Origin: a virus
Length of the DNA: 64,000 nt
Reading direction: 5' to 3' (one strand)
IMG/VR virus record: IMGVR_UViG_3300044739_000018
Coordinates: 64,001 to 128,000 of that record
In this document: one piece after another, positions 1-64,000 of the stretch
Numbering within the stretch: position 1 is the first letter of the stretch
Layout: every line of letters begins with the position of its first letter
Translations under genes and position numbers: made by a program
Notes under the pieces: model-generated
Seen by the model: the letters and a program-made list of their open reading frames with translations, nothing else
Database searches by the model: none
Told to the model about the DNA's origin: nothing

Positions 1-145
1 CTGTGCGCTCGTTCTTGAGCTTCTTGCGGCTTACAAGGCCGCAGTTGCCACAGTAGTACCGGCTGCTGCCCCGGAGGATGGTGTGATCGGGATGACCGCG
101 GCAGGGCTGGTCGTCGAAAATGCCGCGGTACTCATTCGCCATCGC

Positions 146-394
146 TCACTTCGCAAACTCCGTAAAGCCCCCCAAGAACCGGGATTCTGTAGAGTTGACT
201 TCGTAGTCCCTACAGAGTCCATGCCTGTTGATGCTCAGCTCGCGTGAGGGGCCTGTGTGCTTTTCGTGCTCGTACCTGTGGAACGTACAGGTACCCCAAT
301 CGACCTTCGGCTCAATTCTGGCGTAAACACACGTGCCACAAGCCCGGATCTTGTAGTCGATCTCGATGAGCTTGCTACGTTTGTTTGCGTCCAC
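146..394 (-). CDS. hypothetical phage protein (Cys-containing)
   Basis: 82-aa ORF packed with neighbours; CxxC motif. Confidence 0.6.
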   Translation of the reverse strand: MDANKRSKLIEIDYKIRACGTCVYARIEPKVDWGTCTFHRYEHEKHTGPSRELSINRHGLCRDYEVNSTESRFLGGFTEFAK

Positions 395-959
395 GTTCCT
401 TGATCTTTGCTACCTGCTGCGCCGTGAATTCCTCCAACTCCAACAGCAGCGCCTCGACCTGTTCCTCGGTCCTGCCCGTCTTGACCAAACTCTGCCGCAA
501 TTCCTCTCGCAGCAGGTCAGTGATATCAGGCTTTACGAACTTGGGTTCATGCTTGCAGGGCGTGATGACGTGCTCGGTCTTGGGGCCAGGACACCGGCAT
601 TGACGCAGCGTGATGCCGCACTCGCAAACGTCGATGAAGTGACTCATTCGGTCTCCTTGGTCAGCCTGTCGACCTCGGCCAGCAGCAGACGACGGTCCCA
701 CTGCGCCTGGTAGTGCTCAGGCAACTTCGGTCCATACGCCGTGTCGCGGGCACGGATGGCTTCCAACTGCTTCGGAGTCATTCTGCCCCCTTGGTCAGTG
801 CCTGCGTGAGCTTTTCGGCATCGGCCTGGCTCAACATCAGTTCGAGCACAGAGCCAGGAGCTTCCTTGTACTCGTTCACGGAGACGAAGGCGGTGATGCC
901 GACGCTGCGCAGGGCTGCCATCAAGTCACTAGAAGCCTTGCGTTCTCTGGCGTTACTCA

Positions 960-1538
960 TCAGCGCCGTTCGTCGTGATGGTCTATTGGCTTCCACTTCT
1001 TCTTCTCCATCCTGCGCACGGCCGCATCGAAGCTGATCGGCGCGTACTCCTGAGCGTCCACGCCCACGTCGAAGCTGCGCCTGTCGACGCGCTCTGCCAG
1101 CGTTCCGTGGCTGTGACCGTACAGGTGGAAGGCGCCTTTGTGGCTGCCGTTCCAGACCTCCATGCTGTAGTGACACAGCACGATCTTCTGCTTGCCGACG
1201 CTGATCTCATGCACGCCCGGGTGGATCTCGTCGAAACCCTCGGGGAACTCTGGGCTGCGCCGGAAGGCACTGGACTTGCGGGCGATGGTGCGGGCGTCGT
1301 GATTGCCGAGGATGATGACCTTGATGCCTTTGAGCTGGCGCAGGATATGACGAATCTCGTCATCCTTGATCTTCATGGCAAAGTCACCAAGGTGGTACAC
1401 CACGTCATCATCGTCTACGCGGTCGTTCCAGTTGTCGATCAGCGCCTTGTTCATCTGCGGGACGCCGGAGTAGGGACGGTCGCAGAAGTCGATGATGTTG
1501 GCGTGACCGTAGTGCGTGTCACTAGTGAACCAAATCAT
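960..1538 (-). CDS. calcineurin-like metallophosphoesterase
   Basis: Motifs FTSDTHYGH, YHLGDF, ILGNHD, HLYGHSH; ATG at 1538. Confidence 0.9.
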   Translation of the reverse strand: MIWFTSDTHYGHANIIDFCDRPYSGVPQMNKALIDNWNDRVDDDDVVYHLGDFAMKIKDDEIRHILRQLKGIKVIILGNHDARTIARKSSAFRRSPEFPEGFDEIHPGVHEISVGKQKIVLCHYSMEVWNGSHKGAFHLYGHSHGTLAERVDRRSFDVGVDAQEYAPISFDAAVRRMEKKKWKPIDHHDERR

Positions 1539-1730
1539 CCGTTCGCTTCCTCTTGAGGGCGGGGCCGATAACAGCGTCGAGCCGCCCGTCATGACCGACG
1601 AAGGAACGCATCCACCAATAGCCCTCGATGGAGGCGGCGAGACGCTTGCCCAGGTCATGTTGCTTGGCTCCGGGCCTCGGCACCAGCGACATGTGGACGA
1701 TGCGCCAGCCGCTCGTCCATTTTCTGCGGC

Positions 1731-2885
1731 TCAACCCGTGCCCTTGTAGTTCAGCACCTGATGGAGCGTGTGCTCGATCTTGACGAGATCCTTCTGATCC
1801 TCCATCACCTTGTCGATGTCCTTATACGCACCGGGCGACTCGTCGATGAGCGAGCCAGCATCCCGCGACTGCCAGGTCTTGCCCTTCATGGCAGCCTTCA
1901 AGTCGTCCCTCGTGAACATCTCCTTCGCCCTCTTGCGGGAGAACCTGCGTCCTGCTCCATGCGAGCAGGAGTTCCACGACAACGGGTTGCCGAGACCGCT
2001 CACGATGTAGCTGCGGGTGCCCATGGAGCCAGGGATGACGCCGAGCCTGCCAGTGTCAGCCTGGATGGCTCCCTTGCGGGTGATCCAAAGCTCCTGGCCG
2101 TCGTGCGTCTCCTGCTGCGTGAAGTTGTGGTGGCAGTTGATCCGCTGCCGCTCCTGGCCGGTGCCGACGAAGCTGAGCACTTCCTTCAACGCTGCTTCCA
2201 TCATCTGCTGACGGTTCGCCATGGCGTACTCCTGCGCCCACAGCATGTCAGCGATGTAGAAGCTGAACTCGGGGGTTCCCTGTGTGAAGTACGCCAGGTC
2301 GGGATCTTCGAGCTTCTCGCCCATGGCCTTCGCCATCTGCTTCGCGATCTTGATATGGCCGGAGGCAAGCTGGTTGCCGATGCCACGGCTACCGCTGTGC
2401 AGCACGACCCACACGGTGCCGCGCTCGTCGATGCACAACTCGAAGAAGTGGTTGCCCGAGCCAAGCGAGCCGAACTGCACGTGGGCCTTCTTGGCCTGGT
2501 CGCCGGTGAGCGGGTGCTTGTGGGCACCCATCCAGGCGTCCGCTGCCCGCGTGGAGTCAGCGTGCCACTTGCCCAGACCAGCAGGAACAACTTTCTCGAT
2601 CCTGCTCAGCAGCGGCTCCAAGTTGTCGGGAAGCTGGCCCTCGGTGAGCTTCAACTCAGATGCAATCATGCCGCACCCAATGTCCACGCCCACCGCTGCG
2701 GGCATGACGGCGTTCTTGGTGGGGATGACAGACCCGACTGTGGCCCCGATGCCGACGTGTGCGTCAGGCATGAGGGCGACATGGCCCTCCACAATCTTCA
2801 TGCGCGATGCCTTCTGCGCCTGGATGACGGTGCCTTCGTCGATATCCGACGCCCAGTTCAGGAGTCGGTCGTTGATCTTCTGCAT
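1731..2885 (-). CDS. rtcB: RtcB RNA 2',3'-cyclic phosphate/5'-OH ligase
   Basis: MPDAHVG, VGVDIGCGM, GSLGSGNHF, LHSGSRGIG, HHNF, RKGA, IPGSMG, SCSHGAGR, DESPGAYKDI. Confidence 0.97.
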   Translation of the reverse strand: MQKINDRLLNWASDIDEGTVIQAQKASRMKIVEGHVALMPDAHVGIGATVGSVIPTKNAVMPAAVGVDIGCGMIASELKLTEGQLPDNLEPLLSRIEKVVPAGLGKWHADSTRAADAWMGAHKHPLTGDQAKKAHVQFGSLGSGNHFFELCIDERGTVWVVLHSGSRGIGNQLASGHIKIAKQMAKAMGEKLEDPDLAYFTQGTPEFSFYIADMLWAQEYAMANRQQMMEAALKEVLSFVGTGQERQRINCHHNFTQQETHDGQELWITRKGAIQADTGRLGVIPGSMGTRSYIVSGLGNPLSWNSCSHGAGRRFSRKRAKEMFTRDDLKAAMKGKTWQSRDAGSLIDESPGAYKDIDKVMEDQKDLVKIEHTLHQVLNYKGTG

Positions 2886-3095
2886 TCGTCCCTTTCGGTT
2901 TCGTTTTCGTAGCGTCCCGGTCCCCCGAAACGTCCGTTGCGGGCGGCGATCTCTTTCGCTGCCTCGATATCGCCACGCAAGATGGCGTCCACTTCCTCAC
3001 GAAGTTCGTCGTTGCTCAGATGCTTCACGTTGCCTCCGACAGTAGCCAGCGAAGGGCTGAAAGCGCCATTGGTTTCAGCCCAACGCTCGTTACTG

Positions 3096-3806
3096 CTACA
3101 GGTCGCCGTAGGGCCGGTTCGCAGCAGCCTTGCGGCGGGCGTTGACCAGCAAAACGATTCCGGCGATGACAGCAGCGATGATGAGCAGCCAGATCAGCAG
3201 GGCAAACCACGGGAATCCCGAGGACGACTTGCCGATCAACTGTCCGTTCTGCACCGAGTAGCCCACCGGCGTCGGGTGCTGGTACCACGGCGAACCCACG
3301 GTGAAGTAGTTCGGGTAGTAGAACGGATCGTTCCACAGCAGCCAGTACGTCGGAGAGCCGAGGGGCGGGTAGTACCCCAGGTAACCACCGCGATAGGTGC
3401 TGTAGTAGTTGTTGTAGGTGGTGCGGCTGTAGGTGTAGGTCTTGTTGGTACCCGGCACCTTGTAGCTCTTGCCACCGGCAACGGTGTTCTTGGAAATGTT
3501 GATCTTGCCCTTGGTGGGCTGCACGGTGTTGCGAGCCGTCGAAGCCTGGACCTTGGTGCCCGTCTTGGTGGGGGCGTGCGTGGCACGTCCACCCGTCTTG
3601 GCGGGCGGCTTGGCAGCAGGCGGCTTGGTCGCACGTCCGCTGGATGAACTGCCACCGCTTGAACGACTGCCACCGGATGAGCGGCCACCGGATGAGCCGC
3701 CGGATGAGCGTCCACCGCTGGAACCCTTCGCGTCAGCAACGCTCGCCATCGAGAACGTCAGGGCGAACAATGCGCTGAACACGGCGACGAGTAGCTTGCG
3801 TGTCAC
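3096..3806 (-). CDS. exported/membrane-anchored low-complexity protein
   Basis: Signal peptide, Gly/Ser and Lys/Pro/Thr tracts, Tyr-rich segment, C-terminal TM helix with basic tail. Confidence 0.7.
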   Translation of the reverse strand: MTRKLLVAVFSALFALTFSMASVADAKGSSGGRSSGGSSGGRSSGGSRSSGGSSSSGRATKPPAAKPPAKTGGRATHAPTKTGTKVQASTARNTVQPTKGKINISKNTVAGGKSYKVPGTNKTYTYSRTTYNNYYSTYRGGYLGYYPPLGSPTYWLLWNDPFYYPNYFTVGSPWYQHPTPVGYSVQNGQLIGKSSSGFPWFALLIWLLIIAAVIAGIVLLVNARRKAAANRPYGDL

Positions 3807-4447
3807 CAGGAATACCTCTTTCGTTGGTAGGGATCGGGATTGCGCTTCTTGTGGACGAGGTTCTGCTCTCTGATGGACTTGAAGATCGCGTCGTCCACAA
3901 ACGAATCCTCCGCCATGTTGTCTACGTGATCTGCCAGCCACAACCCACAGTAAAGCGGGTCGTCGTGCTTCTTGACCGGGTAGATGTAGATGGCACCATC
4001 CTCAGGCCAGTTGCCCTGACCCATGATGGTGCGGATTGCAAAGTTGATGGCGTCAACGGGCAGGTCCGGGCCGTAAGGCACGATGTACCCGAGAGCCACG
4101 GTTGGCTCGGCTCCAGGGACGTTGGCCCAGCAGGGCTGGTCAACCAGGAAGGTGCCAGCCTCGGCGTTCGCCATGTCGTTGGCCTGGAGTGTGTCCCAAA
4201 ACATTTCGGCAGCCTCACGGTCGGACAAACGGTCGTTCCGTGGTGTGAGAAGGTAACCGATCGGCCCCTTCATGTCGCGGATCGTGGTGATCCACGGCAG
4301 GGTGAGCGTGGCCTGGTAGTACGACCCGAGAGCGGCGTTCAGGTCATCCAGCGGGAACTCGGCCTCGACAGGCTCGTCAAAGGCGAGGATGGCCTGCTGT
4401 ATGCAGTCGAGATCGCCCACAGAGAACATCAAGTCAAGCTGCGCCAT
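3803..4447 (-). CDS. hypothetical acidic protein
   Basis: ORF overlapping neighbours at start and stop. Confidence 0.6.
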   Translation of the reverse strand: MAQLDLMFSVGDLDCIQQAILAFDEPVEAEFPLDDLNAALGSYYQATLTLPWITTIRDMKGPIGYLLTPRNDRLSDREAAEMFWDTLQANDMANAEAGTFLVDQPCWANVPGAEPTVALGYIVPYGPDLPVDAINFAIRTIMGQGNWPEDGAIYIYPVKKHDDPLYCGLWLADHVDNMAEDSFVDDAIFKSIREQNLVHKKRNPDPYQRKRYSW

Positions 4448-4839
4448 GACGCCTTCGCAGTCCGAGGTCAGACCAGAAGGTCTGGTGCCATTGCACGTTG
4501 TCGGGTCGGTCTGTGCTGCTGAGTCGCCTGGATACGAACCGCCGACCGCACTCGCAGCGCCAGACGGTGCCGTGCGGCTCGGAGGCATGGTAGCCATCGC
4601 CCCGCACCGGCGGAGCGCACTGATGCAGCGGCTTCGCGCCACGCTTCACGATGGTCCCCATGGGTTACCGCCTCCCTGTGCAGTCAGTGACGCCACAGTG
4701 CTGCCAGCGCGTGTCGAAGAACAGGCCCGGCGTGTCATCGTCGATCCTGTTTCCCTGGACGAAGGCCCAGCCACAGCCGCATGACGTGATAATGAAGTTC
4801 GTGATGCGCGGGAATGGTCCACGCGGCTCCGGCGTCTTG

Positions 4840-5217
4840 TCACGTGCCATCGTCCACCTCATCCAGTATCTGCGTGTTGGTCTCCAGCACCTGGCGCAGA
4901 AGGACTTTGAGTTCCTCCTGCTCCTCGTGGGTGAAGGCGTCCCGGTTCACGATCAGCGTTGATGCGATGCTGGCCGTCACCATGGGCACAAAGAACACGA
5001 CCATGCTGGTGACCAGGCCAATGGCAACAAGGCGTCCCAGAAACGTCACGGGGTACGCGTCGCCGTAGCCAACGGTCGTTGCGGTGATCCACGCCCACCA
5101 CAGCGAGTCCCACAGGTTCTTGCCCTCTGCGATGTTGTACGTGATGCTGCTCACCACGAGCAGGACCACGGCCATCACCAGCAGCAGCCGCGGACTGTTT
5201 GCGATCTTGGCGATCAT
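4840..5217 (-). CDS. KcsA-like two-TM potassium channel
   Basis: TM - pore helix DSLWWAWITAT - filter TVGYGD - TM. Confidence 0.92.
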   Translation of the reverse strand: MIAKIANSPRLLLVMAVVLLVVSSITYNIAEGKNLWDSLWWAWITATTVGYGDAYPVTFLGRLVAIGLVTSMVVFFVPMVTASIASTLIVNRDAFTHEEQEELKVLLRQVLETNTQILDEVDDGT

Positions 5218-6013
5218 GACTTCCCCCAGCACACATCCATGACGAGAGCGACCAACAAGCACGTGCCGCCCATCCACACCGTCGCGCGGAACATTTCTCC
5301 GTAGTCCACGCTCACGTGATCGAAGCCCTCAACGAACCCCACGCCTACGTGAAACCAGGCGGTGATGAGCCAAATGGCAGCACAAACGCCCAGTACCGCG
5401 AGTGACCTCACCGCACCATCCCCTTGATCCGAGAAGCGGCCTCGTCGGCCAACCGCATGGCATGAGCCACGTCCTCGCTGTCAAGCTTCTCCAGCGCCAT
5501 GTTGGCCTGCGTGAGTCCGCAGTTGCAGCGTCCGTCTAGCTCGGGGAAGCCCGAGTCGTGCGCGGCAGCCGGGCAGTCGTTGAATCCCTCGTAGCCCTCC
5601 TGGAAGTGACCCCGGGCGACGTTGATGGCGAGCGCCAGGAGCACGTCGGTGTACTGGTCCTGCGTCAGTGTCGTGTACGGCTTGTCGATGTTCATGACGG
5701 GTAAATGTCGTCCACTTCGATCTCGTCGAAATCGGTCAGCGTGCCTAGGGCGTCGGTGACCCGCTTGGCGATCTCGTCAGACATCTTGTTCACGTCGACC
5801 TCGAACGCTTCCATGCCATGGATGTAGATGATGACCTCGAACTCGTTGGGAAGGTCCAACTCGTCGAGCAGGCGCGCTCGGAGGCGCACGTCCTCCACGT
5901 AGTCGTTGATGACCTGTGCCGCGTGCTTCTTGAACTGATGGACGACCTCTGCTTGGCGTGGCACCTGTGCCGGTGCCCGCTTCTTGGCGACCTTCTTGAC
6001 GGGTTTGGTTGCT

Positions 6014-6559
6014 TTACGGGGTACTGCCATTTGCGTTCCTCCATGCAAGGATGCTGTCGTCGGGCTGGCCGTAGAAGGACCGGACCTCGGCCTCCCACTT
6101 CCAGATGCGCATTTCGGTTTCGTAGATCATGCTTTTGTGCGTGGGGTCCATGCCGAGCACGTCTGTTGTCTTGGGGTTCGGCGTGGTGATGGCACAGAGT
6201 TTCGTCGCGTAGACCTCCATGGCCTTCAACATCCGGCGCGGATCCTCCAGGTGTTCGATGAGTTCGATGGCAACGATGAACTCGGCTTTGCGGGGTGGCG
6301 TCCAGAACTCCAGGTCGGTGCCGTCCAGACCACCGTCAATTGGCAGGTAACGACCACGCCAACCAAGCTCCCGCAGGTACACGTCGAACTCGGTCCACCC
6401 TGCGCCAATGTCGATCACCATGTCGTCGTTACAGAGGCCAGCGTCGATCATCTTCTCGGCCACGGCGGAGTAACGCTGGCAGCGCCACTCGTACTTGCCG
6501 GTGCGAGCCTTCAAGTACTGGTCACACGTATCAATCCACGGTGCCGTCTGTGTCGTCAT
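6014..6559 (-). CDS. class I SAM-dependent methyltransferase
   Basis: VIDIGAG motif I; IELIEHLEDP; ITTPN. Confidence 0.8.
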   Translation of the reverse strand: MTTQTAPWIDTCDQYLKARTGKYEWRCQRYSAVAEKMIDAGLCNDDMVIDIGAGWTEFDVYLRELGWRGRYLPIDGGLDGTDLEFWTPPRKAEFIVAIELIEHLEDPRRMLKAMEVYATKLCAITTPNPKTTDVLGMDPTHKSMIYETEMRIWKWEAEVRSFYGQPDDSILAWRNANGSTP

Positions 6560-7268
6560 CGCGCCACCCCCAATCCTCGTTGAATGACTCGTCATCAGGG
6601 TAGAGCGAACGGGCCTGGTCCTCGGTGATGGGCAGATATGCAGCAGGCGTGCCGTTGCACCAGCCAAGCACGCTGTTCCAGGTGCCATAGCCGTAACCGC
6701 TGTCGCGCACCCAGCGCAAAGGGGCACGATCCCAGGCGGCGATCCAAACGCTCTCGATGAGCGCCTTGAACACGTTCTGATTGGTTGCCGTGATGGCAAA
6801 GCCCCACAGGCTGTCGGACAGCCCCAGAATGCGGCTGTTCCAGTTGCTGCGGGTGACGAACTCGCTCTTGTCGAAGTTCGTCTCGTGCGGATTCGGGTCG
6901 GCGGTGGTGAACTTTGTCATCTTGATCTCGTGGAACTCCGTCACTTTGTCTCCAGGTCTTTGGCGAGCTTGGTCAAGCTCTTGGCTGCTGCCCGCATCTG
7001 TATGGCCTGTCTGTGATCGAAGTCGCGCCGACAGAATTGGACGTGCTTGAAAATGTCAGTCTCGATGGGGTCGTGGCACCAACCACAGTTGCCGCCCGAG
7101 TGGACGGGTAAAGGTTTACGCCCTCGCCCGCCCATGATCTCATAGACGAGGTAGTCGGCGCGTCCGATCTCGTTCTCTGCGGTCGTAACGTCACCCCCAC
7201 GTGCCGCTACCGCTGCATTGCCTAGTACCTCGCGTATCTCGTGCAGGTCACGAACGTCGACGAGCATG

Positions 7269-7859
7269 TCAGTCCCAGAGGTCGAAGTACCAGGCGTGGA
7301 ACAGCTTGAACCCCTCGTCGAACTTGGTCTCCAGCGCAACGCGCTCGTCAGGCTCGGGGAACTCGTTGCCGAGAACCTTGGCGGCCTCGAAGCCCTCGAT
7401 GATCTTGGTCAGCACGGCGTTCCACGCCTCGCTGCCCGTCTCGGTGTCACTCGGCTCGCCCTCACCGTGCAGGCTGGCGGGGTAGCCGTGCTCCGTGGCG
7501 CGCAGGTGGGTGACGGTGCCGATGATTACGTCGTTGAGGTAATCGAACAGGCTCCACACGTCACGGTAGGACCAGCCACGCTCGGCCCGCTGGCGCAGGT
7601 GCTTGTACCTGGCGCGGATGTGACGTGGAGTCAGGTGCTTGTGCTCGATGATGCGGGCGACGCGCAGGTAAAGCGGCCGCGGTGTCAGTTTGTCGAAGAT
7701 GGCGTGCTGTTCCTTCCAGAGTGGGGAGTCAGGCTCCCAGCGGTAGGTGCCGTGCTCCGTGCGAAGCAGGTTGTCGATCTCCAGGTAACGCTCGTTCTGG
7801 AGCGCACGACGCTTGCCCTTGTCATACCAGCGATTGTGCAGCTTCTCGTAGACGCTCAT
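7269..7859 (-). CDS. hypothetical phage protein
   Basis: 196-aa ORF ending ...FHAWYFDLWD, packed with neighbours. Confidence 0.65.
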   Translation of the reverse strand: MSVYEKLHNRWYDKGKRRALQNERYLEIDNLLRTEHGTYRWEPDSPLWKEQHAIFDKLTPRPLYLRVARIIEHKHLTPRHIRARYKHLRQRAERGWSYRDVWSLFDYLNDVIIGTVTHLRATEHGYPASLHGEGEPSDTETGSEAWNAVLTKIIEGFEAAKVLGNEFPEPDERVALETKFDEGFKLFHAWYFDLWD

Positions 7860-9377
7860 GTTCCGAACGTTCCCCCACAGGAGGGGCACGTCTCGCCACG
7901 CATGACGCCGGGGTGCGGGCAGGTGAGCCGGTTCGAGTCGTTCAGGAGAGAGCGAAGCTTGGCCTCGGACTCGGTGTCCTCCTGGTGCCAGATATCGGCA
8001 TGGTGCCCGAACACGTAGTTCGAGAGAAGCTGGCCGAGACGCTGATCCGGGTTGGCGTACCAAACAGAGCGAAGCATGTTGATGATGGTCTCGATGCGCT
8101 CGGGAGCACGCGGGGTGGACAGCCATGGAGCACCGACGCCCTCGGGGAAGTCGGTAGCCATGACGGCCTTGTGTGCCTCACGCACGGTGTCGCGGTTGAA
8201 CCCGTCGTTGGGGTCCTTCTCGGGGTCGTATGGCTCGTTAGGCATTGGCGGGTTCTGCTCCTGGTATCTCGGGTGTGATGCGGGCCTGCGGGCATGCAGC
8301 AACGAGAGCCTCGAACTGGTCTTTGCTCCAACGCTTGCCAGACACGTCGAACTCGAAGGTGTCCCATCCGTCCTTGACGTGCTTGCCAAAGCCGTAGATT
8401 CCGACGCCCGCTTCTTCCTCCAGGTACTCGTGCAGGAACACCATGGGCCGCTCGTATTCCTCGTGGCCCCTCTCCATGCCTGCTGCTGCGTACTCGTCGG
8501 GGTACTCGCGGATGAGACCAGCCAGGTCGATGGTCAGATCGACTTGGTATTCGATGCTGCCCTTGATCTCGAAAGGCTCGGGATAGGGCGGGCCGTGGAC
8601 TGGCAGCACGAGGTCGGGCATGCCGGGGAGTCCAAGCTGGTCAGTCATCGCCGCCTCCCATGGCGAGCAGAAACAGGAACACCAACGCGAGGATGAACAG
8701 GCCGAGGCCGAACAGCACAAATGCCTCCGGCCAGGTCACGCCATCCTGCACGATCCGGTCCCAAATCTGTGTAGCGAGAATCTCAGGCGTCATCGTCGTC
8801 ATCCTCGTCGTCGTCGGTGCCCGCACTCACGCCGACGCCATGGACCTGCTCCATGTGGTAGCGCAGCAACTCCTTGTCATCGTCGAAGCTGATCGGGCAA
8901 AGCTGGCACTGTCCAGGATCGGGGTCCTCGCCGCCCTGGAAGCGCATGTCGGGGAAGAAGTCGTCACCCAAGGACTCACGGTAGGTTCGCTTCTTGCGAT
9001 CCTCCATTTCCTTCTCGCGCTTCTCCTGCAAGACCTTGAACCGCTCGATGATGGCAGGATTGCTCGGGGCGTATGGGTTGGGTCCAGTGTTGGGACCACC
9101 GGGCACGATGCCTGCCTGCGCCCCTGTCTGTGCCTTCGCGACGATCTGCGTGCTGCCACACTCGGGGCAGATCTGCTCACCGAACTCGGGACCGATCCAG
9201 TTGTGCTCGGGTGTCCCGTCGCTGCACAGGTCGGGCACGTGCGGCTGACCCTGGATGGCGTTGCCGTTCTCGTCGATGCACTCAGGTGAGTCGTACTCGG
9301 TGTCGGCCCAGGTTCCTCCGGGGTTGGCCTGGTAAAGCTCTGAGCCGCATTCTCCACAGCTTGTGTTCATGGATCTC

Positions 9378-9947
9378 CTAGAGGTTCGGTTGTGCGTTGA
9401 CGCCCTGGATGCGCGCTCGAAGAACGGGTTCGAGAACGTCCGCATACAGCACGTTGCCGGGTAGCTGGTCTGCCGTCAAGGCCGAATGCCTTTCAAGCAT
9501 GAGGTCCATCACGTCGTCGGGAACCCGCTGATTGTGCTCCCGACGCCATTCGGTGTCATTCAGGTACCGGGCGGTGGCGTCGTCAACCCTGAACAGGATG
9601 CTCACGATGGGCACCTGATTGAGCAGAGCAGCCTCCATGACCTCCTTGCGCCAGCCCGAACGAATGTTGGTGCTGTCGAAGTAGACAGGCAGGTGGCGCT
9701 GCATGCGCTCCCGAACGATGCGGTGGGAGATCCCGAACACGAGGTCGTTGGCTGACTGATCGGCTCGGTTGCCAGTGATGACGTGGCGGAAGTGATCGGG
9801 CGACACGATGGCGTGGTGGTCGATGATGCCAGCCTGGATCAGCAACTGGCCCAGGGTGCTCTTGCCCGCGCCAGGAGGACCGACAGGAAGGAACAGCCTT
9901 CCTCCGCTCAGGTCGAGCAGCCCGCCCGTTCCCGTGCCTCCGCCCAT
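9378..9947 (-). CDS. P-loop kinase (AAA_33 / polynucleotide-kinase-like)
   Basis: Walker A GPPGAGKST, SPDHFR, FDSTN, RVPDDV. Confidence 0.85.
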   Translation of the reverse strand: MGGGTGTGGLLDLSGGRLFLPVGPPGAGKSTLGQLLIQAGIIDHHAIVSPDHFRHVITGNRADQSANDLVFGISHRIVRERMQRHLPVYFDSTNIRSGWRKEVMEAALLNQVPIVSILFRVDDATARYLNDTEWRREHNQRVPDDVMDLMLERHSALTADQLPGNVLYADVLEPVLRARIQGVNAQPNL

Positions 9948-12901
9948 CAGATCACGTCCTCGTCCACGTCGAGCCACGCTACGTCCTCGTCGTCGCTGTC
10001 GCTGTCTTGCCTCGCCAGCCATGCTTCGGCTTCGTCCCGCGTGTCGAAGCTGCGGATCACGCCGTCCACTTCATACAGGTCCACCAACTGGTGGCCCGTA
10101 TCCTGACCAGGACCGTCGAGGATGCCCTTCTCCACGCCCTCGTTGTGCGGGACGTAATAGGCGACGATCACAGTTGCTTCTCGCGGGTCGGGATCTTGTG
10201 GATATCCAGCATGGTCTTGGTGACCTCCACGGCGTCGAACCCGCACATCTTGAACACGATGCCATCCACGATGATGGGCGTGGTGCCAAGCTGATTGCAC
10301 AGCGGGCACTTGTCGGGGTCGTTGCTCGGGTCGCCCTCCTGGTCGTAAGGCTCGACAGGCGGTGCAGTACTCATCGGGTGTCTCCCTTTTTGCTGTGGTT
10401 GTGGCTCCAGTCGGAGCGGTTGGCGTGCATTTCGTTGTGTGTTCGGTTCGCATTCACCCAATCGCCGGGTGCAAGCTCACGCTCGTGGTCCATTTCGATA
10501 TGGTCCGCGATCTCCATGAGCTTCTCGATGCGCTTCTGATCCTTCTCGGTCGGCCCGCGCTCGGGATCGGGGAAGGCACCACCCGTGTAGACGAGGCTCG
10601 TCATGCGGGCATCCGGAAGGATCGAGAGGAAGCGTCCCACTCCAGGTCGATGATGCCATCGTCGTCCTTGTCCAAGAGCAGGTCATCAGGGTCATCGTCT
10701 GGGTCGTAGTCGTCGAAGTCACCCTCGTTGTCGAAGTAGACATCGTCCGGGTCGTATGGGTCGTTCGACGACTCGTCGGACCAGCCAAGAGGTTCACCAG
10801 CCTCGTTGACATAGACGGTTGCACCCGCAGTCGGGAACATCAGCACTCCACCTTTACGTGTTCGGCCAGGACGCGCTTGGCGTCGTATGCCTTCTTGCAC
10901 CTGGCGATGGTCTTGCAGGCGATCTTGTCGATCTTCTTGATCTTGCGCTTGGGCACGCTGTAGGGCTGAGTCTCGCCCTTGAACAGCGCGTACTCGGTGA
11001 GTTGGCCCCACTTGTTGCCCTCGGGGTCATACACAAAGAACTCGATGTGCCCATCCCCGAACAGCGTTGTGTCTGCGTACCAGCCCTCGAACACGGTCAT
11101 CGGTAAACCTCCACCTGCGGCGCCTGGCCCTCGTAGAAGTAGAAGATGAACGGGTGGATGAAGCCATCGAGGAAGATGTCGATGGTGGTCGTACCTGGCG
11201 GCGTGTTACACGACATGCAGCCATGCTTGTCCGCGTCAGAGCTGACGCCCTTGACCTTCTCGGACAGGCCAATGGCGTAGACCATCGTGTCACCGAGAAC
11301 GACCTCAGTCACCGGCACCTTGATGAAGTTAGGCATCGGCCAGCACCTTCTCGGCCAGCTTCTCTGCCCGCATGGCGAGGATGGTGTGGTACCGAGCGAT
11401 GCGGTACTCGTTCACCTGGCTGCGGCCAATGGCCTGGGCCACGGTGCGGACGAGTTCGCGGTGCTGATGCACCCACTCGACGTATGCCTTGATGGCCTCG
11501 ATGCCAGTCACATGCACCCTCGGCAGGAAGTCCTTCTTGAAGATGAGCATGATGGCTCGCCGTTCAGAGCGAGCCAGTTTGCTCGGGTCCACGTCGGGGA
11601 AGCGGTGCTGTGCGTGTTCGCAGAATTCGTCGATGGTCACGGTGTCTCCCTTGTGTTGGCGAGTGATGCAGCCAGAAGGTCCAGTTGCATCATGAAGCTG
11701 TCGAGCAGGCCACCGTCGAGCGGTGTGCCATGGATGAGCGGGTGGAACAGGTTGAGCAGGGCCACGGTCCCGCATACGACGCAGCGGAACAGTGAGAAGT
11801 GCCGGATCAGGTGTTTCATGCGACTCCGTACATGATGGCGATGCCGTTAAGCACGCGCTCGTTGATTGTGAGCAGGTCCTTCTGAACCTCCACGGCGTTG
11901 CGGGCTTCCTCGACCTGACGCGCAGCACGGTCCCCCACGTCACGGAGCAGGGCAGTTACGGCCTCGCCAGGAGTGAAAGCCTCGTGCTCTGAGTGGAAGC
12001 AGCGGGCCACCCAACGTCCGTTGTCGGCACGGACAGTCAGTTGGAAGCTCGTGCCCGTGGACTGCGCCAGCGCAGCCATGAGCTTGATGAGTTCGTCGTT
12101 CATACCTTCTCCGTGGTAGGCACCTTGGGGTCACGGAAGTTGGCCTGGTCGAGCGTGTCTCGTGCCAGCAGCGTGAGGTACGTGCGTGGCGCTTTGAGCG
12201 CAGCAGGAATGTCCTTGGGATCACCCAGGACCACGGCGTTACGCCTGTCGATCTCGCCGTCGTTGATGCTTCGACCCACGGTCTCGACCACGTAAACGTC
12301 CGTTGACGTGCGGTAGATGCGATGCTCGGTCCACCTGCGCTGCCCAGGCGTGTCGTGCTCGCTGGTCAGATCGGCAAGAACCTCGCCGTCGAACTCCAGA
12401 GGTATGTCATTGGTGCGCTCGATGCGGTAGTGCCTCACTTGCTCGCGAGCAAGGCGTATTCAGCACTCGCCTTCTCGCCGCGGGCAGCTAGCTGCTCCAG
12501 CTTCTCGTTCTTGGTGAGTCCGTCCCAATGGACCTGGCGGATCTCGGCACGTTCGCGACGCTCGGCGCGTCGGCTTCTGCTGTTGTTACGGGGCATGCTG
12601 TCTCCTTGTCTCGGGGATGAGTGTTGAGTATGAGGGAGGATGGACGCCATTGTCCACCCTCCCTCACCGGGGAACTAGCCCAGGCCGACGTGAACGGTGC
12701 GGCCCGAGTTGAAGCTGACGGTGACGACGTTGCCGTCGAGGACGGACTGGAGGTCAGCGCCGGTCATGCCACCAAAGACCCACGAACGAGCTTTGCCGCG
12801 AGCGGCCTTCGGCTTGGCTCGGCGGGCGATCTCGTCTGTGATGCCCTTGCGCTTGAACGTCTTGGTGGTGACAGGGTGCAGTTGCGTGATGGTCAGTTGA
12901 A

Positions 12902-13450
12902 TCACCTCCCTTCCAGAATGTGTAGTGCGTTGTTCTCCGCGTAGTCCATCCACTTGAACTCACCATCGGCTGTCTCACCGATGTTGCCATGGTGGGTGTC
13001 TGACACGTAGAGATCGGGATGGATCTTCGCCAGGGCAGCGAGAGCTTGGTTGACGTGAGCGTTCGCTCGGTCCCTGATTACTGGATTCTGGGTGTAGGGC
13101 GGAGGATCGGCCAGGTCATGCAGGTCGTTGTACGTGTGCTTGACACGCGTCATTACGATCCACTGGCCGCTCGGACTCAGGGCGTGGATGGGAGCGAAGA
13201 AGCGGGCCGCATCCGTGTCCTCGACTGCTGCCCATAGTGCAGCTTCGGCCAAGTTGATCTCGTGGTGGTGCGTCAAACGAGCAACTTTGAGCACGAAGTC
13301 GTCACTCAGTCCGTAGGCGAAACGTGACACGCCTTGGCCGAGTCGCTGCTCGCTGGCCTCCAGGTCTTGCGCCAGGAGCGGCACAGTCTCGTCATTGACG
13401 ACGATCTTGGTGCGCGGCAGCTTGAAGGTGTTCGGTACGTTTGGTTTCAT
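12902..13450 (-). CDS. minimal protein-kinase-like (PKL-fold) enzyme
   Basis: GQGVSR Gly-loop, VLKVA Lys, helix-C Glu, catalytic DTHHGN, MDY (DFG equivalent). Confidence 0.7.
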   Translation of the reverse strand: MKPNVPNTFKLPRTKIVVNDETVPLLAQDLEASEQRLGQGVSRFAYGLSDDFVLKVARLTHHHEINLAEAALWAAVEDTDAARFFAPIHALSPSGQWIVMTRVKHTYNDLHDLADPPPYTQNPVIRDRANAHVNQALAALAKIHPDLYVSDTHHGNIGETADGEFKWMDYAENNALHILEGR

Positions 13451-13482
13451 TGTCTCCCTGTCTCGGGTTGTAACGGTTATAG

Positions 13483-13553
13483 CAGCCCATGGGGGATTCG
13501 AACTCCCGACGCTTGGCTGAGAACCAAGTGTTTTGCCACTAAACTAATGGGCC
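13483..13553 (-). tRNA. tRNA-Glu(CTC)
   Basis: Cloverleaf; anticodon arm CTTGG-TTCTCAG-CCAAG. Confidence 0.9.
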
Positions 13554-13554
13554 T

Positions 13555-13629
13555 TGGGGTGACCACGGAGACTCGAACTCCGCCCTCGGGGACCACAACC
13601 CCGTGTGCTACCGCTAACACTATGGTCAC
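13555..13629 (-). tRNA. tRNA-His(GTG)
   Basis: Cloverleaf; CGGGG-TTGTGGT-CCCCG; C discriminator plus CCA. Confidence 0.9.
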
Positions 13630-13635
13630 GCTTAA

Positions 13636-13770
13636 TTGAGGGACGGGATCACCACTCGCTTCCCATCCACGGCTTCGCGACGCCCGCTGTGGTCAAAGCG
13701 GTCAGATGACCTCCCACACGCACGGGCGTCGCGTCACGGGCCTAAGCCTTGTCCGTGTCCCGTCCCTCAA
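13636..13770. ncRNA. candidate structured ncRNA (nested stems with central bubble)
   Basis: 13-bp IR 13636-13648/13758-13770 enclosing 11-bp IR 13676-13686/13723-13733. Confidence 0.45.
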
Positions 13771-13773
13771 ATC

Positions 13774-14691
13774 TCAGGCAGCGCCAGCCTCGGGCATGCT
13801 GCCACAGGTATTGCACTCGATGACCGTGCCACCCTCCTTCTCAACGAACGTGGTGGTGTCGCCCAGGTCGATCCAGTCGCCACAGTCGGCCACCATCCAG
13901 TCGGCGTAGAGGCTGTCCTTGCCGCCCGGAGCGTACTCCAGCAGGGTATCGGCATTGGCTCGGTGGAACTTCTCGAAGCGGGCCACCATCTTGAACGTGT
14001 CCTCCAGCCACGCATGCGAGCGAGGCGAGTGGTACTCCTGGTAGCCAACGCCCCAGTTGAAGCCAGCCACGCCCAGGTGGTCGAGATCGGCAATGTCCGA
14101 GTACGACCCGATGCCAACCTTGGCCGTGGACTTCTCGACCAGATCAGTCAGCTCGTCGGTTTCGTACTGGTACATCACCACGTCCGTGCCACCACGGTCG
14201 AACTCGATCATCCAGTTGTACTGCTTGTCCGTGTCGAAGTCTCGGCCAGTGGACTGGCCCATCTCCTCGTCGGTGGTCAGCAGAATGTCACACTGGATGC
14301 CGATGGCGGGCAAGAGTTCGAGGATCGTGTACACGCCAAGCCTGTCATCGAGCGCACCCGACGTGACCAGCAGGCCACCGGCTGTCTCGGTGATGGTGGC
14401 GGTGCCATCGCTCTGCACGCTGTCCAGGTGGGCGACAGCGAGCACAGGTGACCCGTTGTCCTTGTACCAGTAGAAGCGGTCGCCGCTACTCCGCCAGCCG
14501 TTGCTGTCCAGTTGCACCTTGTCCGCATAGGCTGAGAAGTCCCATGTGGTGCAAAGATGCGCCAGCTTGTCAGCGTCAAAGGCGTCGCGCACCCGCTGCT
14601 TGGCGGCTGCGCTGGGCTGCTTGCCCTTGGGCTTTGTCATGAGGCGAGTGCCCCATGCTTGGTTGTCGAGGCTGTTGCCAAACGTTGTCAT
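13774..14691 (-). CDS. M28/M20-like zinc peptidase
   Basis: VAHLDSV, GALDDRLG, TDEEMG, IEFDR, YHS ligand motifs; C-terminal CxxC. Confidence 0.8.
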   Translation of the reverse strand: MTTFGNSLDNQAWGTRLMTKPKGKQPSAAAKQRVRDAFDADKLAHLCTTWDFSAYADKVQLDSNGWRSSGDRFYWYKDNGSPVLAVAHLDSVQSDGTATITETAGGLLVTSGALDDRLGVYTILELLPAIGIQCDILLTTDEEMGQSTGRDFDTDKQYNWMIEFDRGGTDVVMYQYETDELTDLVEKSTAKVGIGSYSDIADLDHLGVAGFNWGVGYQEYHSPRSHAWLEDTFKMVARFEKFHRANADTLLEYAPGGKDSLYADWMVADCGDWIDLGDTTTFVEKEGGTVIECNTCGSMPEAGAA

Positions 14692-16025
14692 CACGCTGCT
14701 GCTTTCAGGTTGAAGGTATGGGCGTCCTGCTTGTCGTGTTCCTTGTATGCGAAGTACAGGCTCTCGGTGGCAGCACACGTGGCCTCATCAGCCACGAGGT
14801 AGCCAGCGTTGGAGTTGATGTACTGGTAGTCGGTGGACAGTTCGATCTTGCGGTACGTCTTGCCCGTCAGGTGTGCGACGATGCGGGCAGCGGCATAACC
14901 GCTCAGGTCCCCGTAGGCGTTGAACACCACATAGGCGTCGGTGCTGGTGTGATGCGTGGGCACCAGGCGGTTGGGATAGTCCGCGGCCCAGATGCGGAGC
15001 GGCTGCACCCACACTCGGCCCGTGGGCCAGGCATGAGCAGCGTTCTCGCCCTCGAAGCTCCGCAATCCCATGCCACCCCAGCTTTTGAGAGCGCACCGTG
15101 AGGTTGAGTGGCTGCCCCACCAGCAGGAGCCGTCGTTGCTGAACGCCTCGGCGGACTGGTTGAGGTCACGAGTGAACTCGACGTGCCACGTTGCCTCCGA
15201 ACTGGAGTGCTGTCGAGCCATGTTGCCGATCTCGGAGATCAACTCAGGGTCGAGCTTGACCTTGTGCTGCTTGAACAGCTCGCTGGACAGGCGCTTGGTG
15301 AAGTTGCCTCGCTTGCCCTGCCACAGCGTCCCGACCTCGGTGACTGCCTTCTCCACATCGGTGTAGCTGAGCAGAGGCGTGGCGTCGTAGGCGCACAGGG
15401 TGTCGTAGAGCCTCGACTTGATGCGGTTGATGCCCGCTTCGTCGATGGTGCCCTTCGGCAGATTGACGGTGAGTCGCTCGTCCTGGGTGACCACGCCATC
15501 CCCGTTGGCCGGGAACTCGAACTCAGGATGCGGAGGATCGCACTCACAGCCGATGTGGTTGTGCTCGGCGGCGAAGTCGTTGTCATAGTGCTCGTCGCAA
15601 TCCTCGCAGTACGAGAAGTTGTTGTCGTAGCACGATTCGCAGTAATCAGCGCCTGCGGCATACGTGACGTTGTCCTCAGACACGTAGTCGTCACACCTGG
15701 CGCACTGGATGTAATGACCGAAGCAGTTGTCATCACAGACCTTGCGGTCCCTGTCCACCGTGCTCATGTCGCAGTCCCAGGTGAGCGCGGAGCAGTCGGC
15801 GCAGAACCGGCATTCCTCGCCGGTGAGGTCCTGCACCAGCTTGACGAACTCCTGCTCGGTCTGCTTGGGGTACTGCTGGTACCACCGTGACCACGCCACG
15901 TAGGCTTCGGTCAGGTTCTCATCGCTCGCGTCGTCCACGAGGGTGAGCATGGCGGCGATGACTGGTGCGGTATGGCCTGCGTTCAGGCAGGCGTCGAGTA
16001 CTTCGAGGTATTCCTCGCTGGTCAT
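14691..16025 (-). CDS. multi-zinc-ribbon protein
   Basis: Repeated CxxC pairs (CADC, CARC, CESC, CEDC) followed by a globular domain. Confidence 0.7.
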   Translation of the reverse strand: MTSEEYLEVLDACLNAGHTAPVIAAMLTLVDDASDENLTEAYVAWSRWYQQYPKQTEQEFVKLVQDLTGEECRFCADCSALTWDCDMSTVDRDRKVCDDNCFGHYIQCARCDDYVSEDNVTYAAGADYCESCYDNNFSYCEDCDEHYDNDFAAEHNHIGCECDPPHPEFEFPANGDGVVTQDERLTVNLPKGTIDEAGINRIKSRLYDTLCAYDATPLLSYTDVEKAVTEVGTLWQGKRGNFTKRLSSELFKQHKVKLDPELISEIGNMARQHSSSEATWHVEFTRDLNQSAEAFSNDGSCWWGSHSTSRCALKSWGGMGLRSFEGENAAHAWPTGRVWVQPLRIWAADYPNRLVPTHHTSTDAYVVFNAYGDLSGYAAARIVAHLTGKTYRKIELSTDYQYINSNAGYLVADEATCAATESLYFAYKEHDKQDAHTFNLKAAA

Positions 16026-16415
16026 TGGCTGTCTCGCCTTCTGTTGTTCGGTTTAGTTGTGTTGTTGGGCCTTCATCCATCTAGTCCCAACTCAGCTAGC
16101 GCCCTCATCCTTACCGTCACTAGCCTTCCCCATTTGCTACATGCAGAGCAGAGTCTCGATGGGCATGTGGTATCGCCCAGCCATCCACTGTGCAGCGATG
16201 AGCAGAGCATCCTGCTCATCTATCGCCTCGATGCTGAGTGTGGTCACGAGGACCATGCAGCTACAGCGTCCAGGCAAGAAGGTGTGCGGGCCACCATTGC
16301 AGCCCGGGTCCTTCTGATGGTCATGCGTGGAGCCAGCAGTCATGACCCTGAATCGCTGGGTCGGGCCGGTGCGCACGAAGTCCAGGTCATTCAGGTCATC
16401 ATCCACTGTTCCTCC

Positions 16416-17186
16416 TTACGACTTCAGTGTGGGTTCGAGCCAGAGCTTCTTGCTGAACATCTCGCGCTCCAGGTACGGGAACATCGAGAGCAGGTGCAGG
16501 GTCTTGAGCGTGTCGTGCTTGAACGCCTTGTGGAGTTCCTCGCGGACACGTTCCTCACTCACACCACCCAGCAGGCTCGCAACCTCGGCGTCTTGGAGCA
16601 CGTCCACGACCGTTGGGTCGAGGTTGAAGCTCTTGGTTACGGCGAATCTGATCGCACGCAGAGCACGCAGCCCATCCTCACGCAGTCGCGTCATGGGATC
16701 ACCCACGAAACGAATGTGCTGATGGGACAGGTCCACGCGTCCACCATGCGGGTCGATCACCTTCTGGCCCGTGTGCCACATGCCCCAGCCATTGGTCACG
16801 CTGTAGGCAAGGTTCGCCATGGCGTTCATGGTGAAGTCACGGCGAGCCAGGTCATCCTCGATGGTGCCAGGCTCCACGAAGTCGGGCCTGCGTCCGTCCG
16901 TGCTTGGCCCATCCTTGCGGCAGAGCACGAAGTCAGCAGTCATCCCACGCCACTCGGCAGGGACCTCGTGCTTCTCCGTGTCACGCGGGAAGCGGGCACG
17001 GATGGTGAGGTACTCCTCGGTGCTGAGGAAAATCTCGAAGCCCTCGTTGAGCAGCCACATGGTCATGGCCTCGAAGCTCGGAGCCTCCACAGCGTAGTCG
17101 ATGTCGTTGCTGCGCAGACCGAGAAGCTTGTCACGCACGCAGCCACCGACCTCGTAGGCGGTGATGTCAATGTCCGTTTGGCCCAC
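16416..17186 (-). CDS. tRNA nucleotidyltransferase (CCA-adding / poly(A) polymerase class II)
   Basis: VGGCVRDKLLG, DIDY, EDDLARRDFTMNAMA, EDGLRALRAIRF, SEERVREEL. Confidence 0.93.
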   Translation of the reverse strand: MGQTDIDITAYEVGGCVRDKLLGLRSNDIDYAVEAPSFEAMTMWLLNEGFEIFLSTEEYLTIRARFPRDTEKHEVPAEWRGMTADFVLCRKDGPSTDGRRPDFVEPGTIEDDLARRDFTMNAMANLAYSVTNGWGMWHTGQKVIDPHGGRVDLSHQHIRFVGDPMTRLREDGLRALRAIRFAVTKSFNLDPTVVDVLQDAEVASLLGGVSEERVREELHKAFKHDTLKTLHLLSMFPYLEREMFSKKLWLEPTLKS

Positions 17187-18130
17187 GGTGCGCCTCCTTC
17201 TGCTTGTTCTCCAGGTAGATCGCCAGTGTCCAGCACCCGAGGCCAAAGGCCACGATGCCAGCGAACGGCGCGCCACCCGTGAGGAAGGACAGGGCACAGA
17301 ACCAGAGGAAGAATGTCCAGAACCTCATGGTGACTCGCTTTCGTTGCAGGGACGGTTGGTGTTGCAGTTGGAACACAGGTGATGCTCGGTGCGACACGAG
17401 ATACCGATGAGCGGGCACTTGTGCTCAGGAACGGAGGGCAGGTGTGCGTACTCGGGGCACATGAAATCCTCGATGAGAGCGATGAGCACTTCCTCGTCTA
17501 CCGGGTCCATGTCCTGGTCGTAGCTGATCTCGACGTACCGCACGCGATGGCTCATCCGCAGGTCCGCCAATCACAGCATGTCATCCCGTCGAGTTCCTCG
17601 ATGATCTCGTCGAGCAGGGCATTGCGAGCGCGTCCGCAGGCGTCATCGGGGTGATTCGTGCGCTCGGACTCGGGCGGGCGGTACGACTCCAGCAGCGCAA
17701 GGATTTGCTCGTACGTCATCCGTGGTGCCGGTTCGGGTTGACGACGATCTCACGCCAGGTGCCTGTCTCGGCAGTCCAGAGCATGAGCGGCTGTGCGTTG
17801 GGGATGGGCTTCCGCCTGCGGACGTTGGTCTGGACCATCGTGCGCAGGGCGTACCAGTAGAGCTTCATGCTGTCTCGCTTTCTTCTTCGATGAGCTGGGC
17901 CAGTTCGTCCGGCGTGAGCGGGAACTGTTCGGTGGCGGCATTGAGTCGGCGGGCCATGCGGTGAAGCTCACGGCGTCCGACGTGCTCCAGGATGATGCTT
18001 GTGAAGCCGCTGTCGGTCCTGACTCGAACCTTCACGTCGAACTCGTCAGGGTCGTAGTCGTCGCTGACTGCTGGCCGACGCTCGACTTCGATGGGTACCG
18101 CCCGCCATGCGTAGAAGTAGTGGGTGCTCA

Positions 18131-18868
18131 TCAGTACGCACTCACTGTGCGGAACCTGTCGAACAGGTCGTTGCGCACCCTGTCACAACAAGCGGAAATG
18201 TCATCGCACTCGTTGTTCATGATGGCCTCGTACCGGGCAAGGTGGACGGAGATACCACAATCCGTCTGCTTGCCGTTGCCTCCACAGCGGAAGCATGGGC
18301 CACCAGGGCCAGTGGGCTTGCCGTTGAGCATGCCCGTGATGAACATGCCCGTCCCGACGCAGCGTCGGCATCGACCGATCTCGTCTGTTTCGGGATTCTT
18401 GCCGTCGTAGGTGCCAGGCTCACAGCCCGCACGGAACTTGCGCCGTCCGTTGGGCTGGATGGTGGAGCGTGGAGCAGGCTTGTCGATGCCAGCAGCCTGC
18501 GCCGCACGCTTGCGTCGACGCAGGTCTGTGGTCTGAGCAGCCTCGCTGTTGGCCCGGATCTCGGGCGTCTCCACGTAGTCGGGGTGCGTGGTCTTGGGGT
18601 GCTTGTCGCAGCAAAGCACCTGCTTGCCCTTGACCACCCGGTACTCAATGTCCGTTGAGGAACATGCCCAGCAGGTGGGCTTCTCGGGTGTGTGCCTGCG
18701 CAGGGTCTGACCGAAGGTCTCGCGTGGCTGGAACTTGCGGGGAGAGGCCACCCTGTCAACTTTCACAACTTCGCGGGCCTCAGCCAGCCCACGCTTGGCA
18801 GCGAAGCAGGCGCGCACGCCATGCCTGTCCTCGTGGTAGCCGTCGCAGCTACCGCATTTGACGCTCAT
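18131..18868 (-). CDS. zinc-finger protein with DnaJ-type CxxCxGxG repeats
   Basis: CRRCVGTG and CFRCGGNG plus further CxxC. Confidence 0.65.
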   Translation of the reverse strand: MSVKCGSCDGYHEDRHGVRACFAAKRGLAEAREVVKVDRVASPRKFQPRETFGQTLRRHTPEKPTCWACSSTDIEYRVVKGKQVLCCDKHPKTTHPDYVETPEIRANSEAAQTTDLRRRKRAAQAAGIDKPAPRSTIQPNGRRKFRAGCEPGTYDGKNPETDEIGRCRRCVGTGMFITGMLNGKPTGPGGPCFRCGGNGKQTDCGISVHLARYEAIMNNECDDISACCDRVRNDLFDRFRTVSAY

Positions 18869-21413
18869 GATCCCGCCGCCTCGTCCAGCTTGGAGCACCA
18901 GTGCCCCACGAACTCGCCGGGATTGGTCATGTCGTAGACGGGCAGCTTCACGCCACACACGCAGGCACCAGCTTCCTCCTGCGTGATGGGCGACCACATG
19001 CCCGGATCTCCACCGATGCGATGCGGAGTGTACGCATCCCACTGGTAGAAGTTGCCCGTGTCCTGGTAGTGGATGATCTGGCCGTGTGCGGGCGGCCATT
19101 CGAGGACCAGGCTCACGGACGTGGTGGTCGTGGGGACCTGGATGATCTCCACTAGAAGCGCACCTTGATGCGCTCGACCTCGACCTTGGCGGCGAGGGGC
19201 CGCTTGTTCGGGGGGAACAGGGCGACGGCCTTGGTGTAGGCGTGGCCCTTGCTGGTCGCGAAGACCCGGATGGGCCGCTTGGCGTCCTCGTGGCCCACGA
19301 GGGTGACGAGGAACCAGTTGGCCTTCGCCACGACTCGCATGGGCCGGGCGTTGGGCTTGTTCTTGCGCACGATGCGCCTCCTTGTCTCAGGAAGGTGACC
19401 GGATGCCACCTAAACCCGCTCAACGTGTGTTGAGAAGGTCTAGGAGCGGTCCCAACGCCCACGTGCCTGCGAACAGACACGGCAGCGTGCAGAGGTTGTC
19501 GGGACCTGCCTCCGCTCTTGTCGGGGTGCGAAACTTGCCTGCTGTCGCAATTGGACGCAGCGCCATGGCGCACCCTCACACGCTCCACTAGAAGCGTTTA
19601 ATCCCGCTCGAAGCGGGCACCAGGATGGTTGACCCGTTACCGGGCTAATTCGATAGTCGCATTAAGACCTCCCTCGTTCACAGGAACCACCAAACGTGTT
19701 GGGGATTCTTGTGAACGTGCCCCTCGCGGGGCACGGTCAGGTCAGTCGTGGACCACTGGCATGTCGCCAATCCACGTGACCATGTGGGCGTCGAAAAGGA
19801 GGCCGAAGTCGGCCACTTCCTCGACAGGCACCACAGGGAGCGGCTTGGCATTGACGACAGCGGCCTCGTGTTCAGCGAGGCGGGCGTCGATGCGCTCCAA
19901 AAGCTCCTTCGTGGTCATCGGGTGTCTCCCCTTTCGTTGTTGAGCTTGCGGGTGCGTGCGCCCAGTTGCCCAGGCGTCAGGAAGGGCTGGCTGCAAGGGC
20001 CAAACATGCAACGGTTCGGCACCTTGGGTGCCCACGGCTGGACCTCGTGGTCGTGGCCGTTGGGGCAGGAGAAAAAGCGGACGGTATCGCTCATGCGGGC
20101 ACCTCGATGAACTGGATGGTCCCGAAAACCACTCGGGCTGGACGTGCGTTGAAGAACGCTGCCAAACGCACCACGTTGGCGAGCGTGGGTCCGGCAAAAA
20201 CGATCTTGCCGTTGGCGTTGACGAGGACGAACATCAGTTGTCCGCCACGTCGTAACCGGCGCAAGAAGGGCAGTTCCCGCATGCGGGATTGCCCGTGCCG
20301 ATGACGCCCTGGCGCAGCACGATCTCGCGGTCCTCGACGATCTCGTCGAAAAGGTCGTGACCACGCCACGACTCCACGTCCTCACGCACGATGGCAGCGA
20401 TGGCTACCAAAAGGTCCAGCATGTTGTCCTCCCTGTCTCGGGGATATGCACGTTCACAAAAACCTCCGCGATCATCCCGGATCAGGCGCACAGCTTGTCG
20501 CCCTTGGGGCCAACCTCGTCAGGAAGGCTTGCGCCGGTACGCGGAGGTTTTTGTGAAAGTGGGAGCTAAGACCTTCACGCCAAAAGCGTGGTTTGGACGG
20601 TGCTCCACGTCCCCGCGGCTAGCGACTGGGATCGCTGCCCAAACTCCCGTTATCACGCAGCCGGATTAGGGCTGGCCCAAAGACTTGTGGCTGGTACGGG
20701 TGGAACCTCCCGCTACCCACTTACGGCCTGCCTACCATCGTCGCTCGGGTCTCCAGCCAAAAGGCTGTCCGTGCCCGACAGGCACCACTCAAAACTCAGT
20801 CCTGGTGTTGCGAGCTGGGTGCCCGCATCAAGGACTCGAACTCGCGAAACTCACGCTCACGAGCGGTCAAACCTCTCCGAACTTGGAGCGGCTTGCGGTT
20901 GGGCCGCCGTTTGCCTTTCGGCGGCTTCATGCGCGGCGTCTTGTCGGTCGGGGCGAAAAGCATCTCAACCCCGCAACGTTCGTTTCGCGTCCTCGGGTGT
21001 GGGTCGGCGGCTGGCAGAAGGTGCCTGACCAACTCGCTTGCCGGGGCGTGAGGACAAAGTCCCCGACTGGACCATCTGCGGCTTGGGACCACCCTCGTCG
21101 TGAAAACCGACGATTGAGGCCCAACCTGTGGGCTTGACGCTCTGGCGTGCGACCAAACGCACGTCCACAACGGTGATCCACGACTGGCTGCGCAGCATGT
21201 TCGGGCTGTGCGGCCTGTCGTCAGGCTGGTGGGACTTGATCGACACGATTGTCGGCTCATCACCCAAAAGGGCCTTGCGCCGAGAGCGTGCCTCTCGTTG
21301 TGCCCGCGCCTGCCTACGACGCTCGGTCTTTGTCAAAAGCACCTGCCTTTCATGGTCGGTTGGGGAGCGCACCTAAAAGCCGCCGCTTCTAGGTGCTGCC
21401 CCAACCGACCGTG

Positions 21414-21779
21414 CTAGGCGGCCTGCTTCTCGGCGGCCTTGACGAAAACCGCCTTGTAGGCGGCCCGTCCGGCCTTGTTCTTCTGGCCCGGCTCGGCCTT
21501 GGCGTGGGCGCGCTTGAAAGCGGCCTGGGCCTTGACCTTGAGGAGCGCGTCCTCACGGCTGGAGCCGGTGGTGATGCGGGCGACCGTCTTGCCCTTGACG
21601 ATGACCTCGACGCCAGCGGCGGCACGAAGGTCGTCGCCGGAAGCGTTGAGGGCCAGGGTGCGCTGGACTGCGGAGATCCTGACGAAAAGCTTGTGCCCCT
21701 TGCGTGCGGGGCGCGGCTTCGCCAAGTTCCGGTAGCCCAGCTCGGCCACGGCCGCGGCCTTGCTGATCTTGGTTGCCAT
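21414..21779 (-). CDS. basic Lys/Ala-rich protein (possible nucleic-acid binder)
   Basis: 121 aa, strong codon bias, AAGGAG RBS. Confidence 0.7.
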   Translation of the reverse strand: MATKISKAAAVAELGYRNLAKPRPARKGHKLFVRISAVQRTLALNASGDDLRAAAGVEVIVKGKTVARITTGSSREDALLKVKAQAAFKRAHAKAEPGQKNKAGRAAYKAVFVKAAEKQAA

Positions 21780-21832
21780 GACGGTAAAACTCCTTGCTGT
21801 CTCGCTACTGCGCGTCCTGTCTTGGAAGCGCA

Positions 21833-21902
21833 TGGTGGCTGCACGGGAATCGAACCCGTCACCCTTGAAAGAGCCGCATGGGCGGTGGCACCGAGCACAG
21901 CC
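21833..21902 (-). pseudogene. degenerate tRNA-like element
   Basis: Acceptor GGCTGTG/TGCAGCC-ACCA and T-arm CGGG-TTCGATT-CCCG; D and anticodon arms non-canonical. Confidence 0.5.
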
Positions 21903-23953
21903 GGTAAAAAGTCCGTGTATATAGATGGGGGGCAGTAATACTCCCGCGTTGGGAGAGGTAATCCCGGGCATGTTTCGCCCTACGCCTCTCGGGAGCGTTT
22001 CCCGGCATCATGCTTCCCGCCTAGCGCAACCCAAGCGGGCCATGACATAGCCCATCCGTTCAACGGATGTTCCGGATGACTCAAACCATGGACCTATCCC
22101 GGCTAAAAGCTGCCAAACGGTCCACGGACCACACTTCGTGCCCCGTACCTCGGGCTAGAAGCAGTCCATATGGGATCACACGAACCCGGCCGTACTGCTC
22201 ATGGCGCAGCACCATCGGAGAGCCTTGGTGGCGTGCCCGATCCCGCATTGCGGCAGGAAAGGTGCTACCCGAGATCCGGTTTCCCGGCCATAGGCCAACC
22301 CGGAAAAAGGGCACCAAGGATCGCGATGGATCTATGCGTGGACACGCTTGTCCAGCACAGGTTCGCGAACGTGGAGGGTGATTCAATCTGTAGGCGTCTG
22401 TACCCGCCCTCATTGTGCCGTGTACCGTCAGCACCCGAGGATGCGTCAAGCCACTGGTGGAGCGCCCCCCAACGAAGGGCACCCCTACGCACGAGGTGAG
22501 CAGCACGCTCACCCTCCTGTTATGTCCAGGGGCGATCCTGGGCCAAAAGCGCCCGAACCCCTAGTCGTCATGCATGCACCCCAGTCGCTACCCTGTGTGC
22601 ATGCGGGCGTCCTATCCCGGCCGTAGGCCAACGGACGTACCCGTGCATGAGCGTGGATGGTTGTCTGTCCATCCCCCAGCGTGCCCTGTGAGGCATGCTG
22701 GGGCATGTACCCAACCGTGCTAGGTGGTGGCATGTGCCATCCAGGGGGCAGGAGTCGAACCATGCCCGACCGTGCCAGTGCAGTGCTCACCCATGGTGTG
22801 GCCTGCTGGCGCGTCCTATCCCGGCTCTAGGCCAACGGACGTTGTGCGGTCCCACCCTTCTTCATGCAGCATCCCGAGCTGTACTCGGGGTAGGTGCAAG
22901 GGGACGCTACCGATCCCTGAAGGGCACGTGGCACCACCTAGCGGGGACCTATGTACGGGCGCGCCGAAGCCGGGCGCTAGGCCCGGTTCCGGACGGCCGC
23001 CTACTCTCCTTCGGCGCGACTCCACATGGAGCCGTTGTACGTGCGCACCTGTCCACCCCAGACGCGTCCCCACCGCTCGCGCGGCCCGAGTGACGTGCTC
23101 TTTCGGGTAGCCATGAAGTCGAGGTCGGCCTTCGTGCTCAGCCGCGTTGCTGCCTTGGACTCACCGGCGAACGAGTTGCGTGGCGCGAACCGCAATGCCA
23201 GGGGCTGAGCGTTCACGCGTGCCTTCATGGCGCTAACCATGATGCGCACGTAGAACGAGCAGGCTGGATCAGGGCATACGCCACCCGTCCCGTGCCGGTG
23301 CGGCGCAAGGCCGCGCGGAATGAGAGCGAGGGACATAAGATCCTCCTCTTGTTTGGCCGCGTTGAACTAAGGGGACCATCCCCGACCACGGAGCGCGGTC
23401 GTTCAAAGCAGCGGCGGTTGTCTCTCCGCCTCCCGGCGTCGCAGCCGGGCACAGCCCTAGCTTAACCCAGGGCATACGGTAGTGCCAAGGATTCCCAGAT
23501 TTCGCATAAGTGCAGGTCAGAGGCCCGGGGGGGGTCCGGTATGGGCGGAATGTCCGGTTTGAATTGCTTCGCCTGGTATCCCCGTACGCAGCGAAGAAAG
23601 TCAAAAGTCTAGAGTTGACTCTAGGGTTGGCGAGTCTGAGGTCTCGTGAACGGACGTTTTGAGATCTGTTGCCAAGCACCGCAACAGGGCTGACCTGCCC
23701 GGACGCGTTCCGACAGACGCGGCTGAACAGATTTCACAAGCTCACAATCGCCAACGGACGTTCTGTGGAAATCGAACGAGAAATCAGCTAATGGCGATTT
23801 GACAGCCGCGAAGGCGCAGGTCAGGGGTTGTCAAGACCAACAAACTAGTTGGATTTGTCGTTCGATCCTATGCCAACGGACGTTGAAATGGTTTTGTCCA
23901 CTTCTCCTGGAGGAATGCTGGCGTCAGGGAGACCCGGGCTGTATTCTGCTGGG

Positions 23954-24529
23954 ATGTTCGAACGGTTCACTGACAAGGCGCGAAGGATCCTCGTTGTATC
24001 CCAGGAGGAGGCTCGCGAACTCGACCACAACTTCCTCGGAACCGAGCACATCATGTTGGCGATGCTGCACGAGGAAGACACCATCCCTCATGACGTGCTG
24101 GTCACCATGGGTGCCGACTACGAGCAGGCACAGAAGCTCGTCCGAGCAGCCGTGCCCGCGACAGGCGCGAGCGGCCAGGCTCCGTTCACGCCTCGGGCCA
24201 AGAAGGTCTTGGAACTCTCGCTGCGGGAAGCCCTCCAGCTTGGGCATAACTGGATTGGTCCCGAGCACATGATTCTCGCCTTGGTTCGTGAGGGTGACGG
24301 CATCGGTGTTGCCGTGCTGGAGCAGATGGGTCTCGACTGGGGAGTCATTCGCCAGGGCGTGATCGAGGAAGTGGGCAAGAAGCTCCCTCGTATGCCCGCA
24401 GCAAGGACTGTTACGCTGCCCCACGATGAGGCCAAGGAGCTGCGTGAATGGATTCTGCGGTTCGGCGGCTTGGTAAACCCGCTTCCCCATGCTCTGGACG
24501 CTGTATTGCGGCGCCTCAACAACCTTTAA
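23954..24529 (+). CDS. stand-alone Clp N-terminal (double Clp_N) protein
   Basis: MFERFTDKARR..GTEHIMLA and PFTPRAKKVLELSLREALQLGHNWIGPEH match actinobacterial ClpC NTD; no AAA+ domain. Confidence 0.92.
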   Translation: MFERFTDKARRILVVSQEEARELDHNFLGTEHIMLAMLHEEDTIPHDVLVTMGADYEQAQKLVRAAVPATGASGQAPFTPRAKKVLELSLREALQLGHNWIGPEHMILALVREGDGIGVAVLEQMGLDWGVIRQGVIEEVGKKLPRMPAARTVTLPHDEAKELREWILRFGGLVNPLPHALDAVLRRLNNL

Positions 24530-24612
24530 GTCAACGCAACTGGGTGTTAAGTCAACGCATCTAGCTGATACCCGGAGCATTGACTACTGTTTCACCTTAA
24601 GTCAATCCATGC

Positions 24613-25137
24613 CTAAAGTAGAGTCAATGCATGCCTGAGTAGGCGCATTGGTATGAGTTCAGACGCTGGCATGACGTAGGCACCTTTGAAGGTGCCCTCT
24701 GTTGAGATGTGCTTGATGTCGAAGCCGTATGCCCACCCCACGAACACCACTTTGATGGGTGGAGTCAATGTCTCGACCAATGCCAGGATGTAGATGCTCT
24801 CATCATGCCGTTCTCGGGGCCGAACGGCGAGGCGATACAACTCGTGCGGCTTGCTCCTGCGCATCAACGATGTCTTCACGTCGATGCAGCCGAAGTCCGA
24901 CCCGCCATCACCGACCAACGGGTTCTTGTCGATCTCGGCGCGCCGTTGGAAGTACATCTCCTCGGCTCCCATGTACCGATGCAGTGCAAGTTCCCCGAGC
25001 TGCCCAACGAGCTGATCTTCGATCAACGAGGATTGACGGTCGTCTCCTCGGACCCAGCTCACTCCGCCAATGCAAGCGTTCTCAACGTGCGTTTGAATCC
25101 GGTCGAGCGTCTGCTTGTTGATCAGCGTGTGTATCAC
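24613..25137 (-). CDS. hypothetical protein, possible PD-(D/E)xK nuclease fold
   Basis: GQLGELA...GDGGSDF..IDVKTS pattern. Confidence 0.5.
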   Translation of the reverse strand: MIHTLINKQTLDRIQTHVENACIGGVSWVRGDDRQSSLIEDQLVGQLGELALHRYMGAEEMYFQRRAEIDKNPLVGDGGSDFGCIDVKTSLMRRSKPHELYRLAVRPRERHDESIYILALVETLTPPIKVVFVGWAYGFDIKHISTEGTFKGAYVMPASELIPMRLLRHALTLL

Positions 25138-25543
25138 GGCGGATCCTCTCGATCTCTAGCTGCACGGCGAGGTCGTCAAGTTTCTCGTTGGTCTTGCGCA
25201 GCTCGATCAAGATGTTCGCGAGCAACTGCGCCGTTCCGTGGTCAGAAGTTCCCTTCGACGTGATCTCGTGGACGGCGCAGTAGTAGGAGCCGGGCGCACT
25301 GTTCGGCTCGCGGCAGAGCTTCTCCTGGCATTCGGTCGGCGGCTGCGGCACCGGGGCTGGCAGGCTCGACCGGAGCGTGTGGATCTTCGTCAGGATTTCC
25401 GGACGGGCCAGCGTCATCTTCTCGTGGGCGTACACGATGTCGAGTTCGTCGTCGTATAGCTCGGGGAGCAAGGGCAGGATCTCCGACACCCGCATGTCGT
25501 CGTAGTCCTCGATCACTATGTCCATCTTCAGTTCATCAGTCAT
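25082..25543 (-). CDS. hypothetical protein
   Basis: 153-aa ORF beginning immediately after the array. Confidence 0.6.
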   Translation of the reverse strand: MTDELKMDIVIEDYDDMRVSEILPLLPELYDDELDIVYAHEKMTLARPEILTKIHTLRSSLPAPVPQPPTECQEKLCREPNSAPGSYYCAVHEITSKGTSDHGTAQLLANILIELRKTNEKLDDLAVQLEIERIRRDTHADQQADARPDSNAR

Positions 25544-25551
25544 CGTGCCTC

Positions 25552-27589
25552 GGATAGTCGGCGTGGGCCGGAGAGTTCCGGGTGGACCAGTCGGATGGGA
25601 GGGGTCGAGGCTAGTTGGGTCGGGGTGGGACGGGAAGTCGGTTGGCTCGGTGTGGGGCGAACTGGTTCGTCGGGCGGGGTGGGGCGGGGATGACCAGGCA
25701 TGTCAGGTGGTCCGACGCGGGGAGAAGGGGGCAGGCTGGGTTAGTCGGTAGGGCTGCTGTGGGACGGGGCGGGTAGTCGGCTGGGGACGGGTTGACTGGC
25801 ATAGGCTCGGGAAGTCGGGCAGGCCCGGGTCGGGATGGCGAGGGACGCGACGGGCTGGGGAGCGATGGGTAGGCGGGGGCAGTCGGGATGGGAGCGGGGG
25901 GACGACTCGGCTTGTCGGACAGGTGCGGAAGGGTGCGGTCTGTCGAAGCGAGTGGGGTGCGGGTCGGTGCGACAAGGTTCGTCGTAAGGGGTCGGGCCGC
26001 GCGGGGTCGGGCGGGGAGGGTTGGGTAGTCGGAGCGGGACGAGAGGGTTGGGGGCGCACCGGGGAGGGGCGGGCAGGAACGTCAGTTGGGGCGTGTTGAT
26101 GTGGCTGGGCTTGGATGGTCGGCTTGGATCGAGACGGACGGGGCGGGCAGGGGTCGGCGGGGGTAGTCGTTTGATCAGGGTCGGGTTGCGCTGGGCCGGG
26201 TAGTCGGCTTGGGTCGGGAAGGGTCGGGCGATCTTGGGTCGGCTTGTCACGTGGGAAGCGAAGGCAAGGGGTGGGTAGTCGGAATGGGATGGACAGGACT
26301 GGCCGGAATAAGGTTAGTCACTTGGACAGAGTTGTCCTGGCGAGGGGAGACAAGTCGTATGGGTTGAGACGGCTTGGGATGCAGTCGGCCAGGGACGGGT
26401 CGTCATTCGGGCAGGGGGGATTTGGCATGGCTCGGGCAGTCATGCGTCTTGGGGCGGGTGGCTTCGGGGTGGCATGTCAGATGGGGCGAAAAGGGAGGGA
26501 CGGGTGAGGTCCGGATAGTCGCGCTGGGGCGTGCGGGCACGGGACGGCATGAGTAGTCGCGTAGGTGTGAGACGGGTGGGATAGGCATGGCGTGTCATGC
26601 GGGATGGGTGGACCCGGATGGACGGGGGAGGGGGCGGGTGGGGTTGTCGTAAGGGTCGGCTCGGGAAGGCTTGCCGGGTGATCGGGCGGGCTTGGCTCGG
26701 GAAGTCGTTAGGGCCGGGAGGAGTCGGGGTGGCGAGGGTAGTCGGCCAGGATTGGTCGAGGCCGTGCCGGTATGGACCGGATAGTCGCTCGGGGCGAGAC
26801 GGAGAGCGCCGGGGTGGCATGGGTTGTCGGGGTGGGACGGCTCGGGCGGGGCAGGGTGGGGCCGGATCGGGGGGAGCCGGGCGGTGACGACTCGGGCCGG
26901 GACGGGACGTCGATGCGTGCAGGGACGCGATGGAACGGGGAGGGTAGTCAGGAGGGGATGCGAAGGGTCGGGTTGGGTAGTCGCCAGGGAGGGGGCGTCG
27001 GGGGCAGGGTCGGACGGGGTTGGGTGGTCGAGCAGGGATGCGTTGGATCGGGGAGACCTGGGAAGTCGACCGGACAGGGGCGGGCCGAGGCGCGAAGGGC
27101 TGGGGTCGGGTAGTCGAGAGGGCGGTGACGAGGTGGCTAGGGCGGGATAGTCGCGTGGCGTGGGCCGAGGCGGTACGGGTGGACCCGGGTAGTCAGACGA
27201 CTTGGGGCGGGTGGGACCGGTAAGTCGAAAGAATAGGTCTGACTAGGGAGGGGTAGTCGGATTGATTAGGAGGGCCGCGGCTGGGGGTGGTAAGGGAAGT
27301 CGGTGAGCGCGGGGTTGGGTCGACCAGGGAAGTCAGATGGTAGGGCCAGGGAAGCCGTGACTCGGGACGGGTAGTCGTGCGGGGTGGGTTGAGCTGAGGA
27401 GGCGGGGGTGGGATTGGTTGGTCAGATGGGGCAGGGGATGAAGCGCCGATGGGCTGGGCTGGGCAGGGAAGTCAGATGGGGCGGGTTGGGATGTTGAGAC
27501 GAGACGGGGGCAGGCGGGGGATGTCGGCGGGGGCAGGAGCGGGACGGCGTGGGCAGCGTTGCGACGGATTGGGGAGGGACGGGTAGTCG
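25552..27589. repeat. pentamer-phased non-coding array (about 48 units), candidate guide-RNA array
   Basis: 49 anchors GGNWWGTCR (+); 45 of 48 spacings equal 5n+2 or 5n+3; G at every fifth base within units. Confidence 0.9.
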
Positions 27590-27649
27590 TGTACCGGGAG
27601 TAACCCGGGTCCAAGTTGCCAAGTTCGTTGTTGCAGAACGAACGAGACC

Positions 27650-27669
27650 GGCTACCCCGAAGGGTAGCC
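27650..27669 (-). terminator. 8-bp hairpin with cUUCGg loop between the RAMP operon and the array
   Basis: GGCTACCC-TTCG-GGGTAGCC on minus strand; terminator or processing signal. Confidence 0.6.
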
Positions 27670-27705
27670 CGTCACGTTCAGCCTTTCAAGAGCAAGTTCT
27701 TTTCC

Positions 27706-27912
27706 TCAACGTTTGTTGAGAAGGCGGTGCAAGGCCCGAATGCTCTCAGGCCACTCGTCGTTGGGGAACACGTCGGACAGCGGCTCGCATGACAGCACAC
27801 GGAAGCACGCCTTCTGGCAGCGGTGATGGCACCAGCCGTCGTCCGGGCAGTGCCAGATGGTGTGCATGTCGTCGGTCGGGTCCCGGCCTACCTGCGGCGC
27901 TTCCGTTGCCAT
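27706..27912 (-). CDS. small Cys/His-rich protein
   Basis: 68 aa; CPDDGWCHHRC..C..C. Confidence 0.55.
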   Translation of the reverse strand: MATEAPQVGRDPTDDMHTIWHCPDDGWCHHRCQKACFRVLSCEPLSDVFPNDEWPESIRALHRLLNKR

Positions 27913-28100
27913 TCTTCCCTTGCCTTCTCCAGCGTCTGGCCCTCCGACTTGCTGCCGAACCTGCGGGCAGGGTCATCGGGATCGGGGAAGACCCCGCAAC
28001 GACCACACCGCCCGGACCCATGGAATCGCACGATGGGCCAGACGGTGCAGTCGCACGCGATGAAGTCGATCCCGAAATCATCGAGCGGGTACTCGGCCAT
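27888..28100 (-). CDS. small zinc-finger protein
   Basis: ATG overlaps the RAMP stop; CDC...CGRC. Confidence 0.55.
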   Translation of the reverse strand: MAEYPLDDFGIDFIACDCTVWPIVRFHGSGRCGRCGVFPDPDDPARRFGSKSEGQTLEKAREEWQRKRRR

Positions 28101-28756
28101 TACAGCTTGGCCCACTCCACGACGGCGTACCGTCCGTAGCTCTGGCTGCGGGTGGCACCAATGCCCTGCTGCTCGCCGGTGGTCCAGAGATCGGCCCACT
28201 CGTCGTCGGAGAAGTCGAAGTCGCTTCGCACCGAGAACGGCACCTTCGCGTCCTCGACGTACTCCTCGTACTGAATGCCCGTTCCACGGAAGGTGGAGAC
28301 GAACCGCTGCTGGATGCCGGACGGCTCGGTGACGCCCAGGTGCAGGCGATCCTCGATGACGAAGATGTGCTCCGCCACGAATGCCTTCGTGCCCTTGCGG
28401 GTGGGACCCCAGCGGCGGTCAGGCCAGCGGATCGAAGCCGCCTCCTTCAACGCCGCCTTGAGCTGACGGCCCTCGATGTAGAGGCCCTCGTCGTCTCTTT
28501 TGAACCCATTGAGCTTGGTGGTCTTGACGACCTCGTCGATGGCGTCGTCCTTGACCACGCCGCGCTCCAGCATGGTCTTGGTGACCAGCTCAGAGATCAG
28601 CGCCTGGTTGTCGGCACCGAGGGTCTTCTTGATCCAGCCCTCGGCCACCTTGGGGTCGGACGGGATGCCGCCGACCAGGTGATCGACCTGGAGCACGCCG
28701 CCGAAGCGGTTCTTGTAGAGGGCGTCGCGATGCTTCTCGAACACACTGTTTGCCAT
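28100..28756 (-). CDS. stand-alone Cas7/RAMP-like protein
   Basis: LYIEGRQLKAALKEAA (cf. IPGSSLKGALR of Csm3/Cmr4) and C-terminal Gly-rich loop GIGATRSQSYGRY; AAGGAG RBS. Confidence 0.75.
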   Translation of the reverse strand: MANSVFEKHRDALYKNRFGGVLQVDHLVGGIPSDPKVAEGWIKKTLGADNQALISELVTKTMLERGVVKDDAIDEVVKTTKLNGFKRDDEGLYIEGRQLKAALKEAASIRWPDRRWGPTRKGTKAFVAEHIFVIEDRLHLGVTEPSGIQQRFVSTFRGTGIQYEEYVEDAKVPFSVRSDFDFSDDEWADLWTTGEQQGIGATRSQSYGRYAVVEWAKL

Positions 28757-28777
28757 GATGTTCTCCTTACGGTTCGG

Positions 28778-29299
28778 TTAGACGGATTCCTGCGTGATGC
28801 TTTGGTACAGCCGGGTGAACTCCTCGTCGGAGATCACGTCCTTGACGGTCTTGCCGGTCGGGACCTGCTTGGCAAGCTGCTTGAAGAACATGGCCTCCAT
28901 CGAGAGCCTCGCGGCCTGGCTGCCATAGCTCGTGGCGACATAGCTCAGATCGGCGTTCGTCATGTCGCCCACCTGCCGCCTGGTGTTGCTGTCGTCGATG
29001 ACATACATCTGCGACAGCGGGTTCTCGCCCGCCCTGACCGCGGCCACGAAGTTGTCAAACTTCTCGGCACGCATGAGCTGGCGGGCCTCGGCCCGACGCT
29101 TCGCCAAGGTGTGGCTGGCGACCTCACGGAGCTGACCGAGGGCCAGGTCGTGCTGCCACTCCGACAGATGCTCCGGTGCATGCTCCTCCAGCCAAGCGAG
29201 GGCCTTCTCGGCAACCTCTCGGCTGGTGAAGTCACCATGCTCGGGGATGGCCTGCTCCACCGCGTTCTTCACGATGATCGCTGGCCGAATGTCGTCCAT
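28778..29299 (-). CDS. helical accessory protein co-transcribed with the RAMP
   Basis: 173 aa; GGAGGAGG RBS; 21 nt upstream of the RAMP gene. Confidence 0.8.
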   Translation of the reverse strand: MDDIRPAIIVKNAVEQAIPEHGDFTSREVAEKALAWLEEHAPEHLSEWQHDLALGQLREVASHTLAKRRAEARQLMRAEKFDNFVAAVRAGENPLSQMYVIDDSNTRRQVGDMTNADLSYVATSYGSQAARLSMEAMFFKQLAKQVPTGKTVKDVISDEEFTRLYQSITQESV

Positions 29300-29342
29300 G
29301 GTCCTCCTCCTAATTACGGTGTGGTTGGTGCTGCGGAGAGGC

Positions 29343-29371
29343 AAGGTACATCCATAAGGAGTAGAAGTCAA
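29343..29371 (-). promoter_or_regulatory. sigma70/HrdB-type promoter for the accessory+RAMP operon
   Basis: TTGACT-17 nt-TACCTT on minus strand. Confidence 0.65.
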
Positions 29372-29449
29372 GAGGCAATATGTCCAGAGACGCGAAGAAG
29401 GGGCCGGTTTCCCGACCCCTTCTAGCGCATCCTCCCGTAGAAAGGGAGA

Positions 29450-30289
29450 TCAGGTGGTCACCGGCTTGGCAACCTTGCTTGCCTTGACGATGGCCTTCTT
29501 CGTGGGCTTGGCACCGCGGAGCCGACCGTGCCGAGTGAAGGGGTCGCGCAGACGGCGACCGGAGTGCTTGTTGATGATCTTGATGAAGCTCCTCGCAAGC
29601 TCGATGTGATTGTTCGATCCGGTGACCGAACGGGTCCGAGCCTGGCTGTCCATCAAGAGGGCGCGCGGGGACTCGTTGCGCAGCGCGTCCGCGACCATGG
29701 ACGTGTCCAGGTCGGGGAAGGCGATGAGCGTCAGGGACAGGCCCTTGAGCACCCGGTCATCGAAGGCAGAGGCGAGGTTCGCCCACGCCGACGTGACGAC
29801 GTTCATCGTGCGCCGGACGGCAGTTGCGCCGCCCCGCTCGTACATCCAGTACATGGCCCGCACGGCACGGATGTTCTTGGCACCCGCGTCATTGCTGAGC
29901 TTGTAGCCGAACGACGTGATGATCTCGTCGATCTCCTTGGCCTTGGCCTCGCCAGCGAACAACTGCGCCCGGTGCCGAGCGGCGGGCGTGATGTTCTTGC
30001 GGCCCTCCTGAGCACGGACGAACAGGCTGGCCTGGTCCTGCGGGGTGTCGGGGCTGATCTGCGCCCAAGCTGTCGTGAAACCGAGGCGACGGAGCGCCTC
30101 CAGCCGGTGCTGACCGTCCCACACCCATGTCGGGGCCGAGTGGTCGTCGTGGGCGATCATCAGAACGCCCAACAGACGCGGGTCGTACTCAGCGACGATC
30201 TTCATGACCCGGCCCTCATCCAGCTCCCGCTGGTAGCCCGGATGCACACGAAGACCGCTGAGCGGAATCTCCTTGTACTGCGTGGTCAT
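29450..30289 (-). CDS. ParB/Srx-like (DGQHR-motif) protein
   Basis: YQRELD...VWDGQHRLEAL...ASLFVRAQ; GGAGGA RBS. Confidence 0.8.
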   Translation of the reverse strand: MTTQYKEIPLSGLRVHPGYQRELDEGRVMKIVAEYDPRLLGVLMIAHDDHSAPTWVWDGQHRLEALRRLGFTTAWAQISPDTPQDQASLFVRAQEGRKNITPAARHRAQLFAGEAKAKEIDEIITSFGYKLSNDAGAKNIRAVRAMYWMYERGGATAVRRTMNVVTSAWANLASAFDDRVLKGLSLTLIAFPDLDTSMVADALRNESPRALLMDSQARTRSVTGSNNHIELARSFIKIINKHSGRRLRDPFTRHGRLRGAKPTKKAIVKASKVAKPVTT

Positions 30290-33200
30290 TGCCGTTTCCT
30301 CCATGTTGGCGTTGTGCGGACGAGAGTAGAGCACAGGTTGATCACCGGAGTCAATACCCCCGGACAAAGATTCTTTGCCCACCGATTACAGGCCGTCAGC
30401 GGGCCTAATTTTCCATCCGAACAGCGAACTACTTCGATGTTCTTCAAGCGGGCACGGCTGGTGACCTTATGGATGGTCTTCTCAACGGTCGTTGACAGCG
30501 TTTTGCGAGAACTGTTAGAGTGTCCCGGTGGGCAACCCCTTCATCACCAAGTGCGCCTTCAGGGACAAGTTCGGCTATCGGTTCAAGAGGCTGCACTGGG
30601 CCTGGCACCGGCAGTGGTGGCTGGCGTTTGCGGTGAAGGAGAAGGCCCGGCACGCGGCTCAGATGCTGGGCCAACCGTGCTTTGTCACCCAGGCCGACGT
30701 GGACTGGGGCAAGAGGATCGCGAAGGAGCGTGGCCTGATGTAACAGCCCTTTGTCACTCGACAAAGGAGGTTGGTCATGGTGACCATCATCTGCTACATC
30801 AGCACGCCCGGTCGGCGCTACCACACAACTGCCACGGTGACGAAGTTGTCGCTGACGGCGGCATGGGCGCACATTTCCCGGTGCCCGCATGGACACGCCT
30901 TGAAGATGAGGTAGAGTCTGCCCGCCCCGGCAGGCTCTGGAGGCAAGACCACGCCATGCCCCTTGAAAATCAGGCTGGCGCAGAGACATCCATAATCTCT
31001 GGTCTCAACGCCATCCTGCCGGGGCACCTCTCTTTGGTGTACGTTCCTCTCCATGGAGGAAGTGAAGGTGGACGTTCGCCTTTGCGAGAGCGAACACGTC
31101 CCGCACCACGACTGGGGAGCCATCATCGGCGTCGTGTTCCAGTACGACGCTGCCCCGGACCAGTGGAAGAACAGAGACGAGCTTCACTTCACCTCCCCTG
31201 CCAGCGTGAAGGTCGGCGGCATGGAGTTCTGGATCGGCTGTAAGCAATTGGCCTTCATCGCGCTCTCTGACGACATCACCATTGCCTGCGCCACTACCTT
31301 GACTCTCCAGGCTGGTTCCATCATCCTGCGCGAAGGCAACACGGCCTTCATGTCGTTGGCAGCCACCTTGTCGGCCATCGAGGATTCTCAGGAGTTCGAG
31401 TTGCTCCGTCGTCAACTCATGGGTGCAGTCGAAGGGGGGAGTCTGTGGCTTCAATGAAATGCCCCTGCTGTAAACATACGTTGACGACTCCTGCCCGCAT
31501 CAGCATCGCTGTCAACCACGAGGAGGAGGACCACCGACTGAATGTTGTGGTGACCGAAGCCGTGGATCTACTTGCAAACGAAGTCAAACGGATGTATCCA
31601 AAGGACATCGCACCACAGTGGAAGCGGCTCCAGGAAGCCCTGGAGGCGTTCACCCGCGTCGACATGGAAGCAGCAGAGCGCAACTATGTCGTCAACCAAC
31701 TCATGAGCATGGAGAAGGAGCTAGGAGCATGAACCAGAAGGAATTCGACGAGGCCATGGACGAGATGAAGAAGGGCTTCGAGTCCATGTGGAACGGCATC
31801 GGCAAGGCGTTCACCTCGATGTGGGACGACCTGAAGGACGACGCCAAGGCTGCCAGCACCAAGGCGGGCGAGAAGGTGACCGACATCAGGAAGACCACGA
31901 AGGCCGCGAAGAAGAAGTGAGTCCGGCCCGGCAGAAGGCCGAGGCAGTCACCCGTGAGTACAAGGTCGATTCCACGTGGGCCTACAACGGCGCGGTCTTC
32001 GTGAGGCTGCATTCTTGCAGCCGCAATGGCAGCTCGTGGGGTGAGAGCTACGGCGTGCTCACCATCCAGGTGCCCCAAGACAAGGCGGCTGACTACTTGC
32101 CGAACACGGTCTGTGAGGTCACCATCGTCAACAAGAAGAAGCAGGAGGAGCGCGACGTTCCTGCTGTCCTGCGCCAGATCGGCACGGCGAACGGAGGACC
32201 GCGATGACTGACCGAAAATTGGTACGGGCTGTCCGCATCGAGTTGTACGACGATGGCATGACGGTGCTCAAGACGGACATGCCGTCGATGGACAAGGGCG
32301 TCTATGTCGACTCGCTTGACAAGCTGATCGCTGAGATTCCGAAGTACCTGGGGTCGACTGATGGCTAAGACCTGGCAGGACCTTTCCACTCGCGAGTTCT
32401 TCACCATGATGGAGACACCCGAGGCCCAGGCCATCGCGAACCAACATCATGCTGCCATCTACGGCGAAGGTGAGGAGCACAGCATGTTTCACTCGTGCCC
32501 GTGTGCTCACCGCTCCGTGCAGGAACTTCTGGACGCCGCCGAATGACACAGCCCACCTGTTTCCTTCGGACCACGCGCAAGGAGCTAGAGGAGCAGCGCC
32601 GGAAGGGCTGGACCGAGTTCCACCCCGAGGACTTCTGCCACCTGTGCTTCCACGCCAACATGGGGTCGTGGTCGATAGACAGCGCGACCTGGAACGAAGC
32701 CAACGTCGAGCAGTTCTGCCAAAGCGGCATCGTCTGCCCGATGTGCTTCGCCGCGATCTACACCGCCGAGACGGGCAAGCAAGTCGGTTGGCAGCTTGCC
32801 ATCAGGAACGACGGCCAGTGAAGCCCACACCGCGGTCCAACCCTGACGCCAGGGTCGACGGCTGCGCTCACACGACCGTCCGTTGCAGCCTGTGTGGCAC
32901 AGACCTCATCGGCTGCACCCATGAAGGCGGCATGCAACTGACGCCCGGCCAGCGCAACACGTTGGCGGGCCTCCACACGAAGCGGGCACGGAAGCGCAGC
33001 TTGTGGAAGCGGATCTTCGGTGAGGTCGATTCCGATGCGTACTGGCAGGGCAGAGGATGAAGCAGCCCCAGTTCTACGACCCTCCGAACTTGTTCACCAA
33101 GGACTATGAGCACCGGCACGTGCGCCGGGAGGTTCTCGCCCGGTACATCTATGAGCACTGGTCCAAGCTCATGCTCGATGCGGGCAAGGGCAACGAGATC

Positions 33201-33854
33201 TACGTCTGGGATTCCTGGCCGTGGGACAAGGAGCTGTTCATAGAGGCCGTGTCTGTGTGGGTCGGAGAACTCGTGGTGGACCCCATCATCGACAACATGA
33301 AGAATGAGGCCAACCGGCTCAGAGGGCTAGGACGATGACCAAGTTCCAGTGCTCGCGGTGCAGCAACATGCTGCTCAAGGAGATGGACGTGAACCTTGAA
33401 GGCAAGAAGGTGCTGGTTCGCGTACCGGTTTATCTGTTGTGCTGGGAAGACCTTGCAGACCACTATGACAAGGAACACCCGGAGTGGACGCAGATCGTCG
33501 CGTCCCGAATTTTGGAGTTGAGTCAGTGAAAGACGCATGGCACCAGCACCATGACTTGTGGAACAAGTACCAGCGGTACTTCAAGATCCGCAAGGACTTG
33601 AAGGTCACGGCCAACGGCACCGCCAGGACGGTCACGCTCAGCACGTGCCGCGGGAACCCCAGTGATCCAGGTGACCTCCACCTATGGCACTACAACACGC
33701 GCAACATCGTCACCATGCGTGAACTAGGCCAGGCGTTGCTGGATGCCTGCGACTTCGTTGAGGCAAGCAACCCCGAATGGGCGGGGAGGGCCAGCACCCT
33801 CCACCCAACACCCGTTAAGGGCGAAATGAAGCCTCCCTACGGGCAGAAAGAGAA

Positions 33855-34505
33855 GTGAACGAGAAGGATGTCGTCAAGCTGATCGTGGACTCTGGCCTCA
33901 GTGAATCCGAGGAGGCACTGCTCCGCGCCACGTCCCAAGTCGCCAGGCTGACGCAGCAGATCGAGCGCGTCGGCGGCAAGGTGCTGTTCGGAGAGTTCAC
34001 TCTGCGTGACGGCAGCAAGTCCACGGTCTACGTGGAGTGGCCGGACAAGTGGACGGAAATGCTCGGCAACGTCGCAGCAACCAAGACGGCGGAGTGCATT
34101 GACCTCAAGCAGCAGGTCGGTGAGCTTCATGCAGTGATCGAGTACTGCCTGGTGCATCTGGAGCACGCCACCGAGTACGGCAGCGACGAGCACAACTACA
34201 TCGAGAGCCACATCGCGATCAGATTGCGGGATGTGCTGAACAGAGAAGTTGCCTCAACGTACGTTGGCGGCCTCGAACGGAGCCGTGAGCACTGGCTGGA
34301 GAAGGCAAAGGAGATGAAAGCCATTCTCGAAGACGTGTTCATGGAAGATGACGGGATTCTCTTGTCTGAAACTCTCAGACAGCGGATTTCAGACCTGGGA
34401 TACATCAAGAAGAAGCAGGAGGAGCTACCCCTTGAAATTCCGGGGAAAGAAGCCAATAACCCCTTCCAAGGTGGCGGCTCCGGTGGCGTCCCGGACGGGA
34501 AGTAG
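33855..34505 (+). CDS. hypothetical protein
   Basis: 216-aa ORF overlapping neighbours. Confidence 0.6.
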   Translation: MNEKDVVKLIVDSGLSESEEALLRATSQVARLTQQIERVGGKVLFGEFTLRDGSKSTVYVEWPDKWTEMLGNVAATKTAECIDLKQQVGELHAVIEYCLVHLEHATEYGSDEHNYIESHIAIRLRDVLNREVASTYVGGLERSREHWLEKAKEMKAILEDVFMEDDGILLSETLRQRISDLGYIKKKQEELPLEIPGKEANNPFQGGGSGGVPDGK

Positions 34506-35415
34506 CGCCTGCGGTCTGTGCGGGCATCCTCCGCGTCAGCACTTTGGTGGAGTCGGCGGGGCGAAGTGCCCGTGTCAGGAGCCACGCTGTGGTTGCCCGG
34601 ACTACAAGACGGTCCAAACGATGTGCGTCAACTGCGGCCACCCAGCTTCTCTTCACGCAGCAAACGCGGGCTACTGCGCGGATTCGAAGTGCCACTGCAA
34701 CACCTACGTCAGCCCCACCAGCAACCAGGCTGTCGCGATGCAGACAGCTTCAACGACGGGTTGCACATGCCAGCACCACGAAGCAGACCATGATCCAGCT
34801 CCCATGCGGCGTCCGTGTACAAAGTGCGGGTGTGGCGCCTTCGACAGCGTCTTCTACGCAGACCTGATGGACACCTGTGTCTGCCAGCACGAGCGCGCTA
34901 CACACGCGGCAGGCGGCGTAGGCACCTGCCTCTCTTGCAACTGCCTCAAGTTCACCCTCAAGGGCAAAGTAGCCAGTCCTGGTCCAGCAGGCACAAGAAC
35001 AGGTCAGCCAGCCTTCATGCAGGGACCTCTGGCTGGTGGTCTGGGCAGCGGAGTCACCAAAGCCACCAGGGTCAAGCCAGTCTCAGCCATCGGCACCTAC
35101 GCGCCCACAGGCAACAGCGGCATCTCGACATGGGATGAGCCAGACTGGGACTGCATCTTCAACTTCAAGGCAGGAACAAGCGGGGCCACACCAACGCAGG
35201 TCTGGGACTGCACCGTGAAGTTGAACTTCAACCCCCCGAACGCCGAAGTCTGGGTGGATGGTGAGCAGATCCCATCTGACCCCGAGTGTTACGACGAAGC
35301 GGTAGCGGCATTGCGGCAGCGCATTCTTACCGAGGGATCCTGGGCGGTAGCCGCCCGGGATACATTGACTGATCCAGAAAATTTCGAAATTTCGCCACCG
35401 GGAGACGCATCATGA
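34471..35415 (+). CDS. protein with four tandem Cys/His metal-binding repeats
   Basis: 4 x C-x(1-2)-C-[GQ]-H-x4-H-x(5-8)-C-x(2-4)-C-x-C; start uncertain. Confidence 0.65.
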   Translation: MAAPVASRTGSSACGLCGHPPRQHFGGVGGAKCPCQEPRCGCPDYKTVQTMCVNCGHPASLHAANAGYCADSKCHCNTYVSPTSNQAVAMQTASTTGCTCQHHEADHDPAPMRRPCTKCGCGAFDSVFYADLMDTCVCQHERATHAAGGVGTCLSCNCLKFTLKGKVASPGPAGTRTGQPAFMQGPLAGGLGSGVTKATRVKPVSAIGTYAPTGNSGISTWDEPDWDCIFNFKAGTSGATPTQVWDCTVKLNFNPPNAEVWVDGEQIPSDPECYDEAVAALRQRILTEGSWAVAARDTLTDPENFEISPPGDAS

Positions 35416-35828
35416 ACGTCATTGACCTGCTGAAAGAGGATCACCAGCATGTTGCGGGCCTGTTTGCCCAATACAAGGCCGAGACCGAAGGGCCGCTGAA
35501 GCACGACATTCTCAAGGCCATCCTGCGCGAACTCAAGGTCCATGCTTCTGCCGAGGAGGAAGTGGTGTACTCCGAGCTTGCCATCATCGACCAAGAGAAG
35601 ACGAAACATGCTGCGGAGGAGCACGATCGCATCATGAACTTGATGACCGAGGTCGACATGGCCCCGGCTCCCACTCACGCAACGTACGTTGCCAAGCTGG
35701 AAGCTGAGGTCACCCATCATGTCGAGGAGGAGGAAGGCTCGGCGCTCCCCTTGCTGGAGAACTCCCTCACCGACGACCAACTTGAGGAGCTTGGCCGCAA
35801 GTTCGTGGAGCGCAAGTCTGAAATCTAA
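35412..35828 (+). CDS. hemerythrin-domain protein
   Basis: DLLKEDH, LKVHASAEEEVVY, EEHD, HHVEEEE. Confidence 0.88.
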   Translation: MNVIDLLKEDHQHVAGLFAQYKAETEGPLKHDILKAILRELKVHASAEEEVVYSELAIIDQEKTKHAAEEHDRIMNLMTEVDMAPAPTHATYVAKLEAEVTHHVEEEEGSALPLLENSLTDDQLEELGRKFVERKSEI

Positions 35829-36010
35829 GTCTGAAATCTAAGTGGTGGGTCCACCAGGATTATCCCTTTCGCTGCTCATCCACGTTTGAGGGCTGCGCTC
35901 CACGGTTCAGCTAGCTATCTTGCCGTGGACAGCCTTGACACGCGTACTGCTGCTACTCAGTACCTGGACCTCGGAGATCAACCCGCGGTCTAGTTGAACC
36001 TACAGACCCG

Positions 36011-36083
36011 CGCCCTCCCTCGGATTCGAACCGAGAACCTACGGCGTTAGAAACCGCTGCTCTGCCAGTTGAGCTAGGAAGGC
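36011..36083 (-). tRNA. tRNA with CTA anticodon (amber suppressor)
   Basis: Canonical cloverleaf; GCGGT-TTCTAAC-GCCGT. Confidence 0.85.
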
Positions 36084-36424
36084 TTGCGTAGCCGTGCGTG
36101 TTCTCGCCGGTGACAGTTCGAGCACAACACGACGCACTTCTTGATTTCTTCTTCGAGGCGCTCACGGCTGATCGACCGTCCTTGGCCTCTGACCGAAAAG
36201 CTTTTCGTCGCTGGATCTACATGATGGAAGTCGAGACACACGGGATCGGCCTCGCCGCAAGCGGCACAGGGCGTTTTCTGCGTCTCCACCCATGCCGCTA
36301 TCTCGGCCCGCCGTGATGCGGCAGCTTGGCGGCGCTGATTCCTGTAGTCCTCGTCTTCTTGATACCTCCGATTCCTGGTCTCGCGGTTGTGTTGGAGGTG
36401 GTACTCGTAATCCTTGAAGGGCAT
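36074..36424 (-). CDS. HNH endonuclease
   Basis: CAACG..LDFHHVD...CVVLCSNCHRREH. Confidence 0.9.
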   Translation of the reverse strand: MPFKDYEYHLQHNRETRNRRYQEDEDYRNQRRQAAASRRAEIAAWVETQKTPCAACGEADPVCLDFHHVDPATKSFSVRGQGRSISRERLEEEIKKCVVLCSNCHRREHARLRKPS

Positions 36425-36647
36425 GAACTCTTATCGGATTCGATACCAACCTAATTCAGCGCCCTCTGCTGTCTCGAACAGCTTGCTGGCCTGGATACCA
36501 GGAGGGCTTGGTGCCCCTGCGAGTAACGAACTCCACCGACCCTCGGGTCAGACCGGCTCTGTTGCCGGACAGGGGCATGGTGGGAGGCGGAGACTGGGCC
36601 TGCTACCCAAACGGTACGGTCCCTCTTACCTCTGGGCCGACCTCCCA

Positions 36648-36719
36648 TGGAGCGCACGGAGGGAATCGAACCCTCGCCCCCGGCCTTTAGAGGGCCTAGA
36701 CCTGACCAACAGCGCGCGC
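36648..36719 (-). tRNA. tRNA(CTA), pyrrolysine-tRNA-like shape
   Basis: GCGCGCG/CGTGCGC-T-CCA; tiny D arm CTG-TTGGT-CAG; loop CTCTAAA; T arm GAGGG-TTCGATT-CCCTC. Confidence 0.75.
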
Positions 36720-37190
36720 ATTGATATCACACCATGGCCTTCTCCTTGAGCGCAAGGGGGAGGTTGGCGCAAAGCTTGCTCGCCGCATCGCCAGGCTCCA
36801 GGGCCATTGCCGTTGCGGGCTTGCCCTGCCAGTCAGGCTCCTCGATCAAGCAGAACGGGATGCCCCGACGATGCGCCTCTGCGGCAAGATCGAGAAGGGC
36901 AGGCTCGTCATCGACGGCGACGAGAACCAGGAAGTTCGATTCGTTGTGCCACGCCTGCGTGGCGGTTGGGTGAGCACAGGCATAAGAAAAAGCCGCGTGA
37001 GCGGCCTGGGCAGCCTGATCTCCAGCGCGAAGATCGGCTCGGGTGACGATGTAGAGCTTGTCCTTCTGAACCTACGTGGGCGTCATGTCTTTCGTTCTCC
37101 TATCGGGTAGTGCGTCCAGTGAGCACTCTTTCACAGCCTCATCGGTTTGTCAAGCACCAATTCTGAGAAACTTACGCCGATACATAATCC

Positions 37191-37442
37191 ATGAAGGTGT
37201 GGATCGACCAGGACCTCTGCACGGGTGACGGCCTATGCGCCGAGATCTGCCCCGAGATCTTCTTCATGCACGACGATGGCCTCGCCTACGTGAAAGAAGT
37301 GGGAGATTCAGGCATGGAAGGCGGGGAACCAAAGCTTAAAATGGCTACCGGCTTGGCATCCGTGCCAGAGCGCCTGGAGGAAGCCGTCATCGAATCCGCC
37401 GAGGAATGCCCCGGCGATTGCATCTTCATCGAAGCCGACTAG
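37191..37442 (+). CDS. ferredoxin (actinobacterial single-cluster type)
   Basis: MKVWIDQDLCTGDGLCAEICP...AEECPGDCI. Confidence 0.93.
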   Translation: MKVWIDQDLCTGDGLCAEICPEIFFMHDDGLAYVKEVGDSGMEGGEPKLKMATGLASVPERLEEAVIESAEECPGDCIFIEAD

Positions 37443-38922
37443 CAAGGAGCAAGCATGTACATCAGCGCCGGAGCAATCATCATCATCATCATTCTCCTCC
37501 TGATCTTCGTCGTTTGAGGACGTGGGGTTCCTCAAGTGGCCGTGGATGACAGTCCTGGAGGATGATCCAGCGCCGAAGCCGCGGTGCGGCCTGGTGGACG
37601 CGATCACCGGAGCCATCTGCACTCTCGCGTACGACCACACCCGCCCACACCGGGATGACTCCGATTGGAGAATCCTGCTCGAATTCCCCGACCCACCGAA
37701 GCCAATCATTGTCTCTCGGTGACCTCGCGAGGTACTCTGCAAGCATGGGTAAGTCCGGTAAGGGCCTGCGAGACTTCGCGAAGCAGATGGATGAGTCTCA
37801 GAAGGCCCTAGAACGCACCAGGATCGCCGCAAGCGCCTTCAAGGGAGCACCGGGCCGTATTCGCCCTGAAAAGGTACAGAACGCCATAGACAGCGCCCGC
37901 GAGCTGGCAGATTCGATGAACGCGGAATACTCCATCGAGAAGTTCCACCCCAACAAGGTCACCATCGACCGGAAACGGTACGAGGCCATGGAGAAGGTGA
38001 TCTCCCTCGCCATGGTTGTGTGCGACCGTGGCACGAACAAGCCGCCCGACAAGGATGTCCAGAGGTTGCGCACCGTCGTCAACGAGCTGCTGCTCTACAA
38101 CGGAGACCGGGAGGCGATTATCGCCAGCCTGTTGCAGATGGAGGAGGCGTTGAGTGAGCAAAATGCTGCATCAGAGCACTCCGTATAAGCACGAGACCGT
38201 CACGTTCGGGAACTTCGGGATCGCCGTGCTTGGAGATCCCACAGCGACCGCATGGGTGGAGCCGGACGAACGCTTCCCCTGCCCGTGTCCGAACTGCACG
38301 TACCACCGTGAGCGCAGGGACTCAGACTCCGAACGCTGATCTCCGATCTTCTCACCATGGTTCTATGGTGTCGCTGTGGTGAGGACGACTGCGATGCGAT
38401 TGCCGAGATGATCGGTGAGTTCGTCGCAGCCACGCCTGAGGGCACGGTCAACCACCACTTCATCGTCCGGTGCTCACAGGGCCATGTCGGCTCTCCCATC
38501 GCGGAGATGGTGAGCCTGGACGTGTAGCCTTCGGGTGTGGGCCTATTCTTCTTCCTCGTAGTCTTTGTGGTCATCCTGATCCTGGTGAGCAATGGCCGCT
38601 GACCTTCGCGACATCATCCTCGACGCTCTCGGCTGGACGGAGTTCCCCCGGGGCGACGACTTCGAGTTCTTCGAGGAGCCGGAGCCGTGCGACAACTGCG
38701 ACGAGGGCCTCGTCACGGTCTTCAACTACGAGAACCGCCGCCTATGCCGTCGCTGCATGATTGAGCATGCCGATTCGATGGGCTGGATGGAAGCTCCGAA
38801 GGACGCCGAGGTAAAGTGGTTCGTTCTGGAGGCTCCCGTTGGCGAACCAGAAGTTCAGGATTCTGAAGAACCGGAACAGCCAACCTCTGGACAAGACAGC
38901 CTCTGGTAGCTACCGTCCCGGA

Positions 38923-39513
38923 ATGATCGACATAGAGACGGTGGTGGAGGAAGCGGCTCTCAAGTTCTGCAACATGAACGTGATGACGCCGTGTGAGAAT
39001 CAGCCCTGCGACCAGCACCTCGCGCTGGCGGGAATCGCCGCCGATGCCATGGCGAAGCACCTTCCCTCTGGCGTCGTGTATGGAGGCGACTGGCGAACCT
39101 GCGAGACGCTCTGGACGGGCAGGAAGCTCTATCACATTGATCAGCGCAAGCGCGAGCGGGGCTATGACCGCAGTGCGCGGGACGAGATCCTCTCCGAGCG
39201 CAGCGCACCGGAAGCTGACCTCATCAGTTCCCGGGTGCTTGGCATCGAGGGCGATATGCACATGCCCGCCATCGACATCGACTTCCCGGTCTACGCCGTG
39301 CAGTCCGACACGCCAGGTCACTCCCACCTCTACATCAACCGCCAGTTGCCGTGGGAGGCGTACGTGAAGCTGCTTCACGCCATGGCGGAAGCGGGCCTCG
39401 TGGAGAAGGAGTACGCCAACATGTCCGAGGCCCGCGGCGCCAGCTTCCTCTACATGCCCGGGAAGGGCAACGGCCCCAAGCGGGAGAAGGCTTCTTCCGA
39501 CTACTGGGGCTAG
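38923..39513 (+). CDS. hypothetical phage protein
   Basis: ORF with HMPAIDID..SDTPGHSHLYI segment. Confidence 0.6.
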   Translation: MIDIETVVEEAALKFCNMNVMTPCENQPCDQHLALAGIAADAMAKHLPSGVVYGGDWRTCETLWTGRKLYHIDQRKRERGYDRSARDEILSERSAPEADLISSRVLGIEGDMHMPAIDIDFPVYAVQSDTPGHSHLYINRQLPWEAYVKLLHAMAEAGLVEKEYANMSEARGASFLYMPGKGNGPKREKASSDYWG

Positions 39514-39525
39514 CCTTAGTCCGGT

Positions 39526-40332
39526 TTAGCTGCTAAGTCGGACGAAGGACTTCCCTTGGTCCGACTTAGTGAGCACACGGGCCTGGAGGTAGGGACGCCC
39601 GAGCATCCACGAGTGGCTGCCCACCACATACACCGGATCACCACCGGCGAGGTCACAGAATTCCTCCGCTGCTGCGGGCGGCGTGATCTGGTCGAACTTG
39701 CCCCACACGCACAACATCGGAAGCGCACGATCATGCAGTTCCGCCACCTCATCACGCATGTCGATGCTGAGAAGCTCGAACGCGGCGGGCATGGTCGTCC
39801 TTGGCGAACGAACGTTGGTGGAGAAGTCGGGGAACACAGCTCTCGCAGTGGACACCATCCTGCCCATGAGGAGGTCAGCCGTTTCGATGGGGCTGAGCAC
39901 GAATCGGCGCATCGTCGGCTTTCTCCATGCGGGCGTGGCTGCACCATCGCGGTAGATGATTCCGCTCACCCTGTCCGGGTGGTTGGCAGCCAGATCCACG
40001 GCTACTGCTCCGCCCATGGAGTGCCCGAGCACGACGGCGCTGTCAATGCCCAGTCGGTCCATCAATCCGACGATGGTGTCAGCCATCCCGCTAATGCAGC
40101 CCCGCTCCAACACTGGATCGGAGCCTCCGAAGCCCGGCAGACTGGGGTTGACGACTTTCCAGCCAAGCTTCTCGGCCAAGATGCTGCTCTCTCGCCAGTA
40201 CATGCCGCCACCGGCGAACCACCCGTGGATGTTGATAGCAAATCCGCTATCACGGTGGCTGTTGTTCGAAACTGCGTAAACGAGCCGCCGACCAGCGATG
40301 TCCACTGCGGCGGGCTGCATTCGCGGCCGCAT
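39526..40332 (-). CDS. alpha/beta hydrolase
   Basis: IHGW, LPGFGGS, GHSMGG nucleophile, WGKFD, GSH. Confidence 0.9.
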   Translation of the reverse strand: MRPRMQPAAVDIAGRRLVYAVSNNSHRDSGFAINIHGWFAGGGMYWRESSILAEKLGWKVVNPSLPGFGGSDPVLERGCISGMADTIVGLMDRLGIDSAVVLGHSMGGAVAVDLAANHPDRVSGIIYRDGAATPAWRKPTMRRFVLSPIETADLLMGRMVSTARAVFPDFSTNVRSPRTTMPAAFELLSIDMRDEVAELHDRALPMLCVWGKFDQITPPAAAEEFCDLAGGDPVYVVGSHSWMLGRPYLQARVLTKSDQGKSFVRLSS

Positions 40333-40691
40333 GATGAGAACGTCGACCGTAACTTCCACAAGTATCAATCACAGTTTTCCCAACGGACGTTGAGCATTCT
40401 GACCGCGTACGAGAAAACCTACCGTCCTGATCTGTCCGGCATTTCCCTCAGAAAATCCGTGCAGACGGAAAACTTCTAGAGGCTTGACATGCAAGACATG
40501 ACATCTGATGCACTTTGGGAGCGTTTGGAGACAGCCATCGAAACCGCAATCTTGGCGCGCCGTCGAATGAATCTTGCAACGCCGGGCACCAAGGAGGATG
40601 ATGTGGCGGCCGCCATCGCCTTCAAGACGAAGTGCAAGGCGCACGTGGCCCTCATCAAGCTCATCGACGGAGAAGCAGCTACCCCACAACC

Positions 40692-41198
40692 ATGAACACT
40701 GCACAGAAGAAACCGAAGGAGCTGAACCGTGAACGTCGTCGCACGCGCCGTTGCTACGACCATCTATACGTTGCTCCACTCTGGGTTGCCTTCGAGGCGA
40801 ACCTCGGAACCCTCCTCAGGACTTGCGATGCTGTGGGGGCGTGCATGGCCCTTCCGAGCACGCCGTACTATCGCCAAGCCCTTGCTCGCGGTCGAACCCT
40901 CAACGGGAAGCAGACCTGCGTCCACTGGGTCCAGAAGGGCACCTACGTCGAGTCCATGAAGGGCAAGGCCCGCATCATCGGAGTCGAACTTGCCGATGAC
41001 GCAACGATGTTGGGCGACGTGCGGCCCGCACGGGAACGCACCATCGTCTGCCTCGGACATGAGCACGAAGGTCTTCCGGCAAAGGTCTATCCGCTGCTGG
41101 ACGAGGTTGTGGAGATCCCCATGATTGGCGTGGGTAGCAGCCTTAACGTTGCCGTCGCAGGGTCCCTTGTCTTGTACAAGTTGAGCGGCTTGATCTAA
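40692..41198 (+). CDS. SpoU/TrmH-family RNA methyltransferase
   Basis: NLGTLLRTCDAVG, LGHEHEGL, IPMIGVGSSLNVAVA. Confidence 0.92.
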   Translation: MNTAQKKPKELNRERRRTRRCYDHLYVAPLWVAFEANLGTLLRTCDAVGACMALPSTPYYRQALARGRTLNGKQTCVHWVQKGTYVESMKGKARIIGVELADDATMLGDVRPARERTIVCLGHEHEGLPAKVYPLLDEVVEIPMIGVGSSLNVAVAGSLVLYKLSGLI

Positions 41199-41513
41199 CA
41201 CAGATTACCTCCGATTCTATAGATGGAAAGGAGGTACCATGGACCCCATTCTGGTAGCAGTCTTTCTAGTCATCGCGTTCGTAGTCTTCCTGTACGCCGC
41301 GCTGGCAAAGACGCCGCGCTTTGACCGCGTGCAACTGATCGCTGGAGGCAGCGCCGCCTTCATCGCACCCGTTGTGTACGAAGCCGTAAAAGCAGCGGCC
41401 TAACCACTTCCCGACGTGCCCTGGCTGATAAAGTCGGGGCACGTCCGCGCCCCAACAGCCCTCGATCTACAACACGCCCTTCATCCTCTGGGGCCAAGCC
41501 TACGTCTGAGCCA

Positions 41514-41906
41514 CTGGAGTTCCGCGTCCTCATCTGCGGTGACCGCAACTGGACCGACTACTGGGGCATCAGAATGCTCGTTGAGGGCTTGCACCGACAG
41601 GCTGTCTCAAATAAGCAGACACTCGTCATCATTCACGGTGCTGCCCGTGGCGCAGACCTAATCGCTGGTGAGATTGCCCTCAGCATCGAGGGTGTGAAGG
41701 TGGAGGAGTACCCGGCCCAATGGGAGAAGCACGGGAAGAAGGCCGGGCCGCTCCGCAACGTCCAGATGCTGCAAGAAGGTCAGCCGGAGCTTGTCATCGC
41801 TTTCCACGACGATCTTGCGAACTCCAAGGGAACTCGTCATATGGCGACCATAGCCGCCAAACAAGGTCTTGATGTGTACGTCGTGCGCCGCTATTCTGGC
41901 GGCTAA
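41514..41906 (+). CDS. YspA/SLOG (DUF2493-like) protein
   Basis: RVLICGDRNW, IIHGAARGAD, AGPLRNVQML, SKGTRHM; start uncertain (possibly CTG). Confidence 0.8.
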   Translation: MEFRVLICGDRNWTDYWGIRMLVEGLHRQAVSNKQTLVIIHGAARGADLIAGEIALSIEGVKVEEYPAQWEKHGKKAGPLRNVQMLQEGQPELVIAFHDDLANSKGTRHMATIAAKQGLDVYVVRRYSGG

Positions 41907-41924
41907 CCGAACAAGGAGGAAGTA

Positions 41925-42656
41925 ATGAGTGACACGCTCCCCGAGCCTGAGGTCGATCTCATCGACGAGGCTCTTGACCAGATGAGGGAGGCGCTGTCCC
42001 ACGAGGACATCCTGATCGCCTTTCTCCTGGATCGCTCTGGCAGCATGGCCTCGATCCGCACAGCGACCATCGACGGCTTCAACGAGTTCAAGGGCGAGCA
42101 GTCCAAGAACCCTGGCAAGGCATGGGTCTCGCTCTATCAGTTCGACACGCAGTACCAGACGGACTACGAGATGGTCGAGATCGCGAAGACTCCCTTCCTC
42201 GATGAGACCACCTTCGTGCCCCGTGGAGGCACTGCTCTCTACGACGGCATCGGCCACATGGTCACGCAGGTCGAGAACAGCCTGGCGCAGATGCCGGAGA
42301 AGCCCGGCTCCATCCTCATGGTCATCATGACGGACGGCGGCGAGAACAGCAGCACTGAAATGACTGGGCCTGCCGTCAAGACGATGATCCAGGACAAGCA
42401 GAAGGAAGGCTGGGACTTCGTGTACCTCGGCGCCAACGTGGACGCGTTCCAGGAGGCTGCCAAGGTCGGCATCCCCAAGGGCTTCGCTGCTCAGTACGCG
42501 TCGACCCGTGCCAGCACGCAGGCTGTGTACGCCGCCTCGTCTGTCGGCACCACGACCATGCGTTCCACTGCGCGCAAGAAGGGCGCATCGCTCACGTCGA
42601 GCGGCGTGGACTTCTTCGCCTCCGAGACCGACACGAGTGACGCCAAGGACGAGTGA
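41925..42656 (+). CDS. von Willebrand factor A domain protein
   Basis: MIDAS LLDRSGSM, GGTALYDG, MTDGGEN. Confidence 0.9.
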   Translation: MSDTLPEPEVDLIDEALDQMREALSHEDILIAFLLDRSGSMASIRTATIDGFNEFKGEQSKNPGKAWVSLYQFDTQYQTDYEMVEIAKTPFLDETTFVPRGGTALYDGIGHMVTQVENSLAQMPEKPGSILMVIMTDGGENSSTEMTGPAVKTMIQDKQKEGWDFVYLGANVDAFQEAAKVGIPKGFAAQYASTRASTQAVYAASSVGTTTMRSTARKKGASLTSSGVDFFASETDTSDAKDE

Positions 42657-43123
42657 ACCTCCCGACCGGGCGTGATCTAAAGCACCTTCGGTCGTGCATC
42701 CGAGACGCCAAAGAGTTCTCGACGTGCGCGAAGGCGCAGTACTTCTCCGTGATCGTGGACACACACGACTACGTGATCGGCACGGGGTACAACGGAAGTC
42801 CGAAGGGCATGCCTCATTGCACGGATGGGGCGTGCCCTCGGGCGCTCAACCAACCGCCATCAGGCGGTGGGTACTCGGACTGCATCAGCATTCACTCCGA
42901 GGCCAACGCTCTCCTGCACAGCAACTACACGCAGCGGCGGGACGGCGGGACCCTCTACATCAATGGCCGACCATGCTGGGATTGCGCCAAGCTGATCGCG
43001 AACAGCGGTCTGAGGCGAGTTGTCGCTCTCGATGACGGCAGCAAACGTGACTATCCCAAGGTCGATGACTTCCTGGATGAAGCGGGCATCGCCCTCATCC
43101 TCGTGACCCCGGAGGAACTGTGA
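42653..43123 (+). CDS. dCMP/cytidine deaminase
   Basis: GTGYNG, IHSEANAL, PCWDC. Confidence 0.92.
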   Translation: MNLPTGRDLKHLRSCIRDAKEFSTCAKAQYFSVIVDTHDYVIGTGYNGSPKGMPHCTDGACPRALNQPPSGGGYSDCISIHSEANALLHSNYTQRRDGGTLYINGRPCWDCAKLIANSGLRRVVALDDGSKRDYPKVDDFLDEAGIALILVTPEEL

Positions 43124-44107
43124 TCGAGACTTACGCCGAGGCGGCGAAGCGGGCACAGCAGAACTTGGTTGACGTACTCATCATGGCCGACGCCCTGCTG
43201 TTCTTCGGCAGCCTGGTCGCCCTGTTCCTGGCATGAGCTACCCGCCCGACTCCATGCGGCCCGGCGACAAGACAGTGCCGAACACTGACCCCGATCTGGG
43301 CAGGATGCTGCGCACCTTCTCGGACGCCATGGACCAGTGGATTGCCCGTAGGAAAGAGTCAAGGAAAGAGGAACGCCAGTTCAAGCGCGTTCAACGTAAG
43401 TTGAAGCGACAGTACAAATGACACGTTTCCGCATCGAACACAGGTTCGGAGGCAACCCAACCGTCGAATACCGCGATTCCATCTACACGGCGATGTGGCT
43501 CGTGGAGAAGTACCTGAACCTTGACGTGAAGCTCGTCATGGTCGAACGCATGGAGGAAGATTGCGAATCGAAGTCGTCTACCGAGGCGTCGTCATCGGAA
43601 CCATCCACGACGCAGGAAGCAGACACACCCTCACCACCCCCTGCGTCATCGAGCGAAACGACGCCCTCAACATCAACGTCTACGACGGACCCGCCGCCAC
43701 CCCCAGCAACTACAACGTCCTGACCCAGATCGCCGCTGGCTTGGATCGGCAGGCGTCTGCAACAGAACGGATGGCGAACTTCCAGGGCAATATCGAGCGC
43801 GCCATCAACGAGGAGTTCACTTTCCTCCACGAGCAGTGCCGTGTGCAACAGGCCATCATCGACAAGTTGAATGTCGAGCTTGCGGCGTCGAGGGGAGGGG
43901 ATGAAAGTGAACCTGCTGCGTGAGATCTGCCACGGTGCAACACTCGTTGCGGAGTTCTGGATCTACGGTGCCGCGTACGCCCTCGCACAGCTTCTGACCT
44001 GGGATGATGACGATTTCCGCAGGCCCTTCGAAAATCAGTTGGTGCCCGCTCCAGAAGTCGCTATCGTCTGATCGCTAAAGAAATTCCGGCTCGTTGCCGA
44101 AAACTTG

Positions 44108-44135
44108 TTGACATCCCGAGAACTAGGGGTAAGGT
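44108..44135 (+). promoter_or_regulatory. putative promoter upstream of the tRNA island
   Basis: TTGACA-16 nt-TAAGGT. Confidence 0.45.
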
Positions 44136-44386
44136 AGCAAACGCTATGACGCAGAACATGACCACCGAGCGATTCCAGGGGACATCCCTCCTGTCGAGTC
44201 CCGTGGCCGCGTCTGCCTACCCGCAGCCCGTCCATGAGACGAAGCGGGAATTGGGCATCCAGGCGAATCGCCCGGATACCAAGTGCCTCACCTGGTAAAG
44301 ACTCACCTGTAGGGGAGTACAACCAGAAAGGCACAAGGGACCAATAGGTCTCTCCCCTACATAGCAGACCAACAACTGAATATCAT

Positions 44387-44454
44387 ACGCCGGAGTCAAG
44401 GTGATCATCGGGTCTCCAAAACCCGTGGAGTGGGTTCGATTCCTACCCGGCGTG
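44387..44454 (+). tRNA. tRNA-Trp(CCA), reduced D arm
   Basis: ACGCCGG/CCGGCGT; CGGGT-CTCCAAA-ACCCG. Confidence 0.8.
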
Positions 44455-44595
44455 CAAGGAGAATGTACCTCCGGCGTCATACGGAGTGAGGATCTCCAGC
44501 AGGCGATAGTCCGGTACCGAACATAACCCGGACGCATAGGCATCGGAAATGAAGTACCCCGGGAGGGGCGGTTACGGCTGTCCCTCCTGGGTCAT

Positions 44596-44678
44596 GGGTC
44601 GGTATGCAAACGGTGAAGCAAGCTGGCTGTAAACCAGTGACGTAAGAGACGTTGGGGGTTCGAATCCCTCCTGGCCCA
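44596..44678 (+). tRNA. tRNA-Tyr(GTA)
   Basis: Cloverleaf with long variable arm. Confidence 0.92.
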
Positions 44679-44803
44679 CAAATCCGACGAGAACCTCGCT
44701 GTTGTGAGACAAACTGTTGTAGCAGGACCGTCCGTGAGCCGGAGGTTATAGGCCCGGACATAGAGGCGGTCTACGCGACCAGGAGGTCACTCATCGGAAG
44801 CAT

Positions 44804-44877
44804 GCTCCACTAACTCAATTGGCTAGAGTACCTGCCTCTTAAGCAGGGAGTTCAGGGTTCGAGTCCCTGGTGGAGTA
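44804..44877 (+). tRNA. tRNA-Lys(CTT)
   Basis: CCTGC-CTCTTAA-GCAGG. Confidence 0.93.
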
Positions 44878-44880
44878 CGA

Positions 44881-44951
44881 GCAGGAAGTTCCGGTTCAAT
44901 TCCGGAGGCCGTGGCGCAAGCCAGGGTTTGGTGTAACGGCAGCACACCTGC
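44881..44951 (+). ncRNA. circularly permuted tRNA-like RNA (YrlA-like), copy 1
   Basis: Order: GCAGG, T arm, acceptor stem capped by GCAA, D arm, CCTGC. Confidence 0.7.
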
Positions 44952-44960
44952 GTTGTTCAC

Positions 44961-45034
44961 GGTCCTATAGATCAGATGGTTAGATCGCTACCCTGTCAAG
45001 GTAGAGGCCGCGGGTTCGAGTCCCGTTAGGACCG
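44961..45034 (+). tRNA. tRNA-Asp(GTC)
   Basis: CTACC-CTGTCAA-GGTAG. Confidence 0.93.
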
Positions 45035-45295
45035 CGCAAGTAATGGTGAAGCTGAACTGAAGCTCGCAGAGGGAACTGGACTGTGAATCCAGGGCCACCA
45101 GTCTGGAACGAGCCGAAGGAATGCCCAAGCCTTGCTCCGCCAGTCGTCGGCCGACTGACATGCCTGTGATGACATATTGGGCTTCATGCCCTCGGGACCA
45201 CCAGCGATAGCCGATGGGCGTCCTAAGCTGATGTGCCGAAATACCCGCCCAACTTCTTCGGGAGTTGGGATTGCGCCTTGAAGCGCAGCAGTCTA

Positions 45296-45370
45296 GTCTC
45301 GATGGTGAAATGGAGATCATTGCGGTCTACGAAACCGCCGTTAGAGGTTCGAATCCTCTTCGAGACGCCA
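45296..45370 (+). tRNA. tRNA-Arg(ACG)
   Basis: GCGGT-CTACGAA-ACCGC; CCA. Confidence 0.92.
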
Positions 45371-45376
45371 CCACAC

Positions 45377-45453
45377 GTCGATGTAGCTCAGCCGGACAGA
45401 GCGCGGGCCTCCGAAGCCCGAGGCCAGAGGTTCGAACCCTCTCATCGACGCCA
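45377..45453 (+). tRNA. tRNA-Arg(CCG)
   Basis: CGGGC-CTCCGAA-GCCCG; CCA. Confidence 0.93.
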
Positions 45454-45842
45454 TGAAGATCCAAGGTTGGCTCGACTGGTTCCGCGAGCACGCTTTGCCC
45501 AGGGACACGTTCATCGAGAAGGTGACCGACCACGTGGGCAACGTCAGCCGGACCCGTGAAACCAAGATCAAGGTTCCTCGCCGTGCCCGCATGGACGAGA
45601 TCGACAAGCTCCTGGCTGCGGCCAAGGGCGTGAAGCTCGATACCGAGATCATCGTTCCGGCCCATGCCGTGGCTGCGGAGGGGGCGACAACGACGATTCA
45701 GATGAATTGCGCTGACTGCAACGAACGTTGCAACGGAAGCGTGAAGACTTCCTGGCTCACCAGTCAGGCAGCAGGAGATCTAGTGAGGTGGCAGTGCGCC
45801 AAGTGCGGACTGGAGCAGTTTTGCAGTATCACGCCGCAGTAG
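45453..45842 (+). CDS. hypothetical zinc-ribbon protein
   Basis: CADC...CAKC; ORF between tRNAs. Confidence 0.6.
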   Translation: MKIQGWLDWFREHALPRDTFIEKVTDHVGNVSRTRETKIKVPRRARMDEIDKLLAAAKGVKLDTEIIVPAHAVAAEGATTTIQMNCADCNERCNGSVKTSWLTSQAAGDLVRWQCAKCGLEQFCSITPQ

Positions 45843-45905
45843 CGTCAACGGTTAGCGCGCGTCCTTGGTACGGACGAAGTTCAGGTTCGATTCCTGACTG
45901 TGGCT
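45833..45905 (+). tRNA. tRNA-Thr(GGT)
   Basis: CGTCC-TTGGTAC-GGACG. Confidence 0.9.
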
Positions 45906-46038
45906 CTCGGAGTGTCGGGTACCAGTGATGGCCCGAAGCGACCTGCCCCCAAAGTACCGGTTGAGGGGACGGTTGTATCGAGCACTCCTATCCCGGGTGG
46001 TGGCGGGCTGGTAGCTCCAGCCCGCTGCTTCCCATCAC

Positions 46039-46110
46039 GTCTCTGTAGTTCAAAGGAAAGAACACGAGTTTCCTAAACTTGCGATGGGGGTTCGAGTCCT
46101 CCCAGAGACG
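46039..46110 (+). tRNA. tRNA-Arg(CCT)
   Basis: CGAGT-TTCCTAA-ACTTG. Confidence 0.92.
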
Positions 46111-46423
46111 CTCAAGCCAGTGGATGCCATCATGCCGTTGGAAGGGAACATCCGGCTGCGTAGTAGCCGTCCTGAAAGACGTTCGTGCGGGCATCGGCGG
46201 GTTCGACCCCCGTAGCTTCCACAACGAGGGAGCTTGCTGCCGGTGCAGCCCTGGCACATTGTATTTCGAGCGGATAGTGCCGATCTTTAGGTGAGCAGAT
46301 CACCCCAGACCCTGGTGATTGGACTGGGGAATCTGTGCGCTATCGACACTACGAACTCAAGACGATCTTCATGGTTGCCTTTGTGGCCTTCGTAGTCATC
46401 AACCTCGTAATGGTGGTGGCTAT

Positions 46424-46834
46424 ATGAGCGGTGAAACCGAACAGCAGGTCAGTGGGTGGACAGTTGACACCCTGAATGAGCACCTCCAGCGCATCATTGA
46501 TGAGAAGCTGGCAGCTCAGGACGTGCTTATTACGGAGCGCGACCGCCGTTACGAACAACGCTTTGAGGCCCAAGAGAAGGCCATCCAGAAGGCGGAAACC
46601 GCGACCGAGAAGCGGTTCGAATCGGTCAACGAGTTCCGATCCGTGCTTTCGGACCAGACGAGGAGCTTCCTCCCTCGTGAAGAGTACAATCGTGCTCACA
46701 CAGATCTGGCTAGCCGGTTGGATGAGGCGACCAAGAGTACCAACGAGAAGTTGGAACAGGCCGTGAAGACCCTTGAGAGTCGCATTGCCTCTCTCCAGCA
46801 GCAGCTCAACGCCGTCGAAGCGGTGGTGAAGTAA
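46424..46834 (+). CDS. coiled-coil hypothetical protein
   Basis: Heptad-rich; followed by two TM-bearing ORFs (46834-47052, 47049-47393). Confidence 0.65.
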   Translation: MSGETEQQVSGWTVDTLNEHLQRIIDEKLAAQDVLITERDRRYEQRFEAQEKAIQKAETATEKRFESVNEFRSVLSDQTRSFLPREEYNRAHTDLASRLDEATKSTNEKLEQAVKTLESRIASLQQQLNAVEAVVK

Positions 46835-47594
46835 TGCCCGTCGTGACCTTGGGGACGCTGGCCGAGAAGCTGATCGCTGCCCAGACTGGCATTGACCAGA
46901 TCCAGGTAGAACTCAGGAAGGTCAACGAGCAAGCTCTTGACCGGCGAGTCTCCAAGCTGGAAGACACCGTAAAGTTCTTGAGCCGCACAGTCGCCGCCAC
47001 GCTCATTTCGGCCATAGGGTCGGCCATCCTCGCGGTGGTGATGTCCCGATGAACGAAAAAATGGATGAGACAAAGGCGGACTCCCGCTTCAATGGAGTGC
47101 GTGTCCTCGTCACCGCCATCATTGTCGGCGTATTGGCCGTGGCGGTATTCGTGTCGGCCAGCCTCCTGACGAGAGTGCCGAAGAACGCTCAGGATCTCCG
47201 AGAGCGGTGCGTGTCATCAAACCTGGCGATCCAGCAGTTCAACACCAAGTTCTCGCAGTTGGTTGACTTGTTCGACCAGTCGCTGGCAAACCCGGACCCG
47301 AACAGGCCACCGCCGTCGCCGGAGGTCCTTGCTCTTTACGCCGAGTTCAAAAAGCCCGTCCCTCTCATCAAGTGCGAGGACGACGGCCGCTAAGTTTTCG
47401 TGAACCCAAGCTCAGTAGGCAGAGTAGCCTTCAGGGGCCGGAGGTCGTGGGTGGGATTCCCACCGAGTCCATCATGAGTCGTCACTCGGGTGTAGCGCCG
47501 CCAGGCTGCCTACAGTGACGGTTCATCGTGGGGTCGTAGCTCAGTACCCAGAGCACCGTCTGGAACCTACGAAAGTGCGGGTAACACAACACCT

Positions 47595-47677
47595 GGAGAG
47601 ATACCCAAGTGGTGAAGGGGACGGTTTGCTAAACCGTTAGGTCGAAAGGCGCGTGGGTTCGAACCCCACTCTCTCCG
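47595..47677 (+). tRNA. tRNA-Ser(GCT)
   Basis: ACGGT-TTGCTAA-ACCGT; long variable arm. Confidence 0.93.
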
Positions 47678-47755
47678 CGCTGGTGGGTATGCGGACTATA
47701 GGCGTGCATGCGCGCTTGGTCGTCCCGGCGCCGGGATGGCTGCCCACCGGATTCT

Positions 47756-48023
47756 TGAGATAGCCGGGTGACCGCGGCACGACTTGATCGTGTCGAGGAA
47801 GGTCGGGACTCCACAGGACGAGGGAGCCAACGAGAGTTGGGCGGGCGTGAGCTTGCGGCTCTGCAACAGAGACGAGCCGGTTAAGTCCGGGTGAAACGGG
47901 CAACCCCCTGGAGCAACTTCATACAGAGGTCGCTGGTCCGGCGATAACCTCGGGTAGAAGGCTTAGATGGATGGTCACCGCGCTACATGCTGGCGTACAG
48001 AATCCCGCCTACAAGCTATCTCA
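47756..48023 (+). ncRNA. rnpB: RNase P RNA (compact)
   Basis: P1 TGAGATAGC/GCTATCTCA; CR-I GAGGAAGGTCGGGA pairing with CR-V ACAGAATCCCGCCTAC; GCAACAGAGA and GGGTGAAACGG elements. Confidence 0.9.
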
Positions 48024-48030
48024 GTATCTC

Positions 48031-48117
48031 GGAGCGATGGCAGAGTCTGGTTGATTGCACCTGCCTTGAAAGCAGACGTGGGGTAACTCACCGGGGGTTC
48101 GAATCCCTCTCGCTCCG
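48031..48117 (+). tRNA. tRNA-Ser(TGA)
   Basis: CTGC-CTTGAAA-GCAG; long variable arm. Confidence 0.92.
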
Positions 48118-48272
48118 CTCGCCAACGTTCGTTGGCAAACCCGTACTCATTCCTAGTACCGCTACGCAATGTTAGTCCTCGTAACTATCCGCCTGGCTGA
48201 CCTGCGGTTTTAACGTCCTCCCACCTGTTCAAACGTGTGGCCGGTACTAGACATGAGTACATGACTCACCTC

Positions 48273-48356
48273 GGAAGGCATCCGAATTGGAGAGGAACCC
48301 GCCTCGAAAGCGGGCACGGTGTAACAGCCTTGTGGGTTCGAGTCCCACGCCTTCCG
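48273..48356 (+). tRNA. tRNA-Ser(CGA)
   Basis: CCCGC-CTCGAAA-GCGGG. Confidence 0.92.
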
Positions 48357-48385
48357 CTTTGACAACCCGATGTGACAGAGCAGTC

Positions 48386-48456
48386 TGTATCGTAGCTCAG
48401 TTGGATAGAGCGCCGCCCACAAGGCGGAGGTCGCAGGTTCGAGTCCTGCCGAACAC
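48386..48456 (+). pseudogene. tRNA-like gene with 5-nt anticodon loop
   Basis: Intact D and T arms; CCGCC-CACAA-GGCGG; bulged acceptor stem. Confidence 0.65.
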
Positions 48457-48492
48457 TGGAACTCTCGAATGTGCGGGCGAGTCAATAACCTC

Positions 48493-48838
48493 GGGGCTGA
48501 CAGGTTTCGACGGTGCAAGTGAAGCTAGGAGTGCGACCGGTCTTGGGCAGAGACCTAAAACGGCCTACCAAAAACAAACGACAACGACATCGTTGCCGAG
48601 GCAGAGGCCGTCCTGGCTTCTGCTGCTCTCGCTACTGTCTGACAGTAGCTTGCGGGGAAGCCCATCCTTGAGATCCAAACGGGCATGTGACATGACTCTC
48701 AGGAAAGACTGAGTGGCGCTCCGTGAAATGCGGGCTGACAGCCGGAAAGACGGCACACTGGCCCGACAGTAAACGGGAATGGTCGTATCACAAGTAGTGA
48801 ATCTGCAACGGACGTGGGTTCGAATCCCACCAGCTCCA
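48493..48838 (+). ncRNA. ssrA: tmRNA; tag (A)DNDIVAEAEAVLASAALATV*
   Basis: 5' GGGGCTGACAGGTTTCGAC; 3' GGACGTGGGTTCGAATCCCACCAGCTCCA; G3-U wobble; tag ORF 48580-48642. Confidence 0.93.
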
Positions 48839-48840
48839 CG

Positions 48841-49058
48841 TGTATGCGCAACGAAAGGTTGGCTTAGAGGCAGCCATCCTATAATGAGTGGGGTAACGGT
48901 CCATCTTGGCAGTAGCTGGGGTGGACCTCCGGGCAATACCGTTGGAGACAGCGAGTACGTCCGGGATCAGGTACGTGGGGACTAGCCTGCCCATCGGTAA
49001 CCGCTTTCTCCGTTCCTCGGAACCGCCCTTTGGCGTAATAGCACATCCTTGCGTGACA
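48841..49058 (+). ncRNA. candidate 23S rRNA L11-binding-domain (H43/H44) mimic with internal insertion
   Basis: AGGTTGGCTTAGAGGCAGCCATCCTATAATGAGT ... GCGTAATAGCACA, closed by TGCGCAA/TTGCGTG. Confidence 0.65.
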
Positions 49059-49063
49059 CACCT

Positions 49064-49146
49064 GGAGAGGACCCGAACGGTCAGGAGCCTCGTTGGAAGC
49101 GAGGTACGGGTGCAAGCCCTAGTGGGTTCGACCCCCACCCTCTCCG
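49064..49146 (+). tRNA. tRNA-Ser(GGA)
   Basis: CCTCG-TTGGAAG-CGAGG. Confidence 0.9.
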
Positions 49147-49509
49147 CTCCACATAGCGGGACGACAACTAATCGCGTTACAGGAAGTCGTTCTGCACGAC
49201 CAAGGAGGTGAGTGAAGGTTATCAGCACCTACATCCGGTGGCATCAAGCTTCCGTTTGGAGCCTTCTCTCACACCGCAACCTGATCTGAAAGTGGTACGA
49301 CCGGCCCGACAAGAGGCTACCCTCCTCAGCGTCCCGCCTCCCTGGCTCGGTGCCCGCATGCGTGCGGGCTTACCTGCGGTGTGATTCCTCAGGTGAGAGT
49401 GGTCGTGAATCCACGTGATTTGACGGTAAGCCAACGCTCGTTGCAGTGAGAACGTGGCTTCGCAGGAACAAGATGTCGGAATGCTGAACTGGCCGTGACG
49501 GTGCAGTCG

Positions 49510-49580
49510 TTGGGATTCGTATATCGGTAGTACACCCGGCTTTGAACCGGGTGGAGTGGGTTCGACTCCCGCATCCCCCC
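49510..49580 (+). tRNA. tRNA-Gln(TTG), weak acceptor end
   Basis: CCCGG-CTTTGAA-CCGGG. Confidence 0.75.
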
Positions 49581-49629
49581 TTGAACGGAGACTGAAACAC
49601 CTGATCCAAAGGTAACAGCGTTCCATCAT

Positions 49630-49703
49630 GCCCCCATCGTTTATGGGTAGGACATCAGCCTTTCAAGCTGATAGACAGGGTTCGAGTCCCTGTGGGGGTA
49701 CCA
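49630..49703 (+). tRNA. tRNA-Glu(TTC)
   Basis: TCAGC-CTTTCAA-GCTGA; CCA. Confidence 0.93.
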
Positions 49704-49704
49704 A

Positions 49705-49775
49705 GGCGCATTAGTTTAGTGGGAAAACAACTGGTTCTCAGCCAGTCGTCAGGAGTTCGATCCTCCTATGCGCTA
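49705..49775 (+). tRNA. tRNA-Glu(CTC)
   Basis: ACTGG-TTCTCAG-CCAGT. Confidence 0.92.
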
Positions 49776-50053
49776 CTCATAGCAACGGCTCCGTGGCTCC
49801 TCCATCGGTACACCCGATGAGAGGGGGTGAACGTGCCCAAGTATCACAGAGTAACGGGAGCCACCCGCTGCTATGTCTGCGGCCAGCGTCTGACGCTGAC
49901 CGACTATGACGACGGCGATGAGGTCATCGCTAGTCACATAGACAAGACTCACATGAGAGTCATCAAGGCTCTCATTCGTTTCGCCCGCTCCTAGCTGGCG
50001 GCCCGGCGACACCTGCCGTAAGTGGTGTGACGTGGGGGAGAGACCTCATCCAT

Positions 50054-50130
50054 TGCCGGGTAGCTCAGATAGGCAGAGCAGCCGCCTGTTAAGCGGAAGC
50101 GCGTGGGTTCGATCCCCACCCTGGCAGCCA
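50054..50130 (+). tRNA. tRNA-Asn(GTT)
   Basis: CCGC-CTGTTAA-GCGG; CCA. Confidence 0.93.
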
Positions 50131-50131
50131 T

Positions 50132-50206
50132 GGGACGATAGCCAAGTGGTAAGGCGACGGATTGCAACCCCGTCATTCGTCGGTTCGATTCCGACTCGTC
50201 CCTCCA
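50132..50206 (+). tRNA. tRNA-Cys(GCA)
   Basis: Loop TTGCAAC; T discriminator plus CCA. Confidence 0.92.
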
Positions 50207-50359
50207 TGTGATACAGAACCCGATCCTGACCTAGCAGGAGCAGTCGCCGCGGGGTCCCCCATGTATCCACAAACTGAGAGATACTATTCAGAATGTGGAT
50301 AGATGGGGTCCTCCGGTGGAGGACTGAAACTGGTGATGGTAGGGTAACTGTCTCAACTT

Positions 50360-50432
50360 GTGCGTGTAGCTCAACTGGCAGAGCACGACGTTGCCAACGT
50401 CGAGGTCGAGGGTTCGAACCCCTTCACGCACT
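50360..50432 (+). tRNA. tRNA-Gly(GCC)
   Basis: CGACG-TTGCCAA-CGTCG. Confidence 0.93.
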
Positions 50433-50437
50433 CGCAT

Positions 50438-50510
50438 GCGGGAGTGATGTCAACGGTTAGCATCTCTGCCTTCCAAGCAGATCGTGCCGGTTCGAATCCG
50501 GTCTCCCGTT
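50438..50510 (+). tRNA. tRNA-Gly(TCC)
   Basis: TCTGC-CTTCCAA-GCAGA. Confidence 0.92.
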
Positions 50511-50511
50511 C

Positions 50512-50540
50512 TTGACGCTGGCACCGGCGTGTCATAAAAT
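50512..50540 (+). promoter_or_regulatory. near-consensus sigma70-type promoter
   Basis: TTGACG-17 nt-TAAAAT. Confidence 0.75.
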
Positions 50541-50685
50541 GGGCGTTGGCGGAGAAGCCTACGGGGCGACTCCGAGTGTAATCCGATCAGTCGAACCTCA
50601 GCCTCACGGTGAAGGCCCACTACTTACTCAAAGCCGGAACCTAAAGGCGGGCACCGTAATCGGGTTGCCGCGCAAAGAAAGTACC

Positions 50686-50711
50686 GAGAAGGGGCCGCAA
50701 GGCCCCTTCTC
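50686..50711 (+). terminator. terminator-like hairpin
   Basis: GAGAAGGGGCC-GCAA-GGCCCCTTCTC. Confidence 0.65.
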
Positions 50712-50715
50712 ACTA

Positions 50716-50790
50716 GCCTTCGTGATGTCAACGGCAGCATTCCTGTCTTGTAAACAGGTCGTGGCGGTTCGAATCCGTCCGGAGGCTCCA
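50716..50790 (+). tRNA. tRNA-Thr(TGT)
   Basis: CCTGT-CTTGTAA-ACAGG; CCA. Confidence 0.92.
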
Positions 50791-50927
50791 AGCAGTTGTG
50801 ATGAAGCAGCATGTAAGCCGCCTGGCGGTGGAAACTCGCGGTCCGAATCTCAGGCTGGCAGAAATGCCAAGGGAACGGTGGCACTGGGAGCCGTTGGGGT
50901 GTTGGAACTTCTTGAATGACTGCTCAT

Positions 50928-51002
50928 GGTTCAGTAGCTCAGACTGGTTAGAGCGTCCGGTTGAAACCCGGGAGGTCGTCCGTTCGATCCGGACCTGAAC
51001 CA
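50928..51002 (+). tRNA. tRNA-Phe(GAA)
   Basis: TCCGG-TTGAAAC-CCGGG. Confidence 0.92.
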
Positions 51003-51606
51003 CGCCGATAGAGTCTCATGGCTTCTATCACCATCACCATCCCCGATGCTCAGGTTCAACGAGTGTTGGACGCCTTCAGCCATCGTTACGGCTACCAAGA
51101 CCAGATTGACGGCGCACCAAACCCTCAAACGAAGGTCCAGTTCGCCAAGCAGCAGGTGGCACTCTGGATCAAGCGAGAGACCGAGGACTACGAGCGGGCA
51201 ATCCGAATCGCAGCAGCCGAGGCGGCTGCCATTGCACTCGACGCCACCTGACGTAGAATCAGACCATGTGTGGTGGAGGGAAGTGCAACCCCGATCCTCA
51301 GGTCGCCGCCAGCTTCCACCGCCTGGAGGAGCAGCGTCTGGCTGACATCGAGCGGTGGGGCCAGTGCGAGGAGATCAGCTACCGCAACAAACGGTGCCAC
51401 TACCCAATCGGTCACGACCGCGGGCACCATGCCGGTGACGGAATCACCTGGGCAACGGACGTTGAACATGAGGGCGGCCAGGCGGCAGAGCTGAAGAAGT
51501 TGTTCGAGACGTGCAAGACGATCATCCCCGGCATCGAGCTGCCCGCATGGGTGGAGTTCCAGGCCGACTTGTCTCACCTGGGCTTTCTGCTGGGGATCAA
51601 GAACGA

Positions 51607-51678
51607 GGACGCGTAACTCAGAGGCAGAGTGCCAGGACGACACCCTGGTGGTCATTGGTTCGAATCCAATCGTGTCCA
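51607..51678 (+). tRNA. tRNA-Val(GAC)
   Basis: CCAGG-ACGACAC-CCTGG. Confidence 0.9.
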
Positions 51679-51896
51679 CGCAGCAAAATGCCAACTCAAG
51701 TTGAAGAGGCACCCATACCGAGAGCACATCGTCTTCATAAGACGCCCTGTGCGGATTAAGAGTTTACCAACGGTAGGCTGCTACATCATTGTGTCGATGT
51801 AGTTTGATCAGGACCCTCGGGGCAGGTAGCGCACTCGGCAGATAACCGGGGAGGCGGCCATGGTGGAACCTTGGAAACACGAGCCAAGCACTGCGG

Positions 51897-51966
51897 TGCC
51901 GTGTGATTTGGTAATCAAGGCTGGCTTATATCCAGCCCCTCTCGGGTTCGACTCCCGGCGCGGCTA
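51897..51966 (+). tRNA. tRNA-Ile(TAT), atypical
   Basis: GGCTGG-CTTATAT-CCAGCC; short D loop. Confidence 0.7.
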
Positions 51967-52045
51967 CGTCATGACCTACCTCCGAGAGTTCTCCACAGTG
52001 AGTGGGTAGTGTCGGCAGGAAAACTCGGCTGACTGTCGGCCACTT

Positions 52046-52120
52046 GCGTAACAAGCCAACTAGGTTGGAGGCGCTACCCTGATAAGGTAGATATGCGAGG
52101 TTCGAATCCTCGGTTACGCA
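52046..52120 (+). tRNA. tRNA-Ile(GAT)
   Basis: CTACC-CTGATAA-GGTAG. Confidence 0.9.
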
Positions 52121-52262
52121 CTCAGAAATACGACTGATGCAGCAATAGAAACAGCGACCAGGAGGGGCCTGAAACCCCTTCGGCCTGCCGAGGTCAGCAT
52201 GCGGCTCTTAACCGCCTCGCCCCTCTCTGCTGAAACTGTTGAAGGCGTATCAACTGAAGCAA

Positions 52263-52335
52263 GCCTCTCTGGCGTAATGGATAGCGTGTCGGCCTTTTAA
52301 GCCGGTCGGTCAGGGTTCGAATCCCTGGGGGGGCA
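52263..52335 (+). tRNA. tRNA-Lys(TTT)
   Basis: TCGGC-CTTTTAA-GCCGG. Confidence 0.92.
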
Positions 52336-52343
52336 CTTTTCAT

Positions 52344-52419
52344 AGGCGGGTAGCTCAGAGGCCAGAGCAGCACCCTTACAAGGTGAAGTGCGAGGGTTCG
52401 ACTCCCTCTCCGCCTACCA
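52344..52419 (+). tRNA. tRNA-Val(TAC)
   Basis: CACC-CTTACAA-GGTG; CCA. Confidence 0.93.
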
Positions 52420-52420
52420 T

Positions 52421-52498
52421 GGTGGCCGTAGCTCAGTTGGTTAGAGCGCCAGGTTGTGATCCTGGATGTCGGGGGTTCGAGTCCCCTCGGTCACCCCA
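52421..52498 (+). tRNA. tRNA-His(GTG)
   Basis: G-1; CCAGG-TTGTGAT-CCTGG; C discriminator plus CCA. Confidence 0.95.
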
Positions 52499-53097
52499 TG
52501 AGCACCAAAGTCAAAGAGATCACGTCGAATCCCAACGGGGACCGGCGACGGTGCCAGCTCTGCAATCCAACCCCTGACCGAATTCCACTGGACAAGGTGT
52601 GGGCCTGGTCGCTAGAACATCCAGGAGAACCTTGGAGGCGAAGTGGCTGAGACCCTGACGGACGTTTCCCAGCACTACCGGGAGCGGGCAGAAGTCAGCA
52701 TGTACTGGTGGGACGAGGACGACGAGGTTGCCATGGAGATCGTGCAGGACGCCATGAAGAACCTCATGTTCGCCTTCAAGCGGGCAGGAGTACGAGTACC
52801 GGCCCTGCACGTCACGGGCAGGAAGTAATGGGCGACCCGTTCCGCTGTGGACGTTGCGACACGTGGTTCGACTACTACGAGGCCCTGGAGCGGCACATCG
52901 CGAAGGAGCATCCCAAGCCCTCGGACAAGTCGGTCCTCGCCACCATGCAGTATGAATTGAAGGAGGCGCTGCTTGAAATCCAGCGGCATCATGCCGACTT
53001 CAAGAAGGTCAGTCAGGCCCTCGACGACTACGAGGAGCATGGCGATGCGAAATTGCTTTACAAGACGGTCAGGAGCGTTGTAGGATGATTCCCACGT

Positions 53098-53170
53098 TGC
53101 GGTGGGAGGGGACGGAGACCCTGTCAGGCTCATAACCTGGACTATGCGAGTTCGATTCTCGCCGCCGCTA
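53098..53170 (+). tRNA. tRNA-Met(CAT) with 1:72 mismatch
   Basis: TCAGG-CTCATAA-CCTGG. Confidence 0.85.
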
Positions 53171-53194
53171 CTAAGCAGTACAGCTTAACCTCTT

Positions 53195-53270
53195 GCCGGG
53201 AGGGTGAAACGGTTTCCACGGGGGCCTCATAAGCCTCAGACATGCGGTTCGACTCCGCTTCCCGCCACCA
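53195..53270 (+). tRNA. tRNA(CAT), Met or Ile2
   Basis: GGGGC-CTCATAA-GCCTC; ACCA end. Confidence 0.8.
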
Positions 53271-53428
53271 TCTAAGGGACGCCTCCAAGGAGGTGAGTCC
53301 GATGTAGCAGCAACAACTAACATGCGAAGACACTCAACGGAGTGCCAGGAGTAACTCGGTAACACGGGCGCTGCTCCACAGGTCAATCGGGAGGCCAGGC
53401 CCCGCAAGTCGGGGCCGCTCCAATTCTT

Positions 53429-53504
53429 GGGGACGAAGCTCAGCAGGTTGAGCATCTGTCTGGCAGACAGAAGGTCGAGGGTTCGAATCCCTTCGTCTCC
53501 ACCA
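53429..53504 (+). tRNA. tRNA-Ala(GGC)
   Basis: G3-U70; TCTGT-CTGGCAG-ACAGA; CCA. Confidence 0.93.
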
Positions 53505-53964
53505 TCATGGCATCAGCAACCGAAGGCAAAATCGACGTAGAGGTTACGCACGCATTCTGTATTGACCGTGCAGTCAAGACCTTGAAGTCGGTCTACAAGG
53601 CGGGTTTGAGTGCCGAGATCATCGAGCACACGCTGGCAACAGTGGACCGCTGGTTGAAGATTGCCGCAGAGATCCGAGCGGGTGACGAGCTTGCTAGCTA
53701 CAAGTTCAACGCCCTGAAGAGGCAGTTGGAAGAGGAGAGTATGTAGTACGAACTCGGTGCGGACGTGATTCCGCCACTGCCTTCTGCCAACGCCTGGGCC
53801 GAACCGTGACGAACGGTGACTGCAAGGGAAGGTGCCGACATGGGAACTCCGGCCGGGTTACCTGTGAGCGGATAGAGGGGTCAGTGAAGAAATGACCCGA
53901 TAGGGGAACGCTGTGCCGCGGAGGCGGCGGTCCCTTTCTTATCCATCCTTTATCTCCGCAACAC

Positions 53965-54037
53965 GGGCCTGTAGCTCCAACGGTAGAGCAACTGCTTTGC
54001 AAGCAGAGGGTTGTCGGTTCGAATCCGACCTGGTCCA
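53965..54037 (+). tRNA. tRNA-Ala(TGC)
   Basis: G3-U70; CTGC-TTTGCAA-GCAG. Confidence 0.93.
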
Positions 54038-54042
54038 CGCAA

Positions 54043-54125
54043 GGGCGAGTGGCGTAATTGGCAGCCGCGCTGGTCTTAGGAACCAGTGTCTATATGACGT
54101 GCGGGTTCGAGTCCCGCCTTGCCCA
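54043..54125 (+). tRNA. tRNA-Leu(TAG)
   Basis: CTGGT-CTTAGGA-ACCAG; long variable arm. Confidence 0.93.
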
Positions 54126-54407
54126 CGTGACGGCACGAGCAGGAACAGCAAGGAAGTCCACCGGAGCGGTAGCCAAGGGAGCCACTCGGCGGATATCAGT
54201 AGCTCGCACGGGAGGGTATCCGTGTGGCTTCTGTGGTGGCGGGAAACCGAACGGGCAGCGGTACTGTGCCCAGTGCATTGACGAGTATGCCGACTTCATG
54301 GAAGTCACTGGCATCGACGAGTCACCGCACAGTGCCGACCTCTACAAGCTCTATCGCTTCATGTCTATGAAGGATGAAGTCGAGCGCATCAAAGAGAAGT
54401 ACAGCTA

Positions 54408-54485
54408 GCTGACGTAGCCCAATCCGGCAGAGGCACATGGTTCAGAACCATGCCAGTGGAGGTTCGAGTCCTCTCGTCAGCACCA
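54408..54485 (+). tRNA. tRNA-Leu(CAG), short variable loop
   Basis: CATGG-TTCAGAA-CCATG; CCA. Confidence 0.9.
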
Positions 54486-54486
54486 A

Positions 54487-54562
54487 GCCTCTGTAGTGCT
54501 AATGGTTATCACGTCGGTTTCGTAAACCGAAGGACTCAGTTCGACTCTGAGCAGAGGCTCCA
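54487..54562 (+). tRNA. tRNA-Thr(CGT)
   Basis: TCGGT-TTCGTAA-ACCGA; CCA. Confidence 0.9.
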
Positions 54563-54563
54563 C

Positions 54564-54646
54564 GCGAACGTGGCGGAATGGTATACGCGCTAGGTCGAGA
54601 GCCTAGTGCCCGCAAGGGATTGAGGGTTCGACTCCCTCCGTTCGCA
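54564..54646 (+). tRNA. tRNA-Leu(GAG)
   Basis: CTAGG-TCGAGAG-CCTAG; long variable arm. Confidence 0.92.
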
Positions 54647-54961
54647 CAAATCGTTGACCCGCTCGCCCTCCAATGTTAGGGTCAGGTTCAACTGAACCTC
54701 AAGACCATGGAGGCGGCGGTGGACGAGTACGTGGCGCTGTTCTGCCCGCACTGCGGCGTGCATCTCAACGAGGTTGAGACGGACGACGAGACCCTGGTTG
54801 CCCTCACTCCTGAGCCTGGGACCAGTGTGAAGTGCGGCCACTGTGGTATCGAGACCGACGACTGGAACCACATCGTCCAGTGCCGTCGCACGCTTGGCGC
54901 TGTGGGGGAGCTTCGGTTCCGTCAGGCGGCTGAGCGTCTTGCCGCTCTGGAGCAAGAGCTT

Positions 54962-55031
54962 GCCCTCGGCACGGAAGCTACGCGGGCCTTCTAAGCCTGT
55001 GGACCGGGTTCGATTCCTGGCGGGGGTGCCA
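54962..55031 (+). tRNA. tRNA-Arg(TCT) lacking a paired D arm
   Basis: GCCCTCG/CGGGGGT-G-CCA; CGGGC-CTTCTAA-GCCTG; T arm intact. Confidence 0.75.
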
Positions 55032-55440
55032 TCATGATTGTCGCACTTCTGCTCGGCCTGTTCTGCCTCATTTTTGGCATCGGGCTTTACTTCGACAGCT
55101 ACACTCACAACTGGTGCGACCTGCACCATTGGGATAGGTGTGAGCAACAATGCTCAGGACGAAGGTGGCGGGGCTGGTGACAGAAACAGAGAATGCAACC
55201 CACACGCTGTTTACCTGGATCACGCCGTCAGGCACTCAGGCTCGGATCAAGGTCGTCCTTGGTGCGGGCACACAGCGCGAGGTGTGGGACATGGCGGCGA
55301 ACGTCTTGAAGTTCGAGATGGTGGACAACCTTCACATGGAGCGCACGAACGGAGATGCTCCGCCCGCCGACGACATCTTCGCCATGTGGATTCAGTTCGC
55401 TATCGCCCACTGCAAGCAGATGAGTGGCGTCGAAGACTAA

Positions 55441-55511
55441 CGGGTCGAGTTGTTACGGAAGCATCCGGGGTTTGGAACCCCGTGGCCGGGGTTCGACTCC
55501 CTGCGACCCGA
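55441..55511 (+). tRNA. tRNA-Pro(TGG)
   Basis: CGGGG-TTTGGAA-CCCCG. Confidence 0.88.
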
Positions 55512-55524
55512 CGTAGTAATGCAA

Positions 55525-55598
55525 CTGGGTATGGCTCAGCTAGGTAGAGCGCCGCGTTCGGGACGCGGAGGCCGTTGGTTCGAATCCAACTACCCAGA
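55525..55598 (+). tRNA. tRNA-Pro(CGG)
   Basis: CCGCG-TTCGGGA-CGCGG. Confidence 0.93.
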
Positions 55599-55962
55599 CT
55601 CACCAGGTAGGTGACACGAAAGGATGCTCACCATGAGCAAGCGCGTGGACTGTAGGGAGGTGCCGCTGATGACCCTGTCGTAAGGGAGGTGATCATCAAT
55701 GGCAGCCAAACAGTCCAACAAGAAGAAGGGTGGCAACAAGCACTCTTCAAATCTTCGTCGGCACGAACGGAAGGCACTTCACAACCGTCGTATTAACTAC
55801 ACGCCCGTTCCCGGCAAGTGCGGTAGCTCGTTCTGCGAGAAGCGCACCGGCTGTGAACCCTGGAAGTAATCCTGGGCACGGCGTTAGCGGTATCTCCTAG
55901 AAACCAACCGGCTCAACGGCTTGGGGCCTCAAATTGGTGGTCCCAGCCGTCGAGACCTGTTC

Positions 55963-56304
55963 ATGCCCTACAAGAATCCGGAAGATCAACGTGCAAGTGA
56001 ACGCCGGTACTATGCAGCACACCGAGAGCAGGCGCTTGAGAAGCAGCGCAGGCATCGAGCGGCGTTGAAGTTGCACGTGAACGGCATCAAGGCGTCCACT
56101 CCCTGCACAGACTGTGGCGTCTCATACCCCTACTACGTCATGGACTTCGATCACGTTCGTGGTGAGAAGATCGGTGACTTGAATCGCCTCGTTGCCACTG
56201 GCCGCAAAGCACTTGTGCTCGCAGAAATGGAGAAGTGCGAGCTTGTCTGTGCTAACTGCCATCGGGAACGAACACATCAACGGGCATTGGCTCAGTTTGG
56301 TTAG
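55963..56304 (+). CDS. HNH endonuclease
   Basis: PCTDCG..MDFDHVRG...CELVCANCHRERT. Confidence 0.9.
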   Translation: MPYKNPEDQRASERRYYAAHREQALEKQRRHRAALKLHVNGIKASTPCTDCGVSYPYYVMDFDHVRGEKIGDLNRLVATGRKALVLAEMEKCELVCANCHRERTHQRALAQFG

Positions 56305-56355
56305 AGCGCCGGTCTGGGGGACCGGAGGCCGCAAGTTCGAATCTTGCATGCCCGA
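56281..56355 (+). tRNA. tRNA-Pro(GGG)
   Basis: CCGGT-CTGGGGG-ACCGG. Confidence 0.92.
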
Positions 56356-56415
56356 CGCAACACTCCTGTCTGTCGCATTCTCGATTGGATGTTCCAATCA
56401 GACAAGGAGGATACA

Positions 56416-56796
56416 ATGAGCATCTACTACAGTCCTGAGGACCACGGTCTTGAGGTCTTTGGAGAGCTTGACGAGCCGAATATGTCCTACGAGTTCCACA
56501 TGCTCGTCGTGTGGCAGTCGAAGGACGGGCGGCTCTGGTATGCAGAGGACAGTGGGTGCTCGTGCCCCAGCCCTTTCGAGGACTGCCACAGCACCGATGA
56601 CCTCATCGAGATCACGCACGCCAGCCTTGACCAGTTCTGGGCCGACGTAAACGACTTCTCCGGCTACAGCAACGAAGGCATCCTCGCCTGCGAGAAGACC
56701 CGGCTTCTCTCTGAGGTGACAAGTGCCTTGCCTCCGCTCGATGTCAGTGGCACCATTGCTGGCTTGGAGCGGATTGCTCGGGACCTCGCGTCCTGA
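56416..56796 (+). CDS. hypothetical phage protein
   Basis: AAGGAGG RBS; DSGCSCPSPFE motif. Confidence 0.7.
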   Translation: MSIYYSPEDHGLEVFGELDEPNMSYEFHMLVVWQSKDGRLWYAEDSGCSCPSPFEDCHSTDDLIEITHASLDQFWADVNDFSGYSNEGILACEKTRLLSEVTSALPPLDVSGTIAGLERIARDLAS

Positions 56797-56804
56797 GCAC
56801 CCAT

Positions 56805-56877
56805 TGGCAGATAGTGTAACCGGCAACACACTTGGCTCTGAACCAAGAGACTCCAGGTTCGAACCCTGGTCTGCCAG
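56805..56877 (+). tRNA. tRNA-Gln(CTG)
   Basis: CTTGG-CTCTGAA-CCAAG. Confidence 0.93.
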
Positions 56878-57193
56878 CTTATGGATGAGTGGAAAGCGGC
56901 AACGTTTATTCCGAACGTGATGGATGAAGCCGTTGAGAGCAAGAATGACGCCGTAAGAGCAGAACTCATCTACTGGCTACATACGACCTGGCCTGAGCAT
57001 TGCCCGTGCAATTCCTGTATCGAGCAGCGAGAGGACATACAGGCCATCGTCGAAGGACGACCACACTCCTACAGCGGAACGAAGGTGCGTCGTGGGCAAG
57101 AAGGTAACATCGACAGCGAAACAAGAGAAGGCAGCACGCCTTCATGAGAAGAAGAAGCTGCGTAAGCAGAAGCGACGTGGTAACCCAAGCTGA

Positions 57194-57325
57194 ATGGGCA
57201 GTTCCGATTAGCTGTGGGGATGCCGGGGTTAGCCTCCCGGCCGCGGGCACAGGCTCGTGTAGCTCAAAGTGGCGAGCACGCAGAGGCGTGGCTGAAACCC
57301 AGGAAGTACGGATCAACCAGTCCAT
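57194..57325 (+). ncRNA. circularly permuted tRNA-like RNA (YrlA/Y-RNA-like), copy 2
   Basis: CTGTG, T-like arm, acceptor CGCGGGC-ACAG-GCTCGTG, TA, D arm GCTC-AAAGTGGC-GAGC, A, CGCAG; imperfect outer stem. Confidence 0.65.
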
Positions 57326-57328
57326 CAT

Positions 57329-57399
57329 TCGGGAGTCGTTTAACGGCAGGACAGCGGGCTTTGAACCCGCGAGTGAGGGTTCGAATCCTTCCTCCCGAG
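57329..57399 (+). tRNA. tRNA-Gln(TTG)
   Basis: GCGGG-CTTTGAA-CCCGC. Confidence 0.93.
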
Positions 57400-57757
57400 C
57401 GTGAATCAAGCTGACCGAGGCAGACTCAAAGAGATCATAGAGCTGGAGCGCGGGCTGACATACAGGGAAGCCGTGCATGCCATCGAGATGCAAGAGAAGC
57501 TCTCAAAGTTGCAGGTCATCGCATCAACCCACGAGAACTTCCCTGAGATTTGCCCATGCGTGGACTGCAAGGAGCAGCGCCATGACCTCAAGGTCATCCG
57601 ATCTCACTACGGATGAGCTGATCGCCTTCGTCCGGCGCAGGATGGTCAACCTGGACGAGTTGGCCCAGTTCCTCCACAACCACTTCCCCGAGGAGTGCCC
57701 GTGCTGGCTCTGCTCTGAGCACAGGCACCAGATCAGGGAGATCAAGCACAAGTACAG

Positions 57758-57834
57758 GCTGGCGTAGCCCAATTGGTAGAGGCCGCGGAGTCAAATCCCG
57801 TGGGTTGTCGGTTCGAATCCGTCCGCCAGTACCA
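57758..57834 (+). tRNA. tRNA-Leu(CAA), short variable loop
   Basis: Loop GTCAAAT; CCA. Confidence 0.85.
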
Positions 57835-57964
57835 AATCCGATGCCTATGTCGCCTTCTGTCTGAATCTTTCAGACACTCCACGTGCCCGCGTGGGTTGTC
57901 TTCTCGCCCCCCGGGGCATACTCTAGGAGTACCTGCCTTCCTCCATGGCTGGTTGGTGCGTTAT

Positions 57965-57997
57965 GAAGCCCCGCGGCAGATCCCGCGGGGCTTCTTT
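57965..57997 (+). terminator. intrinsic terminator closing the RNA island
   Basis: GAAGCCCCGCGG-CAGATC-CCGCGGGGCTTC-TTT between convergent units. Confidence 0.8.
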
Positions 57998-58412
57998 GCG
58001 TCTAGGCCCCGACGCTGGCGAGGATCCGACTCGGCCAGAACTCCTCCAGGCCAAGCTGCCTCACAAGTTCGAGACGGTCTTCTGGTCGTGCCGCCATCGC
58101 GATGAACTTGATGAAGGCAATGTCCAGGTAGCGGAGCGGAACGTCGTGCAAGTTGGCGACGAGCCACGGATCAGGAATCACGGAGCCTCTTGACCTCTGC
58201 GATCAGGGCCAGAATGACCGACTGTGGCGACCAGCCGCCGAGGTGGCGCTTGCAGTCCACGGCGTCGATGAAGTGCTCGTCCTCGACGCACGTACACGGC
58301 TGGGTCGTGTCATCGGGCTGGTCGAGCACGTCGTACAGGTGTGTTCGACCGTCGTCACTCGTGCCGCAGGCGGACTCCAAGATTGCCAGCGTCATGTCGT
58401 CAGTGGGGAACA

Positions 58413-58655
58413 TCAGCCGTTCCAAGTCTTCGGGTCCTCCACGATGTAGGTCCAGACGTTTTTCACGTCCGAGGACATCTTCTTGATCCTGTCCTGCTGG
58501 ACCATCTTCGCCAAGATGCGGTTCACGGCGAAGTACGTGATCCCCAATTCGGTTGCCAACGTCCGTTGAACGATTCGAATTCTGTGCAGTCGGTCGGACT
58601 TTCGGAACAAGTACGCGTGGAGGGCGTCAATGTCAATCGCTTGCCCGCGCGGCAT
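58413..58655 (-). CDS. winged-HTH DNA-binding protein (Crp-like)
   Basis: IVQRTLATELGITYFAVNRILAKM. Confidence 0.7.
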   Translation of the reverse strand: MPRGQAIDIDALHAYLFRKSDRLHRIRIVQRTLATELGITYFAVNRILAKMVQQDRIKKMSSDVKNVWTYIVEDPKTWNG

Positions 58656-59373
58656 TCTCCTCCTTCAAGCGTTCACGAAGCTTGTGGTAGCGCAGTTCAA
58701 GCTCCTCGTTGTAGCGCCGGAGTTGGCGCTCCTCCTTGACGGTGATGAACTGCCCCCCGGATACGCACCCCTTGCAGCCACGGAAACGTCCGTTGCCACT
58801 CTCCTCCCACGCCGTTGTCATCTCTGACTTTCGGAACCACATGTCGCATAGTGGGCAATGCTCCCACGATGGCTGCTTTGCGCAGTCCTCGCACAGCACT
58901 GCCGCGATCTTGTGCTTGCCGACGTAGACCCTGTAGTGCCCGCCATGGTGGCGATCCCTCGTCTCCACTCGGCTGCGGCAGTCGTGGCAGAGCCGAAAGA
59001 ACTTCTGCTCGGCCCCGTCGAGGTGCTGACGGTTCACCATGTCCCAAATGTCCTGGAACCCGGTGTCCCGGACGATGCACTCTGGATGGCCGAAGGTCTT
59101 CTTCTCGAAGATCACGCCGCCCTTGGGCACCTTGTATGACCTCGGCAGCCGAATGACGAAGATCAGGCGAAGGGACTTGGCTCGTATCGGCTGGGAGCAA
59201 ATCTGGCACGTCGATGCCCGCTTGGACGAATCGGCGTAGATGCGGAACAGGGCACTCCGCGGATTGCAGCCATTAGGAAAGACGCAGACCAGGCGAGCGC
59301 CCTTAGGGTGCGGGTCGCGGGGAGGCTTCGGCTTCTCGTAAGTCTGTGGGCCGAAGTCGTCATCGTCAGCCAT
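58633..59373 (-). CDS. PARP-type zinc-finger protein with further zinc ribbons
   Basis: YADSSKRASTCQICSQPI...LRL...GHPECI. Confidence 0.65.
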   Translation of the reverse strand: MADDDDFGPQTYEKPKPPRDPHPKGARLVCVFPNGCNPRSALFRIYADSSKRASTCQICSQPIRAKSLRLIFVIRLPRSYKVPKGGVIFEKKTFGHPECIVRDTGFQDIWDMVNRQHLDGAEQKFFRLCHDCRSRVETRDRHHGGHYRVYVGKHKIAAVLCEDCAKQPSWEHCPLCDMWFRKSEMTTAWEESGNGRFRGCKGCVSGGQFITVKEERQLRRYNEELELRYHKLRERLKEENAARASD

Positions 59374-59641
59374 TCAACCGTCCCTTCAACCCCGGTGCCG
59401 GATGGAAACCAAGAACACGGTGCTCGGGAACAACAACTTCTGCACCAGTGGCTGGGTTCCTGCGAACCATGGCCTTGCGGACATGGGTTTCGAAACGCCC
59501 AAACCCCCGGATGGTCACATTCTGTCCATCCTCCAGGGCAACTGCAAGCGATTCCAGAAAAGCCCTCATGACGCGAGCCGCCACCGCAGGGTCGACGCCC
59601 TCCTGGGCGCAGACGGCGGTGATCAAGTCGGTTGCGTTCAA
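59366..59641 (-). CDS. HU/IHF-family DNA-binding protein
   Basis: VTIRGFGRF...RNPATG...FHPAPGLK. Confidence 0.92.
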   Translation of the reverse strand: MNATDLITAVCAQEGVDPAVAARVMRAFLESLAVALEDGQNVTIRGFGRFETHVRKAMVRRNPATGAEVVVPEHRVLGFHPAPGLKGRLNG

Positions 59642-60577
59642 TCCGCCGTCTCCATGGCTTGCAGGCACCTATCCGCCACTGCCTGGTCCTGCCACTTTAG
59701 ACTCTCGGCGTGGACAGTCAAGACCGGTTCTCCCGTGCCCAGTTCGAAGCCGCCCGTATGTTCGTAGCCCGGATGCGAGCGGAGGCCAACCAGGAGATGT
59801 TCGAGTTCGATGACATCGGCATGCTATGGCTACCAGACCTCGACGGTGAAGATCCCATCGTGGCCGATGTGGATGGCAGGCCCATAAGCGCCGGGGACTT
59901 CGTGCGGGCGGCTCTGGTCATGATGTGGAGCATGCTGCTGGAGACAGCCCAGCTTCAAGACCTCGACCCTGGTGCCCTCGTGACGCAGCTTGGTTTGAGC
60001 CTGGCTCAGTACGAACCGCCAGAAGGTACTTGACAGGAATGCCACGCGTGTGATTCACTTCCGCACGCGACGCGACAGGCCAGGGGCCGGTCCCAAGTAC
60101 GAAGGTCGGAAAAGCGGGATTAGCGCCGGTGAGCAGTAGCCGGTTGGGGCAAAGCCCCTCCAGAGAGTCCGGGTGATGCCGGACCAAGGCGCTCGCAGAA
60201 TGTTGGCCTCGGATAAGTCAAGGTCTAGATGGAGTCAACTCCCATCTAGCTCCGAGTCGCGCATTACGGCATCCCTTAACACGGGGGGCGGCCGGGGTCT
60301 TCGACACCCTGCCCCCCGGACCCCCCGCTCGCTGCCGCTCGCAAAAAGACCAACTTCGTTCTGCTGCAAGAAGCAAGTTGCTTTCCACCTCGGACAGACT
60401 CCGGCTCGTCTACCTATATGTCGATTGAGCGGGCCTGAACGAAAGCAAATTTTCGGAAAAGCCTGTGACCAGGGACGATGCGAGTCCGTAGTGCAAGTTT
60501 TACGCACTTAAGCAGGTCGGCTAAGTGCCGGTTGTGAGGCCGTCGAACTCAACGTGCGTTCAGCCGATACAGATGGC

Positions 60578-60925
60578 ATGACTGACGCACTACGCCGGGC
60601 AATCCGGACATTCATCCAGGCGTTCCTGGGTTCGATCATCTCCTCAGGCGTGCTCTCTGCCGTTGCCACAACTGGTGCGGTGGACTTGTCGAACTTGCAG
60701 AAGGTTGGTGCCGCGGGTCTTGCCGCTGGCCTGATCGCTCTTGTTTCGTTCGCACAGAACGCTCTGGAAGATGGCGGCCAGATCCCTGCATTGCTGAAGG
60801 CTCCTGCCTCTGACGGGGCGGATCCCGTACCGGATCCCGAGCCTGAGCCTCCCGCACCTGTGAAGCGGGCAGCCCGCAAGAAGGCTGCTGCTCCCCGGAA
60901 GGCCGCACCCCGGAAGAAGGCATAA
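60578..60925 (+). CDS. r1t-like holin with basic Lys/Ala tail
   Basis: RRAIRTFIQAFLG, two TM segments. Confidence 0.6.
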   Translation: MTDALRRAIRTFIQAFLGSIISSGVLSAVATTGAVDLSNLQKVGAAGLAAGLIALVSFAQNALEDGGQIPALLKAPASDGADPVPDPEPEPPAPVKRAARKKAAAPRKAAPRKKA

Positions 60926-61005
60926 CCGTGGGAGTGCTAGTGGGCATCTTCCTTGCCGTCTTCCTGATCTGGCTCGTCTGGGTCATCTTCGGCGGAGCCT
61001 GATCC

Positions 61006-61497
61006 ATGGCGTACCCCCGGTTTCAGCAGGCCCGCGCCTTCAAGGCCATTAAGCGCACGGCGGGAGATGTCACTTTCACCCAGTCCACGACATGGGTGAA
61101 GGCGAACGCGTTGTTCGAACTTCCCTTGGCTGCGCAGGTGGGCGACTATCTGGAGGCCAGCCTCAACTGCATGAGCGGCAACGAGGCCCAGAACCTGTTC
61201 CCGGACGTGTTGACGCTCAGTGGAGCTGCCGGAACCGCTGTGACCTTCTTTGGCAGCGGGGGCACCACGGCCAACGAGGGCATCGAAGGTTGGGTGGCAG
61301 AGACGGGCGTCTACAAGCGGTATGGGGCCAACGTGATCGTCGGCCCGCTGACTGCCACCGAGATAGTCAGCGGTATTTGCTACGTGACGCTGGGGTACCG
61401 CACGAACAGTTCAGGTGGATCCAAGACGTTGTTCGCCAACGCCAACAACCCGCTGTTCTGGTCCGTCAAGAACCTTGGTCCGGCAGATCCGAACTAA
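61006..61497 (+). CDS. hypothetical beta-rich protein (possibly virion-associated)
   Basis: 163-aa Gly/Thr/Asn-rich ORF with RBS. Confidence 0.55.
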   Translation: MAYPRFQQARAFKAIKRTAGDVTFTQSTTWVKANALFELPLAAQVGDYLEASLNCMSGNEAQNLFPDVLTLSGAAGTAVTFFGSGGTTANEGIEGWVAETGVYKRYGANVIVGPLTATEIVSGICYVTLGYRTNSSGGSKTLFANANNPLFWSVKNLGPADPN

Positions 61498-62033
61498 GCG
61501 CCTGTAGCTGCTCCAGTAGGGCCAGCAGTCGCTCGGTAGTCGCAGCGATCTCCTTGGGGTCAACAGGCCGTCCGTTTGTGGGTACGTTGCCCCCCCAACC
61601 CTCAATCGTGTCGAGCGGGCGTACCCGTTCCGCAGGGCACTGGATCTTCGACGGGTCCTTGTGGCCGGTGAAGTTGATTCCCCAGATGTGGCGGAGGTAC
61701 TGCCACTCCGGATGGTGGTCGCAGTACTCACACTCGTTCGGAGCGTGGAGGACTCCGGAGTCGCAGTGTGGGAACTGGACCTTCCCCGCACGTAGTTCGG
61801 TCTGCAAATCCACGTCAACGAAGCTCTCGACCAGATCGGGGTCGAAGTTCATGCCTTCGGCCCAGTGGGTGGGAGCGGTGGCGTCGTGGACCTTGCGCTT
61901 GAGTCTGGTCACCTTGCCCTGGAAGCTCATGAGAACATCCTGTATAGCTCGCCACCGATGGCGCGTCCAACGCCCATGGCGAAGCCAAAGAGTATGGCGA
62001 CGAAGACCCAGTAGGTGACAGCGGCAACAGTCT

Positions 62034-62297
62034 TCATACGACCTCCTCGTAGGTTGCTTCGAAGATGGACTGCTTCACGGGCCAGCAGTCACCAGCGTCA
62101 CCCACGCAAAGGTAGTCGCCGGGGTTGGCGACCATCGTGCCCTCCAGCGTGTGAACGATGAACGGCTCCGGGACTTGCAGCGCCCGAGTTGTGGCCGTCT
62201 TCTTGTAGGTCTTCCACGGCTCTGCGCTGGCGGCCACGAGCAACTTCTCGTCACCGTGGCTGAAGATCAGGCGACCGTGCTCGTCGCGCTCAGTCAT
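62034..62297 (-). CDS. PGDY-motif phage protein
   Basis: TLEGTMVANPGDYL...WPVKQSIFEATYE. Confidence 0.65.
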   Translation of the reverse strand: MTERDEHGRLIFSHGDEKLLVAASAEPWKTYKKTATTRALQVPEPFIVHTLEGTMVANPGDYLCVGDAGDCWPVKQSIFEATYEEVV

Positions 62298-62542
62298 CGT
62301 CCACCTTCCTTGCTGCGAAGAACGTGAGATCGGCGTCGTGCCAAACCTTGGTCAACCAGCCAACGCCACCATCGAGATATTCAGCGGCGAGGGCCTGAGT
62401 GATTAGGCGGTCGACTTCTAGCTCAGACAGGCAGACTCGGAATTCGCCGTCCTCGACGCTCATGGCCCCATCTCCGCAATCAGGACGTACACCGTGCAGA
62501 GAACCCAGGCGCACAGTGTGATGATGATGGCTGTCCGTTCGC

Positions 62543-63172
62543 TCACTTGACCTCCCCAATTGTGATACCCCGCGGCGTGGGGAACCTAAGTATGTTCAGA
62601 TCCCCAGATAGTTCAGCAACGATTTCGTCATGCAGGTCGCGACCACTGGGGATCCGGTGCGAACCATGTTCCGGAGCAGAGTCATGGAAGGCCACGATGG
62701 TGCCCGCTCGCATGTACGGCCGATACCGCTGGAACTCCGGCACTCGAAGCTCGTACAAGCTGTCGAAGAACGCGAAGTCGATGGGAGTCTGTGTGGGCCA
62801 CCATTCCATGGAACTCGTGTGGTGGACCCGCACCGGCAGCGTGACGGAAACCGAAGGACACATGCGCTCCTCCGTCTCTCGGCAGCGTTCGATGTCGGCA
62901 TCCATGGTGTCGAGGAACCCATGCCCGTTCCGCAGCAGTGCCGCACCGATGGCTACGGTCGTCTGACCGAAGGCGCACCCGGTCTCGACGCAGTAGTCAG
63001 GCTGAAGCCCACGGACGAGGCCGCCGATCATTGCCGACACCTCAACTTCCGTTGAGTCGCCGTCCGTGCTGGTCCAGTACTCCGGATGCGGGCACAGGGG
63101 CGTAGCCCACGTGAACCGATCCTCTGGTGCAGGCTCGCCAGGGATGTCGATGCCCGGTACTAGTCGAGCCAT
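62543..63172 (-). CDS. class I SAM methyltransferase (Methyltransf_24-like)
   Basis: CVETGCAFG, IDFAFFDS, IVAFHDS. Confidence 0.8.
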   Translation of the reverse strand: MARLVPGIDIPGEPAPEDRFTWATPLCPHPEYWTSTDGDSTEVEVSAMIGGLVRGLQPDYCVETGCAFGQTTVAIGAALLRNGHGFLDTMDADIERCRETEERMCPSVSVTLPVRVHHTSSMEWWPTQTPIDFAFFDSLYELRVPEFQRYRPYMRAGTIVAFHDSAPEHGSHRIPSGRDLHDEIVAELSGDLNILRFPTPRGITIGEVK

Positions 63173-64000
63173 ACCCTGTATTCCGCCGTGATTCCGTTGT
63201 CCGGGTGCATGAAGAACAACCACTGGTTCGGGAATCCGACCGCAGCTAGCTGCTCCATGGCATAGGTGTTCGTGCTCTCTGTGGAGCCGTTCACGTAGAC
63301 CATCTTGGTGTTGAGCACGAAGCTGGTCGGCTGGTGCCAGTGTCCGCACACGGCGTAGTCGAAGTGCTCGGGGATGGCACCGACGCCCCAGCCCAGCACC
63401 TTCTTGTTGAATCCATACCAGGGCATGCCAGCAAAGCCGCCCCTGATCTGGTCGCCATGGAACAGCAGCGCCGACTTCTTGCCATAGGTGTCGACCGCAT
63501 ACCAGTTCCGGTCATGCTGTCCATCCGGAATGGTCCAAGTGATACGGGTTTCGGCAGCTAGTAGCTGCTGAACGATGCGATACAACATGCGGTCGGCATT
63601 CGTCTCTGGGTCATAGTCCCGCCGCGACCTGCCACCCAGTGCGCCGTGGTTGCCGATAACGGCCGTTACATGGATGGTGTCGAATCTGGTCAGCATCTTG
63701 CGCAGGAAGTTGACCATGATGCGTGGGCCGTCCACGGTGACCTGTCGGTACAAGCTGGCGTCGATGAGGTGCTGCTGACCCGGGAAGATGAGTTCACCCT
63801 CCACGATGTCACCCAGCACCCAGCACCGCAGCTCGTTCACCGGATGGTGCGAACCCTGGATGTCGGCAAGCTCGATCACCTTGTCGCCGTACTGCTCGAT
63901 GCGCTTCTCGCACACATCAGAGTCGTAGTCCGGAGTGATCTTGGCTAGCTGCCAGTCGGATAGCACCGCAATCGCAGCTTCGGGTGTTGTGGCCTGCTTC
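63160..64000 (-). CDS. calcineurin-like metallophosphoesterase/nuclease (5' end outside window)
   Basis: LSDWQ, LGDIVEG, GNHG, FHGD, CGHWH. Confidence 0.85.
   Translation of the reverse strand, partial: KQATTPEAAIAVLSDWQLAKITPDYDSDVCEKRIEQYGDKVIELADIQGSHHPVNELRCWVLGDIVEGELIFPGQQHLIDASLYRQVTVDGPRIMVNFLRKMLTRFDTIHVTAVIGNHGALGGRSRRDYDPETNADRMLYRIVQQLLAAETRITWTIPDGQHDRNWYAVDTYGKKSALLFHGDQIRGGFAGMPWYGFNKKVLGWGVGAIPEHFDYAVCGHWHQPTSFVLNTKMVYVNGSTESTNTYAMEQLAAVGFPNQWLFFMHPDNGITAEYRVWLD

What the first reader, a model, noticed from the sequence alone, without database searches (positions are those of the whole stretch)
25552..27589. Non-CRISPR array of about 48 units with quantised 5-nt periodicity: candidate gapped-code guide RNAs
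Seen: 49 anchors GGNWWGTCR (+; YGACWWNCC on minus) ending at 25560, 25593, 25640, 25672, 25705, 25747, 25779, 25817 ... 27474, 27526, 27589. Spacings are 28, 32/33, 37/38, 42/43, 47/48, 52/53, 58, 63, 68 and 83; 45 of 48 equal 5n+2 or 5n+3 (exceptions 39, 39, 50). Between anchors are phased pentamers with a near-constant triplet and variable dinucleotide, e.g. 27531-27589: GGG-CA GGA-GC GGG-AC GGC-GT GGG-CA GCG-TT GCG-AC GGA-TT GGG-GA GGG-AC GGG-TA GTCG. I saw no two identical units, and a 5-nt period is incompatible with codons. The array lies about 500 nt downstream of a lone Cas7/RAMP-like gene, past a cUUCGg hairpin. Inference: the anchor is a processing handle, each RAMP subunit binds one pentamer through the constant triplet, and the NN dinucleotides spell a non-contiguous target sequence, giving a programmable phage-encoded RNA-guided system. 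From memory and unverified, this resembles recently reported viral RAMP systems with GGY/NN repeats (VIPR); here the triplet is GGG-like on plus and CCC-like on the RAMP strand, so it may be a distinct variant.
Basis: partly seen in the sequence, partly recalled or inferred. Interest (0 to 1): 0.97.

Follow-up and report, generated by a model that had tools for sequence, protein, structure and literature searches.

The report
C-rich VIPR guide array, decoded
A soil phage carries a VIPR-type RNA-guided DNA-silencing system (a CRISPR relative first published in 2026) whose 48 guides are written on the C-rich rather than the usual G-rich strand; read with the published skip-one-base rule, several guides spell conserved motifs of integrases, a restriction-island nuclease and a rival-phage methyltransferase.

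Summary
The array is real: 49 anchors, 48 unique units, 45 of length 5n+2 or 5n+3, autocorrelation z≈9 at lags 5 and 10. It lies beside a lone RAMP-fold gene in a complete 163-kb, probably actinobacterial phage, and about 35 related loci carry the same kind of array. The guide is most likely the minus, C-rich strand, GAC(NN-xxC)m: the first anchor is often the upstream gene's stop codon, and promoter-like sites face that way (8 vs 1 of 42 arrays). The NN code follows VIPR's 1-nt skip and reads codon positions 1-2. Of six window units tested, two hit only tyrosine-integrase His/Tyr motifs (10 of 10 hits, control 0), one the Vsr motif (13 of 14, control 0), one a phage DNA-methyltransferase family; one was inconclusive, one negative. 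No exact natural target and no RNA data were found. Verdict: works like VIPR; new variant (non-GGY triplet, no tail, GAC-punctuated 48-guide array, altered G-loop). Other non-canonical triplets are in an October 2026 preprint, and this scan noted C-rich arrays before on other DNA. The decoded targets, including a possible anti-defence guide, are what this locus adds.

The parts
25552..27589 (-). Guide array: 48 units, each GAC followed by 5-16 pentamers NN-xxC (median 7); units abut with a phase shift; no structured tail
   Evidence: no Rfam match; C-strand segments fold no better than shuffles
27527..27589 (-). Unit decoding to G-H-A-T-V-Q-[FL]-T-[FL]-D-T-Y, the tyrosine-integrase catalytic motif (guide complementary to the coding strand)
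   Evidence: (7 hits, control 0)
25818..25885 (-). Unit decoding to H-P-S-I-[DE]-T-T-L-D-I-Y-G-H, the same integrase motif
   Evidence: (3 hits, control 0)
27378..27424 (-). Unit decoding to A-V-F-L-D-G-C-F-W, a conserved Vsr endonuclease motif; a similar unit lies in L028
26830..26912 (-). Longest unit (16 NN); first 10 dinucleotides match a phage DNA-methyltransferase family (phrog_498), guide in sense orientation
27475..27526 (-). Unit resembling a GHKL-ATPase box; target class not established
   Evidence: mixed hits
26522..26559 (-). Unit shared with a related phage (L087): NN 14 of 14 identical, triplets 4 of 6; target unknown
27661..27689 (-). Candidate sigma-A promoter (TTGAAA, 17 nt, TACCCT) pointing into the C-rich strand, 71 nt before the first anchor
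   Evidence: pattern match only
27650..27669 (-). Hairpin with cUUCGg loop, overlapping the -10 box; may be an operator or the end of the upstream transcript
   Evidence: similar promoter-in-palindrome before the arrays of L087 and L091
28100..28756 (-). Vipr-like RAMP, 218 aa; G-loop G-I-G-A-[ST]-R instead of SUSP1's G-V-G-D-W-R
28778..29299 (-). Conserved accessory (vap-like) gene, 173 aa, function unknown
   Evidence: tblastn homologs upstream of the RAMP in about 20 loci; weak phrog_4604 (14); uncharacterised viral clusters
29450..30289 (-). ParB-like DUF6551 gene, upstream in this phage and its closest relative only
27706..28100 (-). Two small ORFs (70 and 68 aa) between RAMP gene and array
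25082..25551 (-). 153-aa ORF whose ribosome-binding site directly follows the last anchor, showing read-through on the C-rich strand is expected

Best explanation
A VIPR-type system of a large, integrase-free phage. The minus (C-rich) strand of the array is transcribed. RAMP subunits polymerise on it, one per pentamer, holding the xxC triplet and presenting NN. Successive NN pair with double-stranded DNA while every third target base is skipped, so guides read codon positions 1-2 on either strand and ignore wobble changes. GAC marks the start of each guide and resets the register. Bound filaments block transcription of rival prophages and integrative elements (integrase; ImmA/IrrE in relatives), rival-phage methyltransferases and probably defence islands (vsr). 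Shown here: array anatomy, fold, gene-array linkage, the statistical code, and motif-level matches. Inferred: transcription and strand, binding, processing at GAC, silencing (taken from SUSP1 VIPR).
For: Fold: Csm3/Cas7 top all structure searches, Z 10-11.5, model pLDDT 91. Linkage: 621 units in about 35 loci with one profile; also in an isolate at 34% identity and in distant homologs. Strand: C-rich strand is the gene strand in all loci except extra divergent arrays in L027/L028; first anchor overlaps the vap stop codon in 10 loci, last anchor abuts the RAMP ribosome-binding site; promoter-like sites 8 vs 1 of 42, background 1.5%; residues that read GG in SUSP1 (D177, W178) are replaced, R179 is kept (paper .720927). 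Code: NN fit codon positions 1-2, sense 0.46 plus antisense 0.37, other frames 0.02; junction statistics fit skip 1 (r 0.68-0.73) and not skip 0, 2 or 3 (0.27, -0.63, 0.22). Targets. Homologous units keep NN (85-100%) better than triplets (20-75%). No self-match above chance; phage lacks integrase, Vsr and Cas1.
Against: No exact natural target was found; matches are to conserved motifs at 78-94% in unrelated genomes. The six units tested were picked by eye; one failed, one was mixed, 42 remain undecoded. A 1-Mb local search showed no excess for any skip. No RNA evidence. Sequence link to SUSP1 Vipr is weak (HHalign E 0.0015, probability 17%). Units of 5-6 NN carry only 10-12 bases of specificity.
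Confidence: 0.85

Rival explanations
1. Same system, but the guide is the G-rich plus strand (GGN/NN), i.e. the NNNGG variant already listed in the VIPR paper, made from an antisense promoter.
For: The reverse complement fits NNNGG (paper methods). Target matches are strand-symmetric and cannot decide. Canonical Vipr binds GG.
Against: Operon geometry, stop-codon overlap, promoter direction and loss of the GG-reading residues. In SUSP1 the GGY strand is the gene strand. A purine would sit in the pocket that excludes purines in SUSP1.
Confidence: 0.1
2. The array is not cut into single guides; one long RNA carries many phase-shifted filaments and GAC is only a nucleation or register signal.
For: No Cas6-like gene nearby, no ribozyme or Rfam match, no tail; the arrays often lie inside the vap-vipr mRNA.
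Against: The published staggered arrays are drawn as individually processed guides. Every array begins and ends with an anchor. This is a variant of the best explanation, not an alternative to the code.
Confidence: 0.25
3. The complex targets RNA, like its closest solved structural relatives Csm3 and type VII Cas7.
For: Top fold matches are RNA-targeting RAMPs. The integrase, Vsr and ImmA guides are antisense to mRNA on the C-rich strand.
Against: About half of the units fit the sense orientation, including the methyltransferase guide; these cannot pair with mRNA. SUSP1 VIPR needs a DNA third strand for full assembly.
Confidence: 0.05
4. A low-complexity or G-quadruplex-forming repeat with no guide function.
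For: Strong G skew and many GGG runs.
Against: Tight linkage to one gene family, codon-phase statistics and in-frame catalytic motifs.
Confidence: 0.01

Closest known systems
VIPR systems (Vipr + vap + vrRNA); type II of Escherichia phage SUSP1, PDB 36pp; bioRxiv 10.64898/2026.04.26.720920 and .720927
   Same: Lone phage RAMP of about 200 aa, small accessory gene, pentamer repeats, NN code, 1-nt skip aligned to the wobble base, both strands targeted, no self-targets.
   Different: Triplet xxC on the inferred RNA strand instead of GGY; no structured 3' tail; 48 abutting guides of 5-16 NN instead of four of 9-16; GAC start motif; G-loop lacks D177/W178; weak sequence similarity; unrelated accessory gene.
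Staggered vrRNA arrays and NNNGG/YNNNG/NNNNG variants (fig. S17-S18 of the same paper)
   Same: Abutting guides with a register shift; the reverse complement of this array fits NNNGG.
   Different: Described as 1-nt overlaps with G-based motifs; no C-rich class is named in the text. The figures are not held, so I cannot exclude that this clade was included on the other strand.
Non-canonical VIPR arrays (GAC/NN, CAC/NN, WGT/NN, TGH/NN), bioRxiv 10.64898/2026.10.21.760802
   Same: 5-nt period, Vipr-like neighbour, triplets ending in C.
   Different: CCC is not named in the text; no decoding, strand argument or targets given there.
SUSP1 vrRNA4 against a satellite recombinase active site, bioRxiv 10.64898/2026.10.15.759431
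   Same: Guide aimed at codons of a recombinase catalytic region with wobble skipped.
   Different: There a serine-type recombinase, shown by experiment; here tyrosine integrases, plus Vsr, methyltransferase and ImmA motifs, in silico only.
Class 1 CRISPR-Cas (Csm3/Cas7)
   Same: RAMP fold and G-loop.
   Different: No repeat-spacer array, no Cas1, non-contiguous code.

Membership tests
VIPR | Stand-alone RAMP (RRM, thumb, G-loop) outside a CRISPR locus | tested here: met
   no Cas1 in the complete genome
VIPR | Protein falls in the Vipr clade of RAMPs | tested here: inconclusive
   HHalign to SUSP1 Vipr: 128 columns, E 0.0015, probability 17% (111); 36pp not hit by profile search; no tree built
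VIPR | Viral, minimal locus with an accessory gene | tested here: met
   complete virus record; conserved upstream gene (79)
VIPR | Tandem pentamers: constrained triplet plus free NN | tested here: met
VIPR (canonical) | GGY triplet (YNNGG) on the RNA strand | tested here: not met
   gene strand reads NN-C54-C71-C92; neither strand has a pyrimidine after GG
VIPR | 1-nt skip rule with the skipped base at the wobble position | tested here: met
   in silico:
VIPR | Targets on both strands of genes; no self-targeting | tested here: met
VIPR type II | 9-16 repeats per guide and a conserved structured 3' tail | tested here: not met
   5-16 NN, median 7, units abut with no tail (102, 99)
VIPR | Guides are expressed and co-purify with the protein; complex binds dsDNA and silences | not testable with these tools
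VIPR types I-VII | Assignment by Vipr phylogeny and vap gene | not testable with these tools
   type data and figures of the paper are not held
CRISPR-Cas class 1 | Identical repeats with spacers; cas1 and a cas operon | tested here: not met

The most novel reading that the evidence does not exclude
A separate C-rich, tail-less VIPR class with its own triplet readout and GAC-punctuated polycistronic arrays, whose guides are aimed at codon positions 1-2 of widely conserved enzyme motifs so that one guide silences a whole gene family, including host restriction-modification islands (vsr): RNA-guided anti-defence by a phage, which the VIPR papers do not report.
Probability: 0.35. Interest if true: 0.85.

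Novelty: new variant of a known kind. Interest (0 to 1): 0.66.

Why it matters
It shows that VIPR's gapped code survives a complete change of scaffold triplet, with a matching change in the protein loop that reads it, which offers an orthogonal, very compact (about 35-nt, tail-less) programmable DNA binder. The guides can be read as degenerate peptides, so a phage's enemies can be listed from its array even when the target genomes are unsequenced. Forty-eight guides without Cas1 make the open question of how VIPR guides are written testable, and cultured hosts (Streptomyces, Nocardiopsis prophages) and a phage isolate carry the same class.

Tried and rejected
Pfam and PHROGs give nothing for the RAMP. 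All guides against 1 Mb of loci plus own genome with skips 0-3: no excess over shuffles. Exact scans for decoded window guides: 0 in viral contigs and metagenomes. Unit 26522-26559: 0 hits in 151 genomes. Unit 27475-27526: 6 hits vs 0 control, but only one is a GHKL ATPase, so no call. A Streptomyces prophage guide against 401 genomes of its genus: 0. Second half of the longest unit: 9 seed hits, none extend well. The integrase-profile scores are partly circular because the profile came from the hits, so I rely on the unbiased genome searches instead. Rfam and the E. coli-type promoter scan found nothing in the array. No similar DNA among GenBank phages. No complex prediction was run, as no binding claim is made.

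Full report
Observation. The tract 25552-27589 has GC skew near +0.5 and base-identity autocorrelation peaks at lags 5 and 10 (z 8.9 and 9.0). The triplet is graded (G 96, 76, 59% on plus) and the strict nine-base anchor fits only 34 anchors. It is the only such tract in the genome, a complete 163-kb virus record with terminal repeats, a WhiB gene, and no tyrosine integrase, Vsr or Cas1.

The protein. ORF 28100-28756 (minus) has no Pfam or PHROG match but 1329 relatives. Its models (pLDDT 77 and 91) match Csm3/Cas7-type RAMPs first in every structure search. Similarity to SUSP1 Vipr is weak: 128 columns, E 0.0015. In SUSP1, D177 and W178 read the two guanines and R179 helps hold the third, pyrimidine base. 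This family has A-[ST]-R at those places: the GG-reading pair is gone and the arginine is kept.

Relatives and strand. About 35 related loci, from viral contigs and from Streptomyces, Nocardiopsis, Streptosporangium and other genomes, carry 621 units with one profile: N, N, C54, C71, C92, with anchor YGAC. The Y is the last base of the previous pentamer, so a unit is GAC(NN-xxC)m, give or take one base. The C-rich strand is the gene strand whether the array lies upstream or downstream, apart from extra divergent arrays in L027 and L028. In ten loci the first anchor's TGA is the stop codon of the upstream accessory gene, and the last anchor abuts the RAMP ribosome-binding site. Actinobacterial-type promoter patterns face into the C-rich strand in 8 of 42 arrays and into the G-rich strand in 1, against 1.5% background; three end 6-7 nt before the first anchor, and the window has one at 27661-27689. 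In SUSP1 the GGY strand is likewise the gene strand. I infer that the guide is C-rich. This is not shown by RNA data.

The code, without a database. Pooled NN strings fit a mixture of codon positions 1-2 read in sense (0.46) and antisense (0.37), with other frames near zero, and units differ along that axis more than permutations allow (z 5.5; the other frames also give z 3-4, so this test alone is not specific). TA is depleted inside NN (0.53) but not across the junction (0.90), which argues against a zero skip; junction patterns correlate with skip 1 (r 0.68-0.73) and not with skips 0, 2, 3 (0.27, -0.63, 0.22). Units shared between phages keep NN better than triplets.

The code, against genomes. 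Reading each NN as two thirds of a codon gives degenerate peptides. I chose six window units by eye and searched them as gapped patterns, with the reversed pattern as control. Units 25818-25885 and 27527-27589 gave 3 and 7 hits in 401 actinobacterial genomes (up to 3 mismatches in 26 and 24 bases), control 0; all ten lie in frame on the His...Tyr motif of tyrosine integrases. Unit 27378-27424 gave 14 usable hits in 201 genomes, control 0; 13 are the Vsr motif, six of these next to a C5 methylase and others next to restriction-type, AIPR, HerA or AAA genes. The first half of unit 26830-26912 seeded 52 viral hits, nine in one DNA-methyltransferase family, the best at 25-26 of 32 bases against a typical 20. 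Unit 27475-27526 was mixed and 26522-26559 gave nothing. In four related phages one unit spells the HExxH motif of ImmA/IrrE; it found four genomic hits on that motif, one exact, control 2. These are family-level matches. No cognate target was found. Self-matches are at chance level.

Mechanism. Most likely as in SUSP1 VIPR: one subunit per pentamer, NN paired to DNA with every third base skipped, transcription blocked. Sense and antisense guides point to DNA, not RNA. How units are separated is open; GAC may be a cut site or only a register reset. The first NN after GAC is strongly A/T-biased (TA, AA, TT, AT in 59% of units), which is unexplained.

Comparison and verdict. It works like VIPR, and meets most defining features, but fails the GGY and tail criteria, and clade placement is inconclusive. 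The first paper lists NNNGG variants and staggered arrays; a later preprint lists GAC/NN and CAC/NN arrays with Vipr-like neighbours but does not name CCC, decode them or give targets; a third shows a guide against a recombinase active site and reports no targeting of host defence. Earlier notes of this scan saw C-rich arrays in other phages. I class it as a new variant of a known kind, interest 0.66. The decoded code and targets raise it above a further example; published priority for the system and the lack of experiments hold it down.

Noticed in passing
window 44596-57834: Large cluster of about 38 tRNA genes plus a tmRNA (48493-48839) on the plus strand; two more tRNAs at 13482-13629.
   Followed up: no
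window 36010-36083 and 36648-36717 (minus): Two tRNA-like genes called with anticodon CUA (amber-reading); the first looks like a well-formed tRNA. Possible suppressor tRNAs.
   Followed up: no
L092 (GenBank PP395641, phage Mae-JY09): An isolated phage, recorded with a Microcystis host, has a 34%-identical RAMP followed by a 10-unit array of the same C-rich type; a possible experimental model, though the host label was not checked.
   Followed up: partly
L006:4575, L015:4405, L016:4740, L039:4728: Four phages share a unit that decodes to the ImmA/IrrE HExxH motif.
   Followed up: yes
L027, L028: Two arrays per locus, one read away from the RAMP gene on the opposite strand, each with its own promoter-like site.
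   Followed up: partly
L156:1830-4327: A distant homolog (330 aa) is followed by over 2.3 kb of C-rich array, part of it miscalled as a 397-aa gene; L087 has a similar miscall.
   Followed up: partly
window 27196-27227 and 27117-27153: Short units that read like the start of the integrase motif (L-G-H-A-N-V) and a helix-turn-helix motif; too short to test.
   Followed up: no
window 23849-24529: Phage gene with Clp amino-terminal domains.
   Followed up: no
window 27425-27474, 26358-26405, 25946-25984, 26282-26320: Units with internal one-base slips in the pentamer phase; possibly decayed guides.
   Followed up: no

What the first reader, a model, noticed from the sequence alone, without database searches (positions are those of the whole stretch)
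28100..28756. Orphan Cas7/RAMP-like protein without any cas operon
218 aa with RAMP hallmarks in the expected order: beta1 followed by Gly (LQVDHLVGG), LYIEGRQLKAALKEAA, a thumb-like segment (QQRFVSTFRGTGIQYEEYV) and the terminal G-loop GIGATRSQSYGRY. No cas1/2/3/5/6/8/10 and no repeat-spacer CRISPR occur in the window. Established: Cas7-family proteins polymerise on guide RNA with a fixed nucleotide step. Inference: this is the effector for the pentamer array.
Basis: partly seen in the sequence, partly recalled or inferred. Interest (0 to 1): 0.9.

Follow-up and report, generated by a model that had tools for sequence, protein, structure and literature searches.

The report
Phage VIPR guide-RNA protein, C-rich variant
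The 218-residue protein is a lone CRISPR-like RNA-binding protein of the VIPR family, first published in 2026, which phages use with five-letter-repeat guide RNAs to silence rival DNA, and this copy belongs to a large branch whose repeats appear to be built from C rather than G.

Summary
The ORF is real (28100-28756, minus strand, 218 aa).

No Pfam, PHROG, PADLOC or NCBIfam model recognises it. A confident AlphaFold model (pLDDT 92) matches Cas7-type RAMPs almost exclusively (Csm3, type VII Cas7, gRAMP; Foldseek E 5e-7, Z 10.2).

The complete 163-kb phage genome has no Cas1, Cas2, Pfam-type RAMP or CRISPR array.

Profile comparison links the family to the characterised Vipr protein of phage SUSP1 (probability 92%, E 5e-7). 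The family holds at least 1329 clusters at 90% identity.

In 54 of 58 related viral loci the gene sits beside a strand-biased non-coding array. The array has a 5-nt period (NNcCC on the gene's strand), is punctuated by CGAC(T/A)NCC, and its content is hypervariable.

So this is a VIPR system (Vipr protein plus vrRNA array), described in 2026 preprints.

What may be new: the repeats are C-rich on the coding strand, the residues that read guanine in SUSP1 Vipr are replaced, and the conserved partner gene is unrelated to vap1.

The RNA strand and the targets remain untested.

The parts
28100..28756 (-). vipr-like gene: a 218-aa stand-alone single-RRM RAMP with thumb hairpin and G-loop
   Evidence: ORF. 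AF2 model, pLDDT 92. Cas7-type fold matches. hhalign to the SUSP1 Vipr family: probability 92.4%, E 5.3e-7.
25550..27592 (-). Array of about 50 units built from pentamers: NNcCC on the minus strand, GGsNN on the plus strand. Units are separated by GAC (GTC on the plus strand) within CGAC(T/A)NCC. This is the candidate vrRNA array.
   Evidence: Sequence. GC skew +0.41. GTAGTCG occurs 12 times here on the plus strand only. G autocorrelation is 0.25 at lag 5 and 0.21 at lag 10, with a Viterbi parse into about 52 units. The same architecture lies next to homologues.
28778..29299 (-). Conserved partner gene (173 aa from the ATG at 29299; the longest ORF reaches 29371). Mostly helical. Candidate vap.
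   Evidence: A homologue lies upstream of vipr in 40 of about 57 non-redundant loci, usually in the order partner-array-vipr. AF2 pLDDT 90. No significant PDB match. Unrelated to SUSP1 vap1.
29343..29371 (-). Promoter-like site TTGACT-17-TACCTT ahead of the partner-vipr operon
   Evidence: One of only two matches in 64 kb to TTGANN-N16-18-TACCYT, against 0.10 expected. The pattern was drawn from these two sites themselves.
27661..27689 (-). Promoter-like site TTGAAA-17-TACCCT on the C-rich strand, about 70 nt before the first array unit
   Evidence: It overlaps a hairpin at 27650-27669 that reads C(UUCG)G on the minus strand.
27888..28102 (-). Small Cys-rich ORF (about 70 aa) whose ATG overlaps the vipr stop codon. 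Role unknown.
   Evidence: ORF list. It was not recovered as a conserved family among flanking ORFs.
27706..27912 (-). Small Cys/His-rich ORF (68 aa) between vipr and the array. Role unknown.
   Evidence: ORF list.
29450..30382 (-). ParB-like / DGQHR (DUF6551) gene at the head of the leftward gene block. An occasional neighbour of vipr.
   Evidence: Pfam DUF6551, E 7.6e-12. PHROG ParB-like. TIGR03187 DGQHR, weak. Homologues lie near vipr in 3 other loci.

Best explanation
The ORF encodes a Vipr-family protein, the single protein component of a VIPR (Viral Interference Programmable Repeat) system of a 163-kb phage.

Proposed mechanism, by homology with SUSP1 Vipr:
- Protomers should polymerise along RNA transcribed from the adjacent 2-kb array, one protomer per pentamer.
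- Each protomer should clamp the three scaffold bases and expose the two variable bases.
- The exposed dinucleotides should then read double-stranded DNA of competing phages or other mobile elements with a one-base skip, and silence it.

In this branch I judge that the RNA is the C-rich strand, the same strand as the gene. Its repeats would be s-C-C/NN, and the array would be cut into about 50 short guides at the GAC punctuation.

What is shown: the fold, the homology, the absence of Cas1, Cas2 and CRISPR arrays, the conserved gene-array linkage, the 5-nt code, the hypervariable content, and the replaced guanine-reading residues.

What is inferred: filament formation, DNA targeting, the strand, and the processing.

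My odds: VIPR identity regardless of strand about 0.88; the C-rich strand as the RNA, given VIPR, about 0.7.
For: Fold:
- AF2 model with pLDDT 92.
- The Foldseek PDB top 50 are all Cas7-type RAMPs; best is Csm3 6ifl_F at E 5.1e-7.
- VIA-align Z 10.2 over 151 residues at 3.8 A to Csm3 9g9a_D. Nearly all of the top 50 are RAMPs.
- Viral RAMP-like models in BFVD match at E 3e-12 to 3e-8.
- The only PDB sequence hits of the family profile, though weak, are four Csm4 chains at the G-loop.

Homology to a characterised Vipr:
- Family profile A2 against the SUSP1 Vipr family A3: probability 92.4%, E 5.3e-7, 135 columns. A global run gives E 1e-6.
- The SUSP1 protein is PDB 36pp, 'SUSP1 Vipr protein'.

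Linkage to the array:
- 54 of 58 non-redundant loci have a C-rich stretch within 4 kb of the gene, and it usually abuts the gene.
- The motif CGAC[TA]N[CG]CC is found almost only on the sense strand.
- Spacing between motifs falls in class 3 mod 5 in 108 of 235 cases, p 3e-19.
- C is at 83-90% every fifth base.
- Between phages whose vipr genes are 86-92% identical, the array shows no detectable similarity and differs in length.

Strand:
- Arrays fill the gap between co-oriented genes. The last exact motif starts 15-32 nt before the vipr ATG in 11 loci.
- The inverted extra arrays examined (L051, L018, L036) are again C-rich on the coding strand of the adjoining gene.
- Two promoter-like sites lie on the minus strand.
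- SUSP1 guanine readers D177, W178 and R138 align to A201 (never D or E in 60 sequences), S/T202 and E164. The pyrimidine-pocket Arg (R179) aligns to the invariant R203, and the base 5' of NN is the best-conserved C.
Against: - Transcription, strand and processing are therefore unproven.
- All published VIPR types are described with G-containing scaffolds (GGY, NNNGG, YNNNG, NNNNG). Read on the other strand, this array is GGsNN, which fits 'NNNGG'.
- SUSP1 carries its repeats on the vipr strand as the G form.
- SUSP1 vrRNA tails begin GGTAGT.../GGGTAGTTAGTC. That resembles the plus-strand punctuation GGGTAGTCG here and would favour the G-rich strand.
- The residue mapping rests on an 18%-identity profile alignment.
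- Two guides decoded by the skip rule had no exact match in the viral contig collection.
- I could not see the preprint's supplementary tables, so this branch may already be one of the seven published types.
Confidence: 0.62

Rival explanations
1. It is the same VIPR system, but the guide is the G-rich strand, antisense to vipr. The repeats would then be of the published NNNGG kind, and GTAGTC would act as a minimal 3' tail or 5' handle.
For: - GG is the core of all published vrRNA scaffolds.
- The plus-strand pentamer reads G(about 90%) G(about 65%) s N N.
- SUSP1 tails start with GGTAGT / GGGTAGTTAGTC, like GGGTAGTCG here.
- Three hairpins at 27592-27669 could terminate a rightward transcript.
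Against: - A promoter would have to sit inside the coding sequence of the adjoining gene in locus after locus, because the array runs close to that gene's ribosome-binding site.
- Position 3 of the pentamer would be a purine in about 63% of units, although the Arg of the pyrimidine pocket is invariant.
- The guanine-reading Asp, aromatic residue and Arg of SUSP1 Vipr are absent.
Confidence: 0.26
2. It is a lone RAMP with another job: either a Cas6-like endonuclease that only processes the array transcript, or a Cas7 mimic that poisons host type I/III CRISPR complexes. In neither case would it form a guide-presenting filament.
For: - Cas6 and Cas5 chains also appear among the fold matches at Z 5.5-8.5.
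- Three of 60 family members give weak Cas_Cas6_C hits.
- The regular GAC punctuation must be cut by something.
Against: - Cas7-type chains dominate both structure searches.
- The profile is homologous to a Vipr shown to form filaments.
- A strict 5-nt code over 2 kb is what a one-protomer-per-repeat binder requires. A site-specific nuclease or a decoy would not need it.
Confidence: 0.07
3. The array is a DNA-level element, such as a centromere for the ParB-like protein, a replication origin, or a G-quadruplex or R-loop region. On this view the RAMP gene is only a neighbour.
For: - A ParB-like DGQHR gene heads the same gene block.
- The plus strand is rich in G-runs.
Against: - The ParB-like gene accompanies vipr in only 4 loci, whereas the array accompanies it in 54.
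- Array content is hypervariable between close relatives, unlike protein-binding iterons.
- A 5-nt step does not fit the DNA helical repeat.
Confidence: 0.03

Closest known systems
VIPR type II of Escherichia phage SUSP1 (Vipr + vap1 + vrRNAs; PDB 36pp; bioRxiv 10.64898/2026.04.26.720920 and 10.64898/2026.04.26.720927)
   Same: - Phage-encoded, with no Cas1, Cas2 or CRISPR array found.
- A protein of about 200 aa with a single RRM, thumb and C-terminal G-loop; profile homology at E 5e-7.
- Flanking intergenic arrays of pentanucleotide repeats with three constrained and two free positions.
- The Arg after the G-loop glycines is invariant in both families.
- A two-gene module.
   Different: - SUSP1 repeats are T/C-N-N-G-G on the vipr strand. 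There are 4 separate vrRNAs of about 100 nt, with 9-16 repeats, promoter-like sites ahead of at least two of them, and a structured tail.
- Here the vipr strand reads NNcCC. Units have mostly 5-10 repeats, and about 50 of them abut in one 2-kb array punctuated by GAC, with no long tail.
- The guanine contacts D177, W178 and R138 are replaced.
- The partner gene is unrelated to vap1.
- An HMM of this family does not find the SUSP1 gene.
Non-canonical and 'staggered' VIPR arrays (fig. S18 of 10.64898/2026.04.26.720920; section 2.3 of 10.64898/2026.10.21.760802)
   Same: - Continuous arrays in which one guide ends where the next begins.
- 5-nt periodic arrays with scaffolds other than GGY (GAC/NN, CAC/NN, WGT/NN, TGH/NN), found next to Vipr-like folds.
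   Different: - No C-C-C type scaffold is named in the text available to me.
- Those non-canonical motifs are said to repeat 10 times, whereas unit length here varies widely.
- The figures and tables were not readable, so overlap cannot be excluded.
Type III Csm3/Cmr4, type VII Cas7 and the Cas7 domains of gRAMP/Cas7-11
   Same: - These are the best structural matches (Foldseek E 5e-7 to 1e-5; Z 9-10).
- They share the RRM core, thumb hairpin and G-loop.
   Different: - No Cas7 sequence model matches.
- No cas operon or CRISPR array is present.
- The adjacent array has a 5-nt period, not the 6-nt step of crRNA-bound Cas7 (the 6-nt step is taken and from general knowledge).
- Sequence identity is 7-19%.
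Type IV Csf2 (Cas7)
   Same: - RAMP fold at Z 8.3-8.6 (8rc3_A, 8rc2_A, 7jhy_e).
- Carried on mobile elements, and acts by nuclease-free interference (the latter from general knowledge).
   Different: Csf2 works with Csf1, Csf3 and Cas6 and with a CRISPR array. None of these was found here.

Membership tests
VIPR / Vipr protein | Small stand-alone RAMP: single RRM core, thumb hairpin, C-terminal glycine-rich loop | tested here: met
   AF2 secondary structure and confidence. Cas7-type fold matches.
VIPR / Vipr protein | Sequence homology to an experimentally characterised Vipr (SUSP1) | tested here: met
   hhalign A2 against A3: probability 92.4%, E 5.3e-7, 135 columns. SUSP1 family identity confirmed by PDB 36pp. 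A single-sequence comparison is only weak, E 0.017.
VIPR / Vipr protein | Non-CRISPR context, mostly viral: no cas operon, no CRISPR array | tested here: met
   Complete virus record with terminal repeats. No Cas1, Cas2 or Pfam RAMPs. No CRISPR-like repeats. Cas3, Cas5, Cas6, Cas8 and Cas10 were not searched one by one.
VIPR / Vipr protein | Flanking intergenic tandem pentanucleotide repeats with a fixed trinucleotide and a variable dinucleotide | tested here: met
   Position-specific composition around 420 motif instances. Quantised spacing, p 3e-19. Autocorrelation and parse of the window's array.
VIPR / Vipr protein | Canonical GGY/NN scaffold on the transcribed (vipr) strand | tested here: not met
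   The vipr strand reads NNcCC. On the opposite strand the third position is a purine in about 63% of units. SUSP1 carries YNNGG on the vipr strand. The preprint allows 'a related consensus'.
VIPR / Vipr protein | Guanine-reading residues of SUSP1 Vipr (D177, W178, R138) and the pyrimidine-pocket Arg (R179) | tested here: not met
   Aligned residues are A201, S/T202 and E164. Only R179 is kept, as the invariant R203. The mapping depends on a remote alignment.
VIPR / Vipr protein | Guide content hypervariable between related elements | tested here: met
   Flanking genes are 78-92% identical while the array between them has no blastn match and differs in length.
VIPR / Vipr protein | Accessory vap gene in a two-gene module | tested here: inconclusive
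   A conserved 170-220 aa partner is present in 40 of about 57 non-redundant loci. It is unrelated to vap1 and has no significant fold match.
VIPR / Vipr protein | Protein-RNA filament, and dsDNA recognition by the 1-nt skip rule | not testable with these tools
   Needs RNA co-purification, electron microscopy and reporter assays. Two exact-match scans of decoded guides found nothing, which is uninformative.
CRISPR Cas7 (Csm3/Cmr4/Csf2) | Match to a Cas7/RAMP sequence family model | tested here: not met
   No hit in Pfam, PADLOC or NCBIfam. PF03787 is absent from the genome.
CRISPR Cas7 (Csm3/Cmr4/Csf2) | Encoded in a cas operon next to a CRISPR array | tested here: not met
   The gene map of the window shows only small phage genes.
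CRISPR Cas7 (Csm3/Cmr4/Csf2) | RAMP fold with thumb and G-loop | tested here: met

The most novel reading that the evidence does not exclude
This branch of at least 1329 protein clusters may be a re-coded VIPR.
- Its Vipr would clamp a cytosine-based scaffold (s-C-C/NN) rather than GGY, using a rebuilt base-reading pocket (Ala and Ser/Thr in the G-loop, Glu in the thumb).
- Its guides would come as dozens of short units in one sense-strand transcript, cut at a GAC punctuation, without ribozymes, separate promoters or structured tails.

That would show that the scaffold of the non-contiguous code is itself evolvable. It would also provide an orthogonal Vipr-guide pair.
Probability: 0.5. Interest if true: 0.7.

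Novelty: new variant of a known kind. Interest (0 to 1): 0.55.

Why it matters
VIPR is a very recent discovery: a CRISPR-like but older way in which phages aim a protein filament at DNA with a gapped RNA code.

This locus shows that a large, mostly soil and freshwater metagenomic branch of the family exists that no Pfam, PHROG, PADLOC or NCBIfam model recognises. Members carry arrays of up to about 50 guides.

If the scaffold really is cytosine-based, with a different recognition pocket, three things follow:
- it gives a natural test of how Vipr reads its scaffold;
- it supplies a second, orthogonal protein-guide pair for programmable DNA binding;
- it widens the range of RAMP-RNA recognition relevant to the proposed origin of CRISPR.

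For annotation, it assigns a function to more than a thousand 'hypothetical' phage proteins and to their odd C-rich intergenic regions.

Tried and rejected
- Family libraries (Pfam, PHROGs, PADLOC, NCBIfam) gave nothing for the protein.
- Megablast of 12 kb against GenBank phages found no match. tblastn found one homologue, in Microcystis phage Mae-JY09, annotated as hypothetical.
- An HMM of the family did not find the SUSP1 vipr gene. Only profile-profile comparison did.
- Rfam found no family in 24500-30600. The generic sigma-70 and terminator scan was at chance level.
- Two long guides (units at 26031 and 27526), decoded with the published one-base skip rule, had no exact match in the viral contig collection. 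Exact matching of 20-22 specified bases is insensitive, so I stopped there.
- Complex prediction of the RAMP with the conserved partner returned no verdict. It says nothing either way.
- The partner's model had no significant PDB match. There were only faint partial resemblances to winged-helix domains.
- The search for related loci with the diverse alignment failed for lack of a conserved stretch. The closer alignment worked.
- I considered and rejected a ParB centromere, a replication origin and an anti-CRISPR decoy as the main reading (see the rival explanations).
- I did not test whether D34 corresponds to the catalytic Asp of Csm3. It is only 44/60 conserved.

Full report
**Observation**

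Its codon statistics are those of a real gene, with GC3 0.89 against GC2 0.40.

It lies in a leftward gene block. In transcription order (descending coordinates) the block runs:
- a ParB-like/DGQHR gene (29450-30382);
- a helical 173-aa protein (28778-29299);
- this ORF;
- two small Cys-rich ORFs;
- about 2 kb of non-coding DNA (25550-27592), G-rich on the plus strand (GC skew +0.41).

The window is part of a complete 163,481-bp virus record with direct terminal repeats.

**Fold**

No Pfam, PHROG, PADLOC or NCBIfam model matches the protein.

The family is nevertheless large. It has 1329 clusters at 90% identity with E <= 1e-3 and 596 representatives at 50% identity. All are unnamed and about 215-260 aa long.

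With a 60-sequence alignment, AlphaFold gave a confident model (pLDDT 92.2, pTM 0.87). Its structural matches are as follows:
- The 50 best Foldseek matches in the PDB are all Cas7-type RAMPs (Csm3, type VII Cas7, Cmr, gRAMP/Cas7-11 domains). The best E is 5.1e-7, and 141 hits have E <= 1e-3.
- An independent all-against-representatives alignment gave Z 10.2 to Csm3 (151 residues, 3.8 A). It gave Z 8.3-9.8 to gRAMP, Cmr, type VII Cas7 and Csf2, and nearly all of the top 50 are RAMPs.
- The only PDB sequence hits of the family profile are four Csm4 chains at the G-loop, all weak (E 0.17-1.3).
- Predicted viral proteins with the same fold exist in BFVD (E 3e-12 to 3e-8).

The genome has no Cas1, Cas2 or Pfam-type RAMP, and the window has no CRISPR-like repeats.

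**Link to the array**

I fetched 62 related viral loci plus three from other sources.
- In 54 of 58 non-redundant loci a stretch that is C-rich on the gene's strand (skew below -0.3) lies within 4 kb of the gene.
- It usually runs up to the start codon. In a minority of loci, including the window and Microcystis phage Mae-JY09, it begins just after the stop codon.
- The stretches share the motif CGAC(T/A)N(C/G)CC almost exclusively on the sense strand.
- Distances between successive motifs peak at 28, 33, 38, 43, 48 and 53 nt. Class 3 mod 5 holds 108 of 235 spacings (p 3e-19).
- Averaged over 420 motif instances, the sequence is a pentamer repeat, N-N-c-C-C. C is at 83-90% every fifth base, and GAC is inserted between pentamers at unit borders.
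- In the window, G autocorrelation is 0.25 at lag 5, and a simple hidden Markov parse gives about 52 units of mostly 5-10 pentamers.
- Between phages whose RAMP genes are 86-92% identical and whose partner genes are 78-86% identical, the array in between has no detectable similarity and differs in length. The scaffold is conserved while the content is hypervariable, as with CRISPR spacers.

**Identity**

It describes VIPR systems as follows:
- a stand-alone, mostly phage-encoded RAMP (Vipr, about 20 kDa);
- an accessory vap gene;
- vrRNAs made of YNNGG pentamers, whose NN dinucleotides read double-stranded DNA with a one-base skip and repress competing phages and satellites;
- seven types, some with alternative scaffolds (NNNGG, YNNNG, NNNNG) and some with 'staggered' continuous arrays.

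A companion structural preprint (10.64898/2026.04.26.720927) shows one protomer per repeat in a right-handed filament. It names the base contacts:
- G1 is read by H17 and D177.
- G2 is read by R138 and W178.
- Y3 sits in a pocket with R179.

I located the SUSP1 locus in KT454805.2. It comprises vipr (28474-29061, minus strand), vap1 (28031-28471) and YNNGG runs on the same strand. PDB 36pp is this protein.

A profile of its family (A3) matches the profile of our family (A2) with probability 92.4% and E 5.3e-7. The match spans 135 columns covering helix 1, the thumb and the G-loop; a global run gives E 1e-6.

The protein is therefore a Vipr, and the array is its vrRNA array.

**What differs**

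*Strand.* In SUSP1 the G-containing repeats lie on the vipr strand. Here that strand is C-rich.
- Arrays fill the whole gap between co-oriented genes.
- In L004 the last motif is followed directly by AGGAG and the ATG. In 11 loci the last exact motif starts 15-32 nt before the start codon.
- The partner gene usually precedes the array, giving the order partner-array-vipr.
- The inverted extra arrays examined (in L051, L018 and L036) are again C-rich on the coding strand of the gene they adjoin.
- A G-strand transcript would need a promoter inside that gene in locus after locus.
- In the window, the only two matches to TTGANN-N16-18-TACCYT lie on the minus strand, one before the partner gene and one about 70 nt before the first unit. 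Chance expectation is 0.10, but the pattern was derived from those same two sites.

*Base-reading residues.* In the alignment, SUSP1 D177 maps to A201 (Ala in 53 of 60 sequences, never Asp or Glu). W178 maps to S/T202, and R138 maps to E164. R179 maps to the invariant R203. On the C-rich strand the base just 5' of NN, which corresponds to Y3, is the best-conserved position and is a pyrimidine. On the G-rich strand it would be a purine in about 63% of units.

*Architecture.* There are about 50 short units in one 2-kb array with a 3-nt punctuation and no long structured tail.

*Partner gene.* It is unrelated to vap1 and has no significant fold match.

**Points against the C-strand reading**
- Every published scaffold contains G.
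- SUSP1 tails begin with GGTAGT / GGGTAGTTAGTC, which resembles the plus-strand punctuation GGGTAGTCG.
- The residue mapping rests on 18% identity.
- No RNA data could be obtained.

I put the C-strand reading at about 0.7, given VIPR identity.

**Novelty**

The kind is known from 2026 preprints.
- A later preprint (10.64898/2026.10.21.760802) already reports non-canonical 5-nt scaffolds (GAC/NN, CAC/NN, WGT/NN, TGH/NN) next to Vipr-like folds.
- The text available to me names no cytosine scaffold.
- I could not read the figures or supplementary tables, so the branch may already be typed.

I file it as a new variant of a known kind, of moderate interest.

**Earlier scan notes**

An earlier follow-up in this scan (e1-5654083) reached the same reading for the array. 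I used it as a lead for PDB 36pp, which I then verified. I reached the VIPR identification before that look-up and built the strand argument from my own comparative and residue-level data.

**Untested**

Transcription, processing, filament formation and targets remain untested. Two exact scans of decoded guides found nothing.

Noticed in passing
window 29450-30382 (-): A ParB-like protein with a DGQHR/DUF6551 signature (related to DndB/DpdB) heads the leftward block. Homologues lie near vipr in three other loci (L039, L041, L051). It may be an occasional accessory of this VIPR branch.
   Followed up: partly
window 23849-24529 (+): A stand-alone Clp_N (ClpC N-terminal) domain protein without an ATPase domain (Pfam E 5.8e-25).
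   Followed up: no
L002:314-1933 and 4830-6100: A related phage contig encodes a Ro60/TROVE-vWA protein. It also carries a second C-rich pentamer array (about 5150-6000) that appears, by eye, to lie between two tRNA genes; I did not run a tRNA finder on it. This array is separate from the one abutting vipr.
   Followed up: no
window 27592-27669: Three consecutive hairpins lie between the small ORFs and the array. The last is GGCTACCC-CGAA-GGGTAGCC, which gives a UUCG tetraloop on the minus strand. Its arm resembles the array punctuation GGGTAGTC and overlaps the promoter-like -10 element.
   Followed up: partly
window 25550-27592; literature: The punctuation contains TAGTC/GACTA. Preprint 10.64898/2026.10.21.760802 describes an unrelated 8-nt-period element made of fixed TAGTC pentamers with variable trimers (its cluster 8,581). 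This may be coincidence or a shared recognition element.
   Followed up: no
window 45343-45453: Two 28-nt direct repeats 83 nt apart look like the 3' ends of adjacent tRNA genes. I did not check them with a tRNA finder.
   Followed up: no
window 27706-28102 (-): Two small Cys/His-rich ORFs (about 70 and 68 aa) sit between vipr and the array. The first overlaps the vipr stop codon. Other loci also have a 56-62 aa ORF right after vipr (L002 with a weak DUF7167 hit, L004), but no sequence family was recovered.
   Followed up: partly

Follow-up and report, generated by a model that had tools for sequence, protein, structure and literature searches.

Introduction

According to Wang et al. 2018 (bioRxiv 10.1101/312249), a YrlA RNA looks like a tRNA that has been circularly permuted and whose acceptor stem is closed. 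Their parts follow each other in the order stem, variable region, T arm, closed acceptor, D arm and stem (RF02553; Chen et al. 2014, PMC4201824; PDB 6CU1, Wang et al. 2018). Among the criteria for YrlA are a same-strand Ro60 ortholog within ~4 kb, a long terminal stem made by the two ends of the RNA, and a GNCGAAN0-1G motif close to the 5' end, which is the proposed Ro60 contact. In M. smegmatis, whose YrlA has an acceptor stem of 7 bp, RNase P cleaves this RNA and CCA is added to it (PMC4201824). Ro60-linked YrlA has already been described in phages (PMC4201824, PMC12135203, PMC7824862), and binding to host PNPase has been seen in vitro for Y-like RNAs of phages (PMC12135203).

Here we describe an element of 71 bases (44881-44951, + strand) between two tRNA genes of a 163-kb phage. 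It has the order of parts of YrlA together with the tRNA tertiary nucleotides, and the 15:48 pair of its family covaries. Unlike YrlA, it has neither the GNCGAAN0-1G motif nor the long terminal stem nor the V hairpin; there is no Ro60 gene in its genome, and so no same-strand ortholog within ~4 kb; it is embedded in a tRNA array, with a tRNA gene 3 nt away on one side and 9 nt away on the other; and its acceptor helix comprises the full 7-bp register plus 2 bp. With M. smegmatis YrlA it shares the 7-bp tRNA-register acceptor stem and the actinobacterial context, but its helix runs two more pairs into the tetraloop and it has no Ro60-binding strand. The Y RNA cluster of the Streptomyces phage Satis (MH576962.1) has a near-identical T arm and an identical D arm, whereas its 5' strand GGTGCGAC/AAGGTAGCGGTTACTTC, its long closing stem with GGTTAACCGG, its shorter acceptor hairpin and its position adjoining Ro60 have no counterpart in the element.

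Two further systems are comparable in part. In the permuted tRNA genes of Cyanidioschyzon merolae, as in the element, the 3' half is encoded first and the break is at the anticodon, but there the halves of an anticodon loop are present, a bulge-helix-bulge signal serves for processing, and the mature products are decoding tRNAs, whereas the element has no loop nucleotides. mascRNA, which is freed from MALAT1 by RNase P and RNase Z, is likewise a small tRNA mimic that depends on tRNA-processing enzymes (as we predict for the element) and not on its own promoter and terminator; unlike the element, it is eukaryotic, has the normal tRNA topology and an open acceptor end, and receives CCA. Full-text literature searches returned no account of the module standing free, be it within tRNA arrays or in phages that lack Ro60. 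YrlA and the permuted-tRNA topology are thus known, and what appears to be new, judged from sequence, is a free-standing variant in the tRNA array of a phage without Ro60.

Results

A permuted tRNA-like element in a phage tRNA array

The window, the 64,000-nt stretch that was analysed, corresponds to positions 64001-128000 of a complete IMG/VR phage genome of 163,481 bp, with terminal repeats and 60% G+C. The phage carries ~43 tRNA genes, a tmRNA and an RNase P RNA. The element and its surroundings are organized as follows (window coordinates).

44804-44877, + strand: tRNA-Lys(CUU), upstream flank (Rfam tRNA model, 63.3 bits; ARAGORN)
44878-44880, + strand: predicted 5' tail CGA, the remainder expected after tRNA-Lys 3' processing
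44881-44885, + strand: closing stem, 5' strand GCAGG, equivalent to tRNA anticodon-stem positions 39-43 and paired with 44947-44951
44886-44889, + strand: variable region AAGT, the last T being position 48
44890-44906, + strand: T arm TCCGG/TTCAATT/CCGGA, with T54, T55, C56, A57 and A58 present
44907-44928, + strand: acceptor-like helix of 9 positions with GCAA tetraloop
44907-44915, + strand: 5' strand of this helix, GGCCGTGGC
44916-44919, + strand: GCAA cap
44920-44928, + strand: 3' strand of this helix, GCCAGGGTT
44929-44930, + strand: TG, equivalent to U8 and G9
44931-44945, + strand: D arm GTGT/AACGGCA/GCAC, with A14, A15, G18, G19 and A21
44946, + strand: A26
44947-44951, + strand: closing stem, 3' strand CCTGC, equivalent to anticodon-stem positions 27-31, with no anticodon loop
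44952-44960, + strand: predicted 3' tail GTTGTTCAC, expected to end at the tRNA-Asp RNase P site
44961-45034, + strand: tRNA-Asp(GUC), downstream flank (Rfam tRNA model, 70.5 bits; ARAGORN)

The Rfam tRNA model and ARAGORN both support the location between tRNA-Lys and tRNA-Asp given in the initial annotation, whose segmentation of 44881-44951 agrees with ours at every base. The element begins 3 nt past the discriminator of tRNA-Lys(CUU), the 3' end of which falls at 44877 according to Rfam and at 44878 according to ARAGORN, and stops 9 nt ahead of tRNA-Asp(GUC) on the same strand. Between 43000 and 46237 the + strand has neither a promoter-like nor a terminator-like site.

The minimum free energy fold of the RNA contains the same four helices (-31.9 kcal/mol, z = -3.2). 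Sequence and fold together bear out what had been proposed for its topology, namely a 3' half that precedes the 5' half, a molecule that opens at the anticodon and an acceptor stem capped by a GNRA loop. More specifically, the acceptor-like helix has 7 positions in the tRNA register, followed by two further G-C pairs, and includes one G-G mismatch (3:70) and two G-U pairs. The nucleotides involved in tRNA tertiary contacts are in place (U8, A14, A15, G18, G19, A21, U48, T54, T55, C56, A57 and A58), and the Levitt pair 15:48 can form as A-U between A15, at 44936, and U48.

Several genes of tRNA maturation lie in the same window.

1731-2885, - strand: RtcB
16710-17156, - strand: CCA-adding-type nucleotidyltransferase
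40632-41198, + strand: SpoU methylase, distantly TrmH-like (best match TrmH, sub-threshold)
47756-48027, + strand: RNase P RNA

The CCA-adding-type enzyme, the SpoU methylase, RtcB and the RNase P RNA make up a tRNA-maturation kit of the phage. The array also includes a tRNA-like gene with a reduced D arm at 44387-44454, which is found by Rfam (33 bits) and not by ARAGORN.

No syntenic relative of the phage was found by exact-word, protein-anchored or BLAST searches. An exact 21-mer of the element had no match in IMG/VR; the anchors used (VWA protein, SpoU methylase, array ORF and primase-helicase) gave either no relative or none with a tRNA array; and tblastn of the primase-helicase against GenBank phages reached at most ~32% identity. 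These searches thus yielded no close relative of the phage.

The un-permuted element is recognized as a tRNA

In its native order the element is reported neither by ARAGORN nor by the Rfam tRNA model, in line with the earlier expectation that tRNA scanners would miss it, and having no anticodon loop it is not a canonical tRNA (RF00005). We cut it at the GCAA cap and rejoined its halves through a 7-nt loop, for which three different sequences were tried; ARAGORN called a tRNA with 3/3 of the inserted loops. As a null set, we treated in the same way all stretches of 55-85 nt that a 5-bp stem encloses, on either strand of the 163-kb genome, which amounts to ~84,000 candidate closing stems. At the default ARAGORN threshold this permuted scan returned 53 candidate closing stems, mainly redundant or artefactual, so that the informative measure is the ranking by threshold. 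The element is the sole candidate of the ~84,000 that was still called at 108-112% of the threshold, the remaining ones ending at 104% or below, while the real tRNAs of the phage pass at 104-124%. A recent origin from a resident tRNA was rejected: the best matches to its halves are weak (68 of ~126 possible), and the absence of any close match to a resident tRNA indicates that the element is not a recent rearrangement.

A family of compact modules in viral genomes

IMG/VR was searched with a pattern that fixes only the letters of the T loop, the GNRA loop, U8-N-G and the D loop and their spacing, leaving all stems free. Among the 26 viral sites that matched, the nine unconstrained positions flanking the GNRA loop form at least 7/9 standard pairs in 20, compared with 0.44 expected from the chance rate of 1.7% per site. 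After un-permutation, ARAGORN called a tRNA at 21 viral sites, 14 of them compact (68-72 nt), and fifteen compact copies, the window element included, were aligned.

In this alignment 89% of the cells are paired, versus 37-49% when the partners are slid by 1-3 columns. Two-sided changes occur in 20/23 pairs and all four helices covary, the closing stem in 5/5 of its pairs. This set was partly selected by ARAGORN, which demands paired stems, and for this reason we looked at features that no filter had imposed, namely the extra acceptor pairs and the tertiary 15:48 pair. The two pairs beyond position 72, outside the 7-bp acceptor register, are formed in 15/15 copies with several pair types, and 15:48 is G-C or A-U in 14/15 copies, against 0-2/15 for other unpaired columns.

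A covariance model built from the fifteen compact copies (R1) detects one strong copy in the genome of the phage, the element itself, at 70 bits; the next match, at 35 bits, is an artefact of tandem tRNA-Ala and tRNA-Leu. In other phage loci R1 found more copies with other caps or with long hairpin extensions, often several per array. A tRNA gene lies within 10 nt of 8/21 viral copies and of the window element. Each of the eight follows a tRNA gene at 2-4 nt, precedes the next at 4-9 nt, or does both; the flanks of the tRNA-flanked copies are not conserved.

Other arrangements were seen as well. Two loci within phage tRNA arrays (L023:433-576(-) and L039:394-536(+)) contain a head-to-tail pair of permuted tRNA-like modules 4-5 nt apart, the second of which has the odd cap CCCTTATGTAAAAGTTCGGG. 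At L025:2644-2740 and L026:1864-1962 the T arm precedes the D arm and a hairpin of at least 20 bp prolongs the acceptor helix. A block formed by G(A/G)CGAATG, 8-10 nt and then GGACTACA is common to L024, L025 and L031, ~15-35 nt upstream of their modules, and is probably the Ro60-binding strand of array-embedded full-length Y RNAs.

Two more candidates in the window were rejected. The region 47438-47560 has the same arm order and a candidate extended acceptor hairpin; of the models R1, Rfam YrlA and R2 (described below), it reached only 24.6 bits, with R2. The region 57194-57325, considered as a YrlA-like module with a terminal stem, has a non-canonical T loop, gave no Rfam YrlA match at E up to 10, nothing above ~15 bits with R1 and nothing at E up to 0.001 with R2.

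Kinship with the Ro60-linked YrlA core

The same spacing pattern was used on one genome per prokaryotic species, giving 80 loci (81 sites) of 91 stretches. The capped helix has at least 7/9 pairs in 50 of the 81 listed sites (1.4 expected), and a same-strand Ro60-like gene is present within the 8-kb locus at ~36 of these 50. None of the 81 listed bacterial sites has a tRNA gene within 10 nt, a difference from the viral copies with a Fisher p of ~1e-6. As the bacterial module sits by a Ro60 gene and at none of the 81 sites by a tRNA gene, it is, on sequence grounds, the YrlA tRNA-like domain as defined in PMC4201824.

We then built R2, a covariance model from 27 Ro60-linked bacterial cores only, with no phage sequence and no closing stem specified. 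R2 matches the element end to end with exact boundaries at 45.3 bits, the top match in the 64-kb window; tandem tRNAs, which are an artefact, reach up to 34.8 bits, leaving a margin of ~10 bits. The proposed comparison with YrlA models was thus positive with R2 and negative with the Rfam YrlA family (RF02553), which gave no match to the element region at E up to 10 in a 1.1-kb search. The element scores below 15 bits with that model, short of its gathering score of 69 bits, and no Rfam family matches it at E up to 10. The Rfam YrlA model was also run on five phage copies that adjoin Ro60, and four of these matched below threshold (28-41 bits).

By BLAST, the best relative of the element in cultured phages is unannotated DNA ~290 nt upstream of the Ro-like gene, annotated as 'Ro-like RNA binding protein', of the Streptomyces phages Satis, Quantum, Kradal and EhyElimayoE (78.6% over 56 nt). 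In Brevundimonas jumbo phages, other matches are found upstream of the gene for a TROVE/vWA protein. In the T arm, 15/16 bases of the Satis Y RNA (TCCGG TTCAAAT CCGG) agree with the element. The D-arm stretch GTGTAACGGCAGCAC is identical in both, preceded in Satis by TA instead of TG, and the longer TGGTGTAACGGCAGCAC, comprising TG and the D arm, is identical in a Ro60-linked RNA of a Streptomyces chromosome (L093), 64 nt from the Ro60 gene. A metagenome scan with a subfamily-specific pattern recovered only one Satis-like contig, and it bears Ro60. With R2 ranking the element first in the window and Satis Y RNA as its nearest relative, the YrlA-type topology claimed in the initial annotation stands, and these comparisons support a YrlA-type mimic of tRNA in which the order is circularly permuted, the acceptor closed and the Ro60-binding stem absent.

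The Satis region itself (MH576962.1 ~86950-87370; L055:2850-3270, also L151:2080-2400) contains three tandem Y-RNA-like units, unannotated in GenBank, upstream of the Ro-like gene, with a tRNA-like domain in 2/3. Each unit begins GGTGCGA(A/C).GT..CGGTTACTTC, a start that we take to resemble closely the Ro60-binding strand of human Y RNAs; the 5' strand GGTGCGAAGGTAGCGGTTACTTC or a variant of it presumably has the same close resemblance to the Ro60-binding strand of animal Y RNAs. In two MAGs of Actinomycetes and Gaiellales (L090 and L132), 12-18 tRNA genes adjoin a Ro60 gene and a compact module; these arrays may be prophages or tRNA-array islands.

The element lacks the Ro60 module, and several carriers lack Ro60-like genes

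The element had been described as almost without a Ro60-binding stem, and both parts of that module are indeed missing. The GNCGAAN0-1G motif does not occur within 60 nt on either side, and the Satis-type motif is at or below chance across the window (10 matches vs 16 expected). In place of the long terminal stem of YrlA there is a closing stem of only 5 bp, with tRNA genes 3 and 9 nt away. A search for Ro60/TROVE in the phage, which had been suggested as a check, came back empty: no TROVE, DUF2828, DUF7788 or vWA_Ro60 is present in the complete 163-kb genome. A 243-aa VWA protein 2.2 kb upstream was considered as a reduced Ro60 and rejected, having no specific similarity to Ro60 proteins at the sequence level by BLASTP or PDB sequence search.

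Among the 20 element-bearing viral records, 9 have a Ro60-like gene (8 TROVE, 1 DUF2828), and in six the element lies directly upstream of the TROVE or DUF2828 gene. In Bacillus phage PJN02, DUF2828 is fused to a VWA-type domain, as in Ro60. TROVE and DUF2828 are absent from four other near-complete carrier genomes (97-99%, CheckV).

Proteins with DUF2828 and DUF7788/VWA adjoin YrlA-like modules at L058:3353-4813 (Bacillus phage vB_BsuS_PJN02) and in G017 (52310-53047), an architecture suggestive of a Ro60 paralogue accompanied by a Y RNA of its own. In the 99%-complete carrier G008, which has no Ro60-like gene, a compact module (L029:11530-11600) lies ~0.7 kb upstream of RtcB on the same strand, an arrangement that recalls the bacterial rsr-yrlBA-rtcBA operon with rsr missing. 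RtcB was discarded as a general partner of the module, as it is present in only 3/20 carrier records.

Discussion

We favour the reading, which we regard as reasonably probable, that the element is a free-standing YrlA tRNA-like domain that would be released by tRNA processing and would act as a Ro60-independent ligand through its elbow. The element would be transcribed within the long tRNA precursor of the phage and freed by the 3' maturation of tRNA-Lys (RNase Z-type) and the 5' maturation of tRNA-Asp (RNase P); about nine phage copies have a tRNA gene at a distance of 2-10 nt, and their release by RNase P and RNase Z is therefore expected. The RNA would measure ~71-83 nt, that is ~83 with the tails CGA and GUUGUUCAC, perhaps trimmed to ~71. 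We infer that it folds into the L-shape of a tRNA with a normal D/T elbow, an acceptor end sealed by the two extra pairs and the GNRA loop, and no anticodon loop. With the acceptor end sealed and the anticodon loop absent, such an RNA could not decode and probably could not be charged.

Its most likely action would be that of a protein ligand through the elbow, as a decoy, a sponge or an adaptor that works without a phage Ro60. Selection visibly maintains the D/T elbow and the closed helix, which points to an elbow-reading protein as the likeliest ligand. Candidate partners are the effector of the YrlA tRNA-like domain, PNPase, RNase P and the enzymes of tRNA maturation or modification. The domain occurs alone, recurs in tRNA arrays and is found in five near-complete carriers without Ro60, the phage studied here among them, which argues for a function of its own. 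Two suggestions of the initial annotation fare less well. A decoy of anticodon nucleases is unlikely because there is no anticodon loop, and it is not safe to call the RNA uncleavable, as M. smegmatis YrlA is cut by RNase P and the phage has an RNase P RNA and a CCA-adding-type enzyme.

Since the wider family is strongly linked to Ro60, this protein may nevertheless have a part, perhaps one provided by the host. A Ro60-dependent minimal YrlA would bind host Ro60 (Rsr) through the 5-bp stem and the tails, in which pairing of CGA with UUG is possible if one G is bulged out. In favour of this are the kinship of the element to the Ro60-linked Satis RNA, the frequent presence of Rsr in Actinobacteria (PMC4201824), and the Ro60-like genes found, often directly adjacent, in 9/20 element-bearing phage records and beside ~36 of the 50 well-paired bacterial copies. 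We consider this rather unlikely, since the GNCGAAN0-1G motif, which defines the Ro60 site, and the long terminal stem are missing from the element, the flanks of tRNA-flanked copies are not conserved, and four other near-complete carriers have neither TROVE nor DUF2828. Also unlikely, and a little more so, is a two-piece, CCA-tailed tRNA-like RNA, possibly charged or bound by an EF-Tu-like factor, that would arise if RNase P opened the capped helix at +1 and CCA were added. RNase P prefers a single-stranded leader and a free position 73, and both are removed by the pairing of -1 and -2 with 73 and 74 in 15/15 family members, whose helix is closed by a GNRA loop; in addition, the element has a G-G mismatch at 3:70 and no anticodon. 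What speaks for such an RNA is the 7-bp tRNA register of the acceptor helix, the RNase P RNA and the CCA-adding-type nucleotidyltransferase encoded by the phage, and the precedent of M. smegmatis YrlA (PMC4201824).

In nine phage arrays, that of the window among them, the module follows one tRNA at 2-4 nt and precedes the next at 4-10 nt, a placement that would also suit a structural spacer, either processing or insulating, that aids RNase P and RNase Z on the neighbouring tRNAs and is functionless once released; this is improbable, as most tRNA pairs of the same arrays manage without a module, and a spacer needs neither tertiary-pair covariation nor kinship to Ro60-linked RNAs. We give very little credence to a permuted tRNA gene that is circularised, as in Cyanidioschyzon merolae and perhaps by the phage RtcB (1731-2885, - strand), into a decoding tRNA, even though the 3' half does precede the 5' half. 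The joined tails CGA and GTTGTTCAC would give a loop of 12 nt and not the 7-nt anticodon loop; RtcB does not join ends of the kind that RNase P and RNase Z produce, namely 5'-phosphate and 3'-OH; and RtcB is missing from 17/20 carrier records. These three points make circularisation into a real tRNA unlikely, and the bacterial homologues are Ro60-linked non-coding RNAs. A last reading, that the likeness is due to chance or that two tandem tRNA genes are decaying here, draws on the fact that tandem tRNAs mimic the order T arm then D arm and reach up to 35 bits with the models; yet the element has the best permuted score in the genome and no close match to resident tRNAs, and its helices covary across a large family, so that such an origin is hardly to be expected either.

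In conclusion, the free-standing, Ro60-independent elbow ligand is the reading that we retain. The element and its family also show that non-decoding tRNA mimics are conserved in phage tRNA arrays and go unseen by standard tRNA finders and by Rfam, so that tRNA gene counts understate what these arrays encode. We also put forward, tentatively and as a possibility that is on balance doubtful, that phages excised the effector domain of Y RNA into their tRNA arrays as a Ro60-independent weapon, capturing the PNPase or tRNA-elbow binder that host YrlA tethers to Ro60. If this were true, a host RNA-surveillance or degradation machine would be disabled or redirected during infection, and these minimal RNAs would be natural baits for the partner of the YrlA tRNA-like domain. 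Which partner the tRNA-like domain of bacterial Y RNAs serves is a question that dates from 2014, and the element described here may offer a natural bait of 71 nt with which to approach it.

Follow-up and report, generated by a model that had tools for sequence, protein, structure and literature searches.

A genuine, structurally intact and streamlined type-A RNase P RNA gene is present at positions 47756–48027 of the window, the 64,000-nucleotide stretch of phage DNA analyzed here. The window represents bases 64001–128000 of a 163,481-bp IMG/VR virus record, a single contig with direct terminal repeats that is rated 100% complete by CheckV. Inspection of the sequence of the record gave a terminal repeat length of 127 bp, and its genes include those for a primase-helicase, a Sak4-like annealing protein, and a ribonucleotide reductase. 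The source is a complete soil phage genome of 163 kb and of the lytic type.

RNase P is the RNA enzyme that trims new tRNAs, and its RNA is counted among the core ribozymes of the cell. The genes known from large phages include those for tRNAs, tmRNAs, and some translation factors. No RNase P RNA encoded by a phage or other virus was reported anywhere in the full-text literature searched, which included a 2024 RNase P review, but many subscription papers lie outside that literature and the result is not proof. The remark in the first-pass annotation that RNase P RNA is rarely reported in phages thus agrees with the literature search, yet such genes proved not to be rare in IMG/VR.

Identity, anatomy, and conservation of the RNA

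Searches of the window and of the whole genome with the Rfam model RF00010 (RNaseP_bact_a) returned a single match, which covered model positions 1–367 with a score of 120.2 bits (E = 3.3e-36), the gathering score of this family being 100 bits. The bacterial type-A model was also the best Rfam family for 47756–48027. A compact RNase P RNA at 47756–48023 had been proposed from the sequence, with a covariance-model search as the suggested check, and this end-to-end match above the curated threshold bears the proposal out; the proposed ends are exactly those of the first to the last P1 pair. The score was the lowest among the full-length RF00010 matches in this analysis, and the RNA was also the shortest. 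Its parts are as follows.

47756–48027, + strand: RNase P RNA gene, type A, 272 nt, as matched by RF00010; P1 is formed by 47756–47764 and 48015–48023
47756–47820, + strand: catalytic domain, 5′ part, with P1, P2, P3, CR-I with the P4 5′ strand, and the 5′ strands of P5 and P6
47821–47909, + strand: specificity domain, with P7–P11, J11/12 ACAGAGACGA, a mini P12, and a fused J12/13–J14/11
47877–47890, + strand: mini P12, 4 bp (CCGG/CCGG) with a UUAAGU loop
47891–47901, + strand: P13/P14 deletion site, GGUGAAACGG joined straight to GCAA
47910–48023, + strand: catalytic domain, 3′ part, with the P5 3′ strand, P15–P17, the 3′ strands of P6, P2, P4, and P1, and the J2/4 hairpin

The secondary structure was drawn by hand and from the Rfam alignment, and comprises P1–P12 and P15–P17, with P4 and P6 as pseudoknots, and a hairpin in J2/4. 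Each of the 77 pairs in the 15 helices, including the two pseudoknots, is canonical, the J2/4 hairpin being an additional element. The helix lengths are 9 plus 1 bp for P1, 7 for P2, 8 for P3 (CUUGA loop), 4 each for P5 and P7, 5 for P8 (GAGA loop), 6 for P9 (GUGA loop), 2 for P10, 3 for P11, 4 for P12, and 4 each for P15, P16, and P17. The P6 pseudoknot has 4 bp (GGAC/GUCC; strands 47816–47819 and 47936–47939). The P4 pseudoknot, flanked by CR-I and CR-V, pairs 47800–47808 (AGGTCGGGA) with 48003–48010 (TCCCGCCT) in eight canonical pairs round the conserved bulged U48. Relative to the usual strands GAAAGUCCGGG/CCCGGCUU, P4 carries compensatory changes, and its change from A-U to G-C also occurs naturally in Actinomycetota and Burkholderiales.

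In the RF00010 alignment nothing fills the 43 positions of P13/P14 or the 24 positions of P18, and P12 and P3 are also reduced; the earlier suggestion that the RNA is short through loss of peripheral helices therefore holds. The features that bind the substrate are retained, namely the GGU of L15 (GGGU at 47952–47955, kept for the 3′-CCA), J5/15 (AGCAA), J11/12, J12/13, the GNRA loops L8 and L9, and a J2/3 of 1 nt. J15/2 lies at about 47961–47965, with no P18, and the J2/4 hairpin at 47980–47996 is followed by ACAGAA and then by the P4 3′ strand.

A covariance model was built from the window RNA and its structure, and 75 other RNase P RNAs (23 viral and 52 bacterial) were aligned to it. Those 75 RNAs have 47 columns with a conservation of 95% or more, 21 of them unpaired, and in every one the window RNA carries the conserved nucleotide; together with the folding of P1 and the P4 described above, this confirms the first-pass view that P1, P4, and the conserved regions are present. 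Against the 16 best-scoring relatives (46–64% identity over model columns), 13–28 pairs had changed on both sides and were still canonical while 0–5 were broken, and against the nearest relatives, at ~ 60% identity, about 20 pairs had changed on both sides with pairing kept. In the whole alignment of 76 RNAs, double changes were seen at 63 of the 77 pairs, and 95.2% of cells were paired, as against 34–49% when the partners were slid by 1–3 columns; the alignment was fitted to the structure, so the pairing figures are somewhat inflated, but the contrast with the slid partners is still large. The covariation that had been noted in P4 was also evident across the 76 RNAs, where the counts at three of its pairs were 52 GC to 17 AU, 36 GC to 32 CG, and 37 AU to 32 GC. 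Compensatory changes with intact pairing at ~ 60% identity argue that the RNA is not a decaying copy, and, as judged from these substitution patterns, its structure is under selection. No close relative of the exact window RNA was recovered among the loci examined.

The tRNA array and the phage genome

ARAGORN found 42 tRNA genes and a tmRNA in the window, and Rfam added one more tRNA at 48386–48456 (43 in total). The features of the array, and the genes elsewhere in the genome that are considered below, are as follows.

44596–57834, + strand: tRNA array enclosing the ribozyme and tmRNA genes, with 38 tRNAs by ARAGORN and one more by Rfam
47595–47678, + strand: tRNA-Ser(GCU), the upstream neighbor (Rfam and ARAGORN)
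47679–47755, + strand: structured 77-nt spacer before the ribozyme, a long closing stem plus two hairpins
48031–48118, + strand: tRNA-Ser(UGA), the downstream neighbor (ARAGORN)
48493–48841, + strand: phage tmRNA (Rfam, 89 bits, and ARAGORN), another class of RNase P substrate
40632–41198, + strand: SpoU/TrmH-like 2′-O-methyltransferase gene, just 5′ of the array
42653–43123, + strand: dCMP-deaminase-like (ComEB-like) gene, just 5′ of the array
16416–17297, − strand: CCA tRNA nucleotidyltransferase-like gene (PF01743, 65.7 bits)
genome 15981–16163, + strand: Pup gene, Actinomycetota type (65 bits), before the window
genome 30739–30936, + strand: WhiB gene, Actinomycetota type (71 bits), before the window
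genome 141322–143091 (L041:13322–15091), + strand: gene for a 589-aa protein with no Pfam or PHROG match

The ribozyme gene lies inside the array, on the array's own strand, 77 nt 3′ of tRNA-Ser(GCU). The tRNA-Ser(UGA) gene begins 3 nt past the Rfam match and 7 nt past the last P1 pair, so that an RNase P cut at this tRNA would set the 3′ end of the ribozyme. The spacer at 47679–47755 has a predicted fold of −41 kcal/mol (z −2.56) and is possibly a processing element. No promoter-like or terminator-like site was found on the + strand between 46257 and 50511 in a scan for sigma-70 promoters and terminators, in which sites were no more numerous than in shuffled sequence. An antisense open reading frame at 47637–47903 had no Pfam match.

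The additional tRNA at 48386–48456 (+ strand) scored 43 bits with Rfam, was missed by ARAGORN, and lies 36 nt 5′ of the tmRNA. The tmRNA has an unusual predicted tag, DNDIVAEAEAVLASAALATV, and the search of the phage genome found no smpB gene. CCA is encoded in about one-third of the tRNA genes, mostly those with the next tRNA 1–7 nt away; about two-thirds lack it, and the phage has the CCA tRNA nucleotidyltransferase-like gene at 16416–17297, whose best NCBIfam matches are CCA tRNA nucleotidyltransferases, under the equivalog cut-offs. Two tRNAs with a CUA anticodon (amber-suppressor type, labeled Pyl by ARAGORN) lie outside the main array at 36010–36083 and 36648–36717, both on the − strand. 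The deaminase gene at 42653–43123 was considered as TadA, but this was rejected as it resembles dCMP deaminase instead. A sharp composition anomaly was seen at 26001–28000 of the window, with a GC content of 0.67 and a GC skew of +0.41.

No PF00825 match, and hence no rnpA, was found in the 163-kb genome; the control search was positive in 10 of 14 reference genomes. Among 14 control genomes the Pup and WhiB families were both found in Corynebacterium only, and since the phage encodes both, its host is very probably an actinobacterium, that is, a member of the phylum Actinomycetota.

The relatives of this phage were sought by several routes. When the locus and a 12-kb phage segment were compared by BLAST with 50,697 GenBank phage records, the only matches were to tRNA-Ser, or there were none, and a protein search with the primase/helicase found no close phage relatives. 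A profile of the 589-aa protein, however, found 77 viral loci. This protein has more than 930 metagenome homologues, some of 850–970 aa with intein or homing-endonuclease domains, a pattern usual for core phage genes. An RNase P RNA above threshold was absent from all 26 records of at least 30 kb related through it, one 14.6-bit fragment being seen; two of these records are rated 96–100% complete and one 88%. This phage group can thus do without the gene, which occurs in it sporadically. The two closest relatives by this protein are 96% and 87% identical, and the contig of one ends ~ 6 kb before the locus, inside the tRNA array.

Cellular and viral relatives of the RNA

RNase P RNA genes were found on more than 40 other viral contigs, often abutting a tRNA. 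A strict CR-I pattern identified 31 IMG/VR loci, 26 of which had an RF00010 match above threshold, many of them on contigs of 39–463 kb and within tRNA arrays, and a search with the 15-mer at the P13/P14-less junction gave 18 further viral RNase P RNAs. A tRNA on the same strand begins no more than 13 nt downstream of the ribozyme 3′ end in 14 of the 25 tRNA-bearing viral loci (window included; 13 of the 24 others), and this recurrence speaks for a ribozyme that is freed by tRNA processing. A cellular origin is probable for several small IMG/VR contigs on which a full-size RNase P RNA is found but no tRNA. Searches with two other viral RNase P RNAs brought up no convincing match in cultured phages. 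An RNase P-like match in the GenBank record 'Microcystis phage MaAM05' was set aside, as its neighbors are fabI, engB, and mtgA and this part of the record looks cellular; the stretch (L163; MW495066.1, 112823–117973) is unannotated in that record.

The viral RNAs in tRNA arrays of IMG/VR (for example L281, L253, L269, L004, L007, and L012) resemble the window RNA in lying on the strand of the array and often abutting a tRNA. Many of them lack P13/P14, and their P10–P12 module is up to 91% identical to that of the window RNA, but their catalytic domains are only 41–59% identical in the model-based alignment, and L281 and L004 keep P18.

Bacterial relatives were sampled by a scan for the unusual P4 5′ strand GAAGGUC and the sample is therefore biased; within it, the top-scoring relatives were Acidimicrobiia and other Actinomycetota MAGs. 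The RNAs of these MAGs (L084, L147, L045, L082, and L109) had the highest similarity to the phage RNA and the top covariance-model scores. They share with it the absence of P18, a compact P15–P17 region, the J2/4 hairpin, the P4 form GAAGGUC/CCCGCCUA, and J15/2 AGAUGGAUGG. They differ in having a long P12 with P13/P14, a length of 343–388 nt, and a cognate rnpA, and their loci gave no tRNA match and do not lie in tRNA arrays. For L084 and L147, from Acidimicrobiia or related Actinomycetota, Rfam alignments showed that P18 is absent while the long P12, P13, and P14 are kept, and both genomes carry rnpA. P18-less bacterial RNAs thus include L084:1952–2310 and L147:2427–2769, and about 10 more in the alignment have a similar compact P15–P17 region. 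In the class of L084, the nearest bacterial relative, 98 of 101 sampled genomes gave end-to-end matches of 323–449 nt and at least 192 bits, and none of the matches in those 98 genomes was as short as the window RNA.

The RNAs of Oxalobacteraceae (Collimonas, Massilia, Undibacterium, and Janthinobacterium) lack P13/P14 and have a short P12 with a UUAAGU loop, as Rfam confirmed for Collimonas. They are like the phage RNA in J11/12 (ACAGAGACGAG), in this UUAAGU-capped P12, and in GGUGAAACG joined to P11, but they keep P18 and their catalytic domains are 47–54% identical to that of the phage. Either P18 or P13/P14 is therefore missing from some cellular RNAs, so that each loss is compatible with service as the sole RNase P RNA of a bacterium, and neither excludes membership of type A. 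The joint loss of P13/P14 and P18 was seen in no cellular RNA examined. As the closest bacterial relatives also lack P18, only the trimming of the specificity domain looks phage-specific.

More broadly, the phage RNA has in common with bacterial type-A RNase P RNA (E. coli M1 RNA/rnpB; RF00010; the T. maritima holoenzyme, PDB 3Q1R) the core of P1–P12, P15–P17, and the P4 and P6 pseudoknots, together with the bulged U of P4, CR I–V, the GGU of L15, and the GNRA loops L8 and L9. It differs in lacking P13, P14, and P18, in its 4-bp P12, in its length of 272 nt, and in its location in a viral genome without rnpA. P13/P14 and P18 are also absent from archaeal type-A RNAs such as that of Methanothermobacter (PMC2615603, PMC4919922). 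These have the same helix complement as the phage RNA, but the likeness is limited to which helices are absent, the phage RNA differing by its bacterial sequence, its bacterial P6, P16, P17, and L15, and its 1-nt J2/3. Archaeal RNase P RNAs work with four or five unrelated proteins (a set of Pop5, Rpp21, Rpp29, and Rpp30). In CPR bacteria the RNase P RNAs lack P13, P14, and sometimes P16, P17, or P18, and lowered Rfam thresholds were needed to find them (Lui et al. 2021, PMC8172020). Those RNAs are the sole essential cellular genes of their kind in tiny genomes, whereas the phage RNA is an accessory viral copy that passes the Rfam threshold.

Two signals are present within the one molecule. 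Over 134 reliably aligned columns of the catalytic domain, the 15 most similar RNAs were 75–81% identical to the window RNA, 14 of them from Actinomycetota and one from a MAG labeled Acidobacteria, while other viral RNAs were 48–60% identical over the same columns. The P10–P12 module, on the other hand, was 91% identical to those of the viral RNAs L281 and L253, in which the mini P12 hairpin is identical, and 71% identical to that of Oxalobacteraceae; the UUAAGU loop with covarying stems was found both in other viral RNAs and in Oxalobacteraceae. A clean deletion of P13/P14 between the conserved flanks of L147 reproduces the junction GGGUGAAACGG-GCAA, and the likeness in the P10–P12 module is therefore partly trivial. 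Recombination was considered as the explanation of the mosaic and was not established, as the simple deletion gives the same junction. The identical mini P12, and UUAAGU on covarying stems, nevertheless go beyond what deletion of P13/P14 explains, and convergence or exchange of the module between phages could possibly account for the likeness of the specificity domains. In trees from the catalytic-domain columns, the window RNA grouped with long-branch viral RNAs (support 0.82–0.97) inside a weakly supported group dominated by Acidimicrobiia. An Actinomycetota-like donor is probable from the identities and shared structural traits rather than from these trees.

P13/P14-less RNAs with a UUAAGU-like hexaloop on covarying stems comprise the viral L281, L253, L269, L003, L251, L280, and L307, and L092, L099, L049, and L091 from Oxalobacteraceae. 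The recurrence of this P12 hexaloop suggests an unrecognized structural role or constraint in specificity domains that lack P13/P14. A wider reading, offered tentatively and rather doubtful at present, is that phages repeatedly capture a host RNase P RNA and streamline it to a 'plug-in' ribozyme. The catalytic half would be kept host-matched so as to take over the host RnpA, and the specificity half, convergent or exchanged between phages, would be a minimal substrate-measuring device with no P13/P14 and a 4-bp P12 capped by UUAAGU. If this were true, the RNA would be a natural mosaic or a case of convergent minimization, and maturation of the phage tRNAs would be partly independent of host rnpB.

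Proposed role of the phage RNA and its significance

What was observed is homology to RNase P RNA, an intact architecture, a structure under selection, the genomic setting, and the lack of rnpA. The favored reading, to which a probability of about 0.75 is assigned, adds that the RNA would be a functional catalytic RNase P subunit that uses the host RnpA to mature the phage tRNAs and tmRNA. The ribozyme would be transcribed within a long tRNA/tmRNA precursor and excised by the same processing that frees the neighboring tRNAs, its 3′ end being set by an RNase P cut at the 5′ end of tRNA-Ser(UGA), 7 nt downstream. It would then bind the RnpA protein of the host, a partner suggested by the lack of rnpA in the phage, and remove the 5′ leaders of the 43 phage tRNAs and the tmRNA, so that processing capacity might be added or kept up during infection. 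The putative CCA-adding-type enzyme, the SpoU/TrmH-like methyltransferase, and the tmRNA of the phage were also counted in favor of a functional ribozyme.

P13/P14 and P18 supply tertiary contacts, and because these helices are missing the RNA-alone activity of the phage RNA may be poor. Archaeal type-A RNAs, which have the same helix complement, show little activity when no protein is present (PMC2615603). The RnpA protein of one bacterial species can replace that of another (PMC4919922), and in engineered archaeal/E. coli chimeric RNAs a J2/3 of 1 nt made the RNA more active with the bacterial protein (PMC2615603).

Other explanations of the gene can be weighed against this reading. The RNA might mainly capture host RnpA, either starving the host RNase P or redirecting the holoenzyme to phage precursors. 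Any function would have to go via the host protein, given that the phage has no rnpA, and the catalytic domain, which bears the protein-binding regions, is closer to Actinomycetota, the presumed host phylum (75–81%), than to other viral RNAs (48–60%), and the specificity domain is streamlined; all of this would suit a sponge or a specificity switch. A pure decoy, however, needs no catalytic or substrate-binding nucleotides, and all are kept, with the L15 GGU, the P6 pseudoknot, and the core of the specificity domain. Such a role is unlikely, although a specificity shift and plain catalysis would be expected to give the same observations as those made here. Less likely still is a host rnpB gene that was captured, lost its function, and is now being worn down by deletions. 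In favor of this stand its length and score, both the lowest among the full-length matches found here, the lack of the gene in related phages, and the likeness of its catalytic domain to cellular Actinomycetota RNAs, but a relic would not be expected to show no non-canonical pair among 77, no deviation at 47 highly conserved columns, and about 20 compensatory changes at ~ 60% identity to the nearest relative, and the deletions cleanly excised entire helices from positions at which these are also missing in living bacteria.

That the RNA is bacterial and not phage, through an assembly chimera or cellular contamination, is very improbable. Such cases do appear to exist, as the small tRNA-less IMG/VR contigs with full-size RNase P RNAs look cellular and an RNase P-like stretch lies amid bacterial housekeeping genes in a GenBank record labeled 'phage'. 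The present gene, however, is found 48 kb inside the window, and the 163,481-bp contig is a single one, rated 100% complete and with 127-bp terminal repeats; phage tRNA genes on the same strand flank it within 77 and 3 nt, and in length and sequence it is unlike all the cellular RNAs examined. Small RNA genes are frequent integration sites of temperate elements, which then carry the displaced end, and an attachment site or duplicated target fragment of host rnpB might be imagined on these general grounds. This would be scarcely credible for a whole gene, from the first to the last P1 pair and not a 3′ fragment, in a genome with terminal repeats and no adjacent integrase seen, and the RNA is only 60–80% identical to any cellular RNA examined.

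If the RNA is the functional subunit favored here, a phage copy relying on a host protein would lengthen the list of translation-related functions that viruses bring with them. Naturally minimized type-A ribozymes would also be of use for structure–function work, the window RNA dropping P13/P14 and P18 together. The finding raises the question of why a phage with dozens of tRNA genes should bring its own 5′-end processing; it might thereby gain capacity, stay independent of host shut-off, or alter the specificity.

Follow-up and report, generated by a model that had tools for sequence, protein, structure and literature searches.

The DNA analysed here (the window, 64,000 nucleotides) comprises bases 64001-128000 of a 163,481-bp complete virus genome with direct terminal repeats, which stems from a soil metagenome. 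At 48845-49055 of its + strand it carries what is almost certainly a phage non-coding RNA gene, a member of a large family, which encodes an independent copy of the GTPase-associated centre (GAC) of 23S rRNA, the site that binds uL11. It is likewise near certain that the replica consists of the end of H42, of H43 and of H44, with an extra domain between positions 1090 and 1091. That the product is a structured RNA of a phage GAC-mimic family and imitates this centre we hold with high confidence.

The RNA and its likeness to 23S rRNA

The mimic RNA is closed upon itself and about 210 nt long. Its positions are numbered here as in E. coli 23S rRNA: G1059 is 48858, A1067 is 48866, G1087 is 48886 and U1090 is 48889; in the 3' part G1091 is 49033, A1095 is 49037 and A1103 is 49045. 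The parts of the RNA, and three other RNA genes of the locus, are the following:

47756-48027, + strand: compact RNase P RNA (Rfam search, 120 bits)
48493-48841, + strand: tmRNA (RF00023, 89 bits; ARAGORN gives 48493-48839)
48845-48854, + strand: 5' strand of the closing stem, the H42 mimic (about 1046-1055), which pairs with 49046-49055
48855-48880, + strand: H43 mimic, 1056-1081, including the 1067 loop (LSU model match, shuffle test, family covariation)
48881-48885, + strand: 1082-1086 turn, with an A-U pair at 1082-1086 in the window (family covariation)
48886-48889, + strand: GAGU (G1087 A1088 G1089 U1090), 5' strand of the H44 base, with the insert directly after it (family comparison)
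48890-49028, + strand: insert, 139 nt (three covarying pairs and ViennaRNA prediction)
49029-49032, + strand: UUUG linker from the insert to G1091 (family signature)
49033-49044, + strand: H44 hairpin mimic, 1091-1102, with A1095 at 49037 and A1101 at 49043 (family conservation)
49045-49055, + strand: A1103 and the 3' strand of the closing stem (complementary to 48845-48854; the covariance-model match ends at 49055)
49063 to 49145/49146, + strand: divergent tRNA-Ser(GGA)-like gene (ARAGORN, at a relaxed threshold only)

The original prediction started from a likeness to H43/H44 that includes A1067 and A1095, and this likeness is confirmed. When the insert is left out, 48850-48889 and 49033-49050 together make up the 58-nt equivalent of E. 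coli 1051-1108. Over 1056-1103, the window agrees at 39 and 40 of the 48 positions with two genuine 23S genes (L097 and L083, respectively), which were fetched incidentally by the pattern search and serve as references; both A1067 (48866) and A1095 (49037) are kept. The 21-nt H43 core (48858-48878) occurs a single time in the window and was not matched in 100 shuffles, with three mismatches allowed. Alignment to LSU rRNA, which had been suggested as a check, succeeds as well: the Infernal bacterial LSU model matches 48853-48905 with 25.6 bits (E 4e-7; model positions 1095-1146). In the whole 163,481-bp genome that model has no second LSU-like match, so the earlier statement that no other rRNA sequence is recognisable extends to the complete virus.

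The closing stem TGCGCAA/TTGCGTG was found as predicted. As UGCGCAA/UUGCGUG it joins 48845-48851 with 49049-49055, and it extends inwards past a C.C mismatch (48852/49048) by two further pairs, G48853-C49047 and A48854-U49046; in all, nine of its ten positions form standard or G.U pairs. The pair 1055-1104 is A-U in the window and G-C in most members of the family, and position 1070 of the window's copy is G (48869). The insert, originally put at roughly 143 nt, covers 48890-49032 and consists of 139 nt plus the UUUG linker; from 49028 to 49045 the sequence reads C, UUUG and then the H44 hairpin with A1101. The H43 and H44 motifs are separated by a gap of 154 nt, compared with about 10-11 nt in real 23S genes. 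A genuine 23S gene or fragment was rejected as an identity for the locus, since the motifs are not contiguous, position 1101 is A and the genome contains no other LSU match.

Hence the mimic shares helices, loops and fold-making nucleotides with the bacterial 23S centre (E. coli 1051-1108, the 58-nt uL11/thiostrepton fragment). In contrast to that centre, it lies outside rRNA, is encoded by a virus within a tRNA array and has a short, freely covarying stem of its own; it carries a 139-nt domain and UUUG between 1090 and 1091, and A instead of U at 1101. Ribosomal-protein mRNA leaders (e. g. the L10 leader, RF00557) likewise imitate the site of a stalk-base protein outside the ribosome. These leaders, however, are cis-regulatory, are located upstream of their own gene and show a loose likeness, whereas the mimic is near-exact. 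A ribosomal-protein leader was also tried as an identity for the locus and rejected, because the flanks are tmRNA and tRNA, the genome has no L11, L10 or L12 gene and no Rfam leader matches.

Extent, covariation and conservation of the family

An exact search of IMG/VR with the H43 core yielded at least 114 loci. Three of the first 114 viral matches are real 23S genes (L034, L083 and L097); the others show the split design, i. e. a 5' half that ends in GAGU, an insert, a YUUUG linker, an H44 hairpin with A1101 and a terminal stem that can pair with the 5' flank. When one genome per prokaryotic species was searched with the mimic-specific 3' half, 74 further loci were obtained, mostly in metagenome bins of many phyla and some in isolates. 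The family thus comprises more than 100 distinct phage or prophage loci, from which 103 distinct sequences were collected. Full split members were verified in Pseudomonas phage pf16 (L192, 1192-1385, between tRNA-Asn and tRNA-Pro) and in Serratia phage BF (L193, 1189-1437, free-standing between protein genes). In the genome of pf16, a Pseudomonas putida phage (KU873925), the gene lies at about 29.4-29.6 kb, and in that of BF at about 285.2-285.5 kb. The 5' half alone was matched in further large phage genomes, namely in those of the GAP32/CBB/Yersinia fHe-Yen9 group, Xanthomonas XacN1, XaC1 and XbC2, a Vibrio phage, Aeromonas 4_4572 and Paenibacillus Pd_22F. Hosts of carrier phages include Pseudomonas, Erwinia, Serratia, Yersinia, Xanthomonas, Vibrio and Aeromonas.

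Most members are found in the company of tRNA genes. A tRNA or tmRNA gene lies within 2 kb of 72 of the 103 members, and all 364 such genes within this distance are on the strand of the RNA (364/364). In 25 members a tRNA adjoins at 9 nt or less upstream and in 20 members at 15 nt or less downstream. A control set of 117 phage tRNA loci (1.04 Mb) gave no match to the core, which indicates that the RNA is an occasional, not a general, passenger of tRNA arrays. No conserved protein partner recurs in the 103 loci, except for HNH- or homing-endonuclease-like genes in 11 of them.

The original prediction knew of no described equivalent, and our searches agree with this. Rfam 15 has no family at the mimic locus, neither at gathering nor at permissive thresholds (E up to 10), and a full-text search of the literature found no description of this RNA family, the one apparent match proving irrelevant. 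As far as could be found, a virus-encoded free-standing copy of a functional rRNA centre is thus undescribed. The large ornate RNAs ROOL and GOLLD (PMC12286853) are reported to be structured non-coding RNAs of phages and bacteria that have no known function and often lie beside tRNA genes. The mimic differs from them in having no sequence or Rfam match to either, and ROOL and GOLLD are not rRNA-like.

The comparison of homologues, with covariation as a further check on the original prediction, shows covariation in the closing stem, at the base of H43 and at the base of the insert. In 103 sequences compared in fixed register, 85-96% of the members are paired at 1051-1055/1104-1108 of the closing stem, where 3-6 standard pair types occur at each position. 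The pairs 1057-1081 and 1058-1080 covary across the same sequences. The 1082-1086 pair occurs in the family as U-A, C-G and A-U, and the first insert pair as G-C, A-U and U-A. A 20-pair structure was tested in a MAFFT alignment of the window with 28 short-insert members: 95.3% of the cells are paired, compared with 74.4% in column shuffles, and none of 500 shuffles reached the observed value. Changes on both sides affect eleven pairs, among them all five of the closing stem, and 123 cells; in a control with slid partners 31-53% are paired. The covariation of the closing stem indicates selection acting on the whole fold.

Because the searches themselves fixed some positions, conservation was counted only in the half opposite to the search pattern, i. 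e. in 26 members found via the 3' half and in 76 found via the 5' half. Invariant in the 5' half are U1060, G1063-U1066, G1071, C1072, A1073, G1074 and A1077; of the 26 members, 21 have A and 5 have G at 1067, and position 1061 is free. In the 3' half G1091-U1094 and A1098-A1101 do not vary, A1095 is present in 71/76, and positions 1096 and 1097 vary freely. The pairs G1091-C1100 and C1092-G1099 are invariant, and so is G1087-C1102 in the alignment. The variation at 1067, 1096 and 1097 shows that the exposed tips are not under absolute constraint. Crystal structures of the L11-RNA complex have reportedly been described by Conn and by Wimberly, both in 1999. By these structures the invariant set comprises the builders of the compact fold, with the U1060-A1088 contact, the sheared G1093-A1098 pair and the base triples of 1071 and 1072 with the pairs 1091-1100 and 1092-1099.

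The family also has features that real 23S rRNA lacks. A1101, U in real 23S, is found in 76/76 members, with pf16, which has G at 1101, as an exception. The linker, also absent from real 23S, reads U (75/76), U (75/76), U (70/76) and G (70/76) in the members found via the 5' half. GAGU is present in 101 of the 102 members tallied, those from phages of Proteobacteria included, whereas the 23S genes L097 and L083 have GAAA. That GAGU is kept in phages of Proteobacteria, together with variable positions unlike E. coli-type rRNA, argues at the level of sequence for a single origin followed by spread among phages rather than for repeated capture from hosts.

A covariance model was built from 28 members with the window left out. 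It matches the window from end to end (48846-49055, positions 1-160 of 160, 82.1 bits, E 1e-19) and has no other credible match in the phage genome. Four other members score 77-90 bits with this model and three real 23S genes 38-54 bits. These data bear on the trivial explanation that the locus is an rRNA pseudogene, host contamination or a chance resemblance, in favour of which it can be said that 3 of the first 114 viral matches were genuine 23S. However, a complete genome with terminal repeats holds no other rRNA, the expectation from shuffles is zero, compensatory changes extend over more than 100 loci, and the model sets the members apart from real 23S. The genome-wide LSU search, the covariation, the model scores and the shuffles refute this explanation, and we leave it practically no credit.

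The distribution of the family and the variation at 1067 also speak to a possible link with antibiotics. The 58-nt centre together with L11 forms the thiostrepton site (PMC8661411), and the RNA, with uL11, might soak up thiostrepton-class antibiotics of soil actinomycetes such that the host keeps translating. The soil origin of the window would suit this idea. It is weakened by the occurrence of the family in phages of Gram-negative hosts: it is common among phages of the seven host genera listed above, and contigs that carry it are binned with many phyla, in most of which such a pressure is implausible. In addition, A1067G, a resistance-type change, is present in the family. We consider this role very improbable.

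Locus, processing and insert

From about 44.4 to 57.8 kb, the window carries on its + strand 39 of the 43 tRNA genes which, together with the tmRNA, were found in this phage with ARAGORN; two tRNAs have a CUA anticodon. The GC content is about 58-62%. The mimic RNA gene is part of this array and lies on the tRNA strand, between the tmRNA, whose closing-stem spacer is 3-5 nt, and the tRNA-Ser-like gene, which follows the closing stem after 7-8 nt. Of the two neighbours that had been named, the tmRNA is established by both RF00023 and ARAGORN. The tRNA-Ser is seen by ARAGORN at a relaxed threshold, while Rfam gives a sub-threshold, tRNA-Sec-like match only (25.5 bits). The phage's own RNase P RNA is located about 820 nt upstream of the mimic, and the same phage encodes an RtcB RNA ligase. 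Genes for L11, L10 or L12 were not found in the phage genome.

Four ORFs overlap the mimic locus; they have no Pfam match and overlap RNA genes in DNA of 58-60% GC. A protein-coding reading of the locus was dropped for these reasons. The large ORFs, searched for the type of host and phage with PHROG, Pfam and tblastn, were without a match except for RtcB. When TAG was read as sense, few phage ORFs were lengthened and no family matches were gained; recoding of TAG in this phage was rejected on these grounds.

A scan for promoter-like or terminator-like sites beside the window's copy found none, which suggests co-transcription with the array and release by tRNA-processing enzymes. The mimic would then be transcribed within the long tRNA array. 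Its 5' end would result from the processing that matures the 3' end of the upstream tmRNA, and its 3' end from a cut by RNase P at the start of the tRNA-Ser-like gene. Given the short spacers on both sides (3-5 nt and 7-8 nt), the expected product would be bounded to about 211-224 nt.

In RNA libraries no reads of the mimic locus were found, only low-depth contigs of other sequences. Contigs from soil runs that cover 48856-48890 are mostly real 23S of other organisms, in which the sequence goes on as H44. One RNA-library contig runs into non-rRNA sequence at a depth of about 2; DNA carry-over is possible, and it probably represents another family member. In a DNA contig of a different soil sample, 48839 is linked to 49069 by 8 unrelated letters, at depth 4. 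This contig could represent a relative without the whole 229-nt module, which would fit the boundaries proposed for it, though as a single low-depth contig it is only a hint.

The insert is anchored by the pairs of 48890-48892 with 49026-49028, which covary in the family, are 97.7% paired and are the sole insert pairs with comparative support. For the rest of it ViennaRNA predicts a multi-branched domain (-62.6 kcal/mol) with a 13-bp hairpin at 48898-48927, a long irregular arm at 48944-49011 and a short hairpin at 49012-49023. Inserts of the family are 41-334 nt long and not related to one another in sequence; the 139 nt of the window's insert equal the median. No homologue of this insert was found in viral contigs, two metagenome matches had unrelated inserts, and a search for close relatives with the tmRNA 3' end returned unrelated tmRNA ends only.

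About a quarter of the members share a small hairpin in the 3' portion of their inserts; its loop is of the GNRA type, and its flanks are conserved C-rich and UAAGG segments. This module is missing from the window.

Further pieces of rRNA do not recur in the inserts. A short-word BLAST against two real 23S genes detected no second recurrent rRNA region in the family. The window's insert contains no sarcin-ricin-like element, and an SRL-like motif, three mismatches from the 14-nt SRL core, was found in one of the 103 members (in the insert of L026).

As judged from sequence comparison, the insert is not incidental, its position, its covarying base stem, UUUG and the change of U1101 to A being signatures of the family. 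These signatures argue against simple excision. This matters for another explanation, namely that the insert is an intron or mobile element and the product the plain 58-nt centre, or that the whole is an inert passenger of homing endonucleases. HNH-like genes do recur near members, the phage has RtcB, and the contig that joins 48839 to 49069 suggests a relative without the module. Yet that relative would lack the entire gene and not the insert alone, and no Rfam intron or ribozyme matches here (E up to 10). The inserts, 41-334 nt, are mutually unrelated, and the covariation of the closing stem means selection on the whole fold. A1101 and UUUG exist in the split form only, which indicates that core and insert have evolved together in this arrangement. 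Hence we give this explanation very little weight.

Possible functions of the RNA

The reading of the RNA as an rRNA mimic is strongly supported in its structural half, as a free-standing H43/H44 with an H42-like stem; its functional half, originally put as a decoy for L11/L10, RelA-type sensing, thiopeptides or rRNA-targeting toxins, is an inference. The interpretation we prefer, tentatively and at somewhat less than even chances, is that of a decoy, a copy of the uL11-binding centre that acts in trans and lures away a factor by which this site is attacked or read. In the infected cell the RNA, which would probably carry host uL11, would pass for the ribosomal site. A factor aimed at H43/H44 would thus be drawn away, and the translation of phage genes would thereby be protected. 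The RNA cannot work as part of the ribosome, and the phage has no uL11, uL10 or bL12 of its own. All fold-building nucleotides are kept and the exposed adenines mostly so, hence the RNA should be taken for the ribosomal site. The lack of L11, L10 and L12 genes and of a recurrent protein neighbour, together with the unrelated hosts, points to a universal host partner.

The factor diverted by such a decoy could be a ribotoxin or defence effector of the class exemplified by the ADP-ribosyltransferase Tre23. This Rhs toxin of Photorhabdus recognises and modifies the same site; it ADP-ribosylates H44 at 1095-1098 and blocks EF-G (PMC8661411). In contrast to the mimic RNA, Tre23 is a protein toxin that acts between bacteria, and it is to be seen as a candidate for the target class and not as a relative. 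A phage RNA with the logic proposed here is the pseudo-ToxI RNA of PhiTE (PMC3475682), a non-coding RNA directed against a host suicide system, which reportedly inactivates a host factor by resembling a host RNA. Pseudo-ToxI imitates the small antitoxin repeat of one system, whereas the mimic imitates a universal ribosomal domain. The combination of RtcB, 43 tRNAs, tmRNA and RNase P RNA looks like a kit aimed at damage to translation RNAs, and the presence of all these in the phage fits a defence of translation RNAs.

Several points stand against the decoy. We know of no GAC-directed anti-phage effector, Tre23 being an interbacterial toxin. The ribosomal sites with which a decoy has to compete number an estimated tens of thousands, a hard task where the factor is an enzyme that turns over. 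The tips are kept loosely (G at 1067 in 5/26, free variation at 1096/1097), and a decoy leaves the large and variable insert without an explained role.

The same structural evidence could also be explained by a sponge for uL11, which we regard as possible and rather doubtful. uL11 is exchangeable, and relC mutants map to the L11 gene. By binding uL11, perhaps together with uL10/bL12, the RNA would withdraw it from the free pool and from ribosomes, and uL11-dependent processes would be blunted, either the activation of RelA, with the stringent response, or termination by RF1. The N-terminal domain of uL11 contacts RF1 on the ribosome (PMC3677378), and overexpression of an L11 C-terminal domain, as reported in PMC6100177, leads to less RF1 termination and more amber suppression. 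Both observations, and the two CUA-anticodon tRNAs of the phage, count for the sponge. To strip uL11 within one infection cycle, however, the RNA would need a high copy number and an affinity above that of the ribosomal site. Nor are amber-suppressor tRNAs enriched near members (6/602 compared with 3/577 in the control phage tRNA loci), and the link to these tRNAs was rejected for this reason. An elaborate variant of the sponge appears unlikely to us: loss of uL11 would weaken RF1 at UAG, the amber tRNAs would open phage genes interrupted by UAG, and RelA would be silenced, leaving a 'relaxed' cell. If it were true, the family would be a viral device that edits the composition of the ribosome via an RNA copy of a ribosomal site.

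Yet another role could be that of a handler of factors or tRNAs. The free centre, with or without uL11, would bind EF-G, EF-Tu ternary complexes, IF2, RF3 or the elbow of tRNA or tmRNA and would be part of the translation-support kit of the phage, not a decoy. We judge both the binding and the place in the kit improbable. The location in tRNA arrays, always co-oriented and here directly after the tmRNA, would agree with such a role, and so would the retention of A1095 (71/76) and A1067 (21/26) and the SRL-like motif in the L026 insert with its three mismatches from the 14-nt core. However, the isolated centre binds factors weakly, the window's insert is devoid of a sarcin-ricin-like element, a near copy of which occurs in 1/103 members only, and the BLAST against real 23S found no recurrent second rRNA region in the inserts.

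Among the translation components known from viruses are tRNAs, tmRNAs and a few ribosomal proteins. Should the RNA described here bind uL11, or draw off a factor directed at the GAC, it would add a new layer to the conflict between phages and bacteria over translation. It would also point to still-unknown host effectors or regulatory steps at this site. The family is abundant and present in culturable phages whose laboratory hosts are harmless, which makes these ideas directly testable, and its natural variants would be a ready mutational map of which parts of the domain matter off the ribosome.

Modules in the inserts of the family

Some inserts of the phage RNAs that reproduce the H43/H44 centre of 23S rRNA in two halves contain recurrent elements. 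A UAAGG-containing motif was found in the inserts of 27 of the 103 members. Common to about a quarter of the members is a module close to the insert's 3' end. It consists of a hairpin of 3 bp whose loop is of the GNRA or UAAC type and whose closing pair covaries. Conserved segments, C-rich and UAAGG, lie on either side of this hairpin, and a covarying 3-bp helix closes the module. Examples of carriers are the loci L002, L007, L018, L044, L065 and L192, the last being Pseudomonas phage pf16 (module at about 1320-1350). Many members with this module also have a GCGAAA / GUGAUG motif pair that resembles a kink-turn or a loop-E element. Neither this module nor the GCGAAA / GUGAUG pair is present in the insert of the window's own mimic. 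In the insert of another member (locus L026) a sarcin-ricin-like motif was noticed, i.e. AGUAC, a GNRA loop and then GGA; it differs at three positions from the 14-nt SRL core.

The pf16 member carries G, not A, at position 1101 of the E. coli 23S numbering (about 1365-1375 of the locus). Among the family members seen, it is the sole exception to the A1101 signature.

Probably related contigs from other soil samples

In a soil metatranscriptome (run X3, an RNA library) a 225-nt contig with a depth of about 2 contains the H43 half (window 48858-48890), followed by non-rRNA sequence and not by H44. This contig is probably another member of the mimic family, and it gives a weak hint that RNAs of this family are expressed.

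A single 381-nt DNA contig of depth 4 from a further soil sample (run X4) joins window positions 48839 and 49069: the tmRNA 3' end is connected to the tRNA-Ser-like gene via eight unrelated letters. Going by this junction, the whole 229-nt module is absent from a probable relative.

Translation-RNA genes of the phage

Downstream of the tRNA-Ser-like gene, the 360 nt up to tRNA-Gln (49147-49508, +) gave no RNA-family match. Within them lies a 58-codon ORF (49208-49384, +), which is preceded by a Shine-Dalgarno-like run. Further genes are:

1731-2885, -, RtcB-type RNA ligase (phrog_1075, E 3e-136)
36010-36083, -, tRNA with CUA (amber-reading) anticodon
36648-36717, -, tRNA with CUA (amber-reading) anticodon
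47756-48027, +, RNase P RNA, compact bacterial type-A (272 nt, 120 bits vs threshold 100)

When TAG was treated as a sense codon, the phage ORFs did not become clearly longer. The ORF between the two CUA tRNAs ends, as judged by eye, in an HNH-endonuclease-like motif.

The RNase P RNA is located within the tRNA array of the phage and precedes the mimic by about 820 nt. The presence of RtcB alongside a tRNA set, a tmRNA and an RNase P RNA suggests that together they are a phage kit to repair or replace damaged translation RNAs.
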